Positions 1-64,000 of a stretch of DNA of 64,000 bases are shown here, piece by piece. The position numbers and the translations under genes are program-made. The notes under the pieces were generated by a model that was not told where the DNA came from, ran no database searches, and saw only the letters and a list, made by a program, of their open reading frames with translations. The stretch comes from Acidimicrobiales bacterium (lineage in GTDB: Bacteria; Actinomycetota; Acidimicrobiia; Acidimicrobiales; Bog-793): assembly GCA_050014835.1 (NCBI GenBank), contig JBEKCO010000003.1:733-64732 (forward strand), given 5' to 3'. Every line of letters starts with the position of its first letter. Within the stretch, counting starts at the first letter, position 1.

Positions 1-943
1 ATCCCGGTCGCCGCCTCGAGATGGGCCGCCCCGCGTCGGTCCGGTGCCAGCCCGACGACCCGGCCGCCGCGCTCGTGTGCCGCGAGGGCCGCGGCACGCA
101 CCATCGCCAGGGCGCGGAGCGGATCCGTCTCGGAATCCGTCCCGACGACACCGGAAAGCGCGATACCCGTCCCGCCGAGGACCGGAGCCGAGTCCATCAG
201 CGTCGCGAGATGCTCGGTGAGCGCTGCGACCTCCCTCGTCTCGAATCGGGTCTCGATCAGACCGCCGGGGATGCGCCCGCCTCCGGCGGCCCGCAGCAGG
301 AGGGATCGCTCCCCGCAGGCGACGACCTCGCCCGAGCCCAGATGGGCGTCGACGGCGGCTTCGACGCGCCCGGCGGGGGCGCCGTCGACGAGGCGCGAAC
401 AGGTCGCTCGGATCAGCTCGCGCCGGTCGAACGCCCGGCCGAGGGAATCGGCGGCGATCCCGACGCGTGCCTCGACCTCCTGGTCGCGGTCGACCCCGGC
501 CATCGCGCCGCGCACGGCGCCCCTGTCGAGCCGGGAGACCGCCGTGCGCGACACACCGAACGAGAATGCTCGTTCGCGCCAGGCGGCGACGAGCGTCGGG
601 TAGTCGCCGCCGAGATCCTTTGGCGCGCGGGTGCGGTTCGCGGCAAGACGCGCCGAGTACGGCCCGGACCGCCCCGTCCGGGCGAGCTCGGCGGCGATCT
701 CCGCGCTCCGGCGGGAGAACCCCCGCAGCGCCGCCGCCGGAATGCCGATGAGGTCCGCGAAGCCCTCGGCGCGCGTCTGCCAGTCGACCGACAGCCGCCG
801 AGAGATCTCGTGCCGCAGCCCGGCGCGGTAGAGCGCGCCGGCCGCCGCGGCGTGCACGAAGAGCGGGCGGGCGTCGATCGCTGACCATCGCCGGTCGGCG
901 TCCGGTGCGAGGTTGGCGATGACGAGATGTGTATGGAGGTGCG
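1..943 (-). pseudogene. TrwC/MobF-family conjugative relaxase, distal fragment of a gene split by the casposon (continues past the left window edge)
   Basis: The minus-strand frame is open from 943 to 1. It is absent from the ORF track because it has no stop in the window. My translation from 943 downward reads PHLHTHLVIANLAPDADRRWSAIDARPLFVHAAAAGALYRAGLRHEISRRLSVDWQTRAEGFADLIGIP... This is the HxH half of the relaxase His-triad plus downstream helices. It joins in frame to 18092..18574. The 21..884 + ORF is its Arg/Gly/Pro-rich antisense shadow. Confidence 0.8.
930..943. repeat. Target-site duplication, left copy (TGTATGGAGGTGCG)
   Basis: The identical 14-mer recurs at 18092..18105, directly abutting the other element terminus. 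A 15th base (G) also matches, but it is equally the first base of the TIR. Confidence 0.85.
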
Positions 944-975
944 GGGATAGGTGATAGCGACGGCGGAAACGTCCG
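944..975 (+). repeat. Casposon left terminal inverted repeat (GGGATAGGTGATAGCGACGGCGGAAACGTCCG)
   Basis: The reverse complement of 18060..18091 is GGGATAGGTGATAGGGCGCGCGGAAACGTCCG. That is 28/32 identical, with the first 14 and last 13 nt perfect. Confidence 0.85.
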
Positions 976-1007
976 CTTTGCTTGGACAGAGTGGTCCCCG
1001 TGACGAG

Positions 1008-2240
1008 CTAAGTGAGAAAGCGGAACCTAGGTAACTGTGGGTTCACGAGACGTACACCCTGCTGGACCTGGAGATCGTCGATCCCATCAAGGCTGAGCGG
1101 ATCATCAAGACGACAGACCTGAATCAGGTTTCCTGCGCTCTCCAACCCGACGCGATGAATGGCGGTCAGCGTCGAGCGCAGGTCGACAGTTGGCTGTTCA
1201 CCAAACCAGAACTTGAGGTCGGGCTCGCTTAGGTCTGGTGCTGGAGTGGTCGCTAAGCGACCGACTGCACCGCCGGAAGGGTTTATCGCCAAGTCGGTCT
1301 TTGACGTTGGTGCAGGGTCATCGCTGACCACGCACTCAGCGTTCCAGCTAGTCGCCAGATCGAAGGCTGCGGTAGACATCCCGCTGGAGTGTCTGATGTA
1401 CCCAAACTGCATGTGAAAAAGGTCGAGGAAGAGGCGACTGAGTCGCTCGAGAGCATCGTTGACTGGGGTCTCGGTGATCGCCGAGTGAGGCAGGAGCACG
1501 GGTCGGCCGAACTTGGAATGGAAGAGAGCCGATCGAGTGCCGACGTAGAGGTCGTTAAACACATCGGTGACCGCGTCATGGGATCCAGTGGGCGCGTAGC
1601 GGCTCAGCGGAAGAGCTGAATCCACCTGCTGCAGGGCACGCTTCAGCCAGACGCCCTCTTTCTCGGTGGGCACTCCCGCGGCCGAGAGAAGTTGAGGGAC
1701 GATGCTGCTCAAGAGTGCCTCGAGCCCTAGATACATGTTGCGGTAGGCATCGAATAGGTCTGACGTGATTTGAGCAAGGCGGAAGTACCGAAGGCTTGGA
1801 TGCCAGACAAGGGAAGGCGGAGGATGTGAGACGACGTTCCCGTCCTTCTCGGTCCAGTACCCGGTCGCCGACCCCTTCATGCCCATGTCGGACACCCCAA
1901 ACAGTCGCGTAACCAGAGATCCGGCGTCGGTCCACCATGCAATGTGGCCACTGTCGGCGCTCTCGATGACCAGATCGGTCATGGCGTGCATCGTGAAACG
2001 ATCGAGTGCTTCTTGTGCAGCTTCGTACGCACGACCGAGCACTGCTGCATAGCTATCGATCGCTGCCGACGCTCGAACGACGATTTGCTGTGAACCCTCG
2101 ACCAGCTCCGCGGACCATCCAGCAGACAGAGCCTCGACGCAGGTGAGACTCGACGCTTGGCTCAGCTGGAACGAACCTCCACAAGCGCTACGCGGTCCGC
2201 TGACCACCAGCACTCTTGGGTCGTTGTCGATGGCAGACAT
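1008..2240 (-). CDS. Hypothetical protein (casposon cargo) with a possible HEPN-like Rx4H motif
   Basis: Long ORF with coding-like composition. The ATG at 2240 is preceded by GAAGGGA (SD-like); the track start at 2261 is an alternative. RSALFH (Rx4H) is encoded at 1518..1535. I recognise no other domain. Confidence 0.55.
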   Translation of the reverse strand: MSAIDNDPRVLVVSGPRSACGGSFQLSQASSLTCVEALSAGWSAELVEGSQQIVVRASAAIDSYAAVLGRAYEAAQEALDRFTMHAMTDLVIESADSGHIAWWTDAGSLVTRLFGVSDMGMKGSATGYWTEKDGNVVSHPPPSLVWHPSLRYFRLAQITSDLFDAYRNMYLGLEALLSSIVPQLLSAAGVPTEKEGVWLKRALQQVDSALPLSRYAPTGSHDAVTDVFNDLYVGTRSALFHSKFGRPVLLPHSAITETPVNDALERLSRLFLDLFHMQFGYIRHSSGMSTAAFDLATSWNAECVVSDDPAPTSKTDLAINPSGGAVGRLATTPAPDLSEPDLKFWFGEQPTVDLRSTLTAIHRVGLESAGNLIQVCRLDDPLSLDGIDDLQVQQGVRLVNPQLPRFRFLT

Positions 2241-2394
2241 TCGAATCCCTTCTGGGCGCAACCAACCTCAGGCATGGCGATCAGAGCGCAGAACGCGACG
2301 CTATTGCAGTTCCGATCGACTCGTGTTGGGCCCGTTCCCACTTTCCAGAGGGGACACGTCCGCCTCGTCCTCGTCATAGCGCGAAACTGGTCGT

Positions 2395-3330
2395 GTGGCC
2401 GATGCGAGACCAACGAAGCGCCTCAGCGACGATGCTTACGACGCTCTCGTCGAAGCTCTCGCAGTCTTCTACTGGTACCGCGCGGACTTCGAAACCTTCG
2501 TACGGGATGCCCTCACGGATGCTCCCGAGATTCTCGCGCGCCTCGATTTCAAGCAGTCGAAGCGGGTCGTGTCTGTCGACATTACGCGCCAACTGCGAGC
2601 AAAGGAGCCCCGCTACCAGGACCTTACGATCGATCTCCTCATGAGGCTTTCGAAGTTCGACGAACACTTCACGAAGCTTTCGAGGCTCGAGGACGGCGGG
2701 CTGAAAGTCGTCGCCGCTCAGGCTGCGCTGGCCGACGTTAGGCGAGTTGTGGAACGACACTCAGAGATGACCGAAGCTCGTGAGCGCCTCCGGGCGGAGA
2801 TGCGCTCCGAAGCAGAAACAGCGTCGCTTCGTCGAACCCATGAGTCGCTCCTCGAGAAGTTGAGACTGTCCTTCATCGAGTTACGGGGTTTGGAGGATGC
2901 CCACGAGCGCGGTCGAAAACTGGAGAAGCTTGTCAATGGCGTCTTCGAGCTGTTCGAACTGGAACCTCGAGCAGCGTACGACCTCGAGCACGAACAGATA
3001 GATGGCGCATTCACGTTTGACACCGATGACTACCTGCTCGAGGTGAAATGGTGGGCAGAGGCTCTCCAACCAGCACAGCTGCACATCCTCAAGGGCAAGA
3101 TTGAGACGAAGGCGAAGCATGTCTTCGGCCTTTTCTTAGCGATCAATGGATTTACTACCGGTGCTATCGAGGCTTACTCGCACGGAACGCCGCTCATCCT
3201 CATGGATGGAATGGACTTATACGCTGTTCTTGAAGGCCGGATCTCTCTGCGTGAGGTCCTTCAACGCAAGCGACGGTTTGCCGCAGAGACAGGAGTGCCG
3301 ATGCTGCCTGTTTCGACGATGCTCGAGTAA
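2395..3330 (+). CDS. Mrr-cat/PD-(D/E)xK restriction-endonuclease-like protein with an unknown coiled-coil N-terminal domain
   Basis: The C-terminal half reads ERGRKLEKLVNGVFELFELEP...IDGAFTFDTDDYLLEVKWW...GLFLAINGFTTGA. This matches the Mrr_cat pattern (G..FE..., D...(D/E)xK, trailing hydrophobic strand). The N-terminal ~170 aa are helical, Arg/Glu-rich and unassigned. Confidence 0.6.
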   Translation: MADARPTKRLSDDAYDALVEALAVFYWYRADFETFVRDALTDAPEILARLDFKQSKRVVSVDITRQLRAKEPRYQDLTIDLLMRLSKFDEHFTKLSRLEDGGLKVVAAQAALADVRRVVERHSEMTEARERLRAEMRSEAETASLRRTHESLLEKLRLSFIELRGLEDAHERGRKLEKLVNGVFELFELEPRAAYDLEHEQIDGAFTFDTDDYLLEVKWWAEALQPAQLHILKGKIETKAKHVFGLFLAINGFTTGAIEAYSHGTPLILMDGMDLYAVLEGRISLREVLQRKRRFAAETGVPMLPVSTMLE

Positions 3331-3334
3331 CGAG

Positions 3335-6295
3335 TCAAGCCAGGGCCTCCATCGCCTTTCGGTGTCCGGCGTGCGGCATCGCCCGCCCCTTCAAGATGTC
3401 CCTGGCCCTACGCTCGCTGATCCCGATGGCGTCGGCGACCTTCTTGGATCCCATCGCCTGCAGCTTCGGCAGTGTGATCCTCCGCCACCCGTCATCGTCG
3501 TCGTAGACGGCCAGACGATCGTCCAGCTCCTCGACCGTGACGAGCCCAGCCATCCGCTCCTCGAGCCTGTTCGACTCCTTCCCGATGAGCTTGATCTCTC
3601 CGGCGGTAACTGGCCGGCGCTGGAGCAAGCCCACGGTGCCACGCCCGCAGGGCTCGCCGTCGGGGCCGAGCGCCTTGGCCTCGGGATGGGCGGCGTACTT
3701 CTCGTCGACGTCGCCGTAGGTGTCCACCTTCGGCTGGCCGGATCGGCCAGCGACTGTCGTGATTCGGTACGAACGGCGTTCGGGATGGTGCAGGTCGACC
3801 CAGGAGAGCTTCGACCACCGTGTTGGGTCGGATTCCCACGGTGCGACGAGCCGGAAGCGGTCCCCGGGACCGACACCTGCAGGAGGTGTCACGCCGGCCG
3901 CGCTCAGCATGAAGTTGAACGGCTTGACCTGGTCCGCGTACGGCTTGCCCTCGTTGAAGCGCCGGAACGCCCGGAGCACGGCAGGTGACGTGACAGTCGT
4001 GCGGATCATCGTCGGCCGCGCGAACCATCTCGGCCGCTCGACCGGCAGCCCGAGTGCCTCGTGAAGGATGACGGACCAGATCTGAGGGATCCAACGTGGG
4101 TCCTCGCTCTTTGGGCCGAGGGGGTTCAGGAGCTGGCCGAGGCCATGCTCTGACGGTGGGTGCTCCTCGAGGAAGATTGGCTCGCCAGCCTCGTCGAGGC
4201 GGTACAGCGCGTAGCGCTTGGCCGAGATGGCGAAGCACATCGCCGTCGCCTCGTCCTTGAGGATGCTCGGGACCACCTCCTCGTCGTAGGGGTTGAGGGC
4301 CGCGAAGCGGTGCCGGATGGACTCGACCTGGTCGAAAGACAGGGCGCGAACAGCCTCAGACCCATCGGGAAGGCGCGCCGGGCCTCCGGGGCAGGCCACG
4401 AGGCCTCCTCGCTCGGAGCACACGATCGCCATGGAGTCGGTGTCGCAGAACGCCCAGCTGCCGCCCAAGTCGGTGACGTTGCGCTCCAGCACGGCGAGCA
4501 TGAGCCGCGCAGCTCCAGTGATGCAGGTGGCGAGCGGCGGGAAGCAGTACCGCCCCGGGTCCTCGGGGCCGCTAGCCCAGTCCTCGAAGGGAACCTCGGA
4601 TCGGCCGTAGACGACCATTCGGGCCTGCTTGCCCTTCGGGAGCTCGTCCCGGTTGAACTCGCCCCAGATCCCGAAGGAGCCCGCGTTGGCAACGATCTTG
4701 AGAGCCATCGAAAGGCGCTGCTTCTCTCCCTCGGGGAGGTCGGTCCTGTGCAGGATGCGCTGGCGCTCCTCGACCATCGATCGGAACGGGTCCTCCGCGG
4801 CCGGATCGAGCTGCACGGCTCCCCGCAACTTGACGGAGCGGAGCCTTCTCACCCGGCCCACAGGGACCAGGCGGAAGGCTCTCACAATCTTCGGCGTTTG
4901 ACCGGTGAGCAGCTTCGAGGCGACGCAGTCCGGTATCGAGTACCAGAGCGGCTCGCTCGAGGTCAGCGGGTTGACACCGATTCCCCATGACTGGCCGCCG
5001 TAGGCGGCGCGGACAGGGAGGATGTCGCCATCAGGCTCGACAAGCACGAAACCGACCAGCTGGGGCCAGAGGTCCTGCTCGACGGTGTCCTCCAGCGTCA
5101 CGCGCTCGAGCAGCTCCGCGACCTCCGAGGTCGCGTCCACAACTCTGACCTGCTCGGCGGTGCGAAAGCGGTGGAGGTCCATGAGCGCCCCGACGGTTGG
5201 GTACATCGAGGTGAAGTCGGTGAGCTTCACGGGGACTGGGACGCGGCGGATCCGGCATTCGGCCCTGCCGCCGAAGAACGTGGACATGGCGTAACCGAGA
5301 TCCTCGCGGGAGAAGTCCGGCTGGCGGTCGAGAATCGGCAGCAGGCCCATGGCGTTGAGGTAGGCCTTTGCCATCGAGGCAGGAGAGTAGGCGCGCTCGG
5401 GCGAGATGGTGACCGGGTGACGCTCGAACTCGGCGTTGAGCGCCATATAAAGGCCAAAGGTCGCGGCGGCGTCCTGGCGGCAGTAGTCGATGTACTTCTC
5501 GGTGATCTTCCCGTGGCCTCCGGGGTTGTCCTTGCCTTGGACGCCGAAGGCATCACACGCGTCTTGGAGGCTGTAAGCAATTCCCGTGAGGGCGAAGGCG
5601 AGCGTTCTCAGGTCGAGGAAACGCCCCCGCCAGGCGTAGCCGGGGTCGGGCTTCTGGTCCCTGGAGCCGTCGGGGATCAGGTCGACAAGGTCGGGCTCTA
5701 CAGGCTTGGTGAAGGACATGAACGCGAGCTTCGAGTTGGCGTGCTTGATGTCGACCCTGGGCCGGTGGCGGCGCTCCTTGTGAGGCGTGCCCGCCTTGCC
5801 CGGCGCGAGGACCAGGGAGAACCCGCCACGGTTCATGCGGCGTCCCTCGCTGGCCCTGATCGCCAGCCTCGACAGATCGAAAGGGAGGTTGAAGCCGACG
5901 ACCAGGTCACGACCCCCGTAAGCGGCTGAGAAGAAGACCCTCTCCACGAACTTGGACTGCGACAACAGCCGGATTCGCCGTTGCCTGCCTGTGCCGAGGA
6001 GGGTGGAGCGCTTGGCCACATAGCGCTGCAGCTCCGCGTAGCCTCCGGGGTCTCGCTCAGGAAGGACGTCGGCATAGAAGAGCCCCTCATCGATGAGCAT
6101 CGGCCCGTCGGGATCGAGGCGGTAGTAGCGCCAGGCGCCGAACTTGAGCGCCTGGGCGTAGTCCGTCGTGGTCTCCGTGTCGAACACGAGGACACCTGGC
6201 CGGACGGTGTGCCGATGGTCGGGACGCGAGCGTCGCTTGGTGTCGACCCGCTCCGTCCAGACGCGGTGCGCGATGGGAAGCCTCGGATCGGTCAT
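3335..6295 (-). CDS. polB: Family B DNA polymerase (casposon PolB), 986 aa
   Basis: Exonuclease motifs: Exo I VLVFDTET, Exo II GFNLPFDLSRL, Exo III YCRQDAAAT. Polymerase motifs: A DFTSMYPT, B KIVANAGSFGIWG, C FCDTDS (DTD encoded at 4436..4444) and KxY AISAKRYAL. About 265 aa of C-terminal extension end in an HTH-like segment (KKVADAIGISERRARDIL). Confidence 0.9.
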   Translation of the reverse strand: MTDPRLPIAHRVWTERVDTKRRSRPDHRHTVRPGVLVFDTETTTDYAQALKFGAWRYYRLDPDGPMLIDEGLFYADVLPERDPGGYAELQRYVAKRSTLLGTGRQRRIRLLSQSKFVERVFFSAAYGGRDLVVGFNLPFDLSRLAIRASEGRRMNRGGFSLVLAPGKAGTPHKERRHRPRVDIKHANSKLAFMSFTKPVEPDLVDLIPDGSRDQKPDPGYAWRGRFLDLRTLAFALTGIAYSLQDACDAFGVQGKDNPGGHGKITEKYIDYCRQDAAATFGLYMALNAEFERHPVTISPERAYSPASMAKAYLNAMGLLPILDRQPDFSREDLGYAMSTFFGGRAECRIRRVPVPVKLTDFTSMYPTVGALMDLHRFRTAEQVRVVDATSEVAELLERVTLEDTVEQDLWPQLVGFVLVEPDGDILPVRAAYGGQSWGIGVNPLTSSEPLWYSIPDCVASKLLTGQTPKIVRAFRLVPVGRVRRLRSVKLRGAVQLDPAAEDPFRSMVEERQRILHRTDLPEGEKQRLSMALKIVANAGSFGIWGEFNRDELPKGKQARMVVYGRSEVPFEDWASGPEDPGRYCFPPLATCITGAARLMLAVLERNVTDLGGSWAFCDTDSMAIVCSERGGLVACPGGPARLPDGSEAVRALSFDQVESIRHRFAALNPYDEEVVPSILKDEATAMCFAISAKRYALYRLDEAGEPIFLEEHPPSEHGLGQLLNPLGPKSEDPRWIPQIWSVILHEALGLPVERPRWFARPTMIRTTVTSPAVLRAFRRFNEGKPYADQVKPFNFMLSAAGVTPPAGVGPGDRFRLVAPWESDPTRWSKLSWVDLHHPERRSYRITTVAGRSGQPKVDTYGDVDEKYAAHPEAKALGPDGEPCGRGTVGLLQRRPVTAGEIKLIGKESNRLEERMAGLVTVEELDDRLAVYDDDDGWRRITLPKLQAMGSKKVADAIGISERRARDILKGRAMPHAGHRKAMEALA

Positions 6296-6729
6296 TTGAT
6301 CCCGGGAAGACCCCGCCAGGGGGGAAGGTGCTCGTCCAGGGATCGCACCACGCCCGCGACCTCATCAGCCCAGCGTTGGAACGAGTCCGCAAGTTGGCGG
6401 AAGAAGGCCGCGAGGGAACGCATGGCGAGGGCGAGTCGCTCCAAGCAGGTTGGGGCACGGCCGGCGGGGAGCGCACCCACGTCTTGCTGGGCAGCCGTCG
6501 CCTTCGCGTGGCAGTTGCAGCAGACCACGACTTCTACTTCTTGGTCGTTCGCCTCACCGAGGGGATGGTGCGCCTGCAGGAGCTTGCGAGTCGATCGCCG
6601 AGCGGTGGTCTTGCGAAGCACGGTTGGATCGGTCTCGCCACATAGGGCGCATGCCGCATCCGGGGGCAGCGGTCGGGCTCTTTTCCTTCGGCGAACCTCG
6701 TTCTGGATTGGATCTGGATCTTGAATCAT
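6292..6729 (-). CDS. HNH endonuclease-like protein
   Basis: The ATG at 6729 is preceded by AAAGGAA. The sequence CALCGETDP...LQAHHPLGE...VVCCNCHAKAT gives a CxxC...HH...CxxCH layout typical of HNH. Its stop overlaps the polB start by 4 nt. The N-terminal 76 aa of the track ORF were rejected because they overlap the upstream gene. Confidence 0.65.
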   Translation of the reverse strand: MIQDPDPIQNEVRRRKRARPLPPDAACALCGETDPTVLRKTTARRSTRKLLQAHHPLGEANDQEVEVVVCCNCHAKATAAQQDVGALPAGRAPTCLERLALAMRSLAAFFRQLADSFQRWADEVAGVVRSLDEHLPPWRGLPGIK

Positions 6730-6739
6730 TTCGTTCCTT

Positions 6740-7267
6740 TCATGGTCCCGTGATGTAGATGTCGTCAATGTCGATCTCGCCACGCCGGAGGAACTCCTCG
6801 ACCTGGTCAGGATCTGTCGCCAACACGGCCCCGCCGACGCGTTTGCCCGCAAAGGGCGTGAGCACTCCAACGTCGCCCGTGGCTGCGAATCGCTGGATGG
6901 CGTTCCAGTGCCGGCCGACTGCCGAGCGGGCCTGAGACCCTCTGACGTCGACGTCAACGACTCCGTCGCTCGAGAGCACGCTCATGCGCTGGAAGCTGCG
7001 ATCCGAGGGAGTGGGCACATAGCGTTGCCCTTGCCGGACGAGCGAGTCGCCTGCGTAGCGGCGCACGGTCTCTGGCGTCGTGCCGTGCCTCCTCGCCGCG
7101 GTGCGAAGCGAGACCTTCTCGGTTCTCATCGCGCTGAGCGTCTCGAAGGCCTTGTGCCTTGCTTCGCGCTCAGCAGGTCTGAGCCGCTCGTATTCGCTGC
7201 GGCCCCGCACTTTGCGGGGCATAGTGCGCTGGCGATACTCGGCTGAGAAGTCACGGGTGCGGGCCAT
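6740..7267 (-). CDS. Hypothetical protein with a predicted HTH (casposon core operon)
   Basis: 175-aa ORF in the same operon as polB/HNH. The segment VSLRTAARRHGTTPETVRRY looks like an HTH. No family recognised. Confidence 0.5.
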   Translation of the reverse strand: MARTRDFSAEYRQRTMPRKVRGRSEYERLRPAEREARHKAFETLSAMRTEKVSLRTAARRHGTTPETVRRYAGDSLVRQGQRYVPTPSDRSFQRMSVLSSDGVVDVDVRGSQARSAVGRHWNAIQRFAATGDVGVLTPFAGKRVGGAVLATDPDQVEEFLRRGEIDIDDIYITGP

Positions 7268-7275
7268 CGCTTCAC

Positions 7276-7500
7276 TTAGCCGGTTCCGCCGCGTTGAGCT
7301 CCGAGACTGCGACGGCGGGCCAGGTCACGTACGGCCGCGAGTTGCTCGACATCGTCTCGAACCCAGAGCTGACCCAGAGGGGTCATCTCTCTCGGCACGA
7401 GGCGTCCCGATCGTGCAAGCTGCCGTACTCGCTCAGCAGAGATCCCGAGCCGTCGGGCAACCTGTGATGTCGTCATGAGCTGGCTAGATTCGTCAATCAT
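7276..7500 (-). CDS. Small MerR/excisionase-type HTH DNA-binding protein
   Basis: LMTTSQVARRLGISAERVRQLARSGRL is a classic Xis/MerR-like HTH. It is the first gene of the minus-strand core operon and is divergent from the cas1 operon. Confidence 0.6.
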   Translation of the reverse strand: MIDESSQLMTTSQVARRLGISAERVRQLARSGRLVPREMTPLGQLWVRDDVEQLAAVRDLARRRSLGAQRGGTG

Positions 7501-7559
7501 CTCGTTTGGACCTTATGGCTCCACAAGCGGCTACTTCAAGACTGGTGTAACCTGCAGAC

Positions 7560-8396
7560 GTGCCACTGAGCAGGGCCGAAATGGTGCTTGCCGCCAAAGG
7601 GGCGGGGTTCAGCGAGGTCTCAGAGCGGCTCGTCACTGACTGGGCACAGCTCGGGCTGCTCGATCATCCGCGACGAGCACCGCGGCCGAAGGGCTCTGGT
7701 CAGGGCGCGTTCTACCAGTGGTCGGACAATCAGCGGGAGTTGTTCTTACTCCTGCTGAGATGGCGCCAAGTGGTCCGATCCGTTGGCGCGCTGGCGGAAG
7801 TAACCGTCGCTGTATGGCTCTACCGGGACGACGAGTGGGCGACCTTGGCACAAGTGCGACGAGTACTGAAGACCTGGCGCGGCCGGTCTCCAAGGTCGTA
7901 CGAGCAGGCCGAACGTGACGCTCGAACCATTTGGAGAGCGGCTTTCGGCGATATCCAGGTGCCGGAGGATCGTCGTCGCTTTATCAAGGCACTTACGGAC
8001 CTCACTTACCGACGGGTTGCCGATGAAGCCAATGTGCGTGAGCTGGTCGTCGCGCTGTTTAAGCGCGTCCGCGGTCACCAATCGTGGGGGCCGTTCTCCT
8101 TCGACGCAGAGGACGTCGCGCGCTGGATTTACATGCTCATCGCTGGTGTCGAACGCTTCGAGAAGCTCGACGATGATCTGTGGAACGAGGCTCGAAAACG
8201 CCATCGCCAGCTCATCTTCGTGTACAGCCGAGAGTGGTCTCGCTTGTCCCAAGATCCTCAAGTCGGCTGGTTATTCGAAGACCAGACCTCAAAACCCTTC
8301 ATCACGAACGCATGCGAAATTCTGCTCGCTGGTCTGGGGACGCTGGCGTTGGAACTAGAGAAAGGTGACCAACCTGCGCCACTGACCGACGGCTAG
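7560..8396 (+). CDS. Hypothetical protein encoded immediately upstream of cas1
   Basis: 278-aa ORF with a GTG start. The N-terminus (RLVTDWAQLGLLD) is weakly HTH-like and the rest is helical with no recognised family. It is likely co-transcribed with cas1. Confidence 0.5.
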   Translation: MPLSRAEMVLAAKGAGFSEVSERLVTDWAQLGLLDHPRRAPRPKGSGQGAFYQWSDNQRELFLLLLRWRQVVRSVGALAEVTVAVWLYRDDEWATLAQVRRVLKTWRGRSPRSYEQAERDARTIWRAAFGDIQVPEDRRRFIKALTDLTYRRVADEANVRELVVALFKRVRGHQSWGPFSFDAEDVARWIYMLIAGVERFEKLDDDLWNEARKRHRQLIFVYSREWSRLSQDPQVGWLFEDQTSKPFITNACEILLAGLGTLALELEKGDQPAPLTDG

Positions 8397-8466
8397 CAAG
8401 AGCGATCAAGTGCCCCGGGCGAGGCTGCAACCTCCCCGGGGCTGGCACCGAAAGGAGTGCTTTCGA

Positions 8467-10026
8467 ATGCACCAACAAGCTACCGAGATGTTCGCCTCGG
8501 GCGCAGTCCGGGAGGGCATCTGCGTCGTCGACGGCTACGGCCTGAGGGTCGCCGTCGAGCGCCGCCATCTCGTGATCGCCGACGGCATCGGCCGTGCCCG
8601 CAGAGTCCGACGCTTCGCCCGAGGCGACCGGTCCCTCCGGAGGGTCGTCGTGATCGGCAACTCTGGGACCCTCAGCCTCGGTGCCCTCCGATGGCTGACC
8701 GATGTCAAGGTGCCTCTCGTGCACATCGACCTCGAGGGTCGTGTGCTGGCCGTATCCGGTGCGGAAGGCACCGACAGCCCGGCCCTGCGAAGGGCACAGG
8801 CCCTCGCCATGGCGAGGCCCGAGGGTCTCGAGGTAGCTCGTGGCCTAATCGCGAGCAAGCTCCAGGGCCAGCTCCGTGTCGCGTGCGGCCTGCTCGCAGA
8901 GGCCAAGGCCACGGCGGTCATCGAGGCAGCCATCGAGGATCTCGAGGGGGCTCGGTCGCTGAGCGAGATCCTCTCGGCAGAGGCCATCGCAGCCTCGGCC
9001 TACTGGCCAGCCTGGGCGGACGTCCCTGTTCGCTTTGCCAGGGCTGACCTAGCCTCGATCCCTTCCCGCTGGCTCACAGTCGGGCAGCGCAGGTCCCCGC
9101 TCTCGGAATCGGCTAGATCGGCGGTAGCGCCTGCGCACGCCATCTTGAACTACTGCTACGCCCTCTTGGCCGCCGAGGTGCGCATCGCCTGCCTGACGAT
9201 GGGGCTCGATCCCGGCCTTGGCATCCTCCATGCGGACAAGGCCAACCGGGACTCCCTTGTCGCCGACCTGATGGAGCCGGTGAGGCCGGAGTTCGACGCC
9301 CTCGTGCTCGAGCTGCTCGACCAGCGCACCTTCCGGGCCTCCGACTTCGCCGAGACGCGGGCGGGAGTCTGCCGGGTGCTAGCGCCGCTCACGCACGAAC
9401 TGGCCGAATCGGCCAGTCGCTGGAGCAAGACCGCAGGGGCTGTCGCTGAGCAGGTGGCAGCGGATCTCTCCAAGACGAGTGAAGGCAGGGTCCGGCGGGT
9501 GTCGACGCCGCTTACCCAGCGCAGTAGGGCGGCCGCCGTGAGGCAGTCGTACGGACACGAGGCTCCCAAGCCATCCCAATCCAGGAAGGTCGCTCCGACC
9601 TGCCGGTCGTGTGGCGCTCCGACGCCGAGGCAGGGCTACCTCTACTGCAATCGGTGCCGCCCGGAGCGGAAGGCCCAGGCCCTCGCGGCGCTCCAGGAGG
9701 CCCGGCGCATTGCTCAGGACCGACGTGACAGGGAGGGGCAGGACCCCTCGCGGAGCGAAGAGGCCCTTGCCAAGCAACGCCGATCGATGCAACGGCGTAG
9801 GCGCGAGGAGCAAGAGTGGGAAGAGGCCGGTGGCGAGGCGCAGGACCCGTCCGTCTTCATCGAGGAGATCCTCCCCCTCATCCAGCCCCTGTCGACCTTG
9901 CTGCTGTCGAGGGCGACGGGCCTGTCTCGCAGCTACTGCCTAGACGTCCGAGCCGGGAAGTACGTGCCGCACCCGAGGCACTGGGAGGCGTTCCGGCGAG
10001 CTGCCGACCCCGCGGCGGGCTGTTAG
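8467..10026 (+). CDS. cas1: Cas1-family integrase (casposase) with a zinc ribbon and C-terminal HTH
   Basis: N-terminal domain: VVVIGNSGTLSLGALRWLTDVKVPLVHIDLEGRV. Catalytic-domain signatures: SAEAIAASAYW (Glu codon 8980..8982), NYCYALLAAEV and GLDPGLGILHADKANRDSLVADLMEPVRPEFD (His 9229..9231, Asp 9265..9267, Glu 9274..9276). CxxC...CxxC lies at 9601..9657. C-terminal HTH-like segment: LSRATGLSRSYCLDVRAGKYVPHPRHW. The ATG at 8467 is preceded by AAAGGAG at 9-nt spacing; the track start at 8410 (GTG) is less likely. Confidence 0.9.
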   Translation: MHQQATEMFASGAVREGICVVDGYGLRVAVERRHLVIADGIGRARRVRRFARGDRSLRRVVVIGNSGTLSLGALRWLTDVKVPLVHIDLEGRVLAVSGAEGTDSPALRRAQALAMARPEGLEVARGLIASKLQGQLRVACGLLAEAKATAVIEAAIEDLEGARSLSEILSAEAIAASAYWPAWADVPVRFARADLASIPSRWLTVGQRRSPLSESARSAVAPAHAILNYCYALLAAEVRIACLTMGLDPGLGILHADKANRDSLVADLMEPVRPEFDALVLELLDQRTFRASDFAETRAGVCRVLAPLTHELAESASRWSKTAGAVAEQVAADLSKTSEGRVRRVSTPLTQRSRAAAVRQSYGHEAPKPSQSRKVAPTCRSCGAPTPRQGYLYCNRCRPERKAQALAALQEARRIAQDRRDREGQDPSRSEEALAKQRRSMQRRRREEQEWEEAGGEAQDPSVFIEEILPLIQPLSTLLLSRATGLSRSYCLDVRAGKYVPHPRHWEAFRRAADPAAGC

Positions 10027-10204
10027 GAGCTTGAGCCGTCGAGCGGCCCTCCGCGATCAGGGTTCGAGTCCCCCAGCGTCCGGTTCCGTCGGTCGCCCGA
10101 GGGATTGGGGTTCTGGCGGCGCAGTGCGGAGACTCCCGAGGCGTGCCGGGAGGCGGTCCGGGCGGACCCTCCGGTGGAGGGAGCCCACGACCGACCCCCG
10201 GCTC

Positions 10205-10753
10205 TCATGGGTGATTATCCCGAGGTCGCGGTCGCCTGAGTCCTTGGCGGTTCGGGACATTGACGTCGCTCGGTGACTCGGCTTGTGGACGGGCGACTGG
10301 CGGGGTTTTTCCAGGTTGATGCCGTTTTGCGTCTCGGATCGCTCCGGCGACGGTTGCATAGTCGTCTTCGTCGATCGGCACGAGCGTTCGGTGCATCACG
10401 CCGGGCCATTCTCGTTCGCTCCGAATCAACTTGAGCTGTGGGATTAACACTCGAAACGGTACGCCGTGGCGGAGCGGGAGCATGTCCTGGATCGTGATCG
10501 CGCAACTCTTCGCAAATGTCTCTCCTGCGACATCCTGTGTAATGGCCCTTACTGGAGAAGCGATCGTTCCCAGAGCGAGTAGCTGTGACTCATCCAGCGT
10601 CGGGTTGCCGTACGCGCCTCGCGAGGTATAGATCGCGAATCGGTCGCCCTTGTTCAGTTCCTCTGCCTTAACGTGCGCCCGAAAGGCCATGCATTTTTTG
10701 TCCAGTATCCACTTCAGCGCATCAGACTTTCCGATGACGATTAACCAGGGCAT
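10205..10753 (-). CDS. EVE/PUA-like (ASCH-superfamily) domain protein
   Basis: MPWLIVIG...KGDRFAIYTS...LALGTIASPV...VPFRVLIPQLKLI...RTLVPIDEDDYATV follows the EVE-domain pattern (N-terminal W, GD..h.Y.S, conserved beta strands). The tail is disordered and Pro/Arg-rich. Confidence 0.5.
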   Translation of the reverse strand: MPWLIVIGKSDALKWILDKKCMAFRAHVKAEELNKGDRFAIYTSRGAYGNPTLDESQLLALGTIASPVRAITQDVAGETFAKSCAITIQDMLPLRHGVPFRVLIPQLKLIRSEREWPGVMHRTLVPIDEDDYATVAGAIRDAKRHQPGKTPPVARPQAESPSDVNVPNRQGLRRPRPRDNHP

Positions 10754-10820
10754 CGTTCATCTCCGGTCGCGGCTTCGAAAGACTCCAGCGCGAGCAGGAC
10801 ACATCGTCCTGACGGCGGCC

Positions 10821-11708
10821 TCATTCAAGCAACTCCTGTACTTCGGTTGCGGATAAGTCAAGTAGGCCAAGTTGCGCCGCCTTCGCACCTTTGCGGCCCA
10901 ATGCCCAAGGCTTAGGATACATGCCTGTTACGGAGTAATCGGCCCCGTTGTCGCGGAGGAATCTCTGGAGAGGTTGGTACGGAATTCGTTTCAACTTCCC
11001 GAAATTCGTGTCCTCATTGAAGTCGTAACCCTCAGATTCCTTGCGACCGTAGTGCTCGGTGTCGACAGGCAACCCGTTGGATTTCTTGGCCTTGCCGATC
11101 CGGCTCAAGATCGCGGGTGTCTCGAAATCCCCAAACCAGTAGCCGCCAGACACGCGGAGCCGATGGTCACGAGCGCGAATGCATTCGATCATCGAGAAGA
11201 CCGCCAGGTTCGTTATGGTCGGGCAATACAGCTCAGCGTCGTGTCTGTGAGGTTGGAGCTGATACGCGAGGAGCAACATCACGTCGCGGCTGGGGTCAAC
11301 GTTCTTCACTGTGACCTTCTGGGTAAGGCGTGCCGAGGGCTCCCGTCTCGTTTCCGTTACCTTCATCACCGCCTCAGCGGGATCGACGTAGAGCAGTTTC
11401 AACTCCAGCCGCTTCCCCGAAGGTTCGTGGAGGTAGTCCGGATACCCCTCTCTGTCCTTCAGAATGCCCTCGTGCTTGACGAGTCCGAGTGCTCGGAAGA
11501 GTTCCCCTTGGCCTTGAACGATCTTGTCGAGCTGGGGAATGCAGGCATCCATCAACACACCCACAATCGTCCCGATCTGAGACGGTTCGAATCCGATAAG
11601 GATCTCTCGTGGGAGCTTCAGGACCTCGAACTGGACTTCGATAAGGCCCGAAAGCGCGGCGTGCAGGTCGTCGAGCTCCGATTGGGTGATCTCGGGAGCG
11701 ACCGTCAC
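10821..11708 (-). CDS. Putative Type II restriction endonuclease (PD-(D/E)xK)
   Basis: YPDYLHEPSGKRLELKLLY provides a PD...ExK motif. The GTG start at 11708 overlaps the stop of the upstream controller gene (GTGA). The gene is divergent from the M/S genes. The track's 5' extension to 11846 overlaps the C gene and was rejected. Confidence 0.55.
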   Translation of the reverse strand: MTVAPEITQSELDDLHAALSGLIEVQFEVLKLPREILIGFEPSQIGTIVGVLMDACIPQLDKIVQGQGELFRALGLVKHEGILKDREGYPDYLHEPSGKRLELKLLYVDPAEAVMKVTETRREPSARLTQKVTVKNVDPSRDVMLLLAYQLQPHRHDAELYCPTITNLAVFSMIECIRARDHRLRVSGGYWFGDFETPAILSRIGKAKKSNGLPVDTEHYGRKESEGYDFNEDTNFGKLKRIPYQPLQRFLRDNGADYSVTGMYPKPWALGRKGAKAAQLGLLDLSATEVQELLE

Positions 11709-12037
11709 CGCTGACCCCTCCCTCTTGGAGTTGTGCGGTCGTGGGTAACCAGTACCCGGAGCGACGGGGGAAGGACGGAAGGGAGATCCACGCCCAGCGC
11801 CGAGCAGAGATCTAAGGCCTCGATCAGGTCGATCCGCCGCTCGCATGTTTCAATCTTCGACACGTACGCCTGTGTGCGGCTCAGTCGGGATGCAAGTTCC
11901 GCCTGGGTGAGCCCTGCTTGTCGGCGAGCGGCGCGGAGTCGCGCAATCACCTCCGCGTATCGAGGGTCGTGGATCGACGTGGGCTGGTCTCGATTCCCCA
12001 GTTTGGAGTTCGTCGATATCTTTGTCACCGGCCACAT
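11705..12037 (-). CDS. XRE-family HTH controller (C) protein of the R-M system
   Basis: RQAGLTQAELASRLSRTQAYVSKIETCERRIDLIEALDLCSALG is a canonical XRE/Cro HTH. It lies directly upstream of the nuclease gene and is translationally coupled to it. Start taken at the ATG at 12037. Confidence 0.65.
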   Translation of the reverse strand: MWPVTKISTNSKLGNRDQPTSIHDPRYAEVIARLRAARRQAGLTQAELASRLSRTQAYVSKIETCERRIDLIEALDLCSALGVDLPSVLPPSLRVLVTHDRTTPRGRGQR

Positions 12038-12091
12038 CCGAGCCGACTGGGCGGCTAACTCCAAATTCGATTATTTCACGGCCCATGACGG

Positions 12092-13468
12092 ATGACGCTC
12101 CGCAGAGCCACACTGAGCTACAATGCCCGGGAGTCGGGAGAACAACGGGAGAACATCTTGGCCAAGCGTCACCATCTTGTGCGGGGCAGCTGGGAGTCGA
12201 TCTTGGGGCGGCTCGAGGAGCTCGTGCTGGCGAACTCCGGAGAGGACGAGTTCCAAGAGATCTTCAAGCTGCTCCTCGCGAAAGTTTACGCCGAGAGCCA
12301 CCATCAGTCGGAGGGTCTGTTCGCAACCGCGAAGACACCCGAGCAGACCGCTCGAAACATCGATGACTTGTTAGGTCTTGCTGCCCGGCAATGGAAGGGT
12401 GTCCTCGAGGACGCCCCAACGATGCGGCTACGACCAGATCACATTGCGGTTTGCGTCGAAGCAATTGAACATGTCGGACTTCTCGACTCGAACCTCGAAG
12501 TCTTGGATGCGCTATTCGAGGATTTGATGAGTAAGTCATCGAAGGGAGCAAAGGGCCAGTACTTTACGCCTCGCTACGTCGTCGACTGCTGCGTAAAGCT
12601 CGTAGACCCAAAGCCCTCCGAGACTGTGATGGACCCCGCTTGCGGCTCCGCCGGCTTCCTGATTCACACGCTCACTTATGTCAAAGAGCAGAATCCGAGT
12701 CTCGATTTGAAGGAGTATGCACGATCGCGAGTCTGGGGTGCGGACTTCGACCCGCGGGCGATTCAAGTAGCTCGGGCACTTATGCTCGTAGTTGGTGACG
12801 GCCACAGCAACTTGCTGCGGATCAACAGTCTCCTGACGCCGACCGCGGCGCCTGATCTGTTCGATAGCACCCCGACGGCCATGAACGAGCCGACTCTCGA
12901 GGACCTGTTGCGGACTCGATGGAGTTCGTTCAGCGGGTTCGACGTAATCATGACTAATCCGCCGTTTGCCGGCGAAGTCCGGGAACCGGAACTTCTCGGA
13001 CGTTACCAATTGGCTCGTAAGTCTGGGCGTACGGAGCGCGACATTCTCTTTCTCGAGCGCTGCTTGTCTCTGCTGCGACCTGGGGGACGGTTAGCAATCG
13101 TTCTTCCTCACAACAAGTTCGCATCCTCGGTTTGGGCTTATGCGCGTCAGTGGCTGATTCAGCGCGCACAGATCGTCGCGGTGTTAGGTTTAGGTCGCTA
13201 CACGTTTCTTCCTCATACAAGCCAGAAGGCAGCAATCCTTTTCCTTCGCAAGCGAGATCACATCGAGCGATCCCCCGATAAAGAGCCGATTCTCTTCCTT
13301 TTGAGCGAACGAGACGGCAAGAATTCGAAAGGCGAAATCATTCCGCGGGGAGGAGTCGCGTTCGACGCTCCCGCCTGGGTGAGAGCGGATCACGACTTGA
13401 GTGAGGTCGTGCCTGTCTTCTCGGAATTCATAGAAGCCAACGGCATCGAGTGGGCAACCCATGGCTAG
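12092..13468 (+). CDS. N6-adenine DNA methyltransferase, HsdM-like (N6_Mtase family)
   Basis: Motifs seen: GQYFTPR, motif I DPACGSAGFL and motif IV NPPF (12956..12967). Confidence 0.85.
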   Translation: MTLRRATLSYNARESGEQRENILAKRHHLVRGSWESILGRLEELVLANSGEDEFQEIFKLLLAKVYAESHHQSEGLFATAKTPEQTARNIDDLLGLAARQWKGVLEDAPTMRLRPDHIAVCVEAIEHVGLLDSNLEVLDALFEDLMSKSSKGAKGQYFTPRYVVDCCVKLVDPKPSETVMDPACGSAGFLIHTLTYVKEQNPSLDLKEYARSRVWGADFDPRAIQVARALMLVVGDGHSNLLRINSLLTPTAAPDLFDSTPTAMNEPTLEDLLRTRWSSFSGFDVIMTNPPFAGEVREPELLGRYQLARKSGRTERDILFLERCLSLLRPGGRLAIVLPHNKFASSVWAYARQWLIQRAQIVAVLGLGRYTFLPHTSQKAAILFLRKRDHIERSPDKEPILFLLSERDGKNSKGEIIPRGGVAFDAPAWVRADHDLSEVVPVFSEFIEANGIEWATHG

Positions 13469-14132
13469 AAGCGCTGTGGTCCGGGTTGCCGACCTGGACT
13501 TTGGCACCGTGCTTGCGCCCGAGCGGTATGACCCCCGGCGACAAGTCGTGAGCGAAGGTATCCCACTGACCGATGTGTGCATGATTGTTCGGGAGAGCGT
13601 CAGCAGCAGCGGCAGGGCCGGGCAGGCTGATCGCCTCTACTACGTGCTCGATACATCCGCGGCTCGGGAGGGGTTTCTCGTCATTGATCGCCCACCAGTG
13701 CCTCGGGCGGACATAGGCAGCCTCAAGAAGCGGGCTCAGGCGCGGGACGTCCTGATTTCGCGCCTTCGCCCTTACCTTCGACAGGTCGCCTACGTGGATG
13801 ATGAGGCGGTGAACTGGGAAGAGGCCGAGCTCGCGTGCAGCACGGAGTTCTACGTTCTTCGTCCACTCGACGGCCGTAGCATCGCTTTCCTAATTCCGTT
13901 CCTTTTGAGCCCGGGGGTTCAGGCTCTCCTCGCGGCATCTCAGGAAGGTGGGCATCACCCGCGCGTCAACGAAGCAACGCTTCGGAGTCTCAGAATCCCA
14001 CGGGACGTGATCGCGACGCGGGCGGAAGCCTCTACCAACTTGGAGCAAGCTGCTGGTGACATGCGCCGTGCTACGCAAGTCGTCGCCAGATTGGTGGCGA
14101 AAGCATCGGAGAGCTGGGTTAACCCTACCTAA
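13461..14132 (+). CDS. Half-size specificity (S) subunit with a single target-recognition domain
   Basis: Overlaps the M gene stop by 8 nt. RDVLISRLRPYLRQV, STEFYVLRP and HHPRVNEATLRSLRIP resemble the Methylase_S (HsdS) TRD plus conserved helix. At 223 aa it is about half of a Type I HsdS. Confidence 0.7.
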   Translation: MARSAVVRVADLDFGTVLAPERYDPRRQVVSEGIPLTDVCMIVRESVSSSGRAGQADRLYYVLDTSAAREGFLVIDRPPVPRADIGSLKKRAQARDVLISRLRPYLRQVAYVDDEAVNWEEAELACSTEFYVLRPLDGRSIAFLIPFLLSPGVQALLAASQEGGHHPRVNEATLRSLRIPRDVIATRAEASTNLEQAAGDMRRATQVVARLVAKASESWVNPT

Positions 14133-14363
14133 GCCCAGACTGCCGCGGGTGCGTGCCCCCGTAATTCAGCACCTGCAAACTGGGGTGTGCCCTAAGTTTC
14201 GTTGATAGTGTCAACCAAACCCGGACCGGACTTGGGCGGCGTGAGCCCAGAATCGACCGTCCGCCGAGCCCCGTCACATCCCTATCTTGACCTGTGAATG
14301 GCCCTCATCGTGTCGACGAGGGCCGAAGGGGCGCTGGGAAGGCGGCTGACGCCCCGGAGGCGG

Positions 14364-14384
14364 CCGACGCCCCGCAGGCGTCGG
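14364..14384. terminator. GC-rich hairpin between convergent cargo modules (possible bidirectional terminator)
   Basis: CCGACGCC-ccgca-GGCGTCGG gives a perfect 8-bp stem. There is no clear U-tract. A second hairpin, GGCCCTC...GAGGGCC, lies at 14300..14324. Confidence 0.25.
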
Positions 14385-14487
14385 AAGGTTCGCAGTGCTG
14401 GGTCGGGGTGGTGATTCTCGCCGTTGTGCTGACGGCAAGCCCGCGAGACGGCTGCCCTATTCAAACGGCAACTTCTCCATCTCGCGG

Positions 14488-15120
14488 CTACAAGGTGCGA
14501 AGAAACTCAATAAGCGGTCGGAATGCGATATGACTCCAGTCGAATACGTGGTTGTCGGCGGCTTCCCCGATCAATCTCTTGCCCTTCGACGCGACCAGAG
14601 CTTGCATCTTCAATTTCGACTCGTGTGCTGCATTCATAGATACCATTCCGGTTATACAGCTAGCGAACGGCTCAACACATCCCATGTGAGGATCGCCGGC
14701 CATGCAGTCGAGGAAGATATCTTCAAAAACGCCATTTCCTGAGTTGTCGGGAGAGATGAAGACAGTCACGTCGGGTGTTCCCCGTGCTCGGCTCAATGGG
14801 GCAGCTGGAACGGATAGGCCTGCAACCTCAAGAGCACCAGTGACATTGGACCACGAAACGGCGAAGCTTTGTTCCGCGTCGCACAGAATGCCAACGGATT
14901 GGACCTCAGAGAAACCACTCGCCTTTCTGGCTACACTCAGCTTCTCACCGAGATTGGTCCTTCCGTGCAGGTCCCGCAGTCCAAGTCCCGAAATCGATTG
15001 GTCTTGCATCAACGCTGCAATCGCTCGAAACTCATCGTCGCCCTCTACAAAGAGCACCTTGCGTTGCGCAGATGCATCACCCCATTTAAGGGTCGACACC
15101 CTATCGGACCTCAAATCCAA
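14488..15120 (-). CDS. TOPRIM-like small protein (DUF4435/DUF3226/RloB-like superfamily)
   Basis: KVLFVEGDDEFRAIAALM is an EG.D motif typical of TOPRIM-like DUF4435/DUF3226 proteins, followed later by FISPDNSGNG. It lies immediately downstream of the ATPase gene. The start is ambiguous: TTG at 15120 overlaps the ATPase gene by 20 nt, while GTG at 15099 sits just after the ATPase stop. Confidence 0.5.
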   Translation of the reverse strand: MDLRSDRVSTLKWGDASAQRKVLFVEGDDEFRAIAALMQDQSISGLGLRDLHGRTNLGEKLSVARKASGFSEVQSVGILCDAEQSFAVSWSNVTGALEVAGLSVPAAPLSRARGTPDVTVFISPDNSGNGVFEDIFLDCMAGDPHMGCVEPFASCITGMVSMNAAHESKLKMQALVASKGKRLIGEAADNHVFDWSHIAFRPLIEFLRTL

Positions 15121-16264
15121 GTTCGAGAGCTTCCCCTAGTTCCTCGGCAGTAAACCCAATGGCCTTAACTGCCTCGCCATCGCGCTCAACACGAAAGACC
15201 CGGAAGTCCTCACCGCTCGGCAACAATCCAGGATCTCGACTGAAATATCGTTGCGCAGCAGCTATACACTCAAGTGAGTGCGTTGTCGCAACCAATTGGA
15301 CTCGGGACTGTCTCGTCGCCTGGTCAAGCGACGCCCAAATGGATTCGAGCACCGAGTAATGAAATCCGTTTTCAATCTCGTCAATTAGCAACAGGCCGTC
15401 GCGTGCCGAAGCGGCGTCAACAAGCAGGGAAGTGAGCTTCTCGGTCCCTTCACCCATAAGCTTCAGCGGCATCTGATGGCCGATGCCGATGTCGCCGTAG
15501 AGCTGAGCACCGATGGGAGTCGCGACAGTCGTGATGTCCTTCAGACGGGGCTCCATCATCTTAAGGCTCTCGACCAATTCTGGAACTTGCTTTTGAACCA
15601 CGAGTTGTCCAAACAGTTGTGCCAATTCGTTAGGGTTCCCATCCGCTCGACTGGGCCGATAGATAGCGGGCATGGTGGCTTGAGGAAGAGCGCCTGACAC
15701 GCGTAGTTGGCCGCTCTGTTCGAAGATTATGTAACCCGTAGTTTGTGGAATCATAAATCCGGACGAAGTTTGCTTCCCTGGGACTTGTAACTCCAAAACA
15801 TGTGGCTGCGCCCCAAAGGCCCATACCTCCGAATCAACAATTGGTTGCCCCGGGAATAGCACAGGAGCAACTTTCTCTTGGATCTCCTGGGCGTCGATGA
15901 GGTTCCTGAGGCGCAAGGTTGACGTTTCCGAATTGTTTGTGGTGATAGCAATTTCGATTGGCTGAGAGACCTCGTATCTGTGAAACCATGCTGCCCAAGG
16001 CGCCTCAACACCGCGCATAAACGGTTGGAAGCCCCAGTTTGGTGAATTTCTGACAGGGGCATTCAGGACCAGCATGAAATTGTTGAACGGCATGTTCTTG
16101 AGCTGCAGAGCTTCAAGGACCGCGGTCTTTCCAACATTGTTTAATCCTGCAATGAGGTTGATTCGGGCCAGAGGCTCAAGGATCAGGTCTTTGAATCCTC
16201 GGAAGTGCGAAATGTTCGCGCGGCGAATGAACCGACCGTCAGTCCCTGACGATTCGAAGGTCAT
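15101..16264 (-). CDS. ABC-type (AAA_21-like) ATPase
   Basis: Walker A is GLNNVGKTAVLEAL and Walker B is LLLIDEIENGFH, followed by VATTHS (H-loop). It is about 390 aa with a long insertion between the two motifs, as in OLD/AriA/RloA-type ATPases. Confidence 0.8.
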   Translation of the reverse strand: MTFESSGTDGRFIRRANISHFRGFKDLILEPLARINLIAGLNNVGKTAVLEALQLKNMPFNNFMLVLNAPVRNSPNWGFQPFMRGVEAPWAAWFHRYEVSQPIEIAITTNNSETSTLRLRNLIDAQEIQEKVAPVLFPGQPIVDSEVWAFGAQPHVLELQVPGKQTSSGFMIPQTTGYIIFEQSGQLRVSGALPQATMPAIYRPSRADGNPNELAQLFGQLVVQKQVPELVESLKMMEPRLKDITTVATPIGAQLYGDIGIGHQMPLKLMGEGTEKLTSLLVDAASARDGLLLIDEIENGFHYSVLESIWASLDQATRQSRVQLVATTHSLECIAAAQRYFSRDPGLLPSGEDFRVFRVERDGEAVKAIGFTAEELGEALELGFEVR

Positions 16265-16483
16265 TGCAAACTCAGTCTCCTACGGAAACAAGGCTTGAAT
16301 TGGCCGAAGTTAGCACCCCCGCGCGTGACCTGCTTGGGCTGCCTGAGCTTTGCGACGAGCCTTCACCATCGCGCACACCGACCGCCGACCTTGCGTGTGC
16401 CTGATCGTCGGCACTGTGCGCTACTCCGACCTATCCGGCCAGCATCCCCGACGACAAGACCGTTGAGTGCCATCCTGGATCAG

Positions 16484-17557
16484 GTGCGAATACGCGGTGG
16501 AGGTCAGCCCCTCTTCAATCGGAGCTCGCGTCACTTGGGGACTCGCGATCGCGTCGGTCGTTTTCCCCGAGACGAGGCTTGGGGTCTGATCTCATCAGTT
16601 GCCCAACGCCTCTGGCCTGCTCTGCTGGGGGTGACGTTCCTACCCACTATTTTCTTTCTGCCCGCTTTCTTCCTGCTACACGGGGCAGCGCGCTGGGTCA
16701 CAGTTGGTGCGGTAGCTATCTCTGGACCATGGATCGTCGCGCTCATCACGATTGTCATGAGCGGTGCATCCGATCTCTTCATGGGCCTTGAATCGGAAGG
16801 TGACACTGCGGATGTTCTACGAAGTCTGCGGCACGACGGCTGGAAGTTGGCGAACGGCATCAAGATTCGGGGAAACCAAGACATCGACCATCTGGTTGTT
16901 GGTCCGGCCGGGCTCTTAGTGGTCGAGACGAAATGGAGTCGACATCGTTGGCCTCTCGGAAAAGACAGCGAACCGTTCATGCGGGATCGCTTGTCCGATG
17001 CCGTGGACCAGCTGCTTCGCAATCGTGAGGATGTCATTACTCAATTCGGCAAAGTCATCAACGGTGCGCCAGTTCGGCCAGTCTGCGTTGTTTGGTCGCC
17101 GGAAGATTCAGCTGGCGATGATCCCTGGGTCGATTTCGACGGCGCCCTCGTCGTTCGCGGACCCGCCCTCAGGTCGTGGCTGCGGACCTTGACTGACGTA
17201 GCACTCGACGAGCGCGGTATTGATCGAGTTTGGCAAGAGGTAACGCTCCACTACGCGCTACGCGACAAAAATGATCGCTCGCGCTCATATCGACCTCGCC
17301 GAACGATTATCAGGGTCGCCGTGGATTGGTTCCTGGCACCATTCCTCGGCTTCGTGTTGGCTTTTTATGGATTGGTGGCCGTTGTCCGCCTTCATCAGTC
17401 ATGGCTTGATATCGCCGGCCCCCTGGTCTTCACGGCAGTTGGTGTTGCGGTACGACGCGTCGCTTTTCTCCGTCGGGTCGCTGTCGGCTGGATCGTAGGC
17501 TCCGTCGGGTCCGTTTTGATTCTCCTGGCCTTTGTCATCCGCGACGTCGTCAGGTAA
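16484..17557 (+). CDS. NERD-domain protein flanked by transmembrane segments
   Basis: GLESEGDTADVLRSLRHDGWKLANGIKIRGNQDIDHLVVGPAGLLVVETKWSRHRW matches the NERD pattern (EGE...W...DIDHLVVGP.G..VVETK). Hydrophobic helices lie before it (LLGVTFLPTIFFLPAFFLL, VTVGAVAISGPWIVALITIVM) and after it (FLAPFLGFVLAFYGLVAVV, GPLVFTAVGVAV, VGSVGSVLILLAFVI). The start is uncertain: GTG at 16484 was chosen, and the track gives TTG at 16295. Confidence 0.65.
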   Translation: MRIRGGGQPLFNRSSRHLGTRDRVGRFPRDEAWGLISSVAQRLWPALLGVTFLPTIFFLPAFFLLHGAARWVTVGAVAISGPWIVALITIVMSGASDLFMGLESEGDTADVLRSLRHDGWKLANGIKIRGNQDIDHLVVGPAGLLVVETKWSRHRWPLGKDSEPFMRDRLSDAVDQLLRNREDVITQFGKVINGAPVRPVCVVWSPEDSAGDDPWVDFDGALVVRGPALRSWLRTLTDVALDERGIDRVWQEVTLHYALRDKNDRSRSYRPRRTIIRVAVDWFLAPFLGFVLAFYGLVAVVRLHQSWLDIAGPLVFTAVGVAVRRVAFLRRVAVGWIVGSVGSVLILLAFVIRDVVR

Positions 17558-17678
17558 CTGGCCAGTGATCCCTCAGCCCACGGACTCAAGCAGCGTCCCA
17601 AGTTGTTCCTCGAAGCCCCGTCGCAGGGGTGCCTCACATCGCCGGCTCGGCGGCCGCCGCGGGGGACGATGAAGTCGG

Positions 17679-18026
17679 TTACTTGGTCGTTCTTCGGCGA
17701 CCGGAAAACCAGACTCGCTGCTGATTTCGATCAACTCGGATGACCTGCCTACCGTTGTCGAGCCAGGCGCGTGCATGCACATGTGTTGTTGCTTTACTTC
17801 GATCGAGCCACCACGCGTCGTAAGTGAACGCCGACATCGGCAATGAGATTCCGAGACGTTCGATCTCGCTGAACGACATTTGGAGAGGGCCGTCGTCGGT
17901 GGAGCTGAGAAATTCATAGAGCGGGTCATACTTGGCCACGCCCGAATCTTGACATGTGCGCCAGTCAACTGGGTCGGCTGTACCCCATAACGATGGGCGG
18001 GCACCTTCTGGTGCCCGGAGCGTCAA
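17679..18026 (-). CDS. Small hypothetical protein (conserved KYDPL...SFSEIE...LP.SA...WW motif family)
   Basis: 115-aa ORF. VAKYDPLYEFLSSTDDGPLQMSFSEIERLGISLPMSAFTYDAWW resembles a widespread uncharacterised domain often found on mobile or defence loci. An alternative GTG start lies at 17939. The gene ends 34 nt inside the right TIR. Confidence 0.45.
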   Translation of the reverse strand: MTLRAPEGARPSLWGTADPVDWRTCQDSGVAKYDPLYEFLSSTDDGPLQMSFSEIERLGISLPMSAFTYDAWWLDRSKATTHVHARAWLDNGRQVIRVDRNQQRVWFSGRRRTTK

Positions 18027-18059
18027 GTGCTTGCTGTTGCGAGCGGCGCACCCCGCTCA

Positions 18060-18091
18060 CGGACGTTTCCGCGCGCCCTATCACCTATCCC
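18060..18091 (-). repeat. Casposon right terminal inverted repeat
   Basis: The reverse complement, GGGATAGGTGATAGGGCGCGCGGAAACGTCCG, matches 944..975 at 28/32 positions. Confidence 0.85.
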
Positions 18092-18105
18092 TGTATGGAG
18101 GTGCG
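18092..18105. repeat. Target-site duplication, right copy (TGTATGGAGGTGCG)
   Basis: Identical to 930..943. On the minus strand it encodes part of PHLHT of the relaxase. Confidence 0.85.
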
Positions 18106-18574
18106 GATCCTCAGCGCGGCTCGTCCGGTGGAGGAACGACGCAGCAGCGAAACCGGGCGAGGCGACGGGCGCGCCGGAGCGGCGCACAGTCGCGGCGTGC
18201 CTCTCCAGGTACCCGAGGGCCCCGGCGACCGCACGCTCATGCGAGGCGCGCACCTGCTCCACGGTTTCCGGCCCGCCGAGGGCGTGGAGGACGCTTACGG
18301 ACTTCGGTGCGGCAAAGGTGCAGTCGAAGGCCGCGACGGTGACCCGGCCATGGCGGGGATCGAGCGCCTCGCCGCTCGTCGGATCCACGCCGGCGAGCAG
18401 CATCGTCAGATTCGCGGCGTCGACGGTCCGGTCCGCGAGGCCGAGGCCCTCGGCGAGGATCCCCCACCAGACACCGTCGGGTTCGACGAGTCCCGGCCGA
18501 TCGGGTGCCGCCGCCCGCGTCGACTCGAGGTAGTACGTCTCGCGTCCTCGCCGCACCTTCGCCACGCTCAGCAC
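18092..18574 (-). pseudogene. TrwC/MobF-family relaxase, N-terminal fragment truncated by the casposon
   Basis: MLSVAKVRRGRETYYLES...GVWWG...AAFDCTFAAPKSVSVL...ASHERAVAGALGYLERHAATVRR...ASFLHRTSRAEDPHLHT is the canonical TrwC relaxase N-terminus. After HLHT (ending at 18092) the frame runs into TIR sequence (GIGDRARG...) and stops at 18023. Confidence 0.85.
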
Positions 18575-18663
18575 GCCGAGCGACCGTACGAGGGGGCGGT
18601 CGTCCGCGACCTACCGCCGCAGAAGCGGGGTCCACCCCCGAGGCGCCCCGACGGAAGGCGTCG

Positions 18664-19623
18664 CTACGACGCGCCCCGGTAGCGGACGAGCGCGCGGCGG
18701 GCGACGTCGGCGGCGGCGCCGACGAGCTCGGGCGGGTCGACCACCTCGGCAGACGCGCCGAGCCGGAGAACGAGGCGGCCGACGAAGTACCCGTCGGCGA
18801 CCATGATCGGAGCCACGACCCGGCCGTCGGGCAACGGCGTCGGCGGCGCCGCCACGAGCCGGTCAATGAGCACGTACGCGGACCGGTCGAAGGCGACGTG
18901 GGCGATGCGGGCATCCCCACCCCCCACGAACGCCCGGGTCCCGGTGAGCTCGGGCGGAAGCGATCTCGGCGTGACGGGTTCGCCGAGGCGACGGACGGCG
19001 GTGATCCGCGCCACCTGGAACCGTCGCCAGTCCCCGGCCAGGCCGCAGAAAGCGTCGAGGTAGAACCTGCCCTCGCGGGCGACGACGGCGTAGGGCTCGA
19101 CCCGTCTCGCCGTCTCGTCGCCGCGCTTCGCCCCCAGGTAGTCGATCTCCACCGCTTCACCCGCCGCGGCGGCGGCGCGAACCGCTTCGAGGTTCTCGGG
19201 AGTGTCGAGCTCGACGGCCACGCGTTCGAGCCCGAGCGCGTTCCCGAGCTTGGCGAGGGCGGTGGCGAGCGGACCCTCCGCCTCGGCGCCCTCGACGTCA
19301 AGCATCGCCCGGGCGGCGGCGGCGAGCGCGAAGCCCTCGTCCGGCGTGAGACGTGCCGGACGCCGGAGGGCATCGAGCCCGAACGCGACGACACGCTCGT
19401 CGTCGACGATGAGCTCGAGCAGCGTGTCCGGCGTGTACGGGGGCAGCCCGCAGCAGGCGGCGAGCTCGAGCTCGCCGACGAGCGCCCGCTCGTCGAATCC
19501 GAAACGCGCCGCAAGCTCGGCGATCGAGCTCTCGCCGACGCGGGCGAGATAGCTGAGGACGGCGAGCAGCCGGCGCAACCGTGTCCCCGCGTCGAGCGGT
19601 TCGGGAGGGCGATCGACCGTCAC
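18664..19623 (-). CDS. HTH-WYL transcriptional regulator, PafC-like
   Basis: N-terminal wHTH (LLAVLSYLARVGESSIAELAARFG) and a WYL-type core (YAVVAREGRFYLDAFC). The GTG start overlaps the upstream stop (GTGA). Confidence 0.7.
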   Translation of the reverse strand: MTVDRPPEPLDAGTRLRRLLAVLSYLARVGESSIAELAARFGFDERALVGELELAACCGLPPYTPDTLLELIVDDERVVAFGLDALRRPARLTPDEGFALAAAARAMLDVEGAEAEGPLATALAKLGNALGLERVAVELDTPENLEAVRAAAAAGEAVEIDYLGAKRGDETARRVEPYAVVAREGRFYLDAFCGLAGDWRRFQVARITAVRRLGEPVTPRSLPPELTGTRAFVGGGDARIAHVAFDRSAYVLIDRLVAAPPTPLPDGRVVAPIMVADGYFVGRLVLRLGASAEVVDPPELVGAAADVARRALVRYRGAS

Positions 19624-20582
19624 GTCGTCTTCCCGGCTCGCGCCGCGGCCTCGAGGCGGCGAACAACGTTGCGGCGCATATCGGGAGGACCGATCACCTC
19701 GATCGCGTCACCAAAACCGAGCACCCACAACAAGAACGCCTCCTCGTCGCCGACGGGGAACACGAGGCGCACCGATCCGTCGTCGGCGCGGTCGCGCACC
19801 GCCGCCGTGCCGACGAGAGCGACGACCCCCGCGGCCTCGCGGGCGTCGACGGCGACCTCGACCTCGGTCCACTCCGGCTCAACCGGTCCATCCCGGCTCG
19901 GCTGGAACGGCACGAAGCGCAGCTCGTTCGCGGCGTCGAAGCCCTCGGGGCGCTCGTAGCCCCCGGGGGTTCCCGCGACCGGATCGCTTTCGAACCGGTC
20001 GACCCGGAAGCGGCGCAATCCCCCGGGGTCCGCCGCTTCGGCGTCCCGCCCGACGAGGTACCAGCTGCCGCCGCGGAAGACGAGCCCGTAGCCGTGAACC
20101 CGGCGGTCGCGTCCGTGGTAGGCGAAGGCCACCGGCGCCCGGTCCCGGATCGCCTGCTGGAGCAGCCCGAGCGCCGGGAGCGACGGGAGGACCGCGACGG
20201 GGGCGACATCTGCCGCCCCCTGGGAGCCGAGCTTGTGGAGGACCTCGTGGCCGGCCCCGCCCTCGAGGTGCACCGAGAGCAGCGCGAACGACAGCGCCGC
20301 TTCCTCCTCCGGCGTGAGACCGAGATCGGGCAGGTAGTACTGCTCGGGTAGGATGCGGTAACCGACCTGGTCGTCGCCGTCGACGCGCTCGACGGAGATC
20401 GGTATCCCGTTGTCGCGCAGGGTGCGTTTGTCGCGTTCGAATGCCTGGCGGAGCGCTCCCGGCGCGGCGGGGTAGCCGGCGACGGCGAGGCCGATCTCCC
20501 GCAACGACAAGGGACGGGGGGCGTCCAGCAGGGCCAAGACGAGGTTCGTGATCCGCTCGAGCCGGTTCAGCCTCGTCGACAT
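19620..20582 (-). CDS. HTH-WYL transcriptional regulator, PafB-like
   Basis: LERITNLVLALLDAPRPLSLREIG forms a wHTH and GLVFRGGSWYLVGRD contains a literal WYL motif. It is paired with the downstream paralogue. Confidence 0.7.
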   Translation of the reverse strand: MSTRLNRLERITNLVLALLDAPRPLSLREIGLAVAGYPAAPGALRQAFERDKRTLRDNGIPISVERVDGDDQVGYRILPEQYYLPDLGLTPEEEAALSFALLSVHLEGGAGHEVLHKLGSQGAADVAPVAVLPSLPALGLLQQAIRDRAPVAFAYHGRDRRVHGYGLVFRGGSWYLVGRDAEAADPGGLRRFRVDRFESDPVAGTPGGYERPEGFDAANELRFVPFQPSRDGPVEPEWTEVEVAVDAREAAGVVALVGTAAVRDRADDGSVRLVFPVGDEEAFLLWVLGFGDAIEVIGPPDMRRNVVRRLEAAARAGKTT

Positions 20583-20683
20583 GAACGCAATCTAAGCCCG
20601 GGGCCGGGTGCCGAGATACCGCTCAGCGGGATCGGGACCGGTGCACCGGGGGATGAACCGACGGGGCGTGACGGAACCGAACG

Positions 20684-22546
20684 ATGACGATGCGGACGAA
20701 GGACGAACTGCGCAACGTGGCGATCGTGGCCCACGTCGACCACGGCAAGACGACGCTCGTCGACGCGATGCTCCACCAGACCGGCACGATCGCGTCCCAC
20801 ACCGCCGTCGTCGACCGGGTCCTCGACTCCCTCGATCTCGAGCGCGAGAAGGGGATCACGATCCTCGCCAAGCAGGCCTCCTTCCAGTTCGGGTCGCGCC
20901 GGCTGAACGTCGTCGACACCCCGGGACACGCCGATTTCGGCGGCGAGGTTGAGCGCGCGCTCGCGATGGTCGATGGCGCGATGCTCCTCGTCGACGCGTC
21001 CGACGGCCCCGGGCCCCAGACGCGGTTCGTGCTGCGCAAGGCCTTCGAGGCGGGCCTGCCGGTGGTGCCCATCGTGAACAAGGTCGACCGGCCGGACGCT
21101 CGGATCGCCGAGGTCGTCGACGAGACGATCGAGCTGTTCATCGAGCTCGAGGCGCCCGACGCGCAGTACGACATCCCGTTCCTCTACGGCAGCGCACGCG
21201 ACGGCTGGCTGACCCTCACCCAGCCCGCTGGCCCGGTCGCGACCCCGCCCGCGGGAGGGGATCTCGCCGTCCTCGTCGAGACGCTCTTCGCCCATCTCCC
21301 GCCACCGTCGTTCACGGACGGCGCCCCCCTCCAGGCGCTCGTCACGAACCTCGACGCCTCCCCGTACCTCGGCCGACTGGCAATTTGCCGCGTCGTCGAG
21401 GGCACGATCCACGACGGCGAGACCGTCGCGTGGTGCCGGCGGGACGGGATGGTCGAGCCGGTCCGCGTCACCGAGCTCCTCGTCCCGTCCGGCCTCGACC
21501 GGGTCCCGACCGAGTCGGCGGGACCAGGCGAGCTCATCGCGGTCGCGGGCATCGCCGAGATCACGGTCGGTGAAACGCTGGCAGCCGCCGACAACCCGCT
21601 CCCGCTCCCGCTCCTCGTCGTCGACGAACCGAGCCTGTCGATGACGGTCGGGGTGAACTCCTCGCCGCTCGCCGGACGGGACGGAACGAAGCTGACGGCG
21701 CGCCTGTTGCGCTCCCGACTCGAAGCCGAGGTGCTCGGCAACGTCGCCATCCGACTCGTCCCGACGGAGCGCTCGGACACCTTCGAGGTGCAGGGCCGTG
21801 GCGAGCTCGCCCTCGCCGTCCTCGTCGAGACGATGCGCCGGGAGGGATTCGAGCTCACCGTCGGCAAGCCCGAGGTGCTCACCCGAGTCGTCGGCGGCGT
21901 GCTCTGCGAACCGGTCGAGCGGTGCTCGATCGAAGTGCCCGAGGAGCACCTCGGCACCGTCACGCAGCTCATCGCACGGCGACGGGCGCGCGTCGAACAC
22001 ATCGTCCACCACGGCACGGGCTGGGTCCGACTCGAGGGGCTCGCCCCGTCCCGCGGGCTCATCGGGATCCGCGGCGAGATGCTGACGCAGACGCGGGGTA
22101 CCGCCCAGCTCCACCACTCCTTCGACCGCTACGAGCCGTGGCTGGGGGAGATCCGCCTACGCGTGAGCGGCAGCCTCGTCGCCGATCGCCGCGGCACCGC
22201 CACGGCCTTCGCAATCACGAACCTGTCCGAACGCGGCTCGATGTTCGTCGGCCCGGGCGAAGAGGTCTACGAGGGCATGATCGTCGGTGAGAGCTCCCGC
22301 GGGGACGACATGGACGTGAACGTGACCAAGGAGAAGAAGCTGACGAACATGCGGTCTTCGACGTCGGACGAGTTCGTCAAGCTCCCGCCGATCCGCCGGC
22401 TAACGCTCGAGCAGGCCCTCGAGCACGCCGCCGAGAGCGAATGCGTCGAGGTGACGCCCACGGCCGTCCGGCTCCGCAAGGCGGTGCTCTCCCAGCACGA
22501 CCGGGCGCGCGGCCGCGGACGGGTTCGCCGGACCGCGAACGTCTGA
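20684..22546 (+). CDS. typA: Translational GTPase TypA/BipA
   Basis: LRNVAIVAHVDHGKTTLVDAMLHQTG, DTPGHADFGGEVER and NKVDRPDAR are the G1/G3/G4 motifs. The 620-aa length matches BipA architecture. Confidence 0.9.
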   Translation: MTMRTKDELRNVAIVAHVDHGKTTLVDAMLHQTGTIASHTAVVDRVLDSLDLEREKGITILAKQASFQFGSRRLNVVDTPGHADFGGEVERALAMVDGAMLLVDASDGPGPQTRFVLRKAFEAGLPVVPIVNKVDRPDARIAEVVDETIELFIELEAPDAQYDIPFLYGSARDGWLTLTQPAGPVATPPAGGDLAVLVETLFAHLPPPSFTDGAPLQALVTNLDASPYLGRLAICRVVEGTIHDGETVAWCRRDGMVEPVRVTELLVPSGLDRVPTESAGPGELIAVAGIAEITVGETLAAADNPLPLPLLVVDEPSLSMTVGVNSSPLAGRDGTKLTARLLRSRLEAEVLGNVAIRLVPTERSDTFEVQGRGELALAVLVETMRREGFELTVGKPEVLTRVVGGVLCEPVERCSIEVPEEHLGTVTQLIARRRARVEHIVHHGTGWVRLEGLAPSRGLIGIRGEMLTQTRGTAQLHHSFDRYEPWLGEIRLRVSGSLVADRRGTATAFAITNLSERGSMFVGPGEEVYEGMIVGESSRGDDMDVNVTKEKKLTNMRSSTSDEFVKLPPIRRLTLEQALEHAAESECVEVTPTAVRLRKAVLSQHDRARGRGRVRRTANV

Positions 22547-22576
22547 GCGGGACCGCCGAACGGGGGCCGGCGCGCT

Positions 22577-23068
22577 TCACGCGAGGGGCGGCAGGAATCG
22601 GGTAAAGCGTAGAGGCGGCTTGCTCAGGACGAAGGTGACGAGCACGCGGACGTCGCGGACGCGCACGACGACGATCGCGAGCGGATCGTCGTGCCGGTCC
22701 GGCGGCCAGCCGAGCGCCACGCCGCTCGTCGAGAAGCTCCCCCAGTACGCGACGGCACAAACCGCTGAGCGTTGTCGTTGGAGCGCGGCAGGGATGGTGA
22801 ACCTGAGACGCGGGCTCGTCTTCATGTCTCGGAGCGCCGCCGTGAGATCGCGCGAGCTCAGGTAGCGCACGCCGGCGAAGTGCCCGGTGTCGTTGACCGC
22901 GGCGCGGGCGACGGCGAGAACGCGGAAGCACGGGCTCTCGTTGGGCCCGAGGGCGTTGCGAGGTGACGTGCACGCCGCAATCCCGAGCGACGCGACGACG
23001 GCGAGTGACGCCGCGGTGAGCCGCGCGCCTTTGCCGATTCGTGACGACCAGAGGATGCGCCTGCTCAT
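22577..23068 (-). CDS. Putative lipoprotein, function unknown
   Basis: Signal peptide with lipobox-like LGIAAC. It overlaps the upstream gene stop by 4 nt. Confidence 0.45.
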   Translation of the reverse strand: MSRRILWSSRIGKGARLTAASLAVVASLGIAACTSPRNALGPNESPCFRVLAVARAAVNDTGHFAGVRYLSSRDLTAALRDMKTSPRLRFTIPAALQRQRSAVCAVAYWGSFSTSGVALGWPPDRHDDPLAIVVVRVRDVRVLVTFVLSKPPLRFTRFLPPLA

Positions 23069-24258
23069 ACACCCAGCTCCCCGGACACGCCCTTCACCTC
23101 ACCAACGGTCGCGCGACCCCATTGCCCTGACAACCCACTTTCCACGCCGACCGGCTGGGAATCGGCCGCGGGGGCGGTCCACCGCCCGCTCCGACGCGCC
23201 ACTCCGAGCCCGGCCCAGGTCAACCACCCGACCGGAAGGAAGCCCCAGAAGCTGACGATCCGGTAGGTGAGGACCGCGGCGACCGTCGACAACTCCGCCC
23301 CGCCGAACGCGACCAGCGCGATCGTGATGCTGCCCTCGACGACCCCGAGCCCGCCGGGCGTGATCGGGAGATTCGCGGCGAGCTGGCCGGCGCCGTAGGC
23401 GAGAAGCAGGCCACGCCACGGGACGGCGCCGCCGACGGCGAGGAACGCACACGCAAGACAGGCGCAGTCGAACACCCAGTTGCCGAGGGCGCCCGCGAGG
23501 GTGACCACGAGGTCCCGCCAGGTGAGCCGCAACCCCTCGAGCCGGGCAGCCCAAGCTGAGACGACGGCACCGCCGGTACGCCTCGGCCGGCCGACGAGGC
23601 GACGCGTCAACCCGAACGCGTGGACAGCCACCCGCGCCAGCCAGCGGCGTTGGAACACGATGGCGTCGGCGACGACCGAGACGGCGAACACACCGAGGAT
23701 GACCCAGACGAGGTCGTACGACGCGCCCTCGCTCGCCGCGAGGGCGATACCGGCGGTGGCGACGAGACCGAGTGCTGCCGCGGCGCACACCAGCGTCGCA
23801 ACGAGGACCCACGCGGCGAGGGTTTCGTCCGCGCCCCACCGCCGGTAGAAGCGATAGACGTAGATGCTCGAGAACGCCGGTCCCCCGGGAAGCGAGTCCG
23901 CGATCGCCGCGGAGGCCGCACTCAACGCGGCCATGGAACCGAGCCCCATTCGCACCCCGCCGACCTGGAGAAGACGCCTCTGCAACACGCCGAACGACAC
24001 GAGTGACGCGATCTCGAAGGCGATCGCGAGACAGAGCCAGCCGACATCGAGGTGGGTGAGCTCGGCGGAGGCGCCGACGAGCTCGCCGCGCTGGCCGTTC
24101 AGGGCCCAGAACGCGAGGGCCGCGAGCCCGAGCCCGACGACGAAGCGCAACACCTGCCACGAGCGCGTGCGCGTGATCCGACGCAGCCGGGCCCTCCACG
24201 ACACGCCGAAGCGTACCGTGGCCGCTCCTCTGGGCCACCGCTCCGTCCCCGCCGTCAC
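23065..24258 (-). CDS. Integral membrane protein, flippase-like / lysyl-PG-synthase TM-region (UPF0104) family
   Basis: Multiple hydrophobic helices. The N-terminal pattern RFVVGLGLAALAFWAL...GE is typical of this family. The exact start is uncertain. Confidence 0.5.
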   Translation of the reverse strand: MTAGTERWPRGAATVRFGVSWRARLRRITRTRSWQVLRFVVGLGLAALAFWALNGQRGELVGASAELTHLDVGWLCLAIAFEIASLVSFGVLQRRLLQVGGVRMGLGSMAALSAASAAIADSLPGGPAFSSIYVYRFYRRWGADETLAAWVLVATLVCAAAALGLVATAGIALAASEGASYDLVWVILGVFAVSVVADAIVFQRRWLARVAVHAFGLTRRLVGRPRRTGGAVVSAWAARLEGLRLTWRDLVVTLAGALGNWVFDCACLACAFLAVGGAVPWRGLLLAYGAGQLAANLPITPGGLGVVEGSITIALVAFGGAELSTVAAVLTYRIVSFWGFLPVGWLTWAGLGVARRSGRWTAPAADSQPVGVESGLSGQWGRATVGEVKGVSGELGV

Positions 24259-24335
24259 GAGAGCCTCCCCTGCCGGTCACCAGCCCGCGCGGACCTCGCG
24301 GAAGACTCGACTGACGGCTCTGCCGACATCTTCGT

Positions 24336-26009
24336 CTAGGCCGAGGACGCGACGGCGAACCAGTCCGAAGGGAGTTTGAGGCTTGACGCGAAGCTCAAAC
24401 CCGTGACCGTCGTCGTCGACGTCGTGCCCGATACGACAATGAGCTCGACCCGGCCGCCGAACGATCCCCGCCGATTGCGCGAGATGATCGAGACACCGAC
24501 GACCCGCCCAATCCCGCGGAAATCCCGGTTGACGAGCGCGGCTGAGACCGAAGTCCGCCAGGTGTGGTTCGGATTGCACTCGAGTGGATTCCCCTGCACC
24601 ACGCAGACGTCGCCCACATCCGGAACCGCGGGAAAGGCGCTCTGGGCGGTCCACCCCCCGGACGAGGCGGAGTACGAGGTGAGCGCGACGGCACCGGTCG
24701 AGGTCTCGGCGCGCACCTCGCCCGACGTGGCCGCGACCGCGGCGTTGGTCAGGGGCGATTCGAAACGCTCGCCGACATACGCCTCGCAGACCGTGTCACA
24801 GACGCTCGCGTAGCCCTCCCAACCACCGGACTCCATTTCGGACACGGCGTAGGAGCGGGACGCGATCGCCTGCGCCTCGAGGGTCTGAAACCCCCAGGCG
24901 TGGCCCTGCGGGGCTCCGGTGAAGGCCCCTGCGGTGCCCCAGGCCGGCGACTCCTCGGCGGGGACGACACCGTCGAGATACGACTGCAGCGGAAGGACGT
25001 TGAGCGTCCGCTCGTATCCGGTTCGGTCGTACGCCTCGATGTCGCCACGGACGACCTCATCGATGCCGTCGTATCGGCACAGCGTGAGGAGCGTCTCGGG
25101 CGCGGCGTTGGGGCTCGCGTCTGCCGGGCGGATCGTCGGATCGACGTACCCCGTCGCGATCGGCCTCGAACCGCCTGCGGCCGCCTTAGCCGCGCTGCAC
25201 GAGGCCCCCTCGTACACGCTCCAAGTGCCGGCGCGCGTCAGCCGGAGGTCGACCGCCACTCCGGCCCGGACAGTGAGCACCCGCGACGTGACCGTCGACG
25301 TGGTCGTCGGCGGCAGCGTCGTGGCCGATGTCGTCGTGGCCGATGTCGTCGTGGCCGATGTCATCGTGGCCGATGTCGGGGAGGTCGTCGTGGTCGGAGA
25401 CGTGGTCGTCGTCGTTGACGTCGAGGATGTGGTCGTGGTCGAGGAAGTGGTCGGTGGAATCGTCGTCGTCGAGGACGGCTGTGTCGACGTTGTCGGCGCC
25501 AGTGTCGTCGGAGGCGTCGTCGACGTCGTCGTGGTCGGGATCGACGTCGTGGACGTCGTCGAGGACGTGGTCGTCGTGGTCGGCGGTGCCGATCCCGCGC
25601 TCGTGATCGTGAAAGCCGACGGCGACGTAACGACCGGGTCGTAGCCGACGGTGCCTTTCGCATTGACGTTCTCGAGGATCGCGACCGAGATCACCGGGTT
25701 CACCCCGAGCCTCGATCCTTTGAGACTCGACGCGACCGTCCCTCCGTAGAAGTGGTCGAGGATCTGCGTATAGGTCTCGTGGTAGCGGACCGCGTCGCCG
25801 AAGGCCCCCCACTGGCCCATTCCGAACCCCGGACCGAAACCGTGGCCGACGAAGCTGAACGACGTGACCGGCGGCGCGGTCGCGGCACCGGATGAAGCGA
25901 CCAGGATCGAGAAGGCGAGGGCGGCGCAGGACGCGAGAACAACGCACGTCCGGGGGCGTGGAACACGGCGCGGATGAACTGCACCGTGACGGACGATGCT
26001 GCTGTGCAT
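24336..26009 (-). CDS. Secreted SpoIID/LytB-domain protein with a long Thr/Ser/Pro-rich linker
   Basis: Signal peptide present. C-terminal SpoIID signatures: LEAQAIASRSYAV, VCDTVCEAYVG and TSYSASSGGWTA. The central low-complexity TTTTSSTTSTT...TSATT repeat tract is about 100 aa. Confidence 0.75.
   Translation of the reverse strand: MHSSIVRHGAVHPRRVPRPRTCVVLASCAALAFSILVASSGAATAPPVTSFSFVGHGFGPGFGMGQWGAFGDAVRYHETYTQILDHFYGGTVASSLKGSRLGVNPVISVAILENVNAKGTVGYDPVVTSPSAFTITSAGSAPPTTTTTSSTTSTTSIPTTTTSTTPPTTLAPTTSTQPSSTTTIPPTTSSTTTTSSTSTTTTTSPTTTTSPTSATMTSATTTSATTTSATTLPPTTTSTVTSRVLTVRAGVAVDLRLTRAGTWSVYEGASCSAAKAAAGGSRPIATGYVDPTIRPADASPNAAPETLLTLCRYDGIDEVVRGDIEAYDRTGYERTLNVLPLQSYLDGVVPAEESPAWGTAGAFTGAPQGHAWGFQTLEAQAIASRSYAVSEMESGGWEGYASVCDTVCEAYVGERFESPLTNAAVAATSGEVRAETSTGAVALTSYSASSGGWTAQSAFPAVPDVGDVCVVQGNPLECNPNHTWRTSVSAALVNRDFRGIGRVVGVSIISRNRRGSFGGRVELIVVSGTTSTTTVTGLSFASSLKLPSDWFAVASSA
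25321..25377. repeat. 15-bp tandem repeat (GTGGCCGATGTCGTC x ~3.8) inside the SpoIID-like gene
   Basis: Read directly: gtggccgatgtcgtc / gtggccgatgtcgtc / gtggccgatgtcatc / gtggccgatgtc. On the minus strand this encodes TSATT pentapeptide repeats. Confidence 0.9.
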
Positions 26010-26057
26010 ATTGGTACTGATGTTACGTTCGTCTGCGTTGGCGGCGGCGCGCGATGC

Positions 26058-27179
26058 CTACGGGCTGCGAAGCGCCGCCTCGATCGCCTGGCGGAAGGCC
26101 GCGGCGGCGATGTCGGGCGTGAAACGGGCCGCTCGGGCCCGTCCGGCGGCAATGAGGTCGTCGCGCGCCGTGGGCTCGGTGAGGACGCGGTGCACCGCCG
26201 ACGCGACGAGCACGGGCGACTTGTCGGGCACGAGCACGCCGGCGTCACCGACCGTCTCTGGCACGGCCGCCGCGGCGTACGCCACGACGGGGACCCCCCG
26301 TGCCATTGACTCGACGATCGGCGCGCAGAACCCTTCGTGGTCCGAAAGGCACACGAACACGGTCGCCGCCTCGTAGTAGGCGACGAGCGCCCCGGCCGAC
26401 ACCGATCCCGGCAGGCTGACGGCGTCCTTCAGCCCGAGCGCGACAGCGAAACGGCGCAGCGCGTCGATGTACGCGCTCCCCATCTCGCGCCCGACGAGGT
26501 GCAGCCGGGCGTCGCGGTCGTAGACGCGCCGATAGCAGGCAAAGGCCTTCACGACGTCGTGCTGCGCCTTGTGCGGCGCGATCTGGCCGACGAACAGCCA
26601 ATCCGCGCCGCCCGCTTCTTTCAGCGAGATGAGCCTCCGCAGCGCCACCGGGTCCGGCGACCGCTCCAGGGCGTCACCGTCGCCGAGCAGCGGAACGACC
26701 GTCGTGCGCCCGAACCCGTTCTCGTCGAGCTCCGCCGCGTTGTAGGCCGACCGGGCGATGGCGAAGGGCACGAGTGGGGCGAGCTGCTGCAGCTGCCGGC
26801 GGCCGAGTCGCGACTCCTCGCCGAGGGGCGGGAGCCAGCGTTCGACGAGCGGAGCTGGCGTGATGTTGTGGTAGTCGAGGAGCTTGCGTCCCGGGTGACG
26901 GGCGACGACGTCGCCCGTCGGACCGCCGATCGAGCACTGGTAGAGGATCCACTGGCTCCCGTCTTCGACCATCGGCAGCTCGTCCAGGGGATGGACCCGT
27001 CCCGCGCAGCCCGGACCAATGATCGAGGCGTAGATCTCCGACACGAATCCCATCTCGCGCAGCAGTATCTGGGCGACGAAGGTGTGATTGCTCACCGCGT
27101 CGTGCTCGATGATCGAGGGGATCACCTGGTCGATTCGCGCTGGACGGCCGGGCGCGACTCCCGGTCCCGTCGGGTTCAC
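26058..27179 (-). CDS. Glycosyltransferase family 1/4
   Basis: LFVGQIAPHKAQHDVVKAF ... FVCLSDHEGFCAPIVESMARGVPVVAY is the GT-B C-terminal EX7E region. Confidence 0.8.
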   Translation of the reverse strand: MNPTGPGVAPGRPARIDQVIPSIIEHDAVSNHTFVAQILLREMGFVSEIYASIIGPGCAGRVHPLDELPMVEDGSQWILYQCSIGGPTGDVVARHPGRKLLDYHNITPAPLVERWLPPLGEESRLGRRQLQQLAPLVPFAIARSAYNAAELDENGFGRTTVVPLLGDGDALERSPDPVALRRLISLKEAGGADWLFVGQIAPHKAQHDVVKAFACYRRVYDRDARLHLVGREMGSAYIDALRRFAVALGLKDAVSLPGSVSAGALVAYYEAATVFVCLSDHEGFCAPIVESMARGVPVVAYAAAAVPETVGDAGVLVPDKSPVLVASAVHRVLTEPTARDDLIAAGRARAARFTPDIAAAAFRQAIEAALRSP

Positions 27180-27469
27180 CGGTCCCTCCGCGCCGCCAGG
27201 ACTCCGAGCGGGCGTTCCACGATCGCGAGCACCCGCCGAAGGTACGGTCGCGCCGGTCGCGGCACGAAGAGCCGGGCGACCCGCCGTAAGACGAGCGAAC
27301 GCTCCGAGTAGCGCGGGGCACGCAACGCCACCGTCGCCGACCGCTCGAACGCACGGTCGAGATCGGCAGTCATTTCCGCCGTCCAGAGCCCTGTTGCAGC
27401 GAGATTCCGCACATCGGCGCGAGCCGCGTCGAGGATCGAGGTTGCCGCCCGGCCCGATCGCTCGTTCAC
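27176..27469 (-). CDS. Hypothetical small protein
   Basis: 97-aa ORF with a 4-nt overlap to the downstream glycosyltransferase gene. No recognisable domain. Confidence 0.35.
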   Translation of the reverse strand: MNERSGRAATSILDAARADVRNLAATGLWTAEMTADLDRAFERSATVALRAPRYSERSLVLRRVARLFVPRPARPYLRRVLAIVERPLGVLAARRDR

Positions 27470-27500
27470 GCCGACGCGCCGCTCGGTTCGACGCGACTAC

Positions 27501-28736
27501 TCACGGGCTCGTGACCCGGACGGAACCGGGCACGACGACCTCGATGCGCATCGGGAGCGCCACCACGCCGGTTGCCTTGCTCGGGTTCATCACCTCAAAG
27601 TCGCACGCCGGCTCGGCGAGGCCGATGACGACACCACCCGCGTCGCGCACATCGATGTTCACGAGATAACGGCCGTCGAGGAGCGGCAACGAGTCAAAAC
27701 AGAACGTCACGGACCCCGCCCCCGTCGCGAGCAACATGGCCTCCTCGGATCCGCTGCTCCGGGTCGCGAACAACGTCTGATCCTTGTCGGAGAGGATCTC
27801 GATCGCGAACTGTGCGCCGTCAACAGCCGAGTGCACCGCGTACTCGACACGGATCGTCAACGGCTCCCCGGTGACGACATAGGGGCGTTCGCCGATCCCG
27901 GGGTGCTCGACGGTGACCGAGGTGATCTCGACCTGGGGACGGGCCGGAGCGACATCGATGTCGACGCTGACTGGCAGTTCGGCTTCGGGCACAGGGGTGG
28001 CGTCGAGGGCGAGGAGGCCCTCCTTGAACACCCTGATCGCCTCCCCTGGCGGCGCGTAGGTGACGAGATGACCGGCGTCGAACACGAGGATCTCGTCACA
28101 GATCGAGCGCAGCATGTCCGACGAGTGCGAGACGACGACGATCGTCCGCCCGTCCTCCTGGAACAGCTTCACCCGCTCGAGACACTTCTGCTGGAAGCGC
28201 TCGTCGCCCACGCTGAGCACTTCATCGACGAGCAGGATGTCGGGATCCATGCTCACGGCGATCGAGAAGCCGAGCCGCACGGTCATGCCGGACGAGTAGT
28301 ACTTCACCTGGTTGTCGATGAAGTGTTCGAGCTCGGCGAACTCGACGATTTCGTCGAACCGGTGGCTGATCTCCCTGCGCGAAAGCCCGAGGAGCGACCC
28401 GTTCAAGAAAATGTTGTCGCGCCCCGAAAGGTCCGGCTGGAACCCTGCGCCGAGCTCCAGCATCGCCGCGACCTTGCCGCGCACGACGACCTGGCCGAAG
28501 GTCGGCTGGAGGATCCCAGCGATGCACTTCAGCAGCGTCGACTTGCCCGAGCCGTTGCGACCGAGGATCCCGACGGTTGAGCCCGGCTGGATCTCCGCTT
28601 TCACATCGCGAAGTGCCCAGAACTCCTCGTATGGGATGTGCCCGAGGTGCATCAGGCGCTCTTTCAGCGACGAATACTTCTCGAGATAGAGGTGGAAACG
28701 CTTCGAGACGTTCTGGATCTCGACCGCGGAGCTCAC
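27501..28736 (-). CDS. Polysaccharide/teichoic-acid ABC exporter ATP-binding protein (Wzt/TagH-like) with a C-terminal substrate-binding-like domain
   Basis: Walker A is GRNGSGKSTLLK, the signature is YSSGMTVRLGF and Walker B is ILLVDEVLSVGD. There is an extra ~160-aa beta-rich C-terminus. Confidence 0.85.
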   Translation of the reverse strand: MSSAVEIQNVSKRFHLYLEKYSSLKERLMHLGHIPYEEFWALRDVKAEIQPGSTVGILGRNGSGKSTLLKCIAGILQPTFGQVVVRGKVAAMLELGAGFQPDLSGRDNIFLNGSLLGLSRREISHRFDEIVEFAELEHFIDNQVKYYSSGMTVRLGFSIAVSMDPDILLVDEVLSVGDERFQQKCLERVKLFQEDGRTIVVVSHSSDMLRSICDEILVFDAGHLVTYAPPGEAIRVFKEGLLALDATPVPEAELPVSVDIDVAPARPQVEITSVTVEHPGIGERPYVVTGEPLTIRVEYAVHSAVDGAQFAIEILSDKDQTLFATRSSGSEEAMLLATGAGSVTFCFDSLPLLDGRYLVNIDVRDAGGVVIGLAEPACDFEVMNPSKATGVVALPMRIEVVVPGSVRVTSP

Positions 28737-28742
28737 GTGGAC

Positions 28743-29735
28743 TCAGAGCTCCTCAGCGAAGTTGCCGCTGATACGCCCGAAGATCAGCATCGCGCCGAAG
28801 AACAGTCCGATCGAGACGACGAGAAGCCCCCCGAGCAGCTCCAGGAAGAAGTGGTACGGGTAGTTCGCGAGCACGACGTAATGCGGGTTACCGGTGATCT
28901 TCACGAACACATGGCCGTATATCGCCCGCTGGAACGCGATCACGACGGTCGTGATCGGGTTGGCGAGGTACAGCTTCTCGAGCCACCCGAGATTGTGCCG
29001 GGCGAACATCCCGTAGACGAGGTCGTAGCTGTAGATGATCGGCACGCCCCAGAACCAGGCGTTCAGGAGCACGAGGATGAGGTGCTCGATGTCGCGGAAG
29101 TACACGTTCACGGCCGACAGGAACACGGCGAGCGCCGCCGAGAAGACGATCAGGTCGACGAGCGCGAACACGGCGATCGGCAGGTAGCTCCAGGCAGGCG
29201 AGTACTGGAACCCGACGAGGAACACGACGAGCACGAGGGCCTGGAAGAAGAAGAACACGGTCGCCGTGCCCACCTGCGAGAGGGCGAGGATCTCGCGGGG
29301 GAAGGCGACCTTCTTCACGATGCCCGAGTTCGCGACGATGACGCTCGCCGAACCGGTGGTCGCCGTCTGGAACAGGTTCCAGATGAGCAGTCCCGAGAAC
29401 AGGTAGAGCGCGAAGTACGGAGTCGGGTTCTTCAGGAAGTACTTGAACACGACGTAGTAGACGAGCAGCACGAACGCCGGGTTGAGCATCGACCACAAGA
29501 ACCCGAGGAAACTGTTCTTGTACTTCACCTTCAGGTCCTTGCGGACGAGGAAGACGAAGAGCTCGCGGGCGTTCCAGAGCTCCCGCAGCCGCGCCCGAAG
29601 CGTCACGCGTGACGAGACGATTCGGGCCACCAATTCCTGGCCGTCCCCGCCCCGCCCCCCGCGGGGGACGAAGGAGCGCTGGCGCGACGACACGCCGACG
29701 ACCGTCGGCACGTCGGTCTCGCTCACCGTCCCCAT
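28743..29735 (-). CDS. ABC-2 type polysaccharide exporter permease (Wzm/TagG-like)
   Basis: Six hydrophobic segments and the ELWNARELFVFLVRKDLKVKYKNSFLGFLWS motif typical of ABC-2 permeases. Adjacent to the ATPase gene. Confidence 0.8.
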   Translation of the reverse strand: MGTVSETDVPTVVGVSSRQRSFVPRGGRGGDGQELVARIVSSRVTLRARLRELWNARELFVFLVRKDLKVKYKNSFLGFLWSMLNPAFVLLVYYVVFKYFLKNPTPYFALYLFSGLLIWNLFQTATTGSASVIVANSGIVKKVAFPREILALSQVGTATVFFFFQALVLVVFLVGFQYSPAWSYLPIAVFALVDLIVFSAALAVFLSAVNVYFRDIEHLILVLLNAWFWGVPIIYSYDLVYGMFARHNLGWLEKLYLANPITTVVIAFQRAIYGHVFVKITGNPHYVVLANYPYHFFLELLGGLLVVSIGLFFGAMLIFGRISGNFAEEL

Positions 29736-29909
29736 GACGCCTCACACCTCTTATGCTGCCGGCGATCACGGGTCGCGACCGCCAGGGCGCGTGCCTAGCT
29801 CATCCCATGTTCGCCGATCGAGGCGACGGTATCGGACTGGTGTTCCGGGGCGCCGCCGTACTCCGGACCAGCTCTGATTTATCCTAGTGGCCGGGCTTTC
29901 AGGTGGGCG

Positions 29910-30260
29910 GTGCATGCCGGCGTCTACCATCGAGATCCGGATCATCGGCACGAAGGAGTCGCCGTGGACAAGGTGCGGGTCCGGTTGTGGCGCAAGACAC
30001 GAACCGCGGCGTCGCTCCCGGGCCGGGTCGCAGCGAACGAGGAGAAGATCGAGTCGCTCGAACGTCACGTCTCGCTGAAGATCGACGAGATGCGCTCCGA
30101 GCTCGCCGAGATCCGCTCGCTGCTGCGTACGCAGATCGAAGGCGACGCCGAGGCGACTGAGCTGCTCGGACGGCTCCTGCAGGCTGCGGAGAAGCGCCTC
30201 GGGGAGCTCGAGGAGTCGGTCGCCACGACGGCCGCCAGGGCCGACCGCGCTCCTCGATGA
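29910..30260 (+). CDS. Hypothetical coiled-coil protein
   Basis: Heptad-like EEKIESLERHVSLKIDEMRSELAEIRSLLRTQIE. Its stop overlaps the start of the downstream glycosyltransferase (ATGA). The start is uncertain. Confidence 0.35.
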   Translation: MHAGVYHRDPDHRHEGVAVDKVRVRLWRKTRTAASLPGRVAANEEKIESLERHVSLKIDEMRSELAEIRSLLRTQIEGDAEATELLGRLLQAAEKRLGELEESVATTAARADRAPR

Positions 30261-32746
30261 CTCCCGGCCGGCCCCCGGAGTCGGCCGGGACGGTCGTCGT
30301 CGACCTTCAGGCTCTCCAGAGCCCGAGTTCACGCACCCACGGCATCGGCCGCTACGCCACGAACTGGGCCCTCGCCATCGAACGACTGCGACCCGATCTG
30401 GTCGGGACCTACCTGCTCAATCCCGATCTGCCGCCACCCGGCCCGATCGAGGAGCTGGTCTCCACGGGCAAGGTCGCCTACCGCGGCGCGCCGGACGCGA
30501 TCAGTCCGCAGGCGCGCGTCTTCCACGCCCTTTCGCCGTTCGATCTTGCGGTCGAAACGAGCGCCATCTGGCCATCGCAGGCCGACGCGCGTGACCTCGT
30601 GCTCTCGGTCACCGTGTACGACCTCATTCCGGCACGCGACCCCGCGACCGAGCTCGTCGACATCGGTGAGCGCCGCCGCTATCGGACGCGCCTCGAACTC
30701 GTCCGCTCGGCGGCCGCCCTCCAGGTCCTCTCCGCCGCGGTCGGAGAGGACCTCGTCACGCGACTCGGTGTCGCGCCGCAACGGGTGCACGTGGTCGGCG
30801 CGGCGCCCGACGACCGTTTCCGCCCTGCGCCGTCGCACGACGCCGCGACCGAGCACGCGATCCGTCTCCTGCGATCAGCGGGCCTCGCGCGGCCGTACGT
30901 GCTCTGTCCGAGCGGCAGCCACCCTCGGAAGAACAACGAACGGATCGTCGGGGCGTGGTCCCGCCTCGGAGACGCGGTGTGGGATCGGCAGCTCGTCATC
31001 ACCGGCGAGCTACCGGAATCGACCGCCCACCATCTCCGCCACCTCGCGTCCCAGGCCGCCGTCGCCGATCCGGTGGTCGTGACGGGGTTCGTCGGCGACG
31101 ACGACCTCGTCGCCCTGTACCAGGGAGCAGACCTTGTCTGCTTCCCGTCGCTCGCCGAAGGTTTCGGCCTGCCCGTCGCCGAAGCCCGCGCCTGCGGCGC
31201 GACCGTCGTCTGCTCGGACCGCCCGCCCCTCGACGAACTCGTTGCGCCGGAGAACCGGTTCGACCCTGAGGACGTGGACGACATCGCGCGGGTGATCGCC
31301 GCGGCGCTCGGCCGTCACGACCCGGGCGCGGCGCCGTCCCGTGAGCTCGGCCGCATCGCGAGCTGGCCGGAGGTCGCGGCGCGCAGTGCAGAGGTTTTCG
31401 AGGATCTCGTCGCCGGGTCCGCGAGGCGGGCGCGCCCGCGGGGAGGGCGCCAGCGTGCGCTCCCCCGCGTGGCCTTCGTCACGCCACTCCCGCCGGCGCC
31501 TTCCGGCGTCGCCGCCTACAACTTCCGCCTCATCGAGGAGCTCGTCGCGACGAACGAAGTCACCCTCGACGTCTTCGCCGACGGACCGACGCCCTCCCCG
31601 ACCGCCCCCGCCGGCGCGCCGGTGTACGCAGCACCAGCGCTCGCCGCGATCGAGCGGCTGACCGGGCGCTACGACCGGGTCGTCTACACCCTCGGCAACA
31701 GCCACCATCACCTCGGAGCGCTCGCGCTCCTCCGCGAACGCCCGGGCGTCGTCGTCAGCCACGACGTGCGGCTGACGAATCTCTACCGTCACGAGACTGG
31801 GGACCCGGGCCTTCTGCCACACGGCCTGGCGGGCCGGATCCGCGAGATGTACGGCGAATCCCTGCCGCCGCGTCTCGGCGCATTCAACGAGGTCGGGGCG
31901 GAGGATCTCGCCCGCTACGGGCTCCTCATGGCACGCGAGGCGATCGGGTTGTCCGAGGTCTTCCTCGTCACGTCGCGCGCCGCCGCGGCGCTCGCCCGAG
32001 TCGACGCCGGACCGCTTCTCGCGGGACGCGTCGACATCCTCCCGTTCGCCATCGAATCGCCCCGGGACAGCCGGTCGGCCTTCGCCGAGACGACCGAGGC
32101 ACCGGATGGCTGCCCGATCGCCGCCAGGTGGTGGGGTCGGTCACCGGAACCCCGGGATGATCAATCCGTCGTGGCCCACTTCGGGATCGTCGACCCGGTG
32201 AAGGCCCCGGAGCTGTTGGTCGACGCCTTCGCGGCACTCGTCCGGGGGGCGCGGCACGACGACGCCGCGATGCTCGCCTTCGTCGGGCCGGTCTCGCAGG
32301 ACCTCGCTCGCGCGCTCGCCGATCGCGCCTCGGCCCAGGGGATCGGAGACCGGCTCGCGCTCACCGGACCGCTGCCACAGGAGCGCTACCGCGCCTGGCT
32401 CGCCGCGGCGACGCTCGCCGTCCAGCTGCGCCGGTCCTTCAACGGCGAGGCCTCCGCCGCGGTCGGCGAATGCCTTGCTTCCGGGGTGCCGACCGTCGCG
32501 ACGAACCTCGGTTGGCTGCGCGAGCTGCCCGGGGCGGCGGTTGAGCTCGTCCCGGCCGCCGTCGACGCCGAGGGGCTCGCCTCCGTGCTCGCCGGCCTTC
32601 TCACCGACCCGGCGCGCCGCAGCCTCCTCGCCGGGGCCGGTCGCGACTTCGCGGCGCACCAGACGTTCGCCGCCACCGCCCATGCGCTGCTCGCCGCGGT
32701 CCTCCCCGAACGCGCCATGGTCGGCGTCCCGCGACCCGGGGCCTGA
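30257..32746 (+). CDS. Large two-domain glycosyltransferase (tandem GT1/GT4 modules)
   Basis: Two GT-B C-terminal signatures: CFPSLAEGFGLPVAEARACGATVVCSD and later RRSFNGEASAAVGECLASGVPTVATN. Confidence 0.7.
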   Translation: MTPGRPPESAGTVVVDLQALQSPSSRTHGIGRYATNWALAIERLRPDLVGTYLLNPDLPPPGPIEELVSTGKVAYRGAPDAISPQARVFHALSPFDLAVETSAIWPSQADARDLVLSVTVYDLIPARDPATELVDIGERRRYRTRLELVRSAAALQVLSAAVGEDLVTRLGVAPQRVHVVGAAPDDRFRPAPSHDAATEHAIRLLRSAGLARPYVLCPSGSHPRKNNERIVGAWSRLGDAVWDRQLVITGELPESTAHHLRHLASQAAVADPVVVTGFVGDDDLVALYQGADLVCFPSLAEGFGLPVAEARACGATVVCSDRPPLDELVAPENRFDPEDVDDIARVIAAALGRHDPGAAPSRELGRIASWPEVAARSAEVFEDLVAGSARRARPRGGRQRALPRVAFVTPLPPAPSGVAAYNFRLIEELVATNEVTLDVFADGPTPSPTAPAGAPVYAAPALAAIERLTGRYDRVVYTLGNSHHHLGALALLRERPGVVVSHDVRLTNLYRHETGDPGLLPHGLAGRIREMYGESLPPRLGAFNEVGAEDLARYGLLMAREAIGLSEVFLVTSRAAAALARVDAGPLLAGRVDILPFAIESPRDSRSAFAETTEAPDGCPIAARWWGRSPEPRDDQSVVAHFGIVDPVKAPELLVDAFAALVRGARHDDAAMLAFVGPVSQDLARALADRASAQGIGDRLALTGPLPQERYRAWLAAATLAVQLRRSFNGEASAAVGECLASGVPTVATNLGWLRELPGAAVELVPAAVDAEGLASVLAGLLTDPARRSLLAGAGRDFAAHQTFAATAHALLAAVLPERAMVGVPRPGA

Positions 32747-32755
32747 ACCGAGCCC

Positions 32756-33517
32756 TCAGGACCTGTCCGTCGCGGAGATCCTCTCGACGAGACGGCGACA
32801 GAGCGCGATCGCCCCGCGCACGAAGGCTTCGGGGTCGGGCGCGCGACTGCGGTCACCTGCGAAGGGCGATCCCGGAGCGGCGCCGATCTCGCCGCCGAGC
32901 GCGACGCGGGCGGCGCGGGCGGCGCGGTCATGCGCGGACCGTGCCCGAACGAGCTCGAGCACCTCGGTCCGCGGATCATCGGCATCGGCGGCGGCCCATC
33001 CCCGGGGGACGTGGACGCGGCGCTCCGGACGCTCCTCGGCCACGGTGACCCTCTCCTCGGGCAGTCCCCAGATCGCGATGAGCTGGGCGCGGTCCTGCTC
33101 GCTCGCCACGACGACGTGCGAAGCCGTCGTCCAGATCTCGCCCATCGCCCGGCTTCCGATGCCGCCGGGGATCGGCGAATCGGGGTCGAAGCGGAGGTTC
33201 CTTTCGGGGAACATCCGCAACGCCGCCGCGAAGAGCGTCAGCGTCACGGCACGCCACCACCGCCCGGCGCGGGCGCGCAGTGGCAGGCCCTGTTCGAAGT
33301 GAACGACGACGGAGTCGAAGCGGCGCGAGAGCCAGGCGAGCCGCAAGCAGAAGAGCGGGCCTTCGGTCCGGCCACTGCGGTGGGCGGCGCTGCGGTCGTC
33401 GGGCGAGAACATCTCGACGTCGTGTCCCTCCGCGATGAGCGCCGTCGCGATCTCGGCGAGCGCGAGCGCGGCATCTCCGCCGGGAGGAGGCACCGTGCCG
33501 ACGATGAGGATCCTCAC
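32756..33517 (-). CDS. Hypothetical protein (glycosyltransferase N-domain-like start)
   Basis: The GTG at 33517 overlaps the upstream stop (GTGA). It begins VRILIVGTVPPPGGDAALALAEIATALIAEGHDV, like a GT-B N-terminus. The track's 5' extension to 33664 was rejected. Confidence 0.4.
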   Translation of the reverse strand: MRILIVGTVPPPGGDAALALAEIATALIAEGHDVEMFSPDDRSAAHRSGRTEGPLFCLRLAWLSRRFDSVVVHFEQGLPLRARAGRWWRAVTLTLFAAALRMFPERNLRFDPDSPIPGGIGSRAMGEIWTTASHVVVASEQDRAQLIAIWGLPEERVTVAEERPERRVHVPRGWAAADADDPRTEVLELVRARSAHDRAARAARVALGGEIGAAPGSPFAGDRSRAPDPEAFVRGAIALCRRLVERISATDRS

Positions 33518-34728
33518 CGCGCCGTCCTTCCCGTGAGCCCGACAAGCGAGCGCTCCATCGCGTCGAGCACTACCTCCCACGTGTAGTTGCCAAGCACGTA
33601 TTGCTGGCCGCGCGCCGCCATCGCCGCGGCGGCCTTCGGCGCCTCGGCGACGAAACGGAGGCACTGCGCGAACTCGAGATCGCCGGCGTAGGTGAGACCG
33701 CCGCCCGACCGTTCGCAGTGCCAGGTGATCACCTCACCGGCCGCCGAGGCGATGACGGGGGTTCCCGCGAGCCACGACTCCATCAACGTGCGCGAGAAGC
33801 TCTCGTTGGCGCTCGGCTGGACGAGCGCCTCGGCCGCGGCGAAGGCGTTCGGCATCTCGTCGGCGTCGAGGTAGCCGAGGTCGATCACCCGTCCGGCGAG
33901 ACCTTCGGGGATCTCGGGGGCTCCGACGCCGACCGTCACGAGGTCGAAGGGGGCGTCGTTGCCGACGACAGCGGCGGCGTAGGCCGCGAGGAGCTCTCGC
34001 CAGCCCTTGCCATCCTCGCGCCGGCCGGCGAAGAGGACGAAGGGCCGCCGCAGGCCGTGACGCTCCCGAAACCCGGCCGCGTCGTAGGAATCGGGGACCT
34101 CGACTGCCGCGCCCACGACGCCGTGGCGCGGTGGGAGGTCGGGTGCGATTCGGTGGGCGAGCAGGTGCTCGGGCTCAGAAAGGAACCAAACGGCCGCCAC
34201 CGACGCGAGCGTGGAGCGGACGACGGAGAGTCGCGCGTACGGCTCGTCGTGCAGGCACGGCATCACGATCGAGCGCTCGGGGGCGACCTGGGCGCCGTAG
34301 ATCGTCGACCAGAACAGGTACGGAGACAACACGATGACGTCGTAGCGCCGCGCCTCGGCGAGCAGGTGAAGGTACAGCTCGGGCACGCGGAATCGGCTGT
34401 TCACCCAGGCAATCTCCGCCGCCGTGCCCAACTCCTCGCCGCGCTGGACGCGCTGTTCGAGGCCGGAGGCGACAAGCCGACGCCGCGAAGTGACCGTCGG
34501 GAACCGCCGGACGACCACCCCCGCATCCTCCGAGGTCCCGTCGTCGAACTCGTTCGCCCAGCTGAAATGCGACCGGGCGCAGGTCGTGAGGATGTCGACC
34601 TCGTAGCCACGGCGAACGAAACCGCGTGCCGCCTCGGCCATCACGGCCTCGGAGCCTCCTACGACGCCGGGACCGTACCGCGGCGTGACGAAGGCAAGCC
34701 GCACTCGCGTCCTCGCCTTTCGCGCCAT
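33514..34728 (-). CDS. Glycosyltransferase family 1/4
   Basis: Start taken at MARKARTRVRLAFVTPRYGPGVVGGSE. The C-terminal region VQPSANESFSRTLMESWLAGTPVIAS is EX7E-like. Confidence 0.75.
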   Translation of the reverse strand: MARKARTRVRLAFVTPRYGPGVVGGSEAVMAEAARGFVRRGYEVDILTTCARSHFSWANEFDDGTSEDAGVVVRRFPTVTSRRRLVASGLEQRVQRGEELGTAAEIAWVNSRFRVPELYLHLLAEARRYDVIVLSPYLFWSTIYGAQVAPERSIVMPCLHDEPYARLSVVRSTLASVAAVWFLSEPEHLLAHRIAPDLPPRHGVVGAAVEVPDSYDAAGFRERHGLRRPFVLFAGRREDGKGWRELLAAYAAAVVGNDAPFDLVTVGVGAPEIPEGLAGRVIDLGYLDADEMPNAFAAAEALVQPSANESFSRTLMESWLAGTPVIASAAGEVITWHCERSGGGLTYAGDLEFAQCLRFVAEAPKAAAAMAARGQQYVLGNYTWEVVLDAMERSLVGLTGRTAR

Positions 34729-34841
34729 GCCGGCCGCCTTCTTCCCCGAACTCCCTGCACGACTGCACCCGACGAGGAGAAGCGTAGGCGACGAACAATC
34801 CCCACCGGATGCTGGTCGTGCGAGTAGCGACGACCTTGGCA

Positions 34842-35083
34842 GCCCGACCTCTTTCTCGTCACCGGTCCGCGTCCCTTTGTGGGGCGGAACGACGAACGAC
34901 GTTCTCATCTGCTCGGGCGCGGGCCTTGACGCGATCTGCGGTCAGACCGGGGCGTACCTCTACGGAGCATCTCCCTCGGGCGAGGCGATCGATCCCCGCT
35001 GCCGCGACTACAACGTGGTCGCGGTGGCAGACGTCCTGGCCGCGGGTGCCGGCGCAGGCTGGAGCGTCCTCGAGGCTTGCGGC
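34842..35083 (+). pseudogene. Orphan duplicate of the 3' end of the beta-propeller gene (remnant of a paralogue)
   Basis: The 242 nt align colinearly and without gaps with 36610..36851. The translated fragment PTSFSSPVRVPLWGGTTNDVLICSGAGLDAICGQTGAYLYG...GWSVLEACG compares with PTSFSSPVLVPLQGEATNDVLVGSGAGLYAISGQTGAYLFG...GWSVLEACG. No N-terminal part is present. Confidence 0.7.
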
Positions 35084-35360
35084 CGGCGATCTTGTGCCAG
35101 ACCTGCGAGCGGCATCCGGCGGCGAGCCGGACACCCAGGCGCGCGTGGCGGAAGCGGCGCGGGATCCCGCTTGCCGAGACGACAAGGACGGCACCGTCGC
35201 GGCGGGTACCGATTCCGCTTCGGGGCACAACGTGGGTAAATCGCGAGCGCGCTCTCGCCTTTCGCGCCAAATCCCTAACTTCTTCCCTGGGATCCCTGCA
35301 CAAATGCACCAAGCGATGACACATTTAGGTGCCGGAAGAACCCGAGTGAATGCGACCGAG

Positions 35361-36974
35361 ATGGCTAGCGTCCGCGTCATGGTTAGGATCGCGAGCCCGC
35401 CCACCCCCCGTCGTATCTACGGCCCACGGCACAGTCGGTTCCGCAGCATCCGACTCATCACCGTGTGCGCGCTCGTGGCGTTCGCGACCGCGACCGGTAT
35501 CGGGTTCGCCGCCGCGACGGGAGGGGGAGCGGCAACCACACGACAGTCGGCTTGCTCCGTTCTCCAGGGTCACGGCATCAGCTGGCCGGGGCCGTCCTGG
35601 GTCACGTGTCTGCCCGGCGCGGTCGCCCAGAGCTCGCCGACCGTCGCGGACTGGCACGGTATGACGATCGTCGCGGTCGGCGACGAGAGCGGCAGGGTGA
35701 GCGTCTTCAACGCCGCGACCGGTGAGGAGCTCCCGGGTTGGCCGAAGAGGCTCGCCGCACCCGCTGGCGCGGCCGTCGCCATCGAGTCGAGTCCCACGAT
35801 CGCGTTCCTCGACGGCCCGAACAAGCCGCCGTCGATCATCGTCGGCGCCGCCTCGACGTGGGTCAACAACACGGCGCGCGAGGTCGAGGCCTTCCATCTC
35901 AGCGGGGCTACCCGATTCATCTTCCACGTCGGCACCGCCCCGGGAACGGCGGTCGGCGTCATTTCCTCTCCCGCGGTCGGCAGCCTCACGGCAAGCGGGC
36001 AGCTGGACATCGTCTTCGGATCCTGGGACCACTACATCTACGCGCTCACGCCCGCTGGAAGGCTTCTGCCGGGTTTCCCGATCAACACCGCCGACACGAT
36101 CTGGTCGTCTCCGGCGCTCTACCGGGTCCCCGGAACGATCGGCGCCAGCATCTTCATCGGCGGTGACGCGCACGGTTGGCAGGGTTGCCGAGGAGGCTGG
36201 ATCACCGATTACCACTACGTCGGAACAGCGCCGACGATCGTCTGGCAGCACTGCGAGAGCCAGACCATCTGGTCGAGTCCCGCGGTCGGGGTGATCAACT
36301 CGACGGGACGGGCCGTGGTCGTCGTCGGGACCGGCTTCTACTGGCAGCCCTTCCCGTCGGGTACCTACAGGATCTTCGCCTACTACGCCGACAACGGAGC
36401 ACCGGTGCCTGGCTGGCCCGTGAAGACGACTGGTCCATCGCTCGGTTCCCCCGCGATCGGGGTAATCAACAACACCGGCACGCCGGCGGTCGTCGAGACG
36501 TCGTGGGTGTGCTCCGGCCTCACCAACGCGAGCTGCCTCGGACCGAACACGACCATGGTGACCGCCTGGAACGGCGGCGGCCAGCGGCTCTGGACCGATA
36601 AGTTGCACGGCCCGACCTCTTTCTCGTCACCGGTCCTCGTGCCGTTGCAGGGCGAAGCGACAAACGACGTTCTCGTCGGCTCGGGCGCGGGCCTCTACGC
36701 GATCAGCGGGCAAACGGGGGCGTACCTGTTCGGGACGTCATACGCCGGCGAGGCGATCGACCCCGGCTGCCGAGTCTTCAACTCCGTCGCGGTCACCGAC
36801 GTCCTCGGAACGGGCACCGGCTCAGGATGGAGCGTGCTCGAAGCCTGCGGCGGTCCTGCCGCGTTCAACTACACAGGCAGGCTCGTGTCGTATCGAATTT
36901 CAACCCCGCCGACGGTTCCGCCGGCGTGGCCGATGTTCCATCAGAACGCCACTCACGACGGCGTGGCGCCCTGA
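35361..36974 (+). CDS. Secreted beta-propeller repeat protein (FG-GAP/PQQ-like blades)
   Basis: ATG at 35361, followed by a hydrophobic signal/anchor (LITVCALVAFATATGIGFAAA). The blade motif SSP(A/T)(V/I)... recurs at least 7 times (SSPTVADW, SSPTIAFL, SSPAVGSL, SSPALYRV, SSPAVGVI, GSPAIGVI, SSPVLVPL). The track's 184-aa N-terminal extension was rejected. Confidence 0.65.
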   Translation: MASVRVMVRIASPPTPRRIYGPRHSRFRSIRLITVCALVAFATATGIGFAAATGGGAATTRQSACSVLQGHGISWPGPSWVTCLPGAVAQSSPTVADWHGMTIVAVGDESGRVSVFNAATGEELPGWPKRLAAPAGAAVAIESSPTIAFLDGPNKPPSIIVGAASTWVNNTAREVEAFHLSGATRFIFHVGTAPGTAVGVISSPAVGSLTASGQLDIVFGSWDHYIYALTPAGRLLPGFPINTADTIWSSPALYRVPGTIGASIFIGGDAHGWQGCRGGWITDYHYVGTAPTIVWQHCESQTIWSSPAVGVINSTGRAVVVVGTGFYWQPFPSGTYRIFAYYADNGAPVPGWPVKTTGPSLGSPAIGVINNTGTPAVVETSWVCSGLTNASCLGPNTTMVTAWNGGGQRLWTDKLHGPTSFSSPVLVPLQGEATNDVLVGSGAGLYAISGQTGAYLFGTSYAGEAIDPGCRVFNSVAVTDVLGTGTGSGWSVLEACGGPAAFNYTGRLVSYRISTPPTVPPAWPMFHQNATHDGVAP

Positions 36975-37036
36975 GGACACGCGCACAGGTCTTACCGAGA
37001 CCATCACCCGCTAGCGCCGGACCAAGAGACGCCTCG

Positions 37037-37069
37037 GGCGTTCGGCGGCTGGGCGACCGACCGAACGCC
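37037..37069. terminator. Hairpin between convergent genes (propeller gene / clpP)
   Basis: GGCGTTCGG-(15 nt)-CCGAACGCC forms a 9-bp GC-rich stem. It is located between stop codons at 36974 (+) and 37076 (-). Confidence 0.35.
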
Positions 37070-37075
37070 GCCCGG

Positions 37076-37699
37076 TCATTGGCGCTTGCCTGCGTGCACG
37101 CTCGAGCGGTCGATGACCTTGTCGATGAAGCCGTACTCACGGGCTTCGTCTGCGGTGAACCAACGATCGCGGTCCGAGTCGGCCTCGATGCGCTCGACAG
37201 TCTGACCCGTGTGGAATGCGATGCGCTCGGCCATCATCCGCTTGAGGTAGACGATCTGTTCCGCCTGGATGGCGATGTCGGCCGCCTGGCCCTGCATCTG
37301 ACCCGAAGGCTGGTGCATGAGGATCCGGGCGTGCGGCAGTGCGTACCGCTTGCCGGGGGTGCCGGCACACAGGAGAAACTGACTCATCGAGGCAGCGAGC
37401 CCGAGACAGATCGTCGAGACGTCGCACCGGACATACTGAATCGTGTCGTAGATCGCGAGTCCGTCGGTCACCGAACCGCCGGGCGAGTTGATGTACACCG
37501 AGATGTCCCGGTCGGGATCCTCGGCCTCGAGCAGCAGCAACTGCGCACAGATCGCGTTCGCCGAGTTCTGGTCGACCTGGGTCCCGAGGAAGATGATCCG
37601 CTCCCTCAGCAGGCGCTGATAGACGTCTGCCGACGGGTCGGCGGTCAGATTGAGCGACGCCTTGACGACGCCGGACGGCACGGAGAGCTCTTCAGTCAT
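37076..37699 (-). CDS. clpP: ATP-dependent Clp protease proteolytic subunit
   Basis: [54 protein letters not shown]...[11 protein letters not shown]...ILMHQP contains the Ser/His catalytic context. Confidence 0.92.
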
Positions 37700-37791
37700 G
37701 GTCCGAGACTAACCCGAGCACACCCCAGCCGCGACCCGTGCCTCGGTAAGCTTCTGCGTTGAGCGGCTTGCTGGGGCGCTCGTTGCCCCAT

Positions 37792-37873
37792 GCGGGTGTG
37801 GCGAAACTGGCATACGCGCCGGGTTTAGGTCCCGGTCCCTTCGGGGTTGGAGGTTCGAGTCCTCTCGCCCGCA
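37792..37873 (+). tRNA. tRNA-Leu (anticodon UAG)
   Basis: The acceptor stem GCGGGTG/CGCCCGC has one G-U pair. The anticodon arm CCGGG-TTTAGGT-CCCGG carries TAG at positions 34-36. It has a long variable arm (CCCTTCGGGG) and a T-arm GGAGG-TTCGAGT-CCTCT. CCA is not encoded. Confidence 0.85.
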
Positions 37874-38001
37874 CGATTGTGATGTGTCGAGACATCGGCG
37901 ACCGATGTGTCAGGACATCGTAGAGGTCCACCCGAGGGTCTGGGGGTGCTAGTCGAGCTCCGGATCGAGGGTGAGATGCCCTCGGGACCGCCGCCGGTCG
38001 C

Positions 38002-38235
38002 TCAGCGCTCTTCGCCGTCGAGAGACTCGGGATCGTCGAGCAGAGCGTCGACCTCAGCCGCTTCTACGACGTCGAGGGGCGGAACCTCGTCTTCGACCTC
38101 GTCGTCGAAGTCGACCGCGTTGTCACACGACGCGACGTCCGCGGCGTCCTCGCGTACAAACGCCGCCGGTCCCTCGACAATCGGGACATCGTCCGCCTCG
38201 TCCCTCTTCCCAGGTCCCCGTTCGCGCCGTTTCAC
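38002..38235 (-). CDS. Small acidic hypothetical protein
   Basis: 77-aa ORF with strong GC3 bias in this frame and an Asp/Glu-rich sequence. The overlapping + strand ORFs are Arg/Pro/Ser-rich shadows. Confidence 0.4.
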   Translation of the reverse strand: MKRRERGPGKRDEADDVPIVEGPAAFVREDAADVASCDNAVDFDDEVEDEVPPLDVVEAAEVDALLDDPESLDGEER

Positions 38236-38378
38236 CTTCGGGCTCCTCCGCCCCTACTTTGCCGCGGCCGGTCGCCAAGCGTCAGTCGGCTGGCACCGGA
38301 CCGCTCCGGACGGGACCAGCCGAGGGATGCCTCGTCCGGTGGGTCGACGGGCGCCATGGGTGCGCCGGCGGGCGCCGG

Positions 38379-39440
38379 TCAGTCCGACCGCAGCTCCTCG
38401 GCCACCGCCTGGGCGAACGCGTCGACGTCGGCCTCCGTCGTGTCGAACGCCGTCATCCAGCGGACCTCGCCGCTCGCCTGGTCCCAGACGTAGAAGTGGA
38501 ACCGCTCCTGGAGCCGGACGGTTGCGGCGGCGGGCAATCTGGCGAACACCGAGTTGGCCTCGACGGGCCGCGCGACCTCGACACCGGGGAGGCGCCTGAC
38601 CTGCTCCGCCAGCCGACGCGCCATCGCGTTCGCGTGCTGCGCGTTCCGTAACCAGAGGTCCCCCGCGAGCAGCGCCTCGAACTGCACCGACACGTAGCGC
38701 ATCTTGGAGGCGAGCTGCGTCGCTGCCTTCCGGAGGTGCAGCATCCCCCGGACCGCCTCGGGGTTCAAAACGACGATCACCTCGCCGAAGAGCAGCCCGT
38801 TCTTCGTGCCGCCGAAGGAGATGACGTCGACCCCGACGTCCGTGGTGAACGCTTTGAAACCGGTCCCGAGGGTCGCCGCCGCGTTGGCGAGGCGTGCGCC
38901 GTCCACGTGCACTTTCATGCCGAACTCGTGGGATCGCGCACAGATCAGTGCGATCTCGTCGGGCGTGTAGCAGGTGCCGAGCTCCGTCGACTGTGTGATC
39001 GAGACGACCCGCGGCGAGGCCCGATGCTGGTTGTCCCATCCCCAGGCGTGGACGGCGAGCGAATCGGCGGCGATCTTGCCGTCGGGCGCGTCGAGCGTGA
39101 GGAGTTTGATCCCGGCCACGCGCTCGGCTGCGGCGCACTCGTCGGTGTTGAGATGCGACGAGGTCGCGCAGATCACGGCGTCCCAACGTTCCGTCATCGC
39201 CTGCAGGCTCACGATGTTCGCGCCGGTTCCGTTGAAGACCGGGTACGCCTGAGCCTCCTCCCCGAAGTGGTGCTTGAAGACCCGTTGGAGGTGTGCGGTG
39301 TAGACGTCGTCCCCGTAGGAGTCCTGGTGTCCTCCGTTCGCGCACGCAATGGCCGCGAGCACGTCGGGGTGGACGGGCGCGCAGTTGTCACTCGCGAATC
39401 CACGCAGTTCAGGGTCGTGACGGCGGGTGGCGTCGGTCAC
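38379..39440 (-). CDS. ltaE: Low-specificity L-threonine aldolase (Beta_elim_lyase family, PLP-dependent)
   Basis: FASDNCAPVHPDVLAAIACANGGHQDSYGDDVYTAHLQ...FNGTGANIVSL...SFGGTKNG, with the PLP Lys in GGTKNG. Confidence 0.75.
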   Translation of the reverse strand: MTDATRRHDPELRGFASDNCAPVHPDVLAAIACANGGHQDSYGDDVYTAHLQRVFKHHFGEEAQAYPVFNGTGANIVSLQAMTERWDAVICATSSHLNTDECAAAERVAGIKLLTLDAPDGKIAADSLAVHAWGWDNQHRASPRVVSITQSTELGTCYTPDEIALICARSHEFGMKVHVDGARLANAAATLGTGFKAFTTDVGVDVISFGGTKNGLLFGEVIVVLNPEAVRGMLHLRKAATQLASKMRYVSVQFEALLAGDLWLRNAQHANAMARRLAEQVRRLPGVEVARPVEANSVFARLPAAATVRLQERFHFYVWDQASGEVRWMTAFDTTEADVDAFAQAVAEELRSD

Positions 39441-39519
39441 GACGAGAGATTAACCGTGGAACAGGATGCTCTTCGCCGGAATTCGCATCCGCGGATCGGA
39501 AGGCAGCACGGCGGATCCG

Positions 39520-40593
39520 TCACGAATTCGTGAATAGCGTCAGTTCGCTCACGAACTCCGACGAGTACTGGAAGATGCTCGCGTATCCGGCACCGGAAAA
39601 GATGATGAGCCGCGAATGGGCGATCGCGCGCGACAGCTCGCGGGAGTTGGCGACCGGCACGACCACGTCCGCGGACCCGGCGAAGATCAGAGTCGGGATC
39701 CCGATCGTTGCGAGGTCGTGCGCGACGGCGCTCGCGCGATCGGTCTGGGCAACGAGGGAGCCTTCTGCCTCGATCGCCGGTGCGGTGATGTCGTCCGGGT
39801 TGACCTGACCGACATCGGCGAGCCAGCGCGAGCGCGTCAACCGCGCGCTCGCCGGGAAGAAAAGGCTAGAGAGTTCGACCGTCGTCGCCCACCCCGACGC
39901 GAACAACGCCGAGACTGCTGCGGCCGGCCGGTAGGACTTCGGGCCTCCGGCCGTCGAGTCAGCGAGGACGAGGCGCCACACAAGACCCGCGTGACGCTCG
40001 ACGAGGGCCATCGCAATCTCCCCGCCGAGCCCCCAGCCGACCACTGTCGGCTGGGATAACCCCAATGACCAGATCAGTCCCGCCGTCAGGTCCGCGAGAC
40101 GCGGGACCGTTTCGGTGCCCCTGCTCGGCTCCGAGTAGCCGACCCCGGGGAGGTCGAAGACCGTCACGCGGTAGTACGCGCCGAGCGCAACGAGCACCTG
40201 CGGGTCCCAAGAGGTCAACGAACCGTGCTCGCCCGTGATGAGAACCAGATCGGGTCCCGAGCCGAACTGGCGGTACGCAACGCGCAACGACCGGGCCGGC
40301 ATCGTCCCGTCAGCGAGGAGCTTCGGCGCGACTCGGCCCGGAACGACCGGCAGCACGGCGACTCGCCTGACCGGACCGAGCGCCGCGAACGCACCACCGG
40401 CGGCCGAGCCCGGAATATCGATCGCGACGGGCAAGGTCGTCGTCGGCGCGGGTGACGCCGACGAGTCGCCGAGTGCCGCGGAACCGCCGTCGAAGGCCGC
40501 GATGAACCAGGAGAGGGTGCCGACCGCGACAAGAGCCCTCACGAGGTGCCCGCCAGGCGCGGTCATGCCGACACGCCGGATCCCCGGTTTCAA
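39520..40593 (-). CDS. Secreted alpha/beta hydrolase
   Basis: Signal/anchor segment present. The nucleophile-elbow-like GWGLGGEIA and an overall alpha/beta-fold pattern are seen (LVLITGEHGS, VFDLPGVGYS). Confidence 0.6.
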   Translation of the reverse strand: MKPGIRRVGMTAPGGHLVRALVAVGTLSWFIAAFDGGSAALGDSSASPAPTTTLPVAIDIPGSAAGGAFAALGPVRRVAVLPVVPGRVAPKLLADGTMPARSLRVAYRQFGSGPDLVLITGEHGSLTSWDPQVLVALGAYYRVTVFDLPGVGYSEPSRGTETVPRLADLTAGLIWSLGLSQPTVVGWGLGGEIAMALVERHAGLVWRLVLADSTAGGPKSYRPAAAVSALFASGWATTVELSSLFFPASARLTRSRWLADVGQVNPDDITAPAIEAEGSLVAQTDRASAVAHDLATIGIPTLIFAGSADVVVPVANSRELSRAIAHSRLIIFSGAGYASIFQYSSEFVSELTLFTNS

Positions 40594-41975
40594 CCGGCGC
40601 GTCGCAACGAGCCCTTGACGAGAGTCTTGCCGAATTCGACGATCAACGACGAGTTCTTCTCGGCGTCCGTCAGGACGTCGTCGAGGGCGGCAGCGAAGTA
40701 ATCGACCTCGTACTGGCCGATGACGAGGGGCGGGAGCAGCTTCACGACGTTCATCGAGTCGGCCGCGACCTGGGTGAGAATCCCGTGCCGGGTGAACAGC
40801 GGCCCGACGACGATCTGCGAGAACAGCCCCGTCCGGGCCGCCTCGAGCAACCGGAAGCGCGTCCGCTGGCGGAACGACGTCGGCTCACCGAAGACGAGCC
40901 CGACCATCAGCCCCTTGCCGCGCACCAACTGGAAGGTCTCGTGGCGCTCGACGAGCGGCGCGAGCGCTTTGTCGAATGCGTCGCCGTTCATCCGAGCACG
41001 GTCGACGAGGTTCTCGTCGTCAATCGTCGCGAGCGTGGCCAGCCCGGCGACCATCGCGAGCTGGTTGTTCTTGAATGTCGAGGAGTGGACGAGCGCCCTC
41101 GAGATCGACGAGTAGACCTTGTCGGAGACCTTCGTCGAGCACACCATCGCCCCGATCGGGACGAACCCGCCCGACAGCGCCTTCGACATCGTCACGATGT
41201 CCGGAACGAGGCCGTAGTGCTCGTGTGCCCACAGGCGGCCGGTGCGCCCGAGCCCCGTCTGCACCTCGTCGGCGATGAGCAGGGTCCCGTAGCGGCGACA
41301 CAATTCAGAGACGGCGTCCCAGTACTCCTGCGGCGCGACGAAGACGCCATGGCCCTGGATCGGCTCGACGACGAAGGCGGCGACATCACGCGAACGCAGC
41401 TGACGTTCGAGGGCTTCGGCATCTCCGAAGGGCACCTGGGTGAAACCGGGAATCAACGGCCCAAAGCCCTTGCGGAACTCGGAACCGCCGTTCGCTGAGA
41501 GCGCGCCGAGCGTGAGGCCGTGGAAGCCGTGTTCGCAGTACAGAACCCGGGACCGCCCCGTCGCATAGCGGGAGAACTTCAGCGCGGCCTCGACCGCCTC
41601 GGCCCCAGAGTTCGTGAAAAAGACGCGCCCCATTCCGGGGTGACAACGCTTCAGGATCTCTGCCGCCAACACCCCTGGCAGCAGCGCGGCGTCCATCTGG
41701 ATGAGGTTCGGCAGGTCGGCATCGATCGCCTCGTGGAGGGCCTTTTTCAGGGCCGGATGGCTCCGGCCGAGGGCGAACACCCCGAACCCGGAGAGGAAGT
41801 CGAGGTAGCGGCGGCCTTCGTCGTCATAGAGGTAGGCGCCCTCGGCGCGCGAGTAGAAGCGGTCGAAGCCGATCGACCGGAGGACGTTCACCAGCTGGGG
41901 GTTGATGTTCCGGCCGTAGAGTCGGAAGTTCTCGCCCTTGTGGCTCGCCAGCACCTCAGTGAGATCGAAGCTCAT
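40590..41975 (-). CDS. Class III (omega) aminotransferase, PLP-dependent
   Basis: Start at MSFDLTEV (ATG 41975). Motifs seen: FFTNSGAEAVEAALK, LLIADEVQTGLGRTG and TMSKALSGG (PLP Lys). Confidence 0.8.
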   Translation of the reverse strand: MSFDLTEVLASHKGENFRLYGRNINPQLVNVLRSIGFDRFYSRAEGAYLYDDEGRRYLDFLSGFGVFALGRSHPALKKALHEAIDADLPNLIQMDAALLPGVLAAEILKRCHPGMGRVFFTNSGAEAVEAALKFSRYATGRSRVLYCEHGFHGLTLGALSANGGSEFRKGFGPLIPGFTQVPFGDAEALERQLRSRDVAAFVVEPIQGHGVFVAPQEYWDAVSELCRRYGTLLIADEVQTGLGRTGRLWAHEHYGLVPDIVTMSKALSGGFVPIGAMVCSTKVSDKVYSSISRALVHSSTFKNNQLAMVAGLATLATIDDENLVDRARMNGDAFDKALAPLVERHETFQLVRGKGLMVGLVFGEPTSFRQRTRFRLLEAARTGLFSQIVVGPLFTRHGILTQVAADSMNVVKLLPPLVIGQYEVDYFAAALDDVLTDAEKNSSLIVEFGKTLVKGSLRRAG

Positions 41976-42087
41976 TGCCTGCCTCCGTCCGCTGAAGGTC
42001 CAAGCGTATAGGCGTGGCGACGCCCCGCACGGGCCACGAACGAGCGGGTGGTACTGTCCCCGAAAGTGCGTGCCCGGGCCACCTTCG

Positions 42088-44052
42088 ATGACGGACGCGC
42101 GTGACCCGGCCACGGTTCGTCACCGCCGGGACCGGCTATCCACTCCCTCGATGAGCGATTTAGCGGCCATCGAGCAAATCACCACCCGCCGCCGGGCCCG
42201 ACTGCGGCGTTACGGCCCGCCGGCGCTCTGCGCACTCGTCTACTGCGTCCTCGCCGCCTTCGTCTACGGCGTCCACCCGCCCGCGACGAGCGCGACCCTG
42301 CCGCCCTGCGCCTGCGGCGACATCCCCGAAGGAGTGTGGTCTCTCGCCTGGCCGGCGTACGCCCTCGCCCACGGCCTCAACCCGCTGTACACGAACTGGG
42401 CTGACTGGCCCTACGGCGTGAACCTCATGAACAACACCTCCACACCGCTGCTCGGCATTGTCTTTGCTCCGTTCACGCTCGTTTACGGGGCTCTCTCGAC
42501 GTACAGCCTGCTCATGCGGCTGGCGCTCGCCCTCTCGGGAATCTCGATGTGTTTCGTGTTGAGGCGCTGGACGAAGTGGTGGCCCGCCGCGTTCATCGGC
42601 GGCCTCGTCTACGAGTTCTCGCCCTTCATGGTCGGGCAGTCCCAGTCCCACCTCTTCCTGACGTTCATCCCGTTGCCCCCGATCATCGCGGCGCTTCTCG
42701 ACGAGGTGTTTGTCAGACGACGTCACGTCGTCCGTAACGGCATCGTGTTGGGCCTCGTCGTCGCCGCGCAGTTCATGATCTCAGCGGAGATCCTCGGCAT
42801 CACCCTGTTCGCCACGGCCCTCTGCCTCGTCGTGCTCGTCGTCCTGCACCCCGTGGCGACCCGCGAGCGGCTCAGGGACATCGGTCGGGGGGCCGCGGCG
42901 GCCGTCGTTACCGCGGTCGTCGTCGCGGGATACCCGCTCTGGGTCTACTTCCGCGGGCCCTACCACGTGAGCGGCTCGCCCCACCCTCTTGCTGAACTCG
43001 AGAGCTACGAATCGAGCCTCGGATCTCTCATCTACCCGACGAACCTGCAGCACTTCGGGTTCGGCAGCTGGTTGGCCAAAGGGATGGCGCTCACCCTGCA
43101 AAACGGAGTCGAGTCGACGACCTACGTTGGGATTCCCCTGCTCGTACTGCTCGCCTACATCGTGTACCGATGCCGACGGGTCGCCCAGGTCCAGCTGTTC
43201 GCCGTCGTCGCCTTCGGTGCCTGGGTGATCACACTCGGGGCGAAACGACACGGCGTCCGACTGCCCTACGACCTCATCACGAGGATCCCGCTCCTCAACG
43301 GCGCGCTCGACCTGCGCTACTCGTTCCTCATGTACCTCGCGATCGCGGTCGTCTCGGCGATCGGGCTCGATCGGATGGCACGTGAAGGCATCATCACCGG
43401 TCTCTGGCGCCCGCGCCGGGCCGCAGCGACAAGTGGGTCACCCGGCGACGCGGAGCCGAAACGGCTGTCCGCGCGGCGTCAGCTCGGCCGGCGGCTCGCC
43501 AGTTCCGCCATCTTCGCTCTGGCGCTCGTGCCGCTTCTCCCCGCCCTGCCGTACGCGTCGACCGATCCCGCGGTGCCGGCGCTTTTCACCGCGGCCGACT
43601 CTCCTCTGCGCCCCGGCTCGGTCGTCCTCTCCTACCCGCTACCCATCGGTTACGTGGGCTTCAACGACCAGGCCCTGCTCTGGCAGGCGGCGGGGGACAT
43701 GCGCTTCAAGCTGATCGCCTTCCGCGGCTCCGTCTCCAACCGGGCCGGTGGCAAGCCGTTGCGCGACGCCGCGCTCTTGATTCCGCCCTACGCCGTCGAG
43801 AAGGCCCTCGTCTACTGGCTCTACCGCAGCCCGAGCCCGCCGCCGCCCCACGACGCCGCGACGACGCGCGAGTTCCGCATCTTCCTCCGTCGCTACGACG
43901 TCGGTGCGGTCACCGTTGTGCGTGAGGGCCGGCCCGTGAAATACGTGCTCAAGTACTTCGAAGCGGCGCTCGGCGTGCCGCCGGTCAGCTTCGAAGGCTC
44001 GTTCATCTGGCCGGACGTGCAAAAGGACCTTCGGCGGCTCTCACCTTCCTGA
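42088..44052 (+). CDS. Large polytopic membrane protein (possible envelope glycosyltransferase-like), function unknown
   Basis: At least 10 hydrophobic helices followed by a soluble C-terminal domain. The start is uncertain (ATG 42088 or 42151). Confidence 0.45.
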   Translation: MTDARDPATVRHRRDRLSTPSMSDLAAIEQITTRRRARLRRYGPPALCALVYCVLAAFVYGVHPPATSATLPPCACGDIPEGVWSLAWPAYALAHGLNPLYTNWADWPYGVNLMNNTSTPLLGIVFAPFTLVYGALSTYSLLMRLALALSGISMCFVLRRWTKWWPAAFIGGLVYEFSPFMVGQSQSHLFLTFIPLPPIIAALLDEVFVRRRHVVRNGIVLGLVVAAQFMISAEILGITLFATALCLVVLVVLHPVATRERLRDIGRGAAAAVVTAVVVAGYPLWVYFRGPYHVSGSPHPLAELESYESSLGSLIYPTNLQHFGFGSWLAKGMALTLQNGVESTTYVGIPLLVLLAYIVYRCRRVAQVQLFAVVAFGAWVITLGAKRHGVRLPYDLITRIPLLNGALDLRYSFLMYLAIAVVSAIGLDRMAREGIITGLWRPRRAAATSGSPGDAEPKRLSARRQLGRRLASSAIFALALVPLLPALPYASTDPAVPALFTAADSPLRPGSVVLSYPLPIGYVGFNDQALLWQAAGDMRFKLIAFRGSVSNRAGGKPLRDAALLIPPYAVEKALVYWLYRSPSPPPPHDAATTREFRIFLRRYDVGAVTVVREGRPVKYVLKYFEAALGVPPVSFEGSFIWPDVQKDLRRLSPS

Positions 44053-44135
44053 CCCGGTGAGCCTTCGGGAGCGGGCGCGTGACCAGCTCGGTCAGAAACC
44101 GGGGTACGAGGCAGCCGATCGGTAGCCTCAACGTG

Positions 44136-45437
44136 ATGGCCGACAGCCCCGAGGCGTCGTTCTGTTTCGTCCACGCGGCCGATCTGCACCTCGACACACC
44201 GTTCCGGGACGTCCACGACCTTCCGCACCACGTCGCCGAAGCGCTGCGGGAAGCCTCGCTGCAAGCCTTCGACTCCATCGTCGAGCTCGCCCTCGAACGC
44301 CGGGCGGCGTTCGTCGTCATCGCCGGTGACATCTACGACGGCCTCGAGCGCGGGCTTCGCGCCCAGGTGCGCTTCCACAAGGGGCTCGCGCTGCTCGCCG
44401 GAGAGGGGATCCCGAGCTTCGTCGTGCACGGCAATCACGACCCGGTGTCGACAGGCTGGTCAGCGATCAGCTCCTGGCCCCGAGGCGTGACGATCTTCGG
44501 CGCCGAATCTGTCGGCCTCGTCCCGGTGGAGAAGGACGGTGCGGTGATCGCCACCGTCCAGGGCATCAGCTACGCCACCCGGATGACAACCGAGAACCTC
44601 TCCCTGCGGTTCCGGCGCCCCGACGGACCCGGAGTCCACGTCGGGCTGCTGCATTGCAACCTCGAAGGGAGCGTGGACCATGACGCCTACAGCCCCTGCA
44701 GCCTCGACGACCTCCGATCGGCGCGCCTCGACTACTGGGCGCTCGGCCACATCCACCTCCGCCGGGTGATCGAAGGGAGCGGACCCGGGAATCCCTGGAT
44801 CGTCTACCCCGGGAACAGCCAGGCCCGCAGCCCCAAGCCGAGCGAACAGAGCGCCAAAGGGGCGATCGTCGTCCACGTCCGCCAGGGCGTCGTCGACGAC
44901 GCCGAGTTCGTGCCGTGCGACCGCGTTCGCTTCGAGGAGATCGAGAGCACGATCGAAGGCGTCCCCGACCTCCCTTCCCTCGTCGAGAACCTCGGAGAGC
45001 AAGGGGCAGCGCGCCTCGCCGCGGCAGAGGGACGTTCGGCCATCTTGCGCGCCCGGCTCACCGGACGCGGTGTCCTGCACGCGCTCCTCGCCCGGCCCGG
45101 CGCGACGGACGATCTCGTACGGGCGCTGCGCGAGGAGACGGGCGACCGCCAGCCGTTCTGCTGGTGGGACGAGATCGAGGATCTGACGAAGGGAATCGTC
45201 GACCTCGACGCGATCCGTCGCCGCGGCGACTTCGCGGCGGACCTTGTCGAGCTCGCCGAGAACGTGGGTTCGAATCCGGCCGCGGCCGCCGAACTCGCCG
45301 GCCGGGTCGTCGCCGGCGCGCCGCGCGCCTTGGCCGGGGCGCTCGACGGGATCGCCGGAGACGACGACACCCTCGCCCGGCTGTTCGACGAGGCGATGTC
45401 GACCGCGCTCGATGCGATCGCCGGAGACGAGCCGTGA
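44136..45437 (+). CDS. Metallophosphoesterase DNA-repair exonuclease (SbcD/YhaO-like)
   Basis: FCFVHAADLHLDTPF, VVIAGDIYD, FVVHGNHD and WALGHIH are calcineurin-like phosphoesterase motifs. Confidence 0.8.
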   Translation: MADSPEASFCFVHAADLHLDTPFRDVHDLPHHVAEALREASLQAFDSIVELALERRAAFVVIAGDIYDGLERGLRAQVRFHKGLALLAGEGIPSFVVHGNHDPVSTGWSAISSWPRGVTIFGAESVGLVPVEKDGAVIATVQGISYATRMTTENLSLRFRRPDGPGVHVGLLHCNLEGSVDHDAYSPCSLDDLRSARLDYWALGHIHLRRVIEGSGPGNPWIVYPGNSQARSPKPSEQSAKGAIVVHVRQGVVDDAEFVPCDRVRFEEIESTIEGVPDLPSLVENLGEQGAARLAAAEGRSAILRARLTGRGVLHALLARPGATDDLVRALREETGDRQPFCWWDEIEDLTKGIVDLDAIRRRGDFAADLVELAENVGSNPAAAAELAGRVVAGAPRALAGALDGIAGDDDTLARLFDEAMSTALDAIAGDEP

Positions 45438-47989
45438 AGCTCACCGGGATTCATGTCGACGGCTACGGCACGCTCGCGGATCTCGACCTCGACGGGATCG
45501 CGCCCTCGCTCACCGTCGTTTACGGGCTGAACGAAGCGGGCAAGTCGACCCTCCTCGACTTCGTGCGCGCCGTGCTCTTCGGCTTCCCGGATCGAAGGAG
45601 TCGCCAGAACGCGCGCCCGCCACTGCGAGGGGGCCGGCACGGCGGGTCGCTGCGGCTCCTCGACGAGGACGGGCGACCCTGGGTGATCGAACGGCACGCC
45701 GATGCCCGCGACCCCGTCATCACGGGTCCGGACGGGCGCCTCGGCGGCGACGCGGAGCTGCACGCGCTGCTCGGGGGCGCCAACGCCGGGCTGTTCCGTT
45801 CGATCTTCGCCTTCGGACTCGACGAGTTGACCTCGCTCGAGAACCTCGACGACGACGACGTGCGGGACCTCGTCTTTACGGCCGGGGTCCTCGGGGCCGG
45901 CCGGTCGGCGACACGCGCGATGCGCGAGCTCGAGAACCGACGAGGGACGATCGTCCGCCAACGCAGTTCCGACGCCCGCGCCAACCAGTTGCGCCACCAA
46001 CTTGATGACACCGAGGCGCGGTTGCGCACGACGCGCGCCGCGGCCGAGGGATACGCCTCGGCCGAGGCAGGACACCGGAGGCTTCAAGGAGAGACCGGCA
46101 CCGCTCGGGAGCGCCTCGACGAACTCCGTCGTCGGGACGTCGAGCTCGACCGCCTGCGGTCGTGCTGGCCCTATTGGAACCGGATCCACGACGCCGAGGC
46201 GAGGCTCGCCGCGCTCGGACCACCGAGCGCGGCCGCCGAGCAGCTGACCAGGCTCGCGTCGGAGATCCGGCGCCTGGACGCCGAATGCTCGGCCCACGAG
46301 CTCCGTCTCGGCGCGCTGCGCCAGAGCCAGGTCGAGCTGGCCGGGATCGAGCGGTCACGTGCCGACCTCGTCGAGCAACGGACGCACCTCGAACAGTCCC
46401 GTCCACCCGTGCCGGCGCCTGGCGGGCGGGACCGCTCCGACGACCCGGGCGTGGCCCCCCGGGACGAGGCGGAGCTGCGGCGTGCCGATCAGGAGGTCCT
46501 GCTGCTGCGCGGCCTCATCGGCCAGCGTGACCAGCTGCTCGCCGCGCAGAGCCAGCGAGAGACGATGGAACGGCTCGCCAGGCGCTCTCCCGGGGTGTCG
46601 CGGCCCGCGATCGCGCTCGTGTTCGTTACCCCGGTCTTGATCGCCACCGTTGTCGTCGCGGCGTTTGAGTTCTCGAAGCACAACGCCGCGCTCGGTGCCG
46701 TTGGCGCCGTCGCGGCGCTCGCCCTCGGCGCGGCGGCGGCGCTCATCATCACCGGTGCGCGGGTCGGGACCATCTCGGTGCCCGACCGGGCGGACTCGCG
46801 TCTCGCGCCCGTCGACCCGAAGCGCCTCTCCGCCGAGATCGCCCGCGCTGCCGAGGTGCTCAGCCTCGACCGGTCCCCCGCTCTCGTCGAGGTCGACGCG
46901 GTCGCCACCCGCCTCGACGAGGAACGGGACGAGCGGCGGCGCCGCGACGAGCTCGAACATCGCCTCGCCGAGCTCGAGACCAAGATCGCCGAGCGCGACG
47001 CCGCGCATCGGCGGCTGTCCCGGGCGATCGAGGCGGAGACTGCGACGGTCGAAGGCTTCGATGCCTCCGCCCGCCGCGTTGCCGCGGCGTGCGGTCTCGA
47101 AGGCGGCGAGTCCGCTGCCGAGCTATGCCGGCAGCTGGCCTCGGCTCTCGCCGCGGCCGAGCAGGCGCGGGACGAACGCCGCGGCCTGAAAGAGACGATC
47201 AACCGGGCGAACTCGGATCTCGCCGAGGCGGCGGGCTTCGGCCCGGAGGCCGACCGGTTGCGCGACGAGCTCGCCACGGGGGATCCGGCAAGCTGGGAGT
47301 CGCAGAGCGCGGCGATCAAGGCCGACGTCGCCGCCGCCGAAGCCGTGTTCCAGGACGCCCGTGACGCGGAACGTGACGCCGAACAATCGCTCGAGGCCCT
47401 GCGGTCCTCGGACGAGATCGCCACGCTCGAGATCGAGCGCGCCGCGCTCGCGACCCAGCTCGAGGACGCGCTGCGCGAATGGATCGTGCTCGGTCTCGGC
47501 CAGGCGCTGCTCGAGGCGACCTTCGCCCGTTACGAGCGCGAGAAGCAACCCGCCGTGATCGCCCGCGCCGCTGAGTTGTTCCGTGACGTGACCGCCGGCC
47601 GCTACGTCCAACTCGTCGCGCACGAGGACGAGCGCGCCGCACACCACGGCATCGACGCGATCACGGCCCGCGGCGAGCGGGTCGATTCGGGATCGCTGAG
47701 TCGCGGGACGGCCGAGCAGCTCTACCTGTGCCTGCGGCTCGGTCTCGCCGCAACCCACGCCGAGCGCACCGTCTCGCTGCCGTTCGTCCTCGACGACGTG
47801 CTCGTCAACTTCGACCCGGGTCGCGTCACCGCTGTCGGTGGCGCGATCGGGAACCTGGCGCGGTCCCACCAGGTGCTCGCGTTCACCTGCCATCCGCACA
47901 TCGTCGACGTGTTTCGGCAGGCCGACCCCGACTGCACCGTGATCGAGCTCGCCCTCACCGACACGATCGGCGCGCCACCGGTCGCCTGA
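45434..47989 (+). CDS. AAA/ABC-type ATPase with long coiled coils (SbcC/YhaN-like)
   Basis: The GTG at 45434 overlaps the upstream stop (GTGA). It begins VKLTGIHVDGYG...VVYGLNEAGKSTLLDF (Walker A), followed by long Arg/Glu/Ala coiled coils and a C-terminal LSRGTAEQLYLCLRLGL...FVLDDVLVNFD (signature + Walker B). The track's 173-aa N-terminal extension was rejected. Confidence 0.8.
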   Translation: MKLTGIHVDGYGTLADLDLDGIAPSLTVVYGLNEAGKSTLLDFVRAVLFGFPDRRSRQNARPPLRGGRHGGSLRLLDEDGRPWVIERHADARDPVITGPDGRLGGDAELHALLGGANAGLFRSIFAFGLDELTSLENLDDDDVRDLVFTAGVLGAGRSATRAMRELENRRGTIVRQRSSDARANQLRHQLDDTEARLRTTRAAAEGYASAEAGHRRLQGETGTARERLDELRRRDVELDRLRSCWPYWNRIHDAEARLAALGPPSAAAEQLTRLASEIRRLDAECSAHELRLGALRQSQVELAGIERSRADLVEQRTHLEQSRPPVPAPGGRDRSDDPGVAPRDEAELRRADQEVLLLRGLIGQRDQLLAAQSQRETMERLARRSPGVSRPAIALVFVTPVLIATVVVAAFEFSKHNAALGAVGAVAALALGAAAALIITGARVGTISVPDRADSRLAPVDPKRLSAEIARAAEVLSLDRSPALVEVDAVATRLDEERDERRRRDELEHRLAELETKIAERDAAHRRLSRAIEAETATVEGFDASARRVAAACGLEGGESAAELCRQLASALAAAEQARDERRGLKETINRANSDLAEAAGFGPEADRLRDELATGDPASWESQSAAIKADVAAAEAVFQDARDAERDAEQSLEALRSSDEIATLEIERAALATQLEDALREWIVLGLGQALLEATFARYEREKQPAVIARAAELFRDVTAGRYVQLVAHEDERAAHHGIDAITARGERVDSGSLSRGTAEQLYLCLRLGLAATHAERTVSLPFVLDDVLVNFDPGRVTAVGGAIGNLARSHQVLAFTCHPHIVDVFRQADPDCTVIELALTDTIGAPPVA

Positions 47990-48010
47990 CGTGCCGCGCG
48001 CCGGGCCGGT

Positions 48011-48550
48011 TCAGGTTGCGGCGTCGCCCTCGCGGGAGTACGCCACCGTCTCGTCCCATCCCGTCACGACGGCGATGAAGATGACGAGCGTGAGGACATG
48101 GACCCCGGTGCACCACAGGCAGAGCTTGCCGACCTCGTAGAGCTCGGCGTAGAGCAGGTAGCAGACGAACCCGATCCCCCCGACGGCGAGCGCGAGCCGC
48201 GCCGGGGCGACGTAGGGGTGACGCGCCCGCCACACCGGCGGCAGCGCGAACACGAGCACGACCACGAAGTAAACGAGTCCGAGGACGGCGACCGGGATGC
48301 CGAAGAGATAGGACTCCGAACTCGTCGTCACCGCGTCGCAGCTGATCGGGCCGGAATTCGGGCACACGAGAGACACGACCGACGTGTAGTGGGCAAGCGT
48401 GAGATAGGAGGCGATCCCGAGACCGGCGACCGACGAGCCGAGCGTGATCAGCATCCGCGCGCTGAACCGCGGCCGGGAGGCGTCGCCCGGCGCCGCCGGG
48501 AACGGGCGCAGGCGGCGGTCGCGCGCGGGCAAGGCGAACACGCCGAGCAC
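48011..48550 (-). CDS. Vitamin K epoxide reductase (VKOR) family protein
   Basis: Four TM helices. CPNSGPISC forms the loop Cys pair and CLWCTGVH is the CxxC active site. Start tentatively at GTG 48550. Confidence 0.75.
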   Translation of the reverse strand: MLGVFALPARDRRLRPFPAAPGDASRPRFSARMLITLGSSVAGLGIASYLTLAHYTSVVSLVCPNSGPISCDAVTTSSESYLFGIPVAVLGLVYFVVVLVFALPPVWRARHPYVAPARLALAVGGIGFVCYLLYAELYEVGKLCLWCTGVHVLTLVIFIAVVTGWDETVAYSREGDAAT

Positions 48551-48630
48551 GCTCCGCCGCGGCGGCGGGGGCGGCGGGGGCGGGGCCAGGACGCGTCGGC
48601 CGCGCGCCGCGGTCGGGGGTTTCGGCACTC

Positions 48631-49650
48631 CTACGAGATCTTCTTCGCCGCGGCCATCACCTTCGCCGCAGCCCGGACCCCCGGCGTCGCGCACACGCTC
48701 GACGGCCTGCCGCCGTCGGAGCGGCAGATCGCCGCCGTGATGTAGTTCGCCTCGACGACGAACGCCGTCGCGTCGATCGCCTTGGCGACCGTCGAGTTCG
48801 GATGGGCGATCGCCTGCGCGATCCTCAGCATCCCCGGGCCGCCCCCGGCAAGCGGGTCGATCGTCGGGTCGAGGAAGGCCGCATCACCCGACGAGACGTG
48901 CTCGTTGGCGATGTCGAGGAAGGGGATCCCCGACTGGGAGCCCCCGGTGAACTTGGTCGCCGTCGTGGCGGTGCCGTCGTAGGTCGTATAGAGCTTCTCC
49001 ACCTTGGCCGGCAGCTTTTGGAGCGCGGCGCCGTTGCGGTCGCTCGTCTCGTAGGGGGTGAAGCGGATGTACTTGCTCGTATAGGTCGAGCCGAGGAAGG
49101 CGAACGTCGGGATCGGCGCGACGTCGGCCGTTGACGATGTCTCCTTCAGTCCCTTGAAGGTGCCGAAGCGGCTGAGCGCGGCGACGAGCGACCAGCGGAG
49201 AATGGCGCAGTAGGGGCAGTACTCGGCACCGACGTAGACCACCCGGGCGAGCCCGTCTTGGGCGAGCGCCGGCTGGTCCTTCGTCTCGACGAACGGATCC
49301 GCCTGACCGTCGGTTCCGACGGCGTTGAACGTCGACAGCGGGATCTTCGTTATCGCGGCGACGACCTGCGCCGGGACGGCGGCCGGGTCGTCTCCCGAGG
49401 AGACGCCACCGCTCGCGGAGCTGTTCGAGGTCGTGACCTTCACGATGACGAGCACGGCGACGACGATGACGACGACGCCGACCGCGACCCAGCTCATCCG
49501 TGAGGATCCCTGGCGGTGCGAGCGCTGGTAGCGGCGGTTGGCGCTCGCCGAGCGCGGCAGGGGCGCCGCCTGGGCGCCGAGCCGCCGTGGACCGGCACCG
49601 GGTTGCTGGGGACGGGTGGGCCGGCGCGAACGCCTTTTCCGTGAAGCCAT
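48631..49650 (-). CDS. DUF929-type thioredoxin-like membrane-anchored protein
   Basis: Basic N-terminus plus one TM helix. VVYVGAEYCPYCAILRWSLVAALSRFG carries a CxxC in a thioredoxin-like context characteristic of DUF929. Confidence 0.65.
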   Translation of the reverse strand: MASRKRRSRRPTRPQQPGAGPRRLGAQAAPLPRSASANRRYQRSHRQGSSRMSWVAVGVVVIVVAVLVIVKVTTSNSSASGGVSSGDDPAAVPAQVVAAITKIPLSTFNAVGTDGQADPFVETKDQPALAQDGLARVVYVGAEYCPYCAILRWSLVAALSRFGTFKGLKETSSTADVAPIPTFAFLGSTYTSKYIRFTPYETSDRNGAALQKLPAKVEKLYTTYDGTATTATKFTGGSQSGIPFLDIANEHVSSGDAAFLDPTIDPLAGGGPGMLRIAQAIAHPNSTVAKAIDATAFVVEANYITAAICRSDGGRPSSVCATPGVRAAAKVMAAAKKIS

Positions 49651-49752
49651 GAGATTGCCTGCTCCCTCGTCGAGACGGTCGGCATCCTACCGGCCGAAGC
49701 TGGGCGCGACCTGTTCGGCCACCTGGCGGCCCAGTGCGGCGGCGCGCCCGCC

Positions 49753-51015
49753 TCAGGTGTCGCGGTCGCCGGCCCCGTCGCCAGCGTGGTCCGCGAGCGT
49801 CTGACGGACCTTCACGACGACTTCCTCGGAGCCGTTCGCGTCGGCGCCCTTCTGCACGACGAGAACCTGCCGGTCCGCCGCGGCCTCGGCCTCGGCTCCC
49901 GCGTCGGCGGCGGCGAGACGGGCTTCGATCCCCTCGGCGACGATCCGCTCCGCCTCGGTGACGAGGGCCTCGACCATCTCGTCCTCGGGCACGACACGGA
50001 CGATCTTGCCCTTGATGAAAAGGTGGCCCTTGTGGCGACCGGCGGCGATCCCGAGGTCGGCGCCGCGGGCCTCGCCCGGACCGTTCACGACGCAGCCCAT
50101 GACCGCCACCTGGAGCGGGATCCGGCGCGCTTCGAGCGCCTCCTGGGCGAGCCGTGCGACCTCGATGACGTCGATCTCCGTGCGCCCGCACGACGGGCAG
50201 GCGATGAGGTCGAGACCCCGGCGCTCGCGCAGCCCGAGCGCCTCGAGGAGCTTGCGGCCGGCCCGCGCCTCCTCGACGGGGTCGGCGGTGAGCGAGAAGC
50301 GGATCGTGTCGCCGATCCCCTCGCACAGCAGCGTCGCGATGCCCGCCGTCGTCTTGATGAGCCCGCCGGGCAGCGGACCGGCCTCCGTCACGCCGAGGTG
50401 GAGGGGGTGGTCGAAGGTCTCCGAGGCGAGCCGGTAGGCGGCCACCATGAGCGGCACGTTCGAGGCCTTCACCGAGATCTTCACGTCCTCGAAGCCCACC
50501 TCGGCGAAGTAGGCGAGCTCGATCTGGGCAGACTCGACGAGCGCCTCGGGGGTCGCGCCGCCGTACTTCTTGTAGAGGTCGGGGTGGAGCGACCCGGCGT
50601 TCACGCCGACGCGGATCGGCACGCTCCGGTCGCGCGCCTCGGCGGCGACCAGCCGGATCTCCTCGGGCTTGCGGAGGTTGCCCGGGTTGAGGCGGAGCCC
50701 GTGGACGCCGGCCTCCAGGGCCGCCAGCGCCATCTCGACGTGGAAGTGGATGTCGGCGACGATCGGCACCGGCGAGCGCGGCACGATGCGGGCGAGCCCT
50801 TCGGCGGCCTCGGCGTCGTTGCAGGTGCACCGCACGATGTCGGCGCCGGCCCCGGCGAGGTCGTAGATCTGCTGCAGCGTCCCCTCGACGTCGCCCGTCT
50901 TCGTCGTCGTCATCGATTGCACCGAGATGGGCGCGCCGTCGCCGATCGGCACCGAGCCGACGTTGATCCGGCGGGTCGGCTTCCTCGGGGCCATGTTCAG
51001 CTCCGCTATCTCCAC
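49753..51015 (-). CDS. ispG: 4-hydroxy-3-methylbut-2-en-1-yl diphosphate synthase
   Basis: INVGSVPIGDGAPISVQSMTTTKT, RLNPGN and CPSCGRT...MGCVVNGPGE (Fe-S Cys ligands). It has a ~40-aa C-terminal extension. Confidence 0.92.
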   Translation of the reverse strand: MEIAELNMAPRKPTRRINVGSVPIGDGAPISVQSMTTTKTGDVEGTLQQIYDLAGAGADIVRCTCNDAEAAEGLARIVPRSPVPIVADIHFHVEMALAALEAGVHGLRLNPGNLRKPEEIRLVAAEARDRSVPIRVGVNAGSLHPDLYKKYGGATPEALVESAQIELAYFAEVGFEDVKISVKASNVPLMVAAYRLASETFDHPLHLGVTEAGPLPGGLIKTTAGIATLLCEGIGDTIRFSLTADPVEEARAGRKLLEALGLRERRGLDLIACPSCGRTEIDVIEVARLAQEALEARRIPLQVAVMGCVVNGPGEARGADLGIAAGRHKGHLFIKGKIVRVVPEDEMVEALVTEAERIVAEGIEARLAAADAGAEAEAAADRQVLVVQKGADANGSEEVVVKVRQTLADHAGDGAGDRDT

Positions 51016-51106
51016 GTCAGTCCTTCCTCGGGCAGGTCCCGCCGCCGCGCCCGCGGCCTCGCCACTAGCCTACGGCCGCTCGACCGCCCGGCCCACCCGG
51101 GCCTGG

Positions 51107-52444
51107 TCAGCCGCCTGGGAGGTGGGGCGGCTGCAGCAGGTTGACGTAGAGGGCGCCGATCCCGATCGCCACGATGAAGATGAGGAAGGCGTAGGCGACC
51201 GGCATCAGCTTGTTCACGTCGGCGTGGTAGGGGCGGCCGCGCCGGGACCTGATCCGCTCGTAGACGGCGATCACGACGTGGCCCCCGTCGAGCGGCAGCA
51301 TCGGGAACAGGTTGACGAGACCGACGAAGACGTTGATGGCGACGAGGATCGACAAAAGGTCGGTCACGTTGATCTGCAGCGCCTGCACCGCGATCTCGAC
51401 CGCCCCCGGCAGCGACAGGATCTCACCCGAACCCGTCGACGCGGTGCCGCCCGAGGCGCCCGAGACCGGTTTCGACGGCGCGGTCCGGTTCGCCGTCGCG
51501 ACGTCGTGCGCGAAGGCGCGCAACCCGTGGAACGAGAAGACCTGGCCGATCCCCTCGCCGGTCCAGGCGAACTCCCGGCCGAGCACGGTGCCCGCCCGGC
51601 CGAGCGCGTCGAAGGCGTTCTCCGTCACGAGCCGCTGACCGCCGAGGTAGATCCCGATCACGCCGACCGGCTTCTTGCCCGTCTTTTCGGCGACGAGCCG
51701 GCCGGACGTCGACCTGACGTCAGCTGTCCGCCCGTCGACCGGCCGGACGTGGAGCGTGACGAGGTGGCCGCCGCGCTCGACGACGAGGCTGAGCTCGGCC
51801 CCGGCGTGGTCCTCGATGAACGAGATGAACGCCGGCAGCGACGTGTAGTGGTGCCCGTCGACCGCCTCGAGGACGTCGCCGGCCCGCACCCCGGCGGCCC
51901 GGGCGGGGTTCGGCTCGTTCACGAACGCGACGAGTCCTGTCACCTCCCGGCTCGGGACTGCCACCGGGAGCCCGGTGAACGCGACCATCCCCCAGAGAAG
52001 CCCGAAGGCGATGATGAAGTGCATCGCCGACCCGGCGACCGCGACGACGAGCCGGCGGGGGAAGGTCGCCTGGCGGTAGCTGCGCGCCTCGTCGGCGGGA
52101 TCGACGTCTTCGAGCATCGTCATGCCGACGACCCTCACGTAGCCGCCGGCGGGGATCGCCTTCACGCCGTACTCGGTCTCGCCCCGCCGGATCGACCACA
52201 GGCGCGGCCCGAAGCCGAAGAAGTACTCGGTGACCTTCATGCCCGACGCCTTCGCGGCGACGAAGTGGCCGAACTCGTGGAGCATCACCATGACGACGAG
52301 CGCGGCGACGACGATCAGCACGTCGAGACCGTGCAACACCACGGCGAGGACGATCACCGCCGCGGCGAAGGCCGCGAGCCGCAACAGCGCGCTCGCGTTC
52401 GGCGGTTCGGCGTCCACCGGGGGTCGTGCCGGGATAGCGCTCAC
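51107..52444 (-). CDS. rseP: Site-2 (M50) zinc metalloprotease RseP/Rip1-like with PDZ domain
   Basis: The GTG at 52444 overlaps the dxr stop (GTGA). HEFGHF (HExxH) and a C-terminal NLFPMLPLDGGH are present. The track ORF's extra 248 N-terminal aa run through dxr in another frame and were rejected. Confidence 0.85.
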   Translation of the reverse strand: MSAIPARPPVDAEPPNASALLRLAAFAAAVIVLAVVLHGLDVLIVVAALVVMVMLHEFGHFVAAKASGMKVTEYFFGFGPRLWSIRRGETEYGVKAIPAGGYVRVVGMTMLEDVDPADEARSYRQATFPRRLVVAVAGSAMHFIIAFGLLWGMVAFTGLPVAVPSREVTGLVAFVNEPNPARAAGVRAGDVLEAVDGHHYTSLPAFISFIEDHAGAELSLVVERGGHLVTLHVRPVDGRTADVRSTSGRLVAEKTGKKPVGVIGIYLGGQRLVTENAFDALGRAGTVLGREFAWTGEGIGQVFSFHGLRAFAHDVATANRTAPSKPVSGASGGTASTGSGEILSLPGAVEIAVQALQINVTDLLSILVAINVFVGLVNLFPMLPLDGGHVVIAVYERIRSRRGRPYHADVNKLMPVAYAFLIFIVAIGIGALYVNLLQPPHLPGG

Positions 52445-53655
52445 GCGCTCCAATTCTCGTTCGCCAGGGCCCGGCGCGCGACGGCGCGCGCCGCGGCGTC
52501 GGCGGCCAGCACGTCGTCGACCTCGACGAGCTTGGTCGGCTCGTGGGCGGCGAGGGTCGCCGCGACGACCCCGGCGATCCCGGGCCAGGGGATCTGCCCG
52601 GCGAGGAAGGCGGCGACGGCGACCTCGTTGGCGGCGTTCAGCCAGGCCGGCGCGCTCCCGCCGGCCCGTCCGGCTTCGATCGCCAGGCCGAGGCAGAGGA
52701 AGGTTTCGGGGTCGGGCGGAGAGAAGTCGAGGCGGGCGACGTCGCGCCAGTCGATCCGGCCGTAGGGAGCGGCGAGCCGCTCCGGGTACGCCAGGGCGTA
52801 GCCGATCGGGAGCCGCATGTCGGGCTGGGAGAGCTGGGCGATCGTCGCCCCGTCGCAGAACTCGACCATCGAGTGCACGATCGACTGCGGGTGGACGACG
52901 ACCTCGATCCGGTCGTAGTCCACCCCGAACAGCTCGTGCGCCTCGATGACCTCGAGGCCCTTGTTCATGAGCGTCGAGGAGTCGATCGTGATCTTCGGGC
53001 CCATCTGCCAGGTCGGGTGGGCGAGCGCGTCGGCGACCGTGACCGCGGCGAGTTCCGCCGCCTGACGCCCCCGGAACGGCCCCCCGCTCGCCGTGAGGAC
53101 GAGCCGGGCGACCTCCACCGGCGCTTCCGGCGCGCCGGACCCCCCGGCGCCGGGCGAGAGCGACCGCTGGCGGCGTTCGCCGAGGCACTGGTGGATCGCG
53201 CAGTGCTCGGAGTCGACCGGGATGAGTTCCGCCCCGGGGCTGGCGCGGGCCACCTGGACGACCGGCGCCCCGGCGACGAGCGACTCCTTGTTGGCGAGGG
53301 CGAGCCGCCGCCCCGAGCGCAGCGCGGCGACGGTGACCTCGAGCCCGGCGAACCCGACGACGGCGTTCAGCACGACGTCGCCGATCTCGCCGAGCGAGGC
53401 GAGGCCCTCGGTGCCGGCGCGCACCTCGACCCCGGGTGGGGCCGCCGCGGCGAGCTCGGGCGCGAGCGAGGCGTCCCCGATGGCGACGACCTGCGGGTGG
53501 AGGGCGGCGGCCTGGCGGGCGAGCTCGCCGACCGAGCGGTTCGCCCCGAGCGCGACGACGCGGTAGGCGTCGCCGGCGCCCGCCACGACGTCGAGCGCCT
53601 GGAGCCCGATCGAGCCCGTCGATCCGACGATTGCGACCGTGCGGGCCGGCGTCAT
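52441..53655 (-). CDS. dxr: 1-deoxy-D-xylulose 5-phosphate reductoisomerase
   Basis: VAIVGSTGSIGLQALDV, LANKESLV, IPVDSEH and SSTLMNKGLEVIEAH. Confidence 0.92.
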   Translation of the reverse strand: MTPARTVAIVGSTGSIGLQALDVVAGAGDAYRVVALGANRSVGELARQAAALHPQVVAIGDASLAPELAAAAPPGVEVRAGTEGLASLGEIGDVVLNAVVGFAGLEVTVAALRSGRRLALANKESLVAGAPVVQVARASPGAELIPVDSEHCAIHQCLGERRQRSLSPGAGGSGAPEAPVEVARLVLTASGGPFRGRQAAELAAVTVADALAHPTWQMGPKITIDSSTLMNKGLEVIEAHELFGVDYDRIEVVVHPQSIVHSMVEFCDGATIAQLSQPDMRLPIGYALAYPERLAAPYGRIDWRDVARLDFSPPDPETFLCLGLAIEAGRAGGSAPAWLNAANEVAVAAFLAGQIPWPGIAGVVAATLAAHEPTKLVEVDDVLAADAAARAVARRALANENWSA

Positions 53656-55211
53656 CCGATATGGACGAGCCGGACCAGGAGATACGTCGCCGGCAGGACG
53701 AAGAGCATCGCGTCGATGCGGTCGAAGACGCCTCCGTGGGCGGGCAGCAACCGGCCCATGTCCTTCAGGCCGAGGTCGCGTTTCACGACCGACTCGAACA
53801 GGTCGCCGATGGGCGCGAACACAACGACGACCGCGCCGAGCGCCAGCGCCGTGCCGATCCCGAACGGGTGGACCCGGGCGACGACCCCGGCCGCGAGGCC
53901 GAGGGTGAGGACGGTACCGCCGATCAGGCCCTCGATCGTCTTACCCGGGCTGACCCGGGGCGCCAGCCGGTGCCGGCCGAGCTTCGAGCCGACGGCGAAC
54001 GAGCCGACGTCGTGGGCGACGGTCAGCGCGACGGCCGCGCCGAGGTAGGCGACTCCGTGGCGCAGCGGGTACGCCGTCGGGTTGAGAAGCAGACCGGCGA
54101 AGGAGCCGAGCACGCCGACCCAGGTGACGACCAGCATCGTGACGGCGAGGTCATCGACCGGCGAGTCCCCGGGAGCCATGACGATGCGCGACGCACCGGC
54201 AAGGATGACGACGAGAGCGACGACGACCGGGACGGCCTCGGGTCCTTTCAGGTAGCTGGCGACGACGAGGACGGGCACGGCGACGAGACCGACGAGCGCC
54301 GCGGGCTGGTAACCCGAGAGGCGCACGGCGCCGAAGGTCTCGCCGGCGGCAACGCCGAGAACGACCGCGGCGAGGACGAGGGCAGGCAACGGCCCGTTGG
54401 CGAAGCACAGGACGGCGACCCCGGCGAGCACGATGCCCGTCGCCGCCGCGATGGCGGTGTTGCGCCGCGGCGGGTTCTCCGGTGGCGGTTCCGCCAGCCG
54501 CCAGCCGGCACGGTGGGCCGCCCGGGGCCGCCGACGGTTCCGGGAGGCGCCGACGACCTGCTCCCACGCCGCGTCGTCGGCCAGGCCGGAGTCCCCGGGG
54601 ACGGTCACGGCCGCGGACGCCGCGATCTGGCGCTCGCGCAGCCGGCGCCGCGTCGTCGGCGCGTCGAAGTCGAACTCGAACTCGAACGGGCCGGCGATCG
54701 CCGTCGGATCCTCGCCGCGCCCGGCGATCACCGACAACTCGTCGCCCACCTCGCCGGCGGCGTCAGGGTCCTCGCTCAGGTACTCGAGGCCGGACTCGTC
54801 CTCGTCCCAGTCGGCCGGGGTCTGGCGCCAGGTCGGGCCGTGGACTCCCCGCTCGAGGGCCCCGGGGGCGTCGGAGTCCCCGCGCAGCACGCTCGGCACC
54901 TGACCCGTGGGCGGCGCCGTCCAGTCCGGCAGCTCGTAGGGCGTGCCCTCACCGGCCTCCAAGGGGCCGGACTGGCGCTGCGCCCCGACGTCGTCCGGGA
55001 AGGGGTGGCGGGACTCGGGGACGAGACCGGCCGCGACGGCGGCCTCGACGGCGACGACGCGCACCTCGTCGCCCGGGACGACGGGAGGCCGGACCGGGGT
55101 CTCGCCGGGCGCCGGGGCTTCCCGGTCGGCGTCCTCCGCCGAGTCATCCCCGCGGGTCCGCCTCTCGTCGTCGTCCAATTTCCTTCCCTCCGCTGCTACC
55201 CCTGATGGCAC
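53652..55211 (-). CDS. cdsA: Phosphatidate cytidylyltransferase with a long acidic/Pro-rich N-terminal extension
   Basis: The C-terminal ~280 aa are polytopic and contain SPGKTIEGLIGG and GDLFESVVKRDLGLKDMG...HGGVFDRIDA (the CdsA signature). The ORF starts 17 nt after the frr stop, so the ~230-aa extension fills the whole gap. Confidence 0.8.
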   Translation of the reverse strand: MPSGVAAEGRKLDDDERRTRGDDSAEDADREAPAPGETPVRPPVVPGDEVRVVAVEAAVAAGLVPESRHPFPDDVGAQRQSGPLEAGEGTPYELPDWTAPPTGQVPSVLRGDSDAPGALERGVHGPTWRQTPADWDEDESGLEYLSEDPDAAGEVGDELSVIAGRGEDPTAIAGPFEFEFDFDAPTTRRRLRERQIAASAAVTVPGDSGLADDAAWEQVVGASRNRRRPRAAHRAGWRLAEPPPENPPRRNTAIAAATGIVLAGVAVLCFANGPLPALVLAAVVLGVAAGETFGAVRLSGYQPAALVGLVAVPVLVVASYLKGPEAVPVVVALVVILAGASRIVMAPGDSPVDDLAVTMLVVTWVGVLGSFAGLLLNPTAYPLRHGVAYLGAAVALTVAHDVGSFAVGSKLGRHRLAPRVSPGKTIEGLIGGTVLTLGLAAGVVARVHPFGIGTALALGAVVVVFAPIGDLFESVVKRDLGLKDMGRLLPAHGGVFDRIDAMLFVLPATYLLVRLVHIG

Positions 55212-55227
55212 GGGCGGAAGCCCGGCG

Positions 55228-55800
55228 TCAGACCTCCAGCAGCTCCTGCTCCTTGTGGGCGAGAAGCCGGTCGATCTCGGTGACGAACTCGTGCGTCAGC
55301 TTGTCGAGCTCCTTGTCGGCGCGCTCGACGTCGTCGACGGAGACCGCGCCGTCGTGCTCGTGGGTCTCGAGGTCGTGGCGCGCGTGCCGCCGGACGTTGC
55401 GGACGGCGACCCGGCCCTCCTCGGCGCGCTGGCGGACCACCTTCACGAGCTCGCGCCGGCGTTCCTCGTTCAGTTGTGGGAACGACAACCGGATGACCTC
55501 GCCGTCGTTCGACGGGTTCAGGCCGAGGTCCGAGGCCTGGATCGCTTTCTCGATCGCCTTGATCGCGCCCTTGTCGTAGGGGTGGATGACGAGCGTGCGC
55601 GCCTCGGGCACGGTGATCCCGGCGATGCTCTGCAGGGCGACCTCGGCGCCGTAGTAGTCGACCTTCAGCTTCTCGACGAGGACCGGCGCGGCACGGCCCG
55701 TGCGAATGGCGCCGAACTCCCCCTTGGCGTGCTCGACCGCCCGGACCATCTTCTCGCGGGCATCGGCGATCGCTTCTTCGATGATCGCGTCGGCCGTCAT
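55228..55800 (-). CDS. frr: Ribosome recycling factor
   Basis: RTGRAAPVLVEKLKVDYYG...IHPYDK...IQASDLGLNPSNDG..IRL.FPQLNEERRREL. Confidence 0.92.
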   Translation of the reverse strand: MTADAIIEEAIADAREKMVRAVEHAKGEFGAIRTGRAAPVLVEKLKVDYYGAEVALQSIAGITVPEARTLVIHPYDKGAIKAIEKAIQASDLGLNPSNDGEVIRLSFPQLNEERRRELVKVVRQRAEEGRVAVRNVRRHARHDLETHEHDGAVSVDDVERADKELDKLTHEFVTEIDRLLAHKEQELLEV

Positions 55801-56558
55801 CTAATCAGCGTACCGATCCGCTCACCGGCGATGGCCCCCCGGATGTTCCCGGGCGTCATCAGGTCGAACACGAGGATGGGCAGCCCGTTGTCCTTGCAGA
55901 ACGTGATCGCGGTGAGGTCCATCACCCGCAGGTCGCGGGAGATGATCTCCATGAAGCCCAGCTCGCTGTAGCGGGTCGCCGCGGGCTCGAGGCGGGGATC
56001 GGCGCTGTACACGCCGTCGACCCCGGAGTGCGTCCCTTTCAGGATCACCTCCGCCTCGATCTCGGCCGCGCGCAGCGCCGCCGGCGTGTCCGTCGTGAAG
56101 TACGGATTCCCCATGCCCGCCGCGAAGATGACGACCCGGCCCTTCTCGAGGTGGCGGATCGCCCGGCGCCGAATGTAGGGCTCGCACACCTCGGCCATGT
56201 GGATCGCCGAGAGCACGCGCGTCGGGTGCCCCTGGCGCTCGATCGCGTCCTGGAGGGCCAGCGCGTTGATGACGGTGCCGAGCATCCCCATTGTGTCCGA
56301 GGTGGCGCGGTCGATGCCGCCGCCCGCGCCGGTCTGGCCCCTCCAGATGTTGCCGCCGCCGATCATGATAGCGAGCTGCACGCCGAACTCGTCGGTCGTC
56401 TCGGCGATCTCCTTGGCGATCCGGTTGACCGTCGTGGCGTCGATCGTCTCGTCCGACGCCGAACTGGCGAAGGCCTCCCCGCTGATCTTCAGGACGGCGC
56501 GCCGCCAGCGGGGCGCCGCGGCGGCGACGACAGCCGGGCCGGCCTGTCGGGGCGTCAC
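55797..56558 (-). CDS. pyrH: UMP kinase
   Basis: RAVLKISGEAF...IMIGGGNIWRG...DTMGMLGTVINALAL...FAAGMGNPYFTTDT. Confidence 0.92.
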   Translation of the reverse strand: MTPRQAGPAVVAAAAPRWRRAVLKISGEAFASSASDETIDATTVNRIAKEIAETTDEFGVQLAIMIGGGNIWRGQTGAGGGIDRATSDTMGMLGTVINALALQDAIERQGHPTRVLSAIHMAEVCEPYIRRRAIRHLEKGRVVIFAAGMGNPYFTTDTPAALRAAEIEAEVILKGTHSGVDGVYSADPRLEPAATRYSELGFMEIISRDLRVMDLTAITFCKDNGLPILVFDLMTPGNIRGAIAGERIGTLIR

Positions 56559-57355
56559 GTCCCGACGACGACCTGGGCGAACCGGCGGACGACGGCCGAA
56601 CCGAGGAGCCCGGAGATCGACACCTTCTCGTCGCGCGCGTAGGGCTGTTCAAGAAGGACGTGCTCTTTGAACCAGCCGTTCAGGCGGCCCTCGACGATCT
56701 TGTCGAGCTGCGCCTCGGGTTTGCCCTCGTTGCGGGAGGTGGCGAGGATCGTCTCGCGTTCGGCGACGATCACGTCGGCGGGGACGTCGTCGCGGGCGAG
56801 GTACTCGGGACGGCCGAAGGCGATGTGGACGGCGACGTCGTGGGCGAGCGAAGCGGTCCCCCCGACGAGCTCGACGAGCACCCCGTTCACGCCGCGCCCG
56901 TTCTGGATATGGAGGTAGCTCTCGAGCACCGCCCCCGGTTCGGCCTCGAAACGGGCGTGGCCCCCGACGGCGATGTTCTCTTTCAGCGTGACCTTCAGCT
57001 CGTCGACGCTGCCGGCGTGGGCGTTGAGCGCCTCCTCGCCACCGGCGGCGAGCGCCTCGGCGAGGGTGTCGACGAGACGAACGAAGTCCGCCGATTTCGC
57101 CACGAAGTCCGTCTCGCACTCCAGCGCGACGACAGCGGCGACACCCTTGGCCCCGTCGACGACGACGGCGACGGCACCCTCGGAACGTTCGCGCCCGGCG
57201 CGCTTCGCTGATCCGGCGAGGCCCTGCTCGCGCAGCCAACGCTTCGCCTTCTCAAAGTCGCCGTCCGTCTCGACGAGCGCGCGGCGCGCATCGAGGATCC
57301 CCGCGCCCGTCGCGGCGCGCAGCGTCTTCACGTCCTGTGCCGTGACCCCGGCCAT
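56555..57355 (-). CDS. tsf: Elongation factor Ts
   Basis: VKTLRAATGAGILDARRALVETDGDFEKAKRWLREQG is the UBA-like N-terminus. The position between rpsB and pyrH is conserved. Confidence 0.9.
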   Translation of the reverse strand: MAGVTAQDVKTLRAATGAGILDARRALVETDGDFEKAKRWLREQGLAGSAKRAGRERSEGAVAVVVDGAKGVAAVVALECETDFVAKSADFVRLVDTLAEALAAGGEEALNAHAGSVDELKVTLKENIAVGGHARFEAEPGAVLESYLHIQNGRGVNGVLVELVGGTASLAHDVAVHIAFGRPEYLARDDVPADVIVAERETILATSRNEGKPEAQLDKIVEGRLNGWFKEHVLLEQPYARDEKVSISGLLGSAVVRRFAQVVVGT

Positions 57356-57356
57356 C

Positions 57357-58145
57357 TCAGACCTTCGCCGCCGACGTGGCCGTCGCGAGCTCGTCCCGCG
57401 AGCTGCGCGGGACCGGCTCCGGACCGCCGGCCACCGCGAGGTTCGCCGCGGCGCGCCGTGAGTAGATGAACCGGCCCTCGGACACCGCGTCGGACATCAC
57501 GCGGCACAACAGGCGGCCGGAGCGGATGGCGTCGTCGTTCCCGGGAATGACGTAATCGATGATGTCCGGGTCGCAGTTCGAGTCGACGATGGCGATCACC
57601 GGGATGCCGAGCTTGTTCGCCTCGGTCACGGCGATGTGCTCCTTTTTCGTGTCGATGACGAACAGGGCGTTCGGCAGCTTCGTCAGGCGCCGGATGCCGC
57701 CCAGGTTGCGCTCGAGCTTCTCGAGCTCGCGCCGCAGCATGAGGGCCTCCTTCTTCGGCAGCGCGTCGAACTCGCCCGAGTCACGTGCCGCCTCGAGCTC
57801 GCCGAGCTTGCGGACACGTCCCGAGACCGTCTCGAAGTTCGTCAGCATCCCGCCGAGCCAGCGCTCGTTCACGTACGGCATGCCGCAGGCCGTCGCGTAC
57901 TCGCCCACCGGGTCCTGGGCCTGCTTCTTCGTGCCGACGAACAGGAGCGTCCCGCCCCTCCCCACGAGATCGCGCACGAACGCGTAGGCGATCTCGATCC
58001 GGGCGAGGGTCTGGTGAAGGTCGATGATGTAGATGCCGCTGCGCTCGCCGTAGAGGAAGCGCTTCATCTTCGGGTTCCAGCGGCGGGTCTGGTGTCCGAA
58101 GTGGACCCCCGCCTCGAGCAGTTGCTTCATCGTGACGACGGCCAC
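57357..58145 (-). CDS. rpsB: 30S ribosomal protein S2
   Basis: [22 protein letters not shown]... is present. The GTG at 58145 is preceded by AAGGAG with a 6-nt spacer; ATG at 58130 is an alternative. The track start at 58208 is unlikely. Confidence 0.9.
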
Positions 58146-58278
58146 GCGTCGCTCCTTCCCAACGGTTCTGCTGAACCGGACGTCGCGCCGTGAGGCGACC
58201 GTGGGCACGTCCGGCCGATTGGTCGTGAGGCCCGGACGGGCCTCGGGAGCATGGTAGCCGCTCGCCTGGCGGCGGCGG

Positions 58279-59169
58279 TCAGGCCCTCGGGTGGGCCCTC
58301 TTGTACACGCCGATGAGGCGCTCTTTCGAGACGTGCGTGTAGCGCTGAGTCGTCTTCAGGCTCGAGTGCCCGAGGAGCTCCTGGACGACGCGCAAGTCCG
58401 CGCCCCCGTCGAGCAGGTGCGTGGCGTAGGTGTGGCGCAAGGCGTGCGGGTGCGTCGGCACGACCGTGCGCCGGTCGATGATGCGGCGCACGTCGCGGGG
58501 CCCGAGACGCCGACCCCGCGAGTTCAGAAAGACCGCCTGCGGCGGCGACTCGGGCCCGCAAAGGACAGCCCGGGCCGAGCCGAGGTAGCTCCGGCAGGCG
58601 TCGACGGACGGCTCGCTCATCGGCACCCGCCGCTGCTTGCCGCCCTTGCCCCACACGGTGACGGTCCCGCCCGCGAGGTCGAGCCCGTCGGCGTCGAGCC
58701 CGCAGCACTCGCTCACCCGCAGTCCGGAGCCGTAGAGCAACTCGAGCACGGCGTCGTCGCGCCGCCGGGTCGCTTCGGCGCGGGGATCGCCGGGAGGTGC
58801 CACGTCCGGTGAGCTCTCGAGGAGGGCGTCGAGCTCGCCGGGCGAGAGCACGCGGGGCAGGCGCCCCTCGCCCGAGGAGGCGGTCAGCCGGCGTGACGGG
58901 TCGTCCGCGATGAGCCCCCGACGCTTGGCGAAGGCGAAGTAGCGGCGCAGGGCGGCCGCCTTGCGGGCGACCGACCGGCGCTCGTAGCCGCGGGTCGCGA
59001 GGTACGCGAGGTACCGGCGGAGGAGCAGCCGGTCGACGTCGGCGGGCCCGGTGACCCCGGACCGGGCCGCCCACCCGGCGAACAAGTCCACGTCCGAGCG
59101 GTACGCCCGGACGGTCGCCGGAGACGACGCCCCGAGCGCCTGGACGAACGCGTCGAACTCCCAGGTCAC
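58279..59169 (-). CDS. xerC: Tyrosine recombinase XerC/XerD family
   Basis: The N-terminal SAM-like domain contains [12 protein letters not shown]. The catalytic domain contains [38 protein letters not shown] (RHRY context). Start at GTG 59169, because longer versions overlap the divergent regulator gene. Confidence 0.85.
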
Positions 59170-59239
59170 GACCCGAGCGTAGCGAACCGTCGCGGCGATC
59201 CCGGGGAACACTGCGGTCCGCGACGCGGCAAGATTGGGT

Positions 59240-59932
59240 ATGGCAAGTCGGATTCTCATCGTCGAGGACGACGAGCGCATCCGGGCCTCGATGGGCCTCG
59301 CGCTCGAGGACGAGGGCTACGACGTCGTCGAGGCCGGCAGCGGCGAGGAGGCGCTTGTGCGCTTCACGCAGTCGCTCAGCTTCGAGCCCCTTGACCTCGT
59401 CATCATCGACATCATGCTGCCCGGAATGGACGGCTTCGAGTGCTGCCGGGAGGTCCGCCGTCAGAGCGCTGTCCCGATCATCATGGTGACGGCGCGCACC
59501 GACACCCACGACGTCGTCGCCGGCCTCGAGGCGGGGGCCGACGACTACGTGACGAAGCCGTTCGAGCCCAAGGAGCTCGCGGCACGCATCCGGGCGCTGC
59601 TCCGGCGGGCCCGTTCGACCGAGGGCGGCCCGTCCACGATCACCTTCGGCGACCTCGAGATCATGCCGGAGGCGGGCGTCGTTCGGCTCGCCGGCGAAGA
59701 GGTCCACCTCACCCGCACCGAGTTCCTCCTGCTCTGCGAGCTCGCCGCCAACCACGGCAAGGTGCTCTCCCGCGAGCAGCTCCTCGAGAGAGTGTGGAGC
59801 TACGACTACTTCGGTGACGGCCGGCTCGTCGACGTGCACGTCCGGCGGCTGCGCACGAAGGTCGAACCCGATCCCGCCAATCCCCGCTACGTGCTCACTG
59901 TGCGCGGTCTCGGCTACAAGCTCGCCCCCTGA
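59240..59932 (+). CDS. OmpR-family response regulator (MtrA-like)
   Basis: The receiver domain has ILIVEDDE...DLVIIDIMLPGMDG...TARTD..KPF. The winged-helix output has LTRTEFLLLCELAAN.GKVLSREQLL..VW...VDVHVRRLRTK. Confidence 0.88.
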   Translation: MASRILIVEDDERIRASMGLALEDEGYDVVEAGSGEEALVRFTQSLSFEPLDLVIIDIMLPGMDGFECCREVRRQSAVPIIMVTARTDTHDVVAGLEAGADDYVTKPFEPKELAARIRALLRRARSTEGGPSTITFGDLEIMPEAGVVRLAGEEVHLTRTEFLLLCELAANHGKVLSREQLLERVWSYDYFGDGRLVDVHVRRLRTKVEPDPANPRYVLTVRGLGYKLAP

Positions 59933-61449
59933 TGCCCGCCGGGAAACGGCTCCGACGGCTCGCCCCGAACCGGCGCACCGGTCGCCGACGCGGCGGACTC
60001 CTCCAACTCGGGCTGCGCGCCCGCATCACCGCCGTGTTCACGCTGGGCGCGCTCGCGCTCTCCCTGCTCCTCACGTCGATCACGTACTTCACGACGAGCT
60101 CGTCGATCGTCTCCCAGGACGAGCACTCCTTCGAGCTCCAGGCGATCGCCAACGCGACCTCGCTGCACGAAAGCGTCTACGCGCTCGACCCGGCCGTGGT
60201 CCGGGAGAACGTCTTCGGGCTCTCCGACGAGCTCCGCTCGACGACGTCGTACTCGCTCATCTACATAACGTCCCTTTTGACGTGGTTCCCGTCGTCCCCG
60301 GTCACGTTCTCCGAGGACGACCTGCCGGCGTCGTTGCGCACCCTGACGCTTTCCGGGAACTCGGGGGAACAGACGTTCATTTTCCGTGGCGAGCCGCATT
60401 TCGCCGTCGGGATCGCGATCCCCCATGGCACCTACTACTTCGGGGTATTCAGCCTCAGCCAGGCCAACGCCGAGCTCCACGTCCTTCTGGCCTCGCTCAT
60501 CGGCGCGGCGGCCGTGACGACGCTGCTCGGCGCCGCCCTCGGCCGCTGGGCGGCGGGACGCACGCTGCGCCCGCTGCGCGACGTCTCCGAGGCCGCGTCG
60601 TCCATCGCGAGCGGCATGCTCGACACCCGGCTCGAGACGGGCGACGCGCGCGACCTCGCCGTGCTCACGTCGTCGTTCAACCGGATGGCGGACCGGCTGC
60701 AGCAACGGATCGAGCGGGACGCGCGTTTCACCTCGGACGTCTCCCATGAGCTCCGCTCCCCTTTGACGACGCTGGCGACGTCGCTGTCAGTGATCGAGTC
60801 GCGCCGGGACGAGCTGCCCGAGCGCTCCCAGCGGGCGCTCGACCTTTTGAGCACCGAGGTGCGCCGCTTCCAGCGCATGGTGCGCGACCTGCTCGAGATC
60901 TCGCGTTTCGACGCGCGCTCGGCGGACTTCGCGACGAGCCAGGTGGAGATCGGCGACCTCGTCCGGCATGCCGTCGCCCCGGCGGGCCACCCGCCGCTTT
61001 CCGTCACGATCAGCCCCGCCGACGACCATCGCGAGCTCTCCGTAGACAAGCGCCGGATCGAACGCGTCTTCGGAAACCTCATCGAGAACGCCGACCGCTA
61101 CGCCGGGGGGGTGACCGAGATCGTCGTCGAGACGGGTGAACATTCCGTGCGGGTCTGCGTCGACGATTCCGGGCCCGGCATACCGCAGGCGGATCGCGAT
61201 CGCATCTTCGAACGCTTCGCCCGCGGCCCCGGCACGGCGGGCAGCCGGGGCGCCGGGGTCGGCACCGGTCTCGGCCTCGCGCTCGTCCAGGAGCACGTCC
61301 GGCTCCACGGGGGAAGGGTGTGGGTCTCCGATTCGCCGACCGGCGGGGCGCGCTTCGTCGTCGAGCTTCCTCTCTCCCAGGGCGGAGAGGAGTCGGCGAA
61401 GACGCCGGACGGCGGATCTGACGCGCCCGACCGGGAGACGGCGCGATGA
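59932..61449 (+). CDS. Sensor histidine kinase (MtrB-like): two TM segments, HAMP, HisKA, HATPase_c
   Basis: H-box FTSDVSHELRSPLT, N-box IENADRYA, and G-boxes DDSGPGI and GTGLGLALV. The ATG overlaps the regulator stop. Confidence 0.88.
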   Translation: MPAGKRLRRLAPNRRTGRRRGGLLQLGLRARITAVFTLGALALSLLLTSITYFTTSSSIVSQDEHSFELQAIANATSLHESVYALDPAVVRENVFGLSDELRSTTSYSLIYITSLLTWFPSSPVTFSEDDLPASLRTLTLSGNSGEQTFIFRGEPHFAVGIAIPHGTYYFGVFSLSQANAELHVLLASLIGAAAVTTLLGAALGRWAAGRTLRPLRDVSEAASSIASGMLDTRLETGDARDLAVLTSSFNRMADRLQQRIERDARFTSDVSHELRSPLTTLATSLSVIESRRDELPERSQRALDLLSTEVRRFQRMVRDLLEISRFDARSADFATSQVEIGDLVRHAVAPAGHPPLSVTISPADDHRELSVDKRRIERVFGNLIENADRYAGGVTEIVVETGEHSVRVCVDDSGPGIPQADRDRIFERFARGPGTAGSRGAGVGTGLGLALVQEHVRLHGGRVWVSDSPTGGARFVVELPLSQGGEESAKTPDGGSDAPDRETAR

Positions 61450-62054
61450 GGCGTCGGCACCGGATCGTGGCGGTGGCGCTCGGCGCCACCGCTCTCGCCA
61501 TCACCGCGTCGGGCTGTGGCATCGCGCCGCAGTCGACGGCGCAACCCTTCAACGTCCCGGCGAATCAGTTCACCTCGCCGACGACCCCTCCGACGACGCC
61601 CCACCCCGGACGGGCGATCGACGTCTTTTTCATCACGGACGGGTACCTCGTCGCCTCGGTCCGCCACCTGCCGAGGAGGAAGCTCACCCTCGATGACAAG
61701 CTCCAGCTCGCGCTTAACGGCCTCGACGCGGGTCCGACGAGTGCCGAGTTCCGGCTCGGCGTGACGACTGCGCTGAGCGTCGCTCCGGCGGCGACGGTGA
61801 CGGTCATCGGCACGGTCAACCACCACGTCGCCTCGGTCGACCTCGACTCGACCTTCGACGATCTCGACACGACCCAGCTGTTCCAGGCCGACGGGCAGAT
61901 CGTCTACACGCTGACGCAATTCCGCGAGGTCGACGCCGTCAACCTCGTGCTGAACGGCGAGAAGATCGCCTATCTCCCGAACGGCGGCGTGAAAAGGAAC
62001 CTTTCCGTCAGTCGCGTCGACTATCGCGCGATCGCGCCTCCGACCAGCCCCTGA
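61446..62054 (+). CDS. Small GerMN-like lipoprotein in the LpqB position
   Basis: Signal peptide ending in TASGC (lipobox-like). It has a 4-nt overlap with the kinase gene. The body resembles a single GerMN/sporulation-germination-like domain (VFFITDGYLV...LALNGL...VDLDSTF). Confidence 0.5.
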   Translation: MRRRHRIVAVALGATALAITASGCGIAPQSTAQPFNVPANQFTSPTTPPTTPHPGRAIDVFFITDGYLVASVRHLPRRKLTLDDKLQLALNGLDAGPTSAEFRLGVTTALSVAPAATVTVIGTVNHHVASVDLDSTFDDLDTTQLFQADGQIVYTLTQFREVDAVNLVLNGEKIAYLPNGGVKRNLSVSRVDYRAIAPPTSP

Positions 62055-62061
62055 GTGGCGC

Positions 62062-62433
62062 TCAGCTCCCGGCGACCTCGGCCGGGACGGTCTCGTCGAC
62101 AACGACCCGGGGCGCGTCGGCCCACAGCCGCTCCAGCGAATAGAGCGACCGCGCCTCGGTGTCGAAGACGTGGACGACGAAGTCCCCATAGTCGAGGAGC
62201 ACCCAGTGCGAGCCCTCGAGGCCTTCGACCTGCCGCGCCGAGAGGCCGGCGAGCTCGCGCAGCCGCCGTGAGACCTCGTCGACGATGGAGCGGACCTGCC
62301 GCTCGTTGCGCCCAGCGGTGATGACGAAGTAGTCGGTGATGCCGATGAGGTCGCCGACGTCAAGCACGACCGTCGTCTCCAGCGTCTTCGCCGCGGCCGC
62401 ACGGGCGGCGACAAGCGCAGCGGGCGACGTCAA
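62062..62433 (-). CDS. rsfS: Ribosome silencing factor RsfS (iojap)
   Basis: TTVVLDVGDLIGITDYFVITAGRNERQVRSIVDEV...WVLLDYGDFVVHVF...R..Y.LERLW. Confidence 0.88.
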   Translation of the reverse strand: MTSPAALVAARAAAAKTLETTVVLDVGDLIGITDYFVITAGRNERQVRSIVDEVSRRLRELAGLSARQVEGLEGSHWVLLDYGDFVVHVFDTEARSLYSLERLWADAPRVVVDETVPAEVAGS

Positions 62434-62512
62434 CGAGGAAGGCCGCCGATCGGTGCGGGACTGCGAACCGCTTCGACCCGGGAGGTCTCGGGTCTGCGCA
62501 GCGGGCGGCTCG

Positions 62513-63112
62513 TCATCTGTCGCGAGCGTACAGCCCGCGTTGTTTGATCATGCGGACCGCGCCCTCGGGGATGAGATAGTCGAGCGGACGCCCCGTAGCA
62601 GCCCTTTCGCGCAGATCCGTACTGGATATCTCGAGCGCCGGGATCTCGATCGCGACGGCGTTCCAGCCGGCGAGCGGACCGTCCTGCCCCGGCAGCACCG
62701 GCGTCGAACCGGGTCGGTTAACGACGACCATCGTCGTCTCGCGCCGAACATCGTCGAGACGCTCCCAGGTCGCGAGCCCGGCGATCACGTCGGCCCCGAC
62801 AATCAGATAGAGATCCGCCGTCGGTTCGAGCCGCCGCAGCTCCTCGATCGTGTCGACGGTGTACGAGGGCCCGCCGCGGTCGATCTCGAGCCGCGACGCT
62901 TCGAGCCCGTCCACGTCGCCGAGGGCGGCGTCGACGAGGGTCAGCCGGTCAAGCGCCGGCGACACCGGCCGGTCACCCACCTTCTGCCACGGCTCGTTCG
63001 CCACGACAAACAGCACCCGGTCGAGACCGAGCGTGTGGCGGGCGTTCACGGCCGCGACGAGATGGCCGACGTGGATCGGGTCGAACGTGCCCCCGAAGAC
63101 ACCGATGCGCAT
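62513..63112 (-). CDS. nadD: Nicotinate-nucleotide adenylyltransferase
   Basis: The ATG at 63112 gives MRIGVFGGTFDPIHVGHL, followed later by ISSTDLR. The track's 38-aa extension was rejected. Confidence 0.88.
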   Translation of the reverse strand: MRIGVFGGTFDPIHVGHLVAAVNARHTLGLDRVLFVVANEPWQKVGDRPVSPALDRLTLVDAALGDVDGLEASRLEIDRGGPSYTVDTIEELRRLEPTADLYLIVGADVIAGLATWERLDDVRRETTMVVVNRPGSTPVLPGQDGPLAGWNAVAIEIPALEISSTDLRERAATGRPLDYLIPEGAVRMIKQRGLYARDR

Positions 63113-63257
63113 GGACTCCCCGGACGCGTGCCACGGGCCGGACGGCGGATCCGTCCCGGTCCTGCACCCCGCGTCGCCCGACCAGCGTAGGCGCCGCCGA
63201 ATCCTCCGTACTCGGGGTGTCGGCACGCCCGCGGTCAGCCTTGCCTACTCTGGAGCC

Positions 63258-64000
63258 ATGCCTCCGTTCGCCCCCGAGCCGGTAGGTACGCGCCCCCCCG
63301 ACGACGCCACGACCTGGACCGTCGAATCCTGGCGGTCGCGTCCCGCCGAGCAGGGGCCGGAATGGCCGGATTCAGCCGAACTTGGGCGCGCTCTCGACGA
63401 GCTCGCCGCCTTTCCGCCGCTCGTCTTCGCGGGCGAGACGCGTCGACTGATCGAGACGCTCGGTCACGTGGCCGATCGCCGGGCCTTCGTCCTCCAGGCC
63501 GGCGACTGCGCGGAGTCGTTCAGCGAGATCAACGCCGACGCGATCCGCGACAAGCTGAAGGTGATCCTCCAGATGGCCGTCGTGCTCACGTACGGGTCCG
63601 GTGTCCCCGTCGTGAAGATCGGTCGCATCGCGGGACAGTTCGCCAAGCCCCGCTCTTCGCCCACCGAGTCGTTCGGCGACGGGGAGATCCCGTCGTTCCG
63701 GGGCCACATCGTCAACGACGACGCGCCGAGCCTCGAGGCGCGCCGCGCCGACCCGTTCCGGATGATCGACGCCTACCGGCACGCCGCGGCGACGCTCAAT
63801 CTGGTGCGCACCTTCACGAAGGGCGGCTTCGCGGCGCTCGGACAGGTGCACTCCTGGACCCAGGAGTTCGTCGCCACGAGCCGCGAGGGCCTCCGCTACG
63901 AGGAGACCGCCCAGGCGATCGACCGCGCCCTGCGATTCCTGGGGGCGTGTGGCGTGAACCTGGAGTCCGACACCCCCACCCAGCAGGTCGACCTGTTCAC
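63258..64000 (+). CDS. Class II (plant/AroH-type) 3-deoxy-7-phosphoheptulonate (DAHP) synthase, 5' part (runs off the window)
   Basis: Not in the ORF track because there is no stop in the window. My translation from ATG 63258 reads MPPFAPEP...WRSRPAEQGPEWPD...FVLQAGDCAESF...KIGRIAGQFAKPRS...FRGHIVND. These are hallmark class II DAHPS motifs. Confidence 0.8.
   Translation, partial: MPPFAPEPVGTRPPDDATTWTVESWRSRPAEQGPEWPDSAELGRALDELAAFPPLVFAGETRRLIETLGHVADRRAFVLQAGDCAESFSEINADAIRDKLKVILQMAVVLTYGSGVPVVKIGRIAGQFAKPRSSPTESFGDGEIPSFRGHIVNDDAPSLEARRADPFRMIDAYRHAAATLNLVRTFTKGGFAALGQVHSWTQEFVATSREGLRYEETAQAIDRALRFLGACGVNLESDTPTQQVDLF

Follow-up and report, generated by a model that had tools for sequence, protein, structure and literature searches.

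The 64,000-nucleotide stretch analysed here (the window) derives from an uncultured high-GC soil actinobacterium that hosts a self-replicating Cas1 transposon, or casposon, of about 17 kb, and the right arm of this element is most readily explained as the defence-type cargo bay of an intact, relaxase-targeting casposon, a reading that we consider likely. The casposon is complete (17,148 bp, positions 944-18091), with TIRs, a TSD, PolB, an HNH-like gene and Cas1. Restriction and abortive-infection-type genes sit in exchangeable bays at both of its ends, the left bay spanning 976-3334 and the right bay 10,027-18,059. The 32-nt left TIR (GGGATAGGTGATAG...AACGTCCG; 944-975, inverted repeat I1), the outer end of which is conserved among related casposons, pairs with the right TIR (18060-18091) with 88% complementarity, and both are bordered by identical copies of a 14-bp TSD, TGTATGGAGGTGCG (930-943 and 18092-18105). 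An earlier note on this DNA had proposed a casposon with a cargo arm between cas1 and the right TIR, which the TIRs, the TSD and the Cas1 profile confirm. Ten loci from different samples, taken from ENA, JGI and Logan assemblies, had the same layout; 24 contigs with the same Cas1 were inspected. Profile searches of the arm ORFs found no integrase or IS within either arm.

The casposon lies within a TrwC (MOBF) relaxase gene of the host. The C-terminal part of this gene occupies 1-929 (minus strand; TrwC in the L001 gene table, GC3 0.88) and runs off the window start, and the N-terminal fragment is found at 18106-18574 (minus strand; Pfam TrwC 2.4e-35, covering positions 22-158 of the 286 in the profile). 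When 1-943 is read directly on into 18106 and beyond, a single TrwC ORF of at least 470 aa reappears, which the element splits inside DPHLHT|H, so that the N-terminal fragment ends in ...DPHLHT. The same codons are occupied in other TrwC genes by related casposons, in both orientations. The TrwC active-site codons are the specific target of this casposon lineage and were not hit by accident; the relaxase knock-out is confirmed, and the case for it is stronger than the one first made in the earlier note. Mechanistically, the Cas1 casposase would place the entire element within the codons for DPHLH(T/S)H, duplicating 14 bp, and would thereby split a relaxase that belongs to an integrated mobile element. 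No empty insertion site was found among metagenome contigs carrying the exact 27-mer.

With regard to the core, the 986-aa family B DNA polymerase (PolB; 3335-6295, minus strand) was recognised from motifs read directly, namely DTETT (Exo I), FNLPFD (Exo II), YCRQD (Exo III), DFTSMYP (A), KIVANAGSFG (B) and CDTDS (C). It gave no Pfam match, no PDB sequence match and a weak match to the PHROG DNA polymerase (4e-4), and shows 79-90% nucleotide identity across related casposons by blastn. The next core gene encodes a 145-aa HNH-like zinc-finger protein (6292-6729, minus strand; called in L002-L008), whose assignment, in a protein that matches no profile, comes from a CxxC...HH...CxNCH motif read by eye. 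It is followed by orf175 (6740-7267, minus strand), a conserved 175-aa core protein present in all close relatives and in 21 of the 30 surveyed elements. The middle of the element is variable and carries a 74-aa HTH protein (7276-7500, minus strand; Pfam HTH_17 4e-7, MerR_1 1e-5) and, upstream of cas1, a 271-aa protein (7581-8396, plus strand) that has no Pfam or PHROG profile match, is matched at the DNA level in L017 and clusters with ORFs of three other elements. The 519-aa Cas1 casposase (8467-10026, plus strand; Pfam Cas_Cas1 6e-39, NCBIfam cas1 5e-31) completes the core, with E172, H255, D267 and E270 invariant in alignment A3 and CxxC...CxxC in its C-terminal segment.

Profile and fold searches of the right arm bore out the gene order that had been read from the sequence: EVE, C-protein and REase, M and S, ATPase and TOPRIM-like protein, NERD protein and a small protein. 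The first module comprises two divergent operons separated by a 54-bp region, in which no C-box-like inverted repeat was found. On the plus strand, an N6-adenine DNA methyltransferase of the type I HsdM kind (M; 12092-13468; Pfam N6_Mtase 1.7e-32, PADLOC MTase_I 1.1e-90) is followed, with an overlap of 8 nt, by a half-size S subunit of 223 aa (13461-14132; PADLOC Specificity_I 1.1e-13, Specificity_II 5e-8). On the minus strand, a controller (C) HTH protein (11705-12037; Pfam HTH_31 2.3e-11, HTH_3 1.8e-10, PADLOC Control_protein 1.2e-7) is encoded directly upstream of the REase gene, its stop codon (11705-11707) abutting the REase start at 11708. The 295-aa PD-ExK protein (10821-11708, minus strand) is a putative type II REase, as judged from its motif, its operon context and weak fold matches. 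Its residues P90, D91, E102 and K104 are invariant across 24 homologues, and its AF2 model (pLDDT 86) gave only restriction-enzyme or MutH folds as top Foldseek matches (EcoRV, MutH, SwaI and HincII), all weak (E about 0.01, TM 0.2-0.3). It gave no real profile match, PADLOC REase_II reaching 0.003 only. The four-gene S-M<>C-R cassette is conserved in two further loci (L020 and L021), where HTH genes of 86-99 aa take the C-protein position.

Downstream of the REase lies a stand-alone EVE/PUA-fold protein of 182 aa with a disordered basic tail (10205-10753, minus strand; AF2 pLDDT 79). Its best Foldseek match is 2p5d (E 2e-8, target-normalised TM 0.79), with further matches to PH1033, 2eve, YTH, THYN1 and VcaM4I, and PADLOC returned no match. 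In locus L102, an EVE homologue directly follows a REase homologue 76% identical to that of the casposon, a linkage seen in two contexts only and absent in another; the protein probably serves the neighbouring R-M module, or its REase, as an accessory. By gene identity, there is a good chance that the module is an AhdI-style type II R-M system, presumed active. M and the half-size S would presumably form an M2S2 adenine methyltransferase marking a bipartite site, while the C-protein of the divergent operon would delay expression of the PD-ExK endonuclease, which the co-oriented EVE protein, as a modified-base reader, would probably assist.

The second module pairs an ABC/AAA_21-type ATPase (15101-16264, minus strand) with a DUF3226 TOPRIM-like protein (14488-15099, minus strand). 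The ATPase resembles AbiLi (PADLOC 1.5e-49), PDC-M38A (2.3e-43) and AriA (2.5e-20), and also matches Pfam AAA_21 (5.6e-16) and PtuA in the PDB (1e-4). Its partner matches Pfam DUF3226 (4.9e-22) and PADLOC PDC-M38B (1.4e-7) and neither the AbiLii nor the AriB model of PADLOC. Within the DUF3226 family, 9 of 25 members match OLD-like_TOPRIM and 2 of 25 match DUF4435; G20 and D74 are invariant, E19 is nearly so, and an E-G...D-A-D pattern is conserved, where the casposon protein (VEG...CDAE) reads CDAE in place of DAD. Together they would form a split system of the OLD/PARIS/AbiL type, in which the ABC ATPase is coupled to a TOPRIM-like nuclease of the DUF3226 family, and by analogy the two may act as sensor and effector of abortive infection. 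PDC-M38 itself is a candidate system only.

Two further proteins make up the rest of the right arm, a nuclease-like NERD protein that is probably anchored in the membrane and a small one of the DUF7662 family. The former (16295-17557, plus strand; Pfam NERD 9.2e-11), for which gene callers place the start at 16535, is a polytopic membrane protein with 4-5 hydrophobic helices, including 110-128, 137-165, 338-364 and 397-415, a central PD-(D/E)xK-like domain and the motif D196...E211-x-K213. The latter (17679-17939, minus strand; Pfam DUF7662 2.5e-11) is called as an 86-aa protein in L003, L004 and L008, and the ORF nearest the element end in L017 is no homologue of it. The left arm carries a 410-aa protein, orf410 (1008-2240, minus strand; GC3 0.66), which gave no Pfam, PADLOC or PHROG match and is absent by blastn from four related casposons, and an Mrr_cat (PD-(D/E)xK restriction-endonuclease-like) protein (2395-3330, plus strand; Pfam Mrr_cat 5.2e-7, GC3 0.67). 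The NERD, DUF7662 and Mrr-like proteins gave no PADLOC match either, and only the two modules are recognised systems. A defence role for these four proteins would be conjectural.

Comparison with other copies, as the earlier note had suggested, showed that both arms vary. Against four related casposons (L011, L014, L017 and L019; Cas1 82-90% identical), blastn aligns only 3347-7281 and 8410-10006, that is, the PolB-orf175 and cas1 blocks, and both arms of the window casposon are unique. The arms hold a type I R-M system and NYN in L011, NsnA/PD-T4-2_A-like and HEPN genes with a type III R-M system in L017, NsnA-like and HEPN genes with McrBC and a HerA-like gene in L019, and mostly unknowns with an HNH gene in L014. 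Recognised defence genes occur in one or both arms of four of five close relatives, in keeping with the proposal that the casposon carries defence systems. In L017, the host flanks are 99.3-99.6% identical to those of the window and the casposon occupies the same 14 bp in inverted orientation, with a core 88-90% identical and different cargo. Further out in the Cas1 family (35-50% identity), by contrast, elements carry a mixture in which BNR, TPR, RHS, histidine-kinase and RepB proteins occur alongside R-M, TIR and HEC-01A.

These data establish the limits of the element, the domain-level identity of its genes, the GC step, the variation of cargo among relatives and the repeated use of the target site; we infer that the cargo modules are active and protect against phage or plasmids, and likewise the part played by the EVE protein. 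They could also be mainly selfish addiction or stabilisation devices, the R-M system and the ATPase-nuclease toxin penalising loss of the casposon by post-segregational killing. Such a role would fit the same gene identities and is compatible with defence, and type II R-M systems under C-protein control are well-known examples of addiction modules (PMC3874152); moreover, the insertion appears fixed, with ten loci of one layout and no empty site. Nevertheless, the McrBC (type IV), NsnA/PD-T4-2_A-like and HEPN genes of the relatives lack a methylation-based addiction logic, and cargo turnover between near-identical hosts is what diversifying selection of the kind seen in defence islands would give, which makes a primarily selfish role unlikely. 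It is far more doubtful that the nucleases and the ATPase serve excision, end processing or replication of the casposon itself: early accounts gave casposon nucleases and helicases roles in integration and replication (PMC4046053), but life-cycle genes should be core, and the cargo is not conserved even among these closest casposons, whereas the methyltransferase, S and C-protein genes belong to a complete R-M cassette also found outside casposons.

The defence-cargo reading agrees with base composition. GC is 0.58 in the right arm, 0.69 in cas1 and 0.70-0.75 in the host flank. A sliding-window scan gave sharp steps at both ends of the right arm, as predicted, GC dropping from 0.70 (9751-10250) to 0.58 (10251-10750) and rising from 0.59 (17501-18000) to 0.72 (18001-18500). 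In 200-bp windows, the right arm (0.583±0.044) differs from cas1 (0.691±0.009; Mann-Whitney p=6e-5) and from the right flank (0.696; p=3e-14). Low-GC cargo had been ascribed to the right arm; this holds, but the left arm (976-3334) is equally low, at 0.586. GC3 is 0.57-0.71 in cargo genes and 0.83-0.89 in core and host genes (PolB 0.86, Cas1 0.83, host genes 0.85-0.89). The core shares the codon composition of the host, and the bays were probably filled with horizontally acquired modules of lower GC. Modular, late acquisition, also claimed earlier, is supported by the GC3 contrast and by the uniqueness of the arms. The S-M<>C-R cassette, however, reappears intact in unrelated genomes, with a GC of 0.57-0.60 that is also below that of those hosts, so that lower-GC donors are plausible at most; the cassette may simply never ameliorate. 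The metagenomic source and the abrupt compositional shift at each end might suggest that the low-GC stretch is an assembly chimera, or an island of other origin lying next to a casposon remnant. This is scarcely credible, since the full 17.1 kb is enclosed by TIRs and a perfect TSD, the relaxase ORF becomes whole again once the element is taken out, different pipelines arrived independently at the same layout in many samples, and the arms hold no integrase or IS by profile search.

Among known systems, the defence-laden element of the window stands closest, to judge by shared features, to casposons and among them above all to 'family 3' of bacteria (Krupovic et al. 2014, PMC4046053). It has the Cas1-solo casposase, family B polymerase, HNH-like gene and TIRs common to known casposons, a TSD of 14 bp against a published median of 15 (PMC4046053), and, like AceAut-C1, a Cas1 that is extended at its C-terminus by Zn-binding and HTH-like segments. 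Some casposons were already on record as carrying an occasional methyltransferase or REase gene (PMC4046053), and across 48 known casposons surveyed, defence genes were less dense than in pipolins (PMC11551731). Unlike described casposons, which lie beside undisrupted tRNA or aEF-2 genes, the present lineage interrupts a relaxase gene within the catalytic motif, and its cargo, mostly defence systems, occupies an exchangeable bay at each terminus. A conserved mobility core, site-specific insertion and variable cargo in which defence systems, R-M and abortive infection among them, are enriched also characterise Tn7-like transposons (PMC8649781) and pipolins (PMC11551731). They differ in using TnsABC (Tn7-like) or a tyrosine recombinase instead of Cas1, while the window casposon has cargo at both ends and a target within the coding sequence of another mobile element.

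At the level of individual modules, AhdI is organised in a C-R and an M-S unit, its methyltransferase being M2S2 (PMC2275141, PMC2878638). The first module has the same four-gene architecture, with a methyltransferase formed by a type-I-like M and an S subunit, and a separate REase whose gene is co-transcribed with that of the C-protein. The operons are convergent in AhdI and divergent in the casposon, whose cassette has an EVE-fold gene after R and no identified C-box. EVE-domain modification-dependent restriction enzymes (e.g. VcaM4I, PDB 6yex) share the EVE/PUA-like fold and the nuclease association; there, the domain is fused to HNH or PD-(D/E)xK, whereas the window protein is a separate polypeptide in a methyltransferase-containing, modification-blocked system. 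Finally, PARIS (AriA/AriB), AbiL (AbiLi/AbiLii), class 2 OLD/Gabija and PDC-M38 all have, like the second module, an ABC-type ATPase adjoining a co-oriented small TOPRIM-type protein. The window ATPase best matches AbiLi and PDC-M38A and its partner matches PDC-M38B, this partner being a DUF3226 protein in place of the DUF4435 protein (AriB) of PARIS or the AbiLii of AbiL.

The segment between window positions 944 and 18091 is a complete casposon of 17,148 bp, as indicated by its ends, its target duplication, the gene that it interrupts and its core genes. An inverted-repeat search placed 32-nt terminal inverted repeats (TIRs) at 944-975 and 18060-18091, and these are flanked on the outside by the target site duplication (TSD), a direct repeat of 14 bp without mismatch, TGTATGGAGGTGCG (930-943 and 18092-18105). 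In silico removal of 944-18105 yields one minus-strand ORF of at least 470 aa, whose N-terminal fragment is a TrwC relaxase (Pfam, 2.4e-35); the split falls within the histidine-triad motif, between DPHLHT and HLVIAN, and the earlier note was thus right that the casposon knocks out a conjugation relaxase. With regard to the core, the element encodes Cas1 (Pfam Cas_Cas1, 6e-39), an HNH-like protein of 145 aa and a 986-aa protein (3335-6295) in which motifs Exo I-III and Pol A, B and C can be read by inspection. The latter has a weak match to a PHROG DNA polymerase (4e-4) and no Pfam or PDB sequence match at the thresholds used, so its assignment as PolB rests on the motifs, and this PolB lineage appears to lie outside current profiles. 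No CRISPR-array-like repeat family was found by a repeat search of 500-19000 and no Cas2 by a profile search among the scanned element ORFs; a solo Cas1 lacking cas2 and a CRISPR array, together with PolB, TIRs and a TSD, fits the general description of a casposon. Among 24 contigs that were read and carry the same Cas1, ten loci, which come from different samples and from three sources of assemblies, have the identical layout, and this agreement across independent samples rules out an assembly chimera. Neither the right arm nor this Cas1 has a counterpart in PLSDB.

The choice of target appears to be a property of the lineage. All four fully delineated insertions duplicate codons PHLH(T/S) in the trwC frame, preceded by a conserved FLHRTSRA(E/P)D. 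The target proposed for the 519-aa casposase of the window element reads CACCGGACGAGCCGCGCTGAGGATC, CGCACCTCCATACA and CATCTCGTC in succession. Scanning metagenome contigs for the TIR terminus revealed two further insertions at the same motif, in loci L121 (ALDPHLHS directly followed by the TIR) and L208 (RTSRASDPQLHT directly followed by the TIR), the flank of the latter resembling the left flank of L019, one of four close relatives (L011, L014, L017 and L019). Counting the window, L011, L014, L017, L019, L121 and L208, at least four relaxase alleles carry insertions at the DPHLH(T/S)H codons, and both orientations occur. The matches of the bare 14-mer TIR scan were mostly due to chance, and the inner AACGTCCG motif was present in 10 of 120 loci among the matches listed. 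Two elements with the same TIR terminus, L120 and L150, lie beside a tRNA or tRNA-like 3' end (tRNA-Arg in L150). For the window element a tRNA target is ruled out, since no tRNA or Rfam family was detected in 1-20000. An exact 27-mer search of metagenome contigs found no empty relaxase site. The casposons described in the literature are integrated beside tRNA or aEF-2 genes, which they leave intact (PMC4046053), whereas the lineage of the window element splits the relaxase gene, and no link between casposons and a relaxase target was found in the literature searched.

The surroundings of the interrupted gene tell something of its origin. Directly beside it, the right flank carries two tandem WYL/PafC-type regulator genes (18664-20582), followed by housekeeping genes for TypA/BipA and cell-envelope biosynthesis, and in L017 a TraG/TrwB-type coupling protein adjoins trwC; the relaxase therefore belongs to a mobile element integrated in the chromosome, at whose edge it sits. 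The flanks of L017 are 99.3-99.6% identical to those of the window and its TrwC protein is 100% identical, while its casposon, with a core 88-90% identical, occupies the same 14 bp in the opposite orientation and carries different cargo. A single host lineage has thus been entered at the same site by two distinct casposons.

The base composition sets the element apart from its host. The GC content falls sharply from 0.73-0.76 in the stretch before about 900 to 0.52-0.70 from about 950 to 18,050, and returns to 0.72-0.76 after 18,100. In 200-bp windows the right arm (10,027-18,059) has a GC content of 0.583+-0.044, against 0.691+-0.009 in cas1 (p=6e-5) and 0.696 in the right flank (p=3e-14), and the step changes that the earlier note expected at about 10.1 kb and 18.09 kb are present. 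Third codon positions separate the cargo from the core and host even more clearly, with GC3 values of 0.85-0.89 in host genes, 0.86 in PolB, 0.83 in Cas1 and 0.57-0.71 in cargo genes. The left arm (976-3334) is equally atypical (0.586), so low-GC cargo is not peculiar to the right arm: the earlier description of the right arm as low-GC cargo stands, but not as the only cargo arm. The left arm encodes a 410-aa protein without assigned function (orf410, 1008-2240, minus strand) and an Mrr_cat nuclease-like protein, neither of which matches PADLOC.

In the right arm, profiles and folds bear out the gene order read by the earlier note (EVE, C-REase, M+S, ATPase with TOPRIM-like partner, membrane NERD protein and small protein), the match for the REase being weak. 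M (12092-13468, plus strand) is an HsdM-like N6-adenine methyltransferase (PADLOC MTase_I, 1.1e-90) and S (13461-14132, plus strand) a half-size specificity subunit of 223 aa (Specificity_I, 1.1e-13). They are transcribed divergently from C and R, and a profile search of the ORFs found no ResIII or helicase gene, and hence no HsdR, in the element. C is an HTH controller-type protein (HTH_3, 1.8e-10; PADLOC Control_protein, 1.2e-7) encoded upstream of and co-oriented with R on the minus strand (12037-11705 and 11708-10821), its stop codon at 11705-11707 abutting the R start at 11708, an arrangement that is identical in two other loci, L020 and L021. The 295-aa R protein, a putative endonuclease, groups with more than 1000 'hypothetical' proteins in a family that has PD91...E102-x-K104 as an invariant motif. 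Since it has no Pfam, PDB sequence or profile match, its assignment rests on motifs, context and fold: the top fold matches of its model (pLDDT 86) are all restriction enzymes or MutH (EcoRV, MutH, SwaI and HincII), at weak scores (E about 0.01, TM 0.2-0.3). The strongest evidence that R is the cognate endonuclease is the recurrence of the cassette, with S-M divergent from HTH and an R homologue, amid unrelated neighbours in a Solirubrobacterales MAG and in another genome of 6 Mb. No inverted repeat of at least 8 nt was found in 11960-12110 in a search for C-boxes, which can be imperfect, and a promoter scan of 10000-18100 was uninformative. The architecture of the module matches that of AhdI, where an M2S2 methyltransferase is combined with an operon of C and R (PMC2275141, PMC2878638), but the operons are convergent in AhdI and divergent in the element.

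Next to R lies an ORF for a 182-aa protein (10205-10753, minus strand) with an EVE/PUA fold (AF2 model, pLDDT 79). Foldseek matches include 2p5d (2e-8, target-normalised TM 0.79), PH1033, 2eve, YTH domains, THYN1 and the EVE-HNH enzyme VcaM4I, and sequence support comes from NCBIfam PRK00809 (5e-7) and the PDB sequence of 2p5d (0.007). The family of this protein is small, with six clusters. In locus L102 (5192-6474), a 50%-identical EVE homologue overlaps the stop of a 76%-identical REase homologue by 4 bp and is followed by a different N6_Mtase and S pair (27-28% identity). The R and EVE genes thus seem to move as one unit, with changing M and S partners, which points to EVE as an accessory of the endonuclease and not as a separate system, and the R-EVE pair beside non-orthologous M and S may represent a restriction-modification subtype with an EVE accessory. 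The link is provisional, since another close REase homologue has no EVE neighbour.

The ABC-type ATPase (15101-16264, minus strand) matches PADLOC AbiLi (1.5e-49), PDC-M38A (2.3e-43) and AriA (2.5e-20), and its DUF3226 partner (14488-15099, minus strand) matches PDC-M38B (1.4e-7). Assignment to AbiL is disfavoured because the partner has no PADLOC match to AbiLii at E<=0.01, and assignment to PARIS because it matches neither AriB nor DUF4435; adjacent same-strand genes for PDC-M38A and PDC-M38B are present, PDC-M38 being so far a candidate system in PADLOC. A full HMMER search returned about 1600 relatives of the DUF3226 protein. The family alignment conserves a VEG...RDAD pattern, 9 of 25 members match OLD-like_TOPRIM (best 2.5e-6) and two of the 25 match DUF4435, the AriB domain, so the label TOPRIM-like appears to hold at family level. 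In the same profile search the window's own protein matches DUF3226 alone, and it has CDAE; its matches to PDB sequences were spurious, and no mention of DUF3226 was found in the literature searched. The NERD protein (16295-17557, plus strand; Pfam, 9.2e-11) has a D...ExK motif, DIDHLVVGPAGLLVVETK, and hydrophobic helices on either side, two towards the N-terminus and two to three towards the C-terminus. The last ORF of the right arm is a DUF7662 protein (17679-17939, minus strand; 2.5e-11), which was discarded as a conserved end-proximal core gene, having no similarity to the end-proximal ORF of L017.

The comparison with other copies that the earlier note had proposed proved informative. The relatives, placed on contigs through Cas1 proteins 82-90% identical to that of the window, share the TIR terminus GGGATAGGTGATAG, and those with both ends present have perfect 14-bp TSDs. 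The DNA that they have in common with the window is restricted to 3347-7281 (PolB, HNH-like and orf175) and 8410-10006 (cas1), with 7411-8410 also shared by L017, and both arms have been exchanged. L011 carries a pP_pnuc_1 protein on the left and an NYN protein with a type I system (HsdR/S/M) on the right. In L017, an NsnA/PD-T4-2_A-like protein (4e-71) and HEPN on the left are combined with a type III system on the right (MTase_III, 2e-218), and in L019 an NsnA-like protein (3e-74) and HEPN with McrBC, MazG-like and HerA-like proteins and a methyltransferase. L014 has a 422-aa protein without assigned function on the left and mostly unassigned proteins, an ion channel and an HNH protein on the right. 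In the relatives, too, most arms have a lower GC content than the core of the same element, the left arm of L014 being the exception. The cargo of the window element is a predicted defence island inside transposon ends that varies among close relatives, and recognised defence genes occur in four of the five close-clade elements (window, L011, L017 and L019), a count by which the cargo of the clade would be enriched in predicted defence systems. Two side observations concern these copies. The PolB region of L011 (3625-6766) is called as two overlapping ORFs of 318 and 736 aa, as also in locus L012, which suggests a frameshift reflecting a decaying copy or an assembly error. L019 has, at 17841 within its right arm, a sequence in forward orientation that nearly repeats the TIR terminus (GGGATAGGTGATCG); it may be left over from the end of another casposon or may match by chance.

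Members of the Cas1 family abound in MAGs from soil that belong to Acidimicrobiia, Thermoleophilia, Chloroflexota, Acidobacteriota, Gemmatimonadota and Eremiobacterota, with at least 438 confirmed relatives in a genome scan, the nearest among the matches listed being from Acidimicrobiales (63%). L022, the nearest genome-based relative and also from Acidimicrobiales, was set aside as a cargo comparator because the 10-kb flank stops short of its left end and the sequence on its right does not resemble TrwC. In 25 delineated distant elements, the 128 arm ORFs scanned recurrently match type I and II methyltransferases, S subunits, ThsB/TIR, HEC-01A ATPases and PDC-S66, and also BNR, TPR, RHS, histidine-kinase, response-regulator, RepB and transposase domains. 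Defence genes thus recur in the wider family without monopolising its cargo, and their concentration is clearest in the TrwC-targeting clade. More distant members use other sites, either tRNA-Glu, which L031 and L034 abut, or TSDs that start with TCAA (L026, L045, L055, L065, L069, L071, L073, L076, L087, L097 and L098) or end with TTGA (L070, L077, L079, L082, L092, L094 and L099), and the TCAA edges imply a different conserved target. Two of these loci, L055 and L097 (both from OY969555.1, with overlapping ranges in 414-449 kb), are different adjacent casposons on one Acidobacteriota chromosome that share the TSD 12-mer TCAACGCGGGCG, which looks like tandem insertion into one target, as has reportedly been described for Methanosarcina mazei.

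As for mechanism, Cas1 would insert the element by its TIR ends into the relaxase motif, the two cuts being 14 bp apart, PolB would replicate the casposon and modules would be gathered in the terminal bays through recombination. The M2S2 enzyme would methylate a bipartite site, the C-protein delay the expression of R and R cut incoming unmethylated DNA, while the ATPase-TOPRIM pair could act as a sensor and nuclease, like PARIS, AbiL or OLD systems. In the main rival reading the cargo modules serve the element as addiction devices, a view that agrees with the data and leaves room for a role in defence. A bolder reading, to which we give slightly better than even odds, is a clade of casposons that is guided by Cas1 to the DNA for the catalytic histidine triad of MOBF/TrwC relaxases, in either orientation, and whose two ends are exchangeable defence bays, with, as a secondary element, a restriction-modification subtype whose restriction enzyme works with a separately encoded EVE reader. 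On ends, gene order, GC and relatives, what the earlier note found is real and largely interpreted correctly, the functions being predicted.

Casposons have been studied mainly as ancestors of CRISPR adaptation, mostly in archaea, and their cargo has been considered sparse. The present data suggest that one family of casposases is common among soil bacteria not yet cultured and that one of its clades shuttles restriction and abortive-infection modules via two terminal bays, with a defined 14-bp target inside the relaxase gene of another mobile element. If the bolder reading is true, one insertion would both immobilise a conjugative or mobilisable element and arm its host, and distinct casposons would be rivals for a single 14-bp target within a host lineage. 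The clade offers a bacterial casposase-target pair open to direct testing and shows, in nature, mobile elements in conflict with each other. Candidate defence genes that it supplies are orf410, those for the membrane NERD protein and DUF7662, the R-EVE pair and the DUF3226 TOPRIM pair.

Membership of casposon family 3 is defined by phylogenetic clustering of Cas1 and PolB with StrAlb-C1, HenMar-C1, NitAL212-C1 and AceAut-C1, and the element may be likened to this family by shared features, namely the HNH-like gene, the bacterial host and the ZBD/HTH-like Cas1 extensions. Judged from its genes and joints, it is a casposon that serves as a two-bay carrier of predicted defence cargo, with a gene-disrupting, relaxase-specific target that is without precedent in the literature searched. 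Known casposons were poorer in defence genes than pipolins in a published comparison (PMC11551731); the clade described here resembles pipolins and Tn7-like elements, which likewise shuttle such modules.
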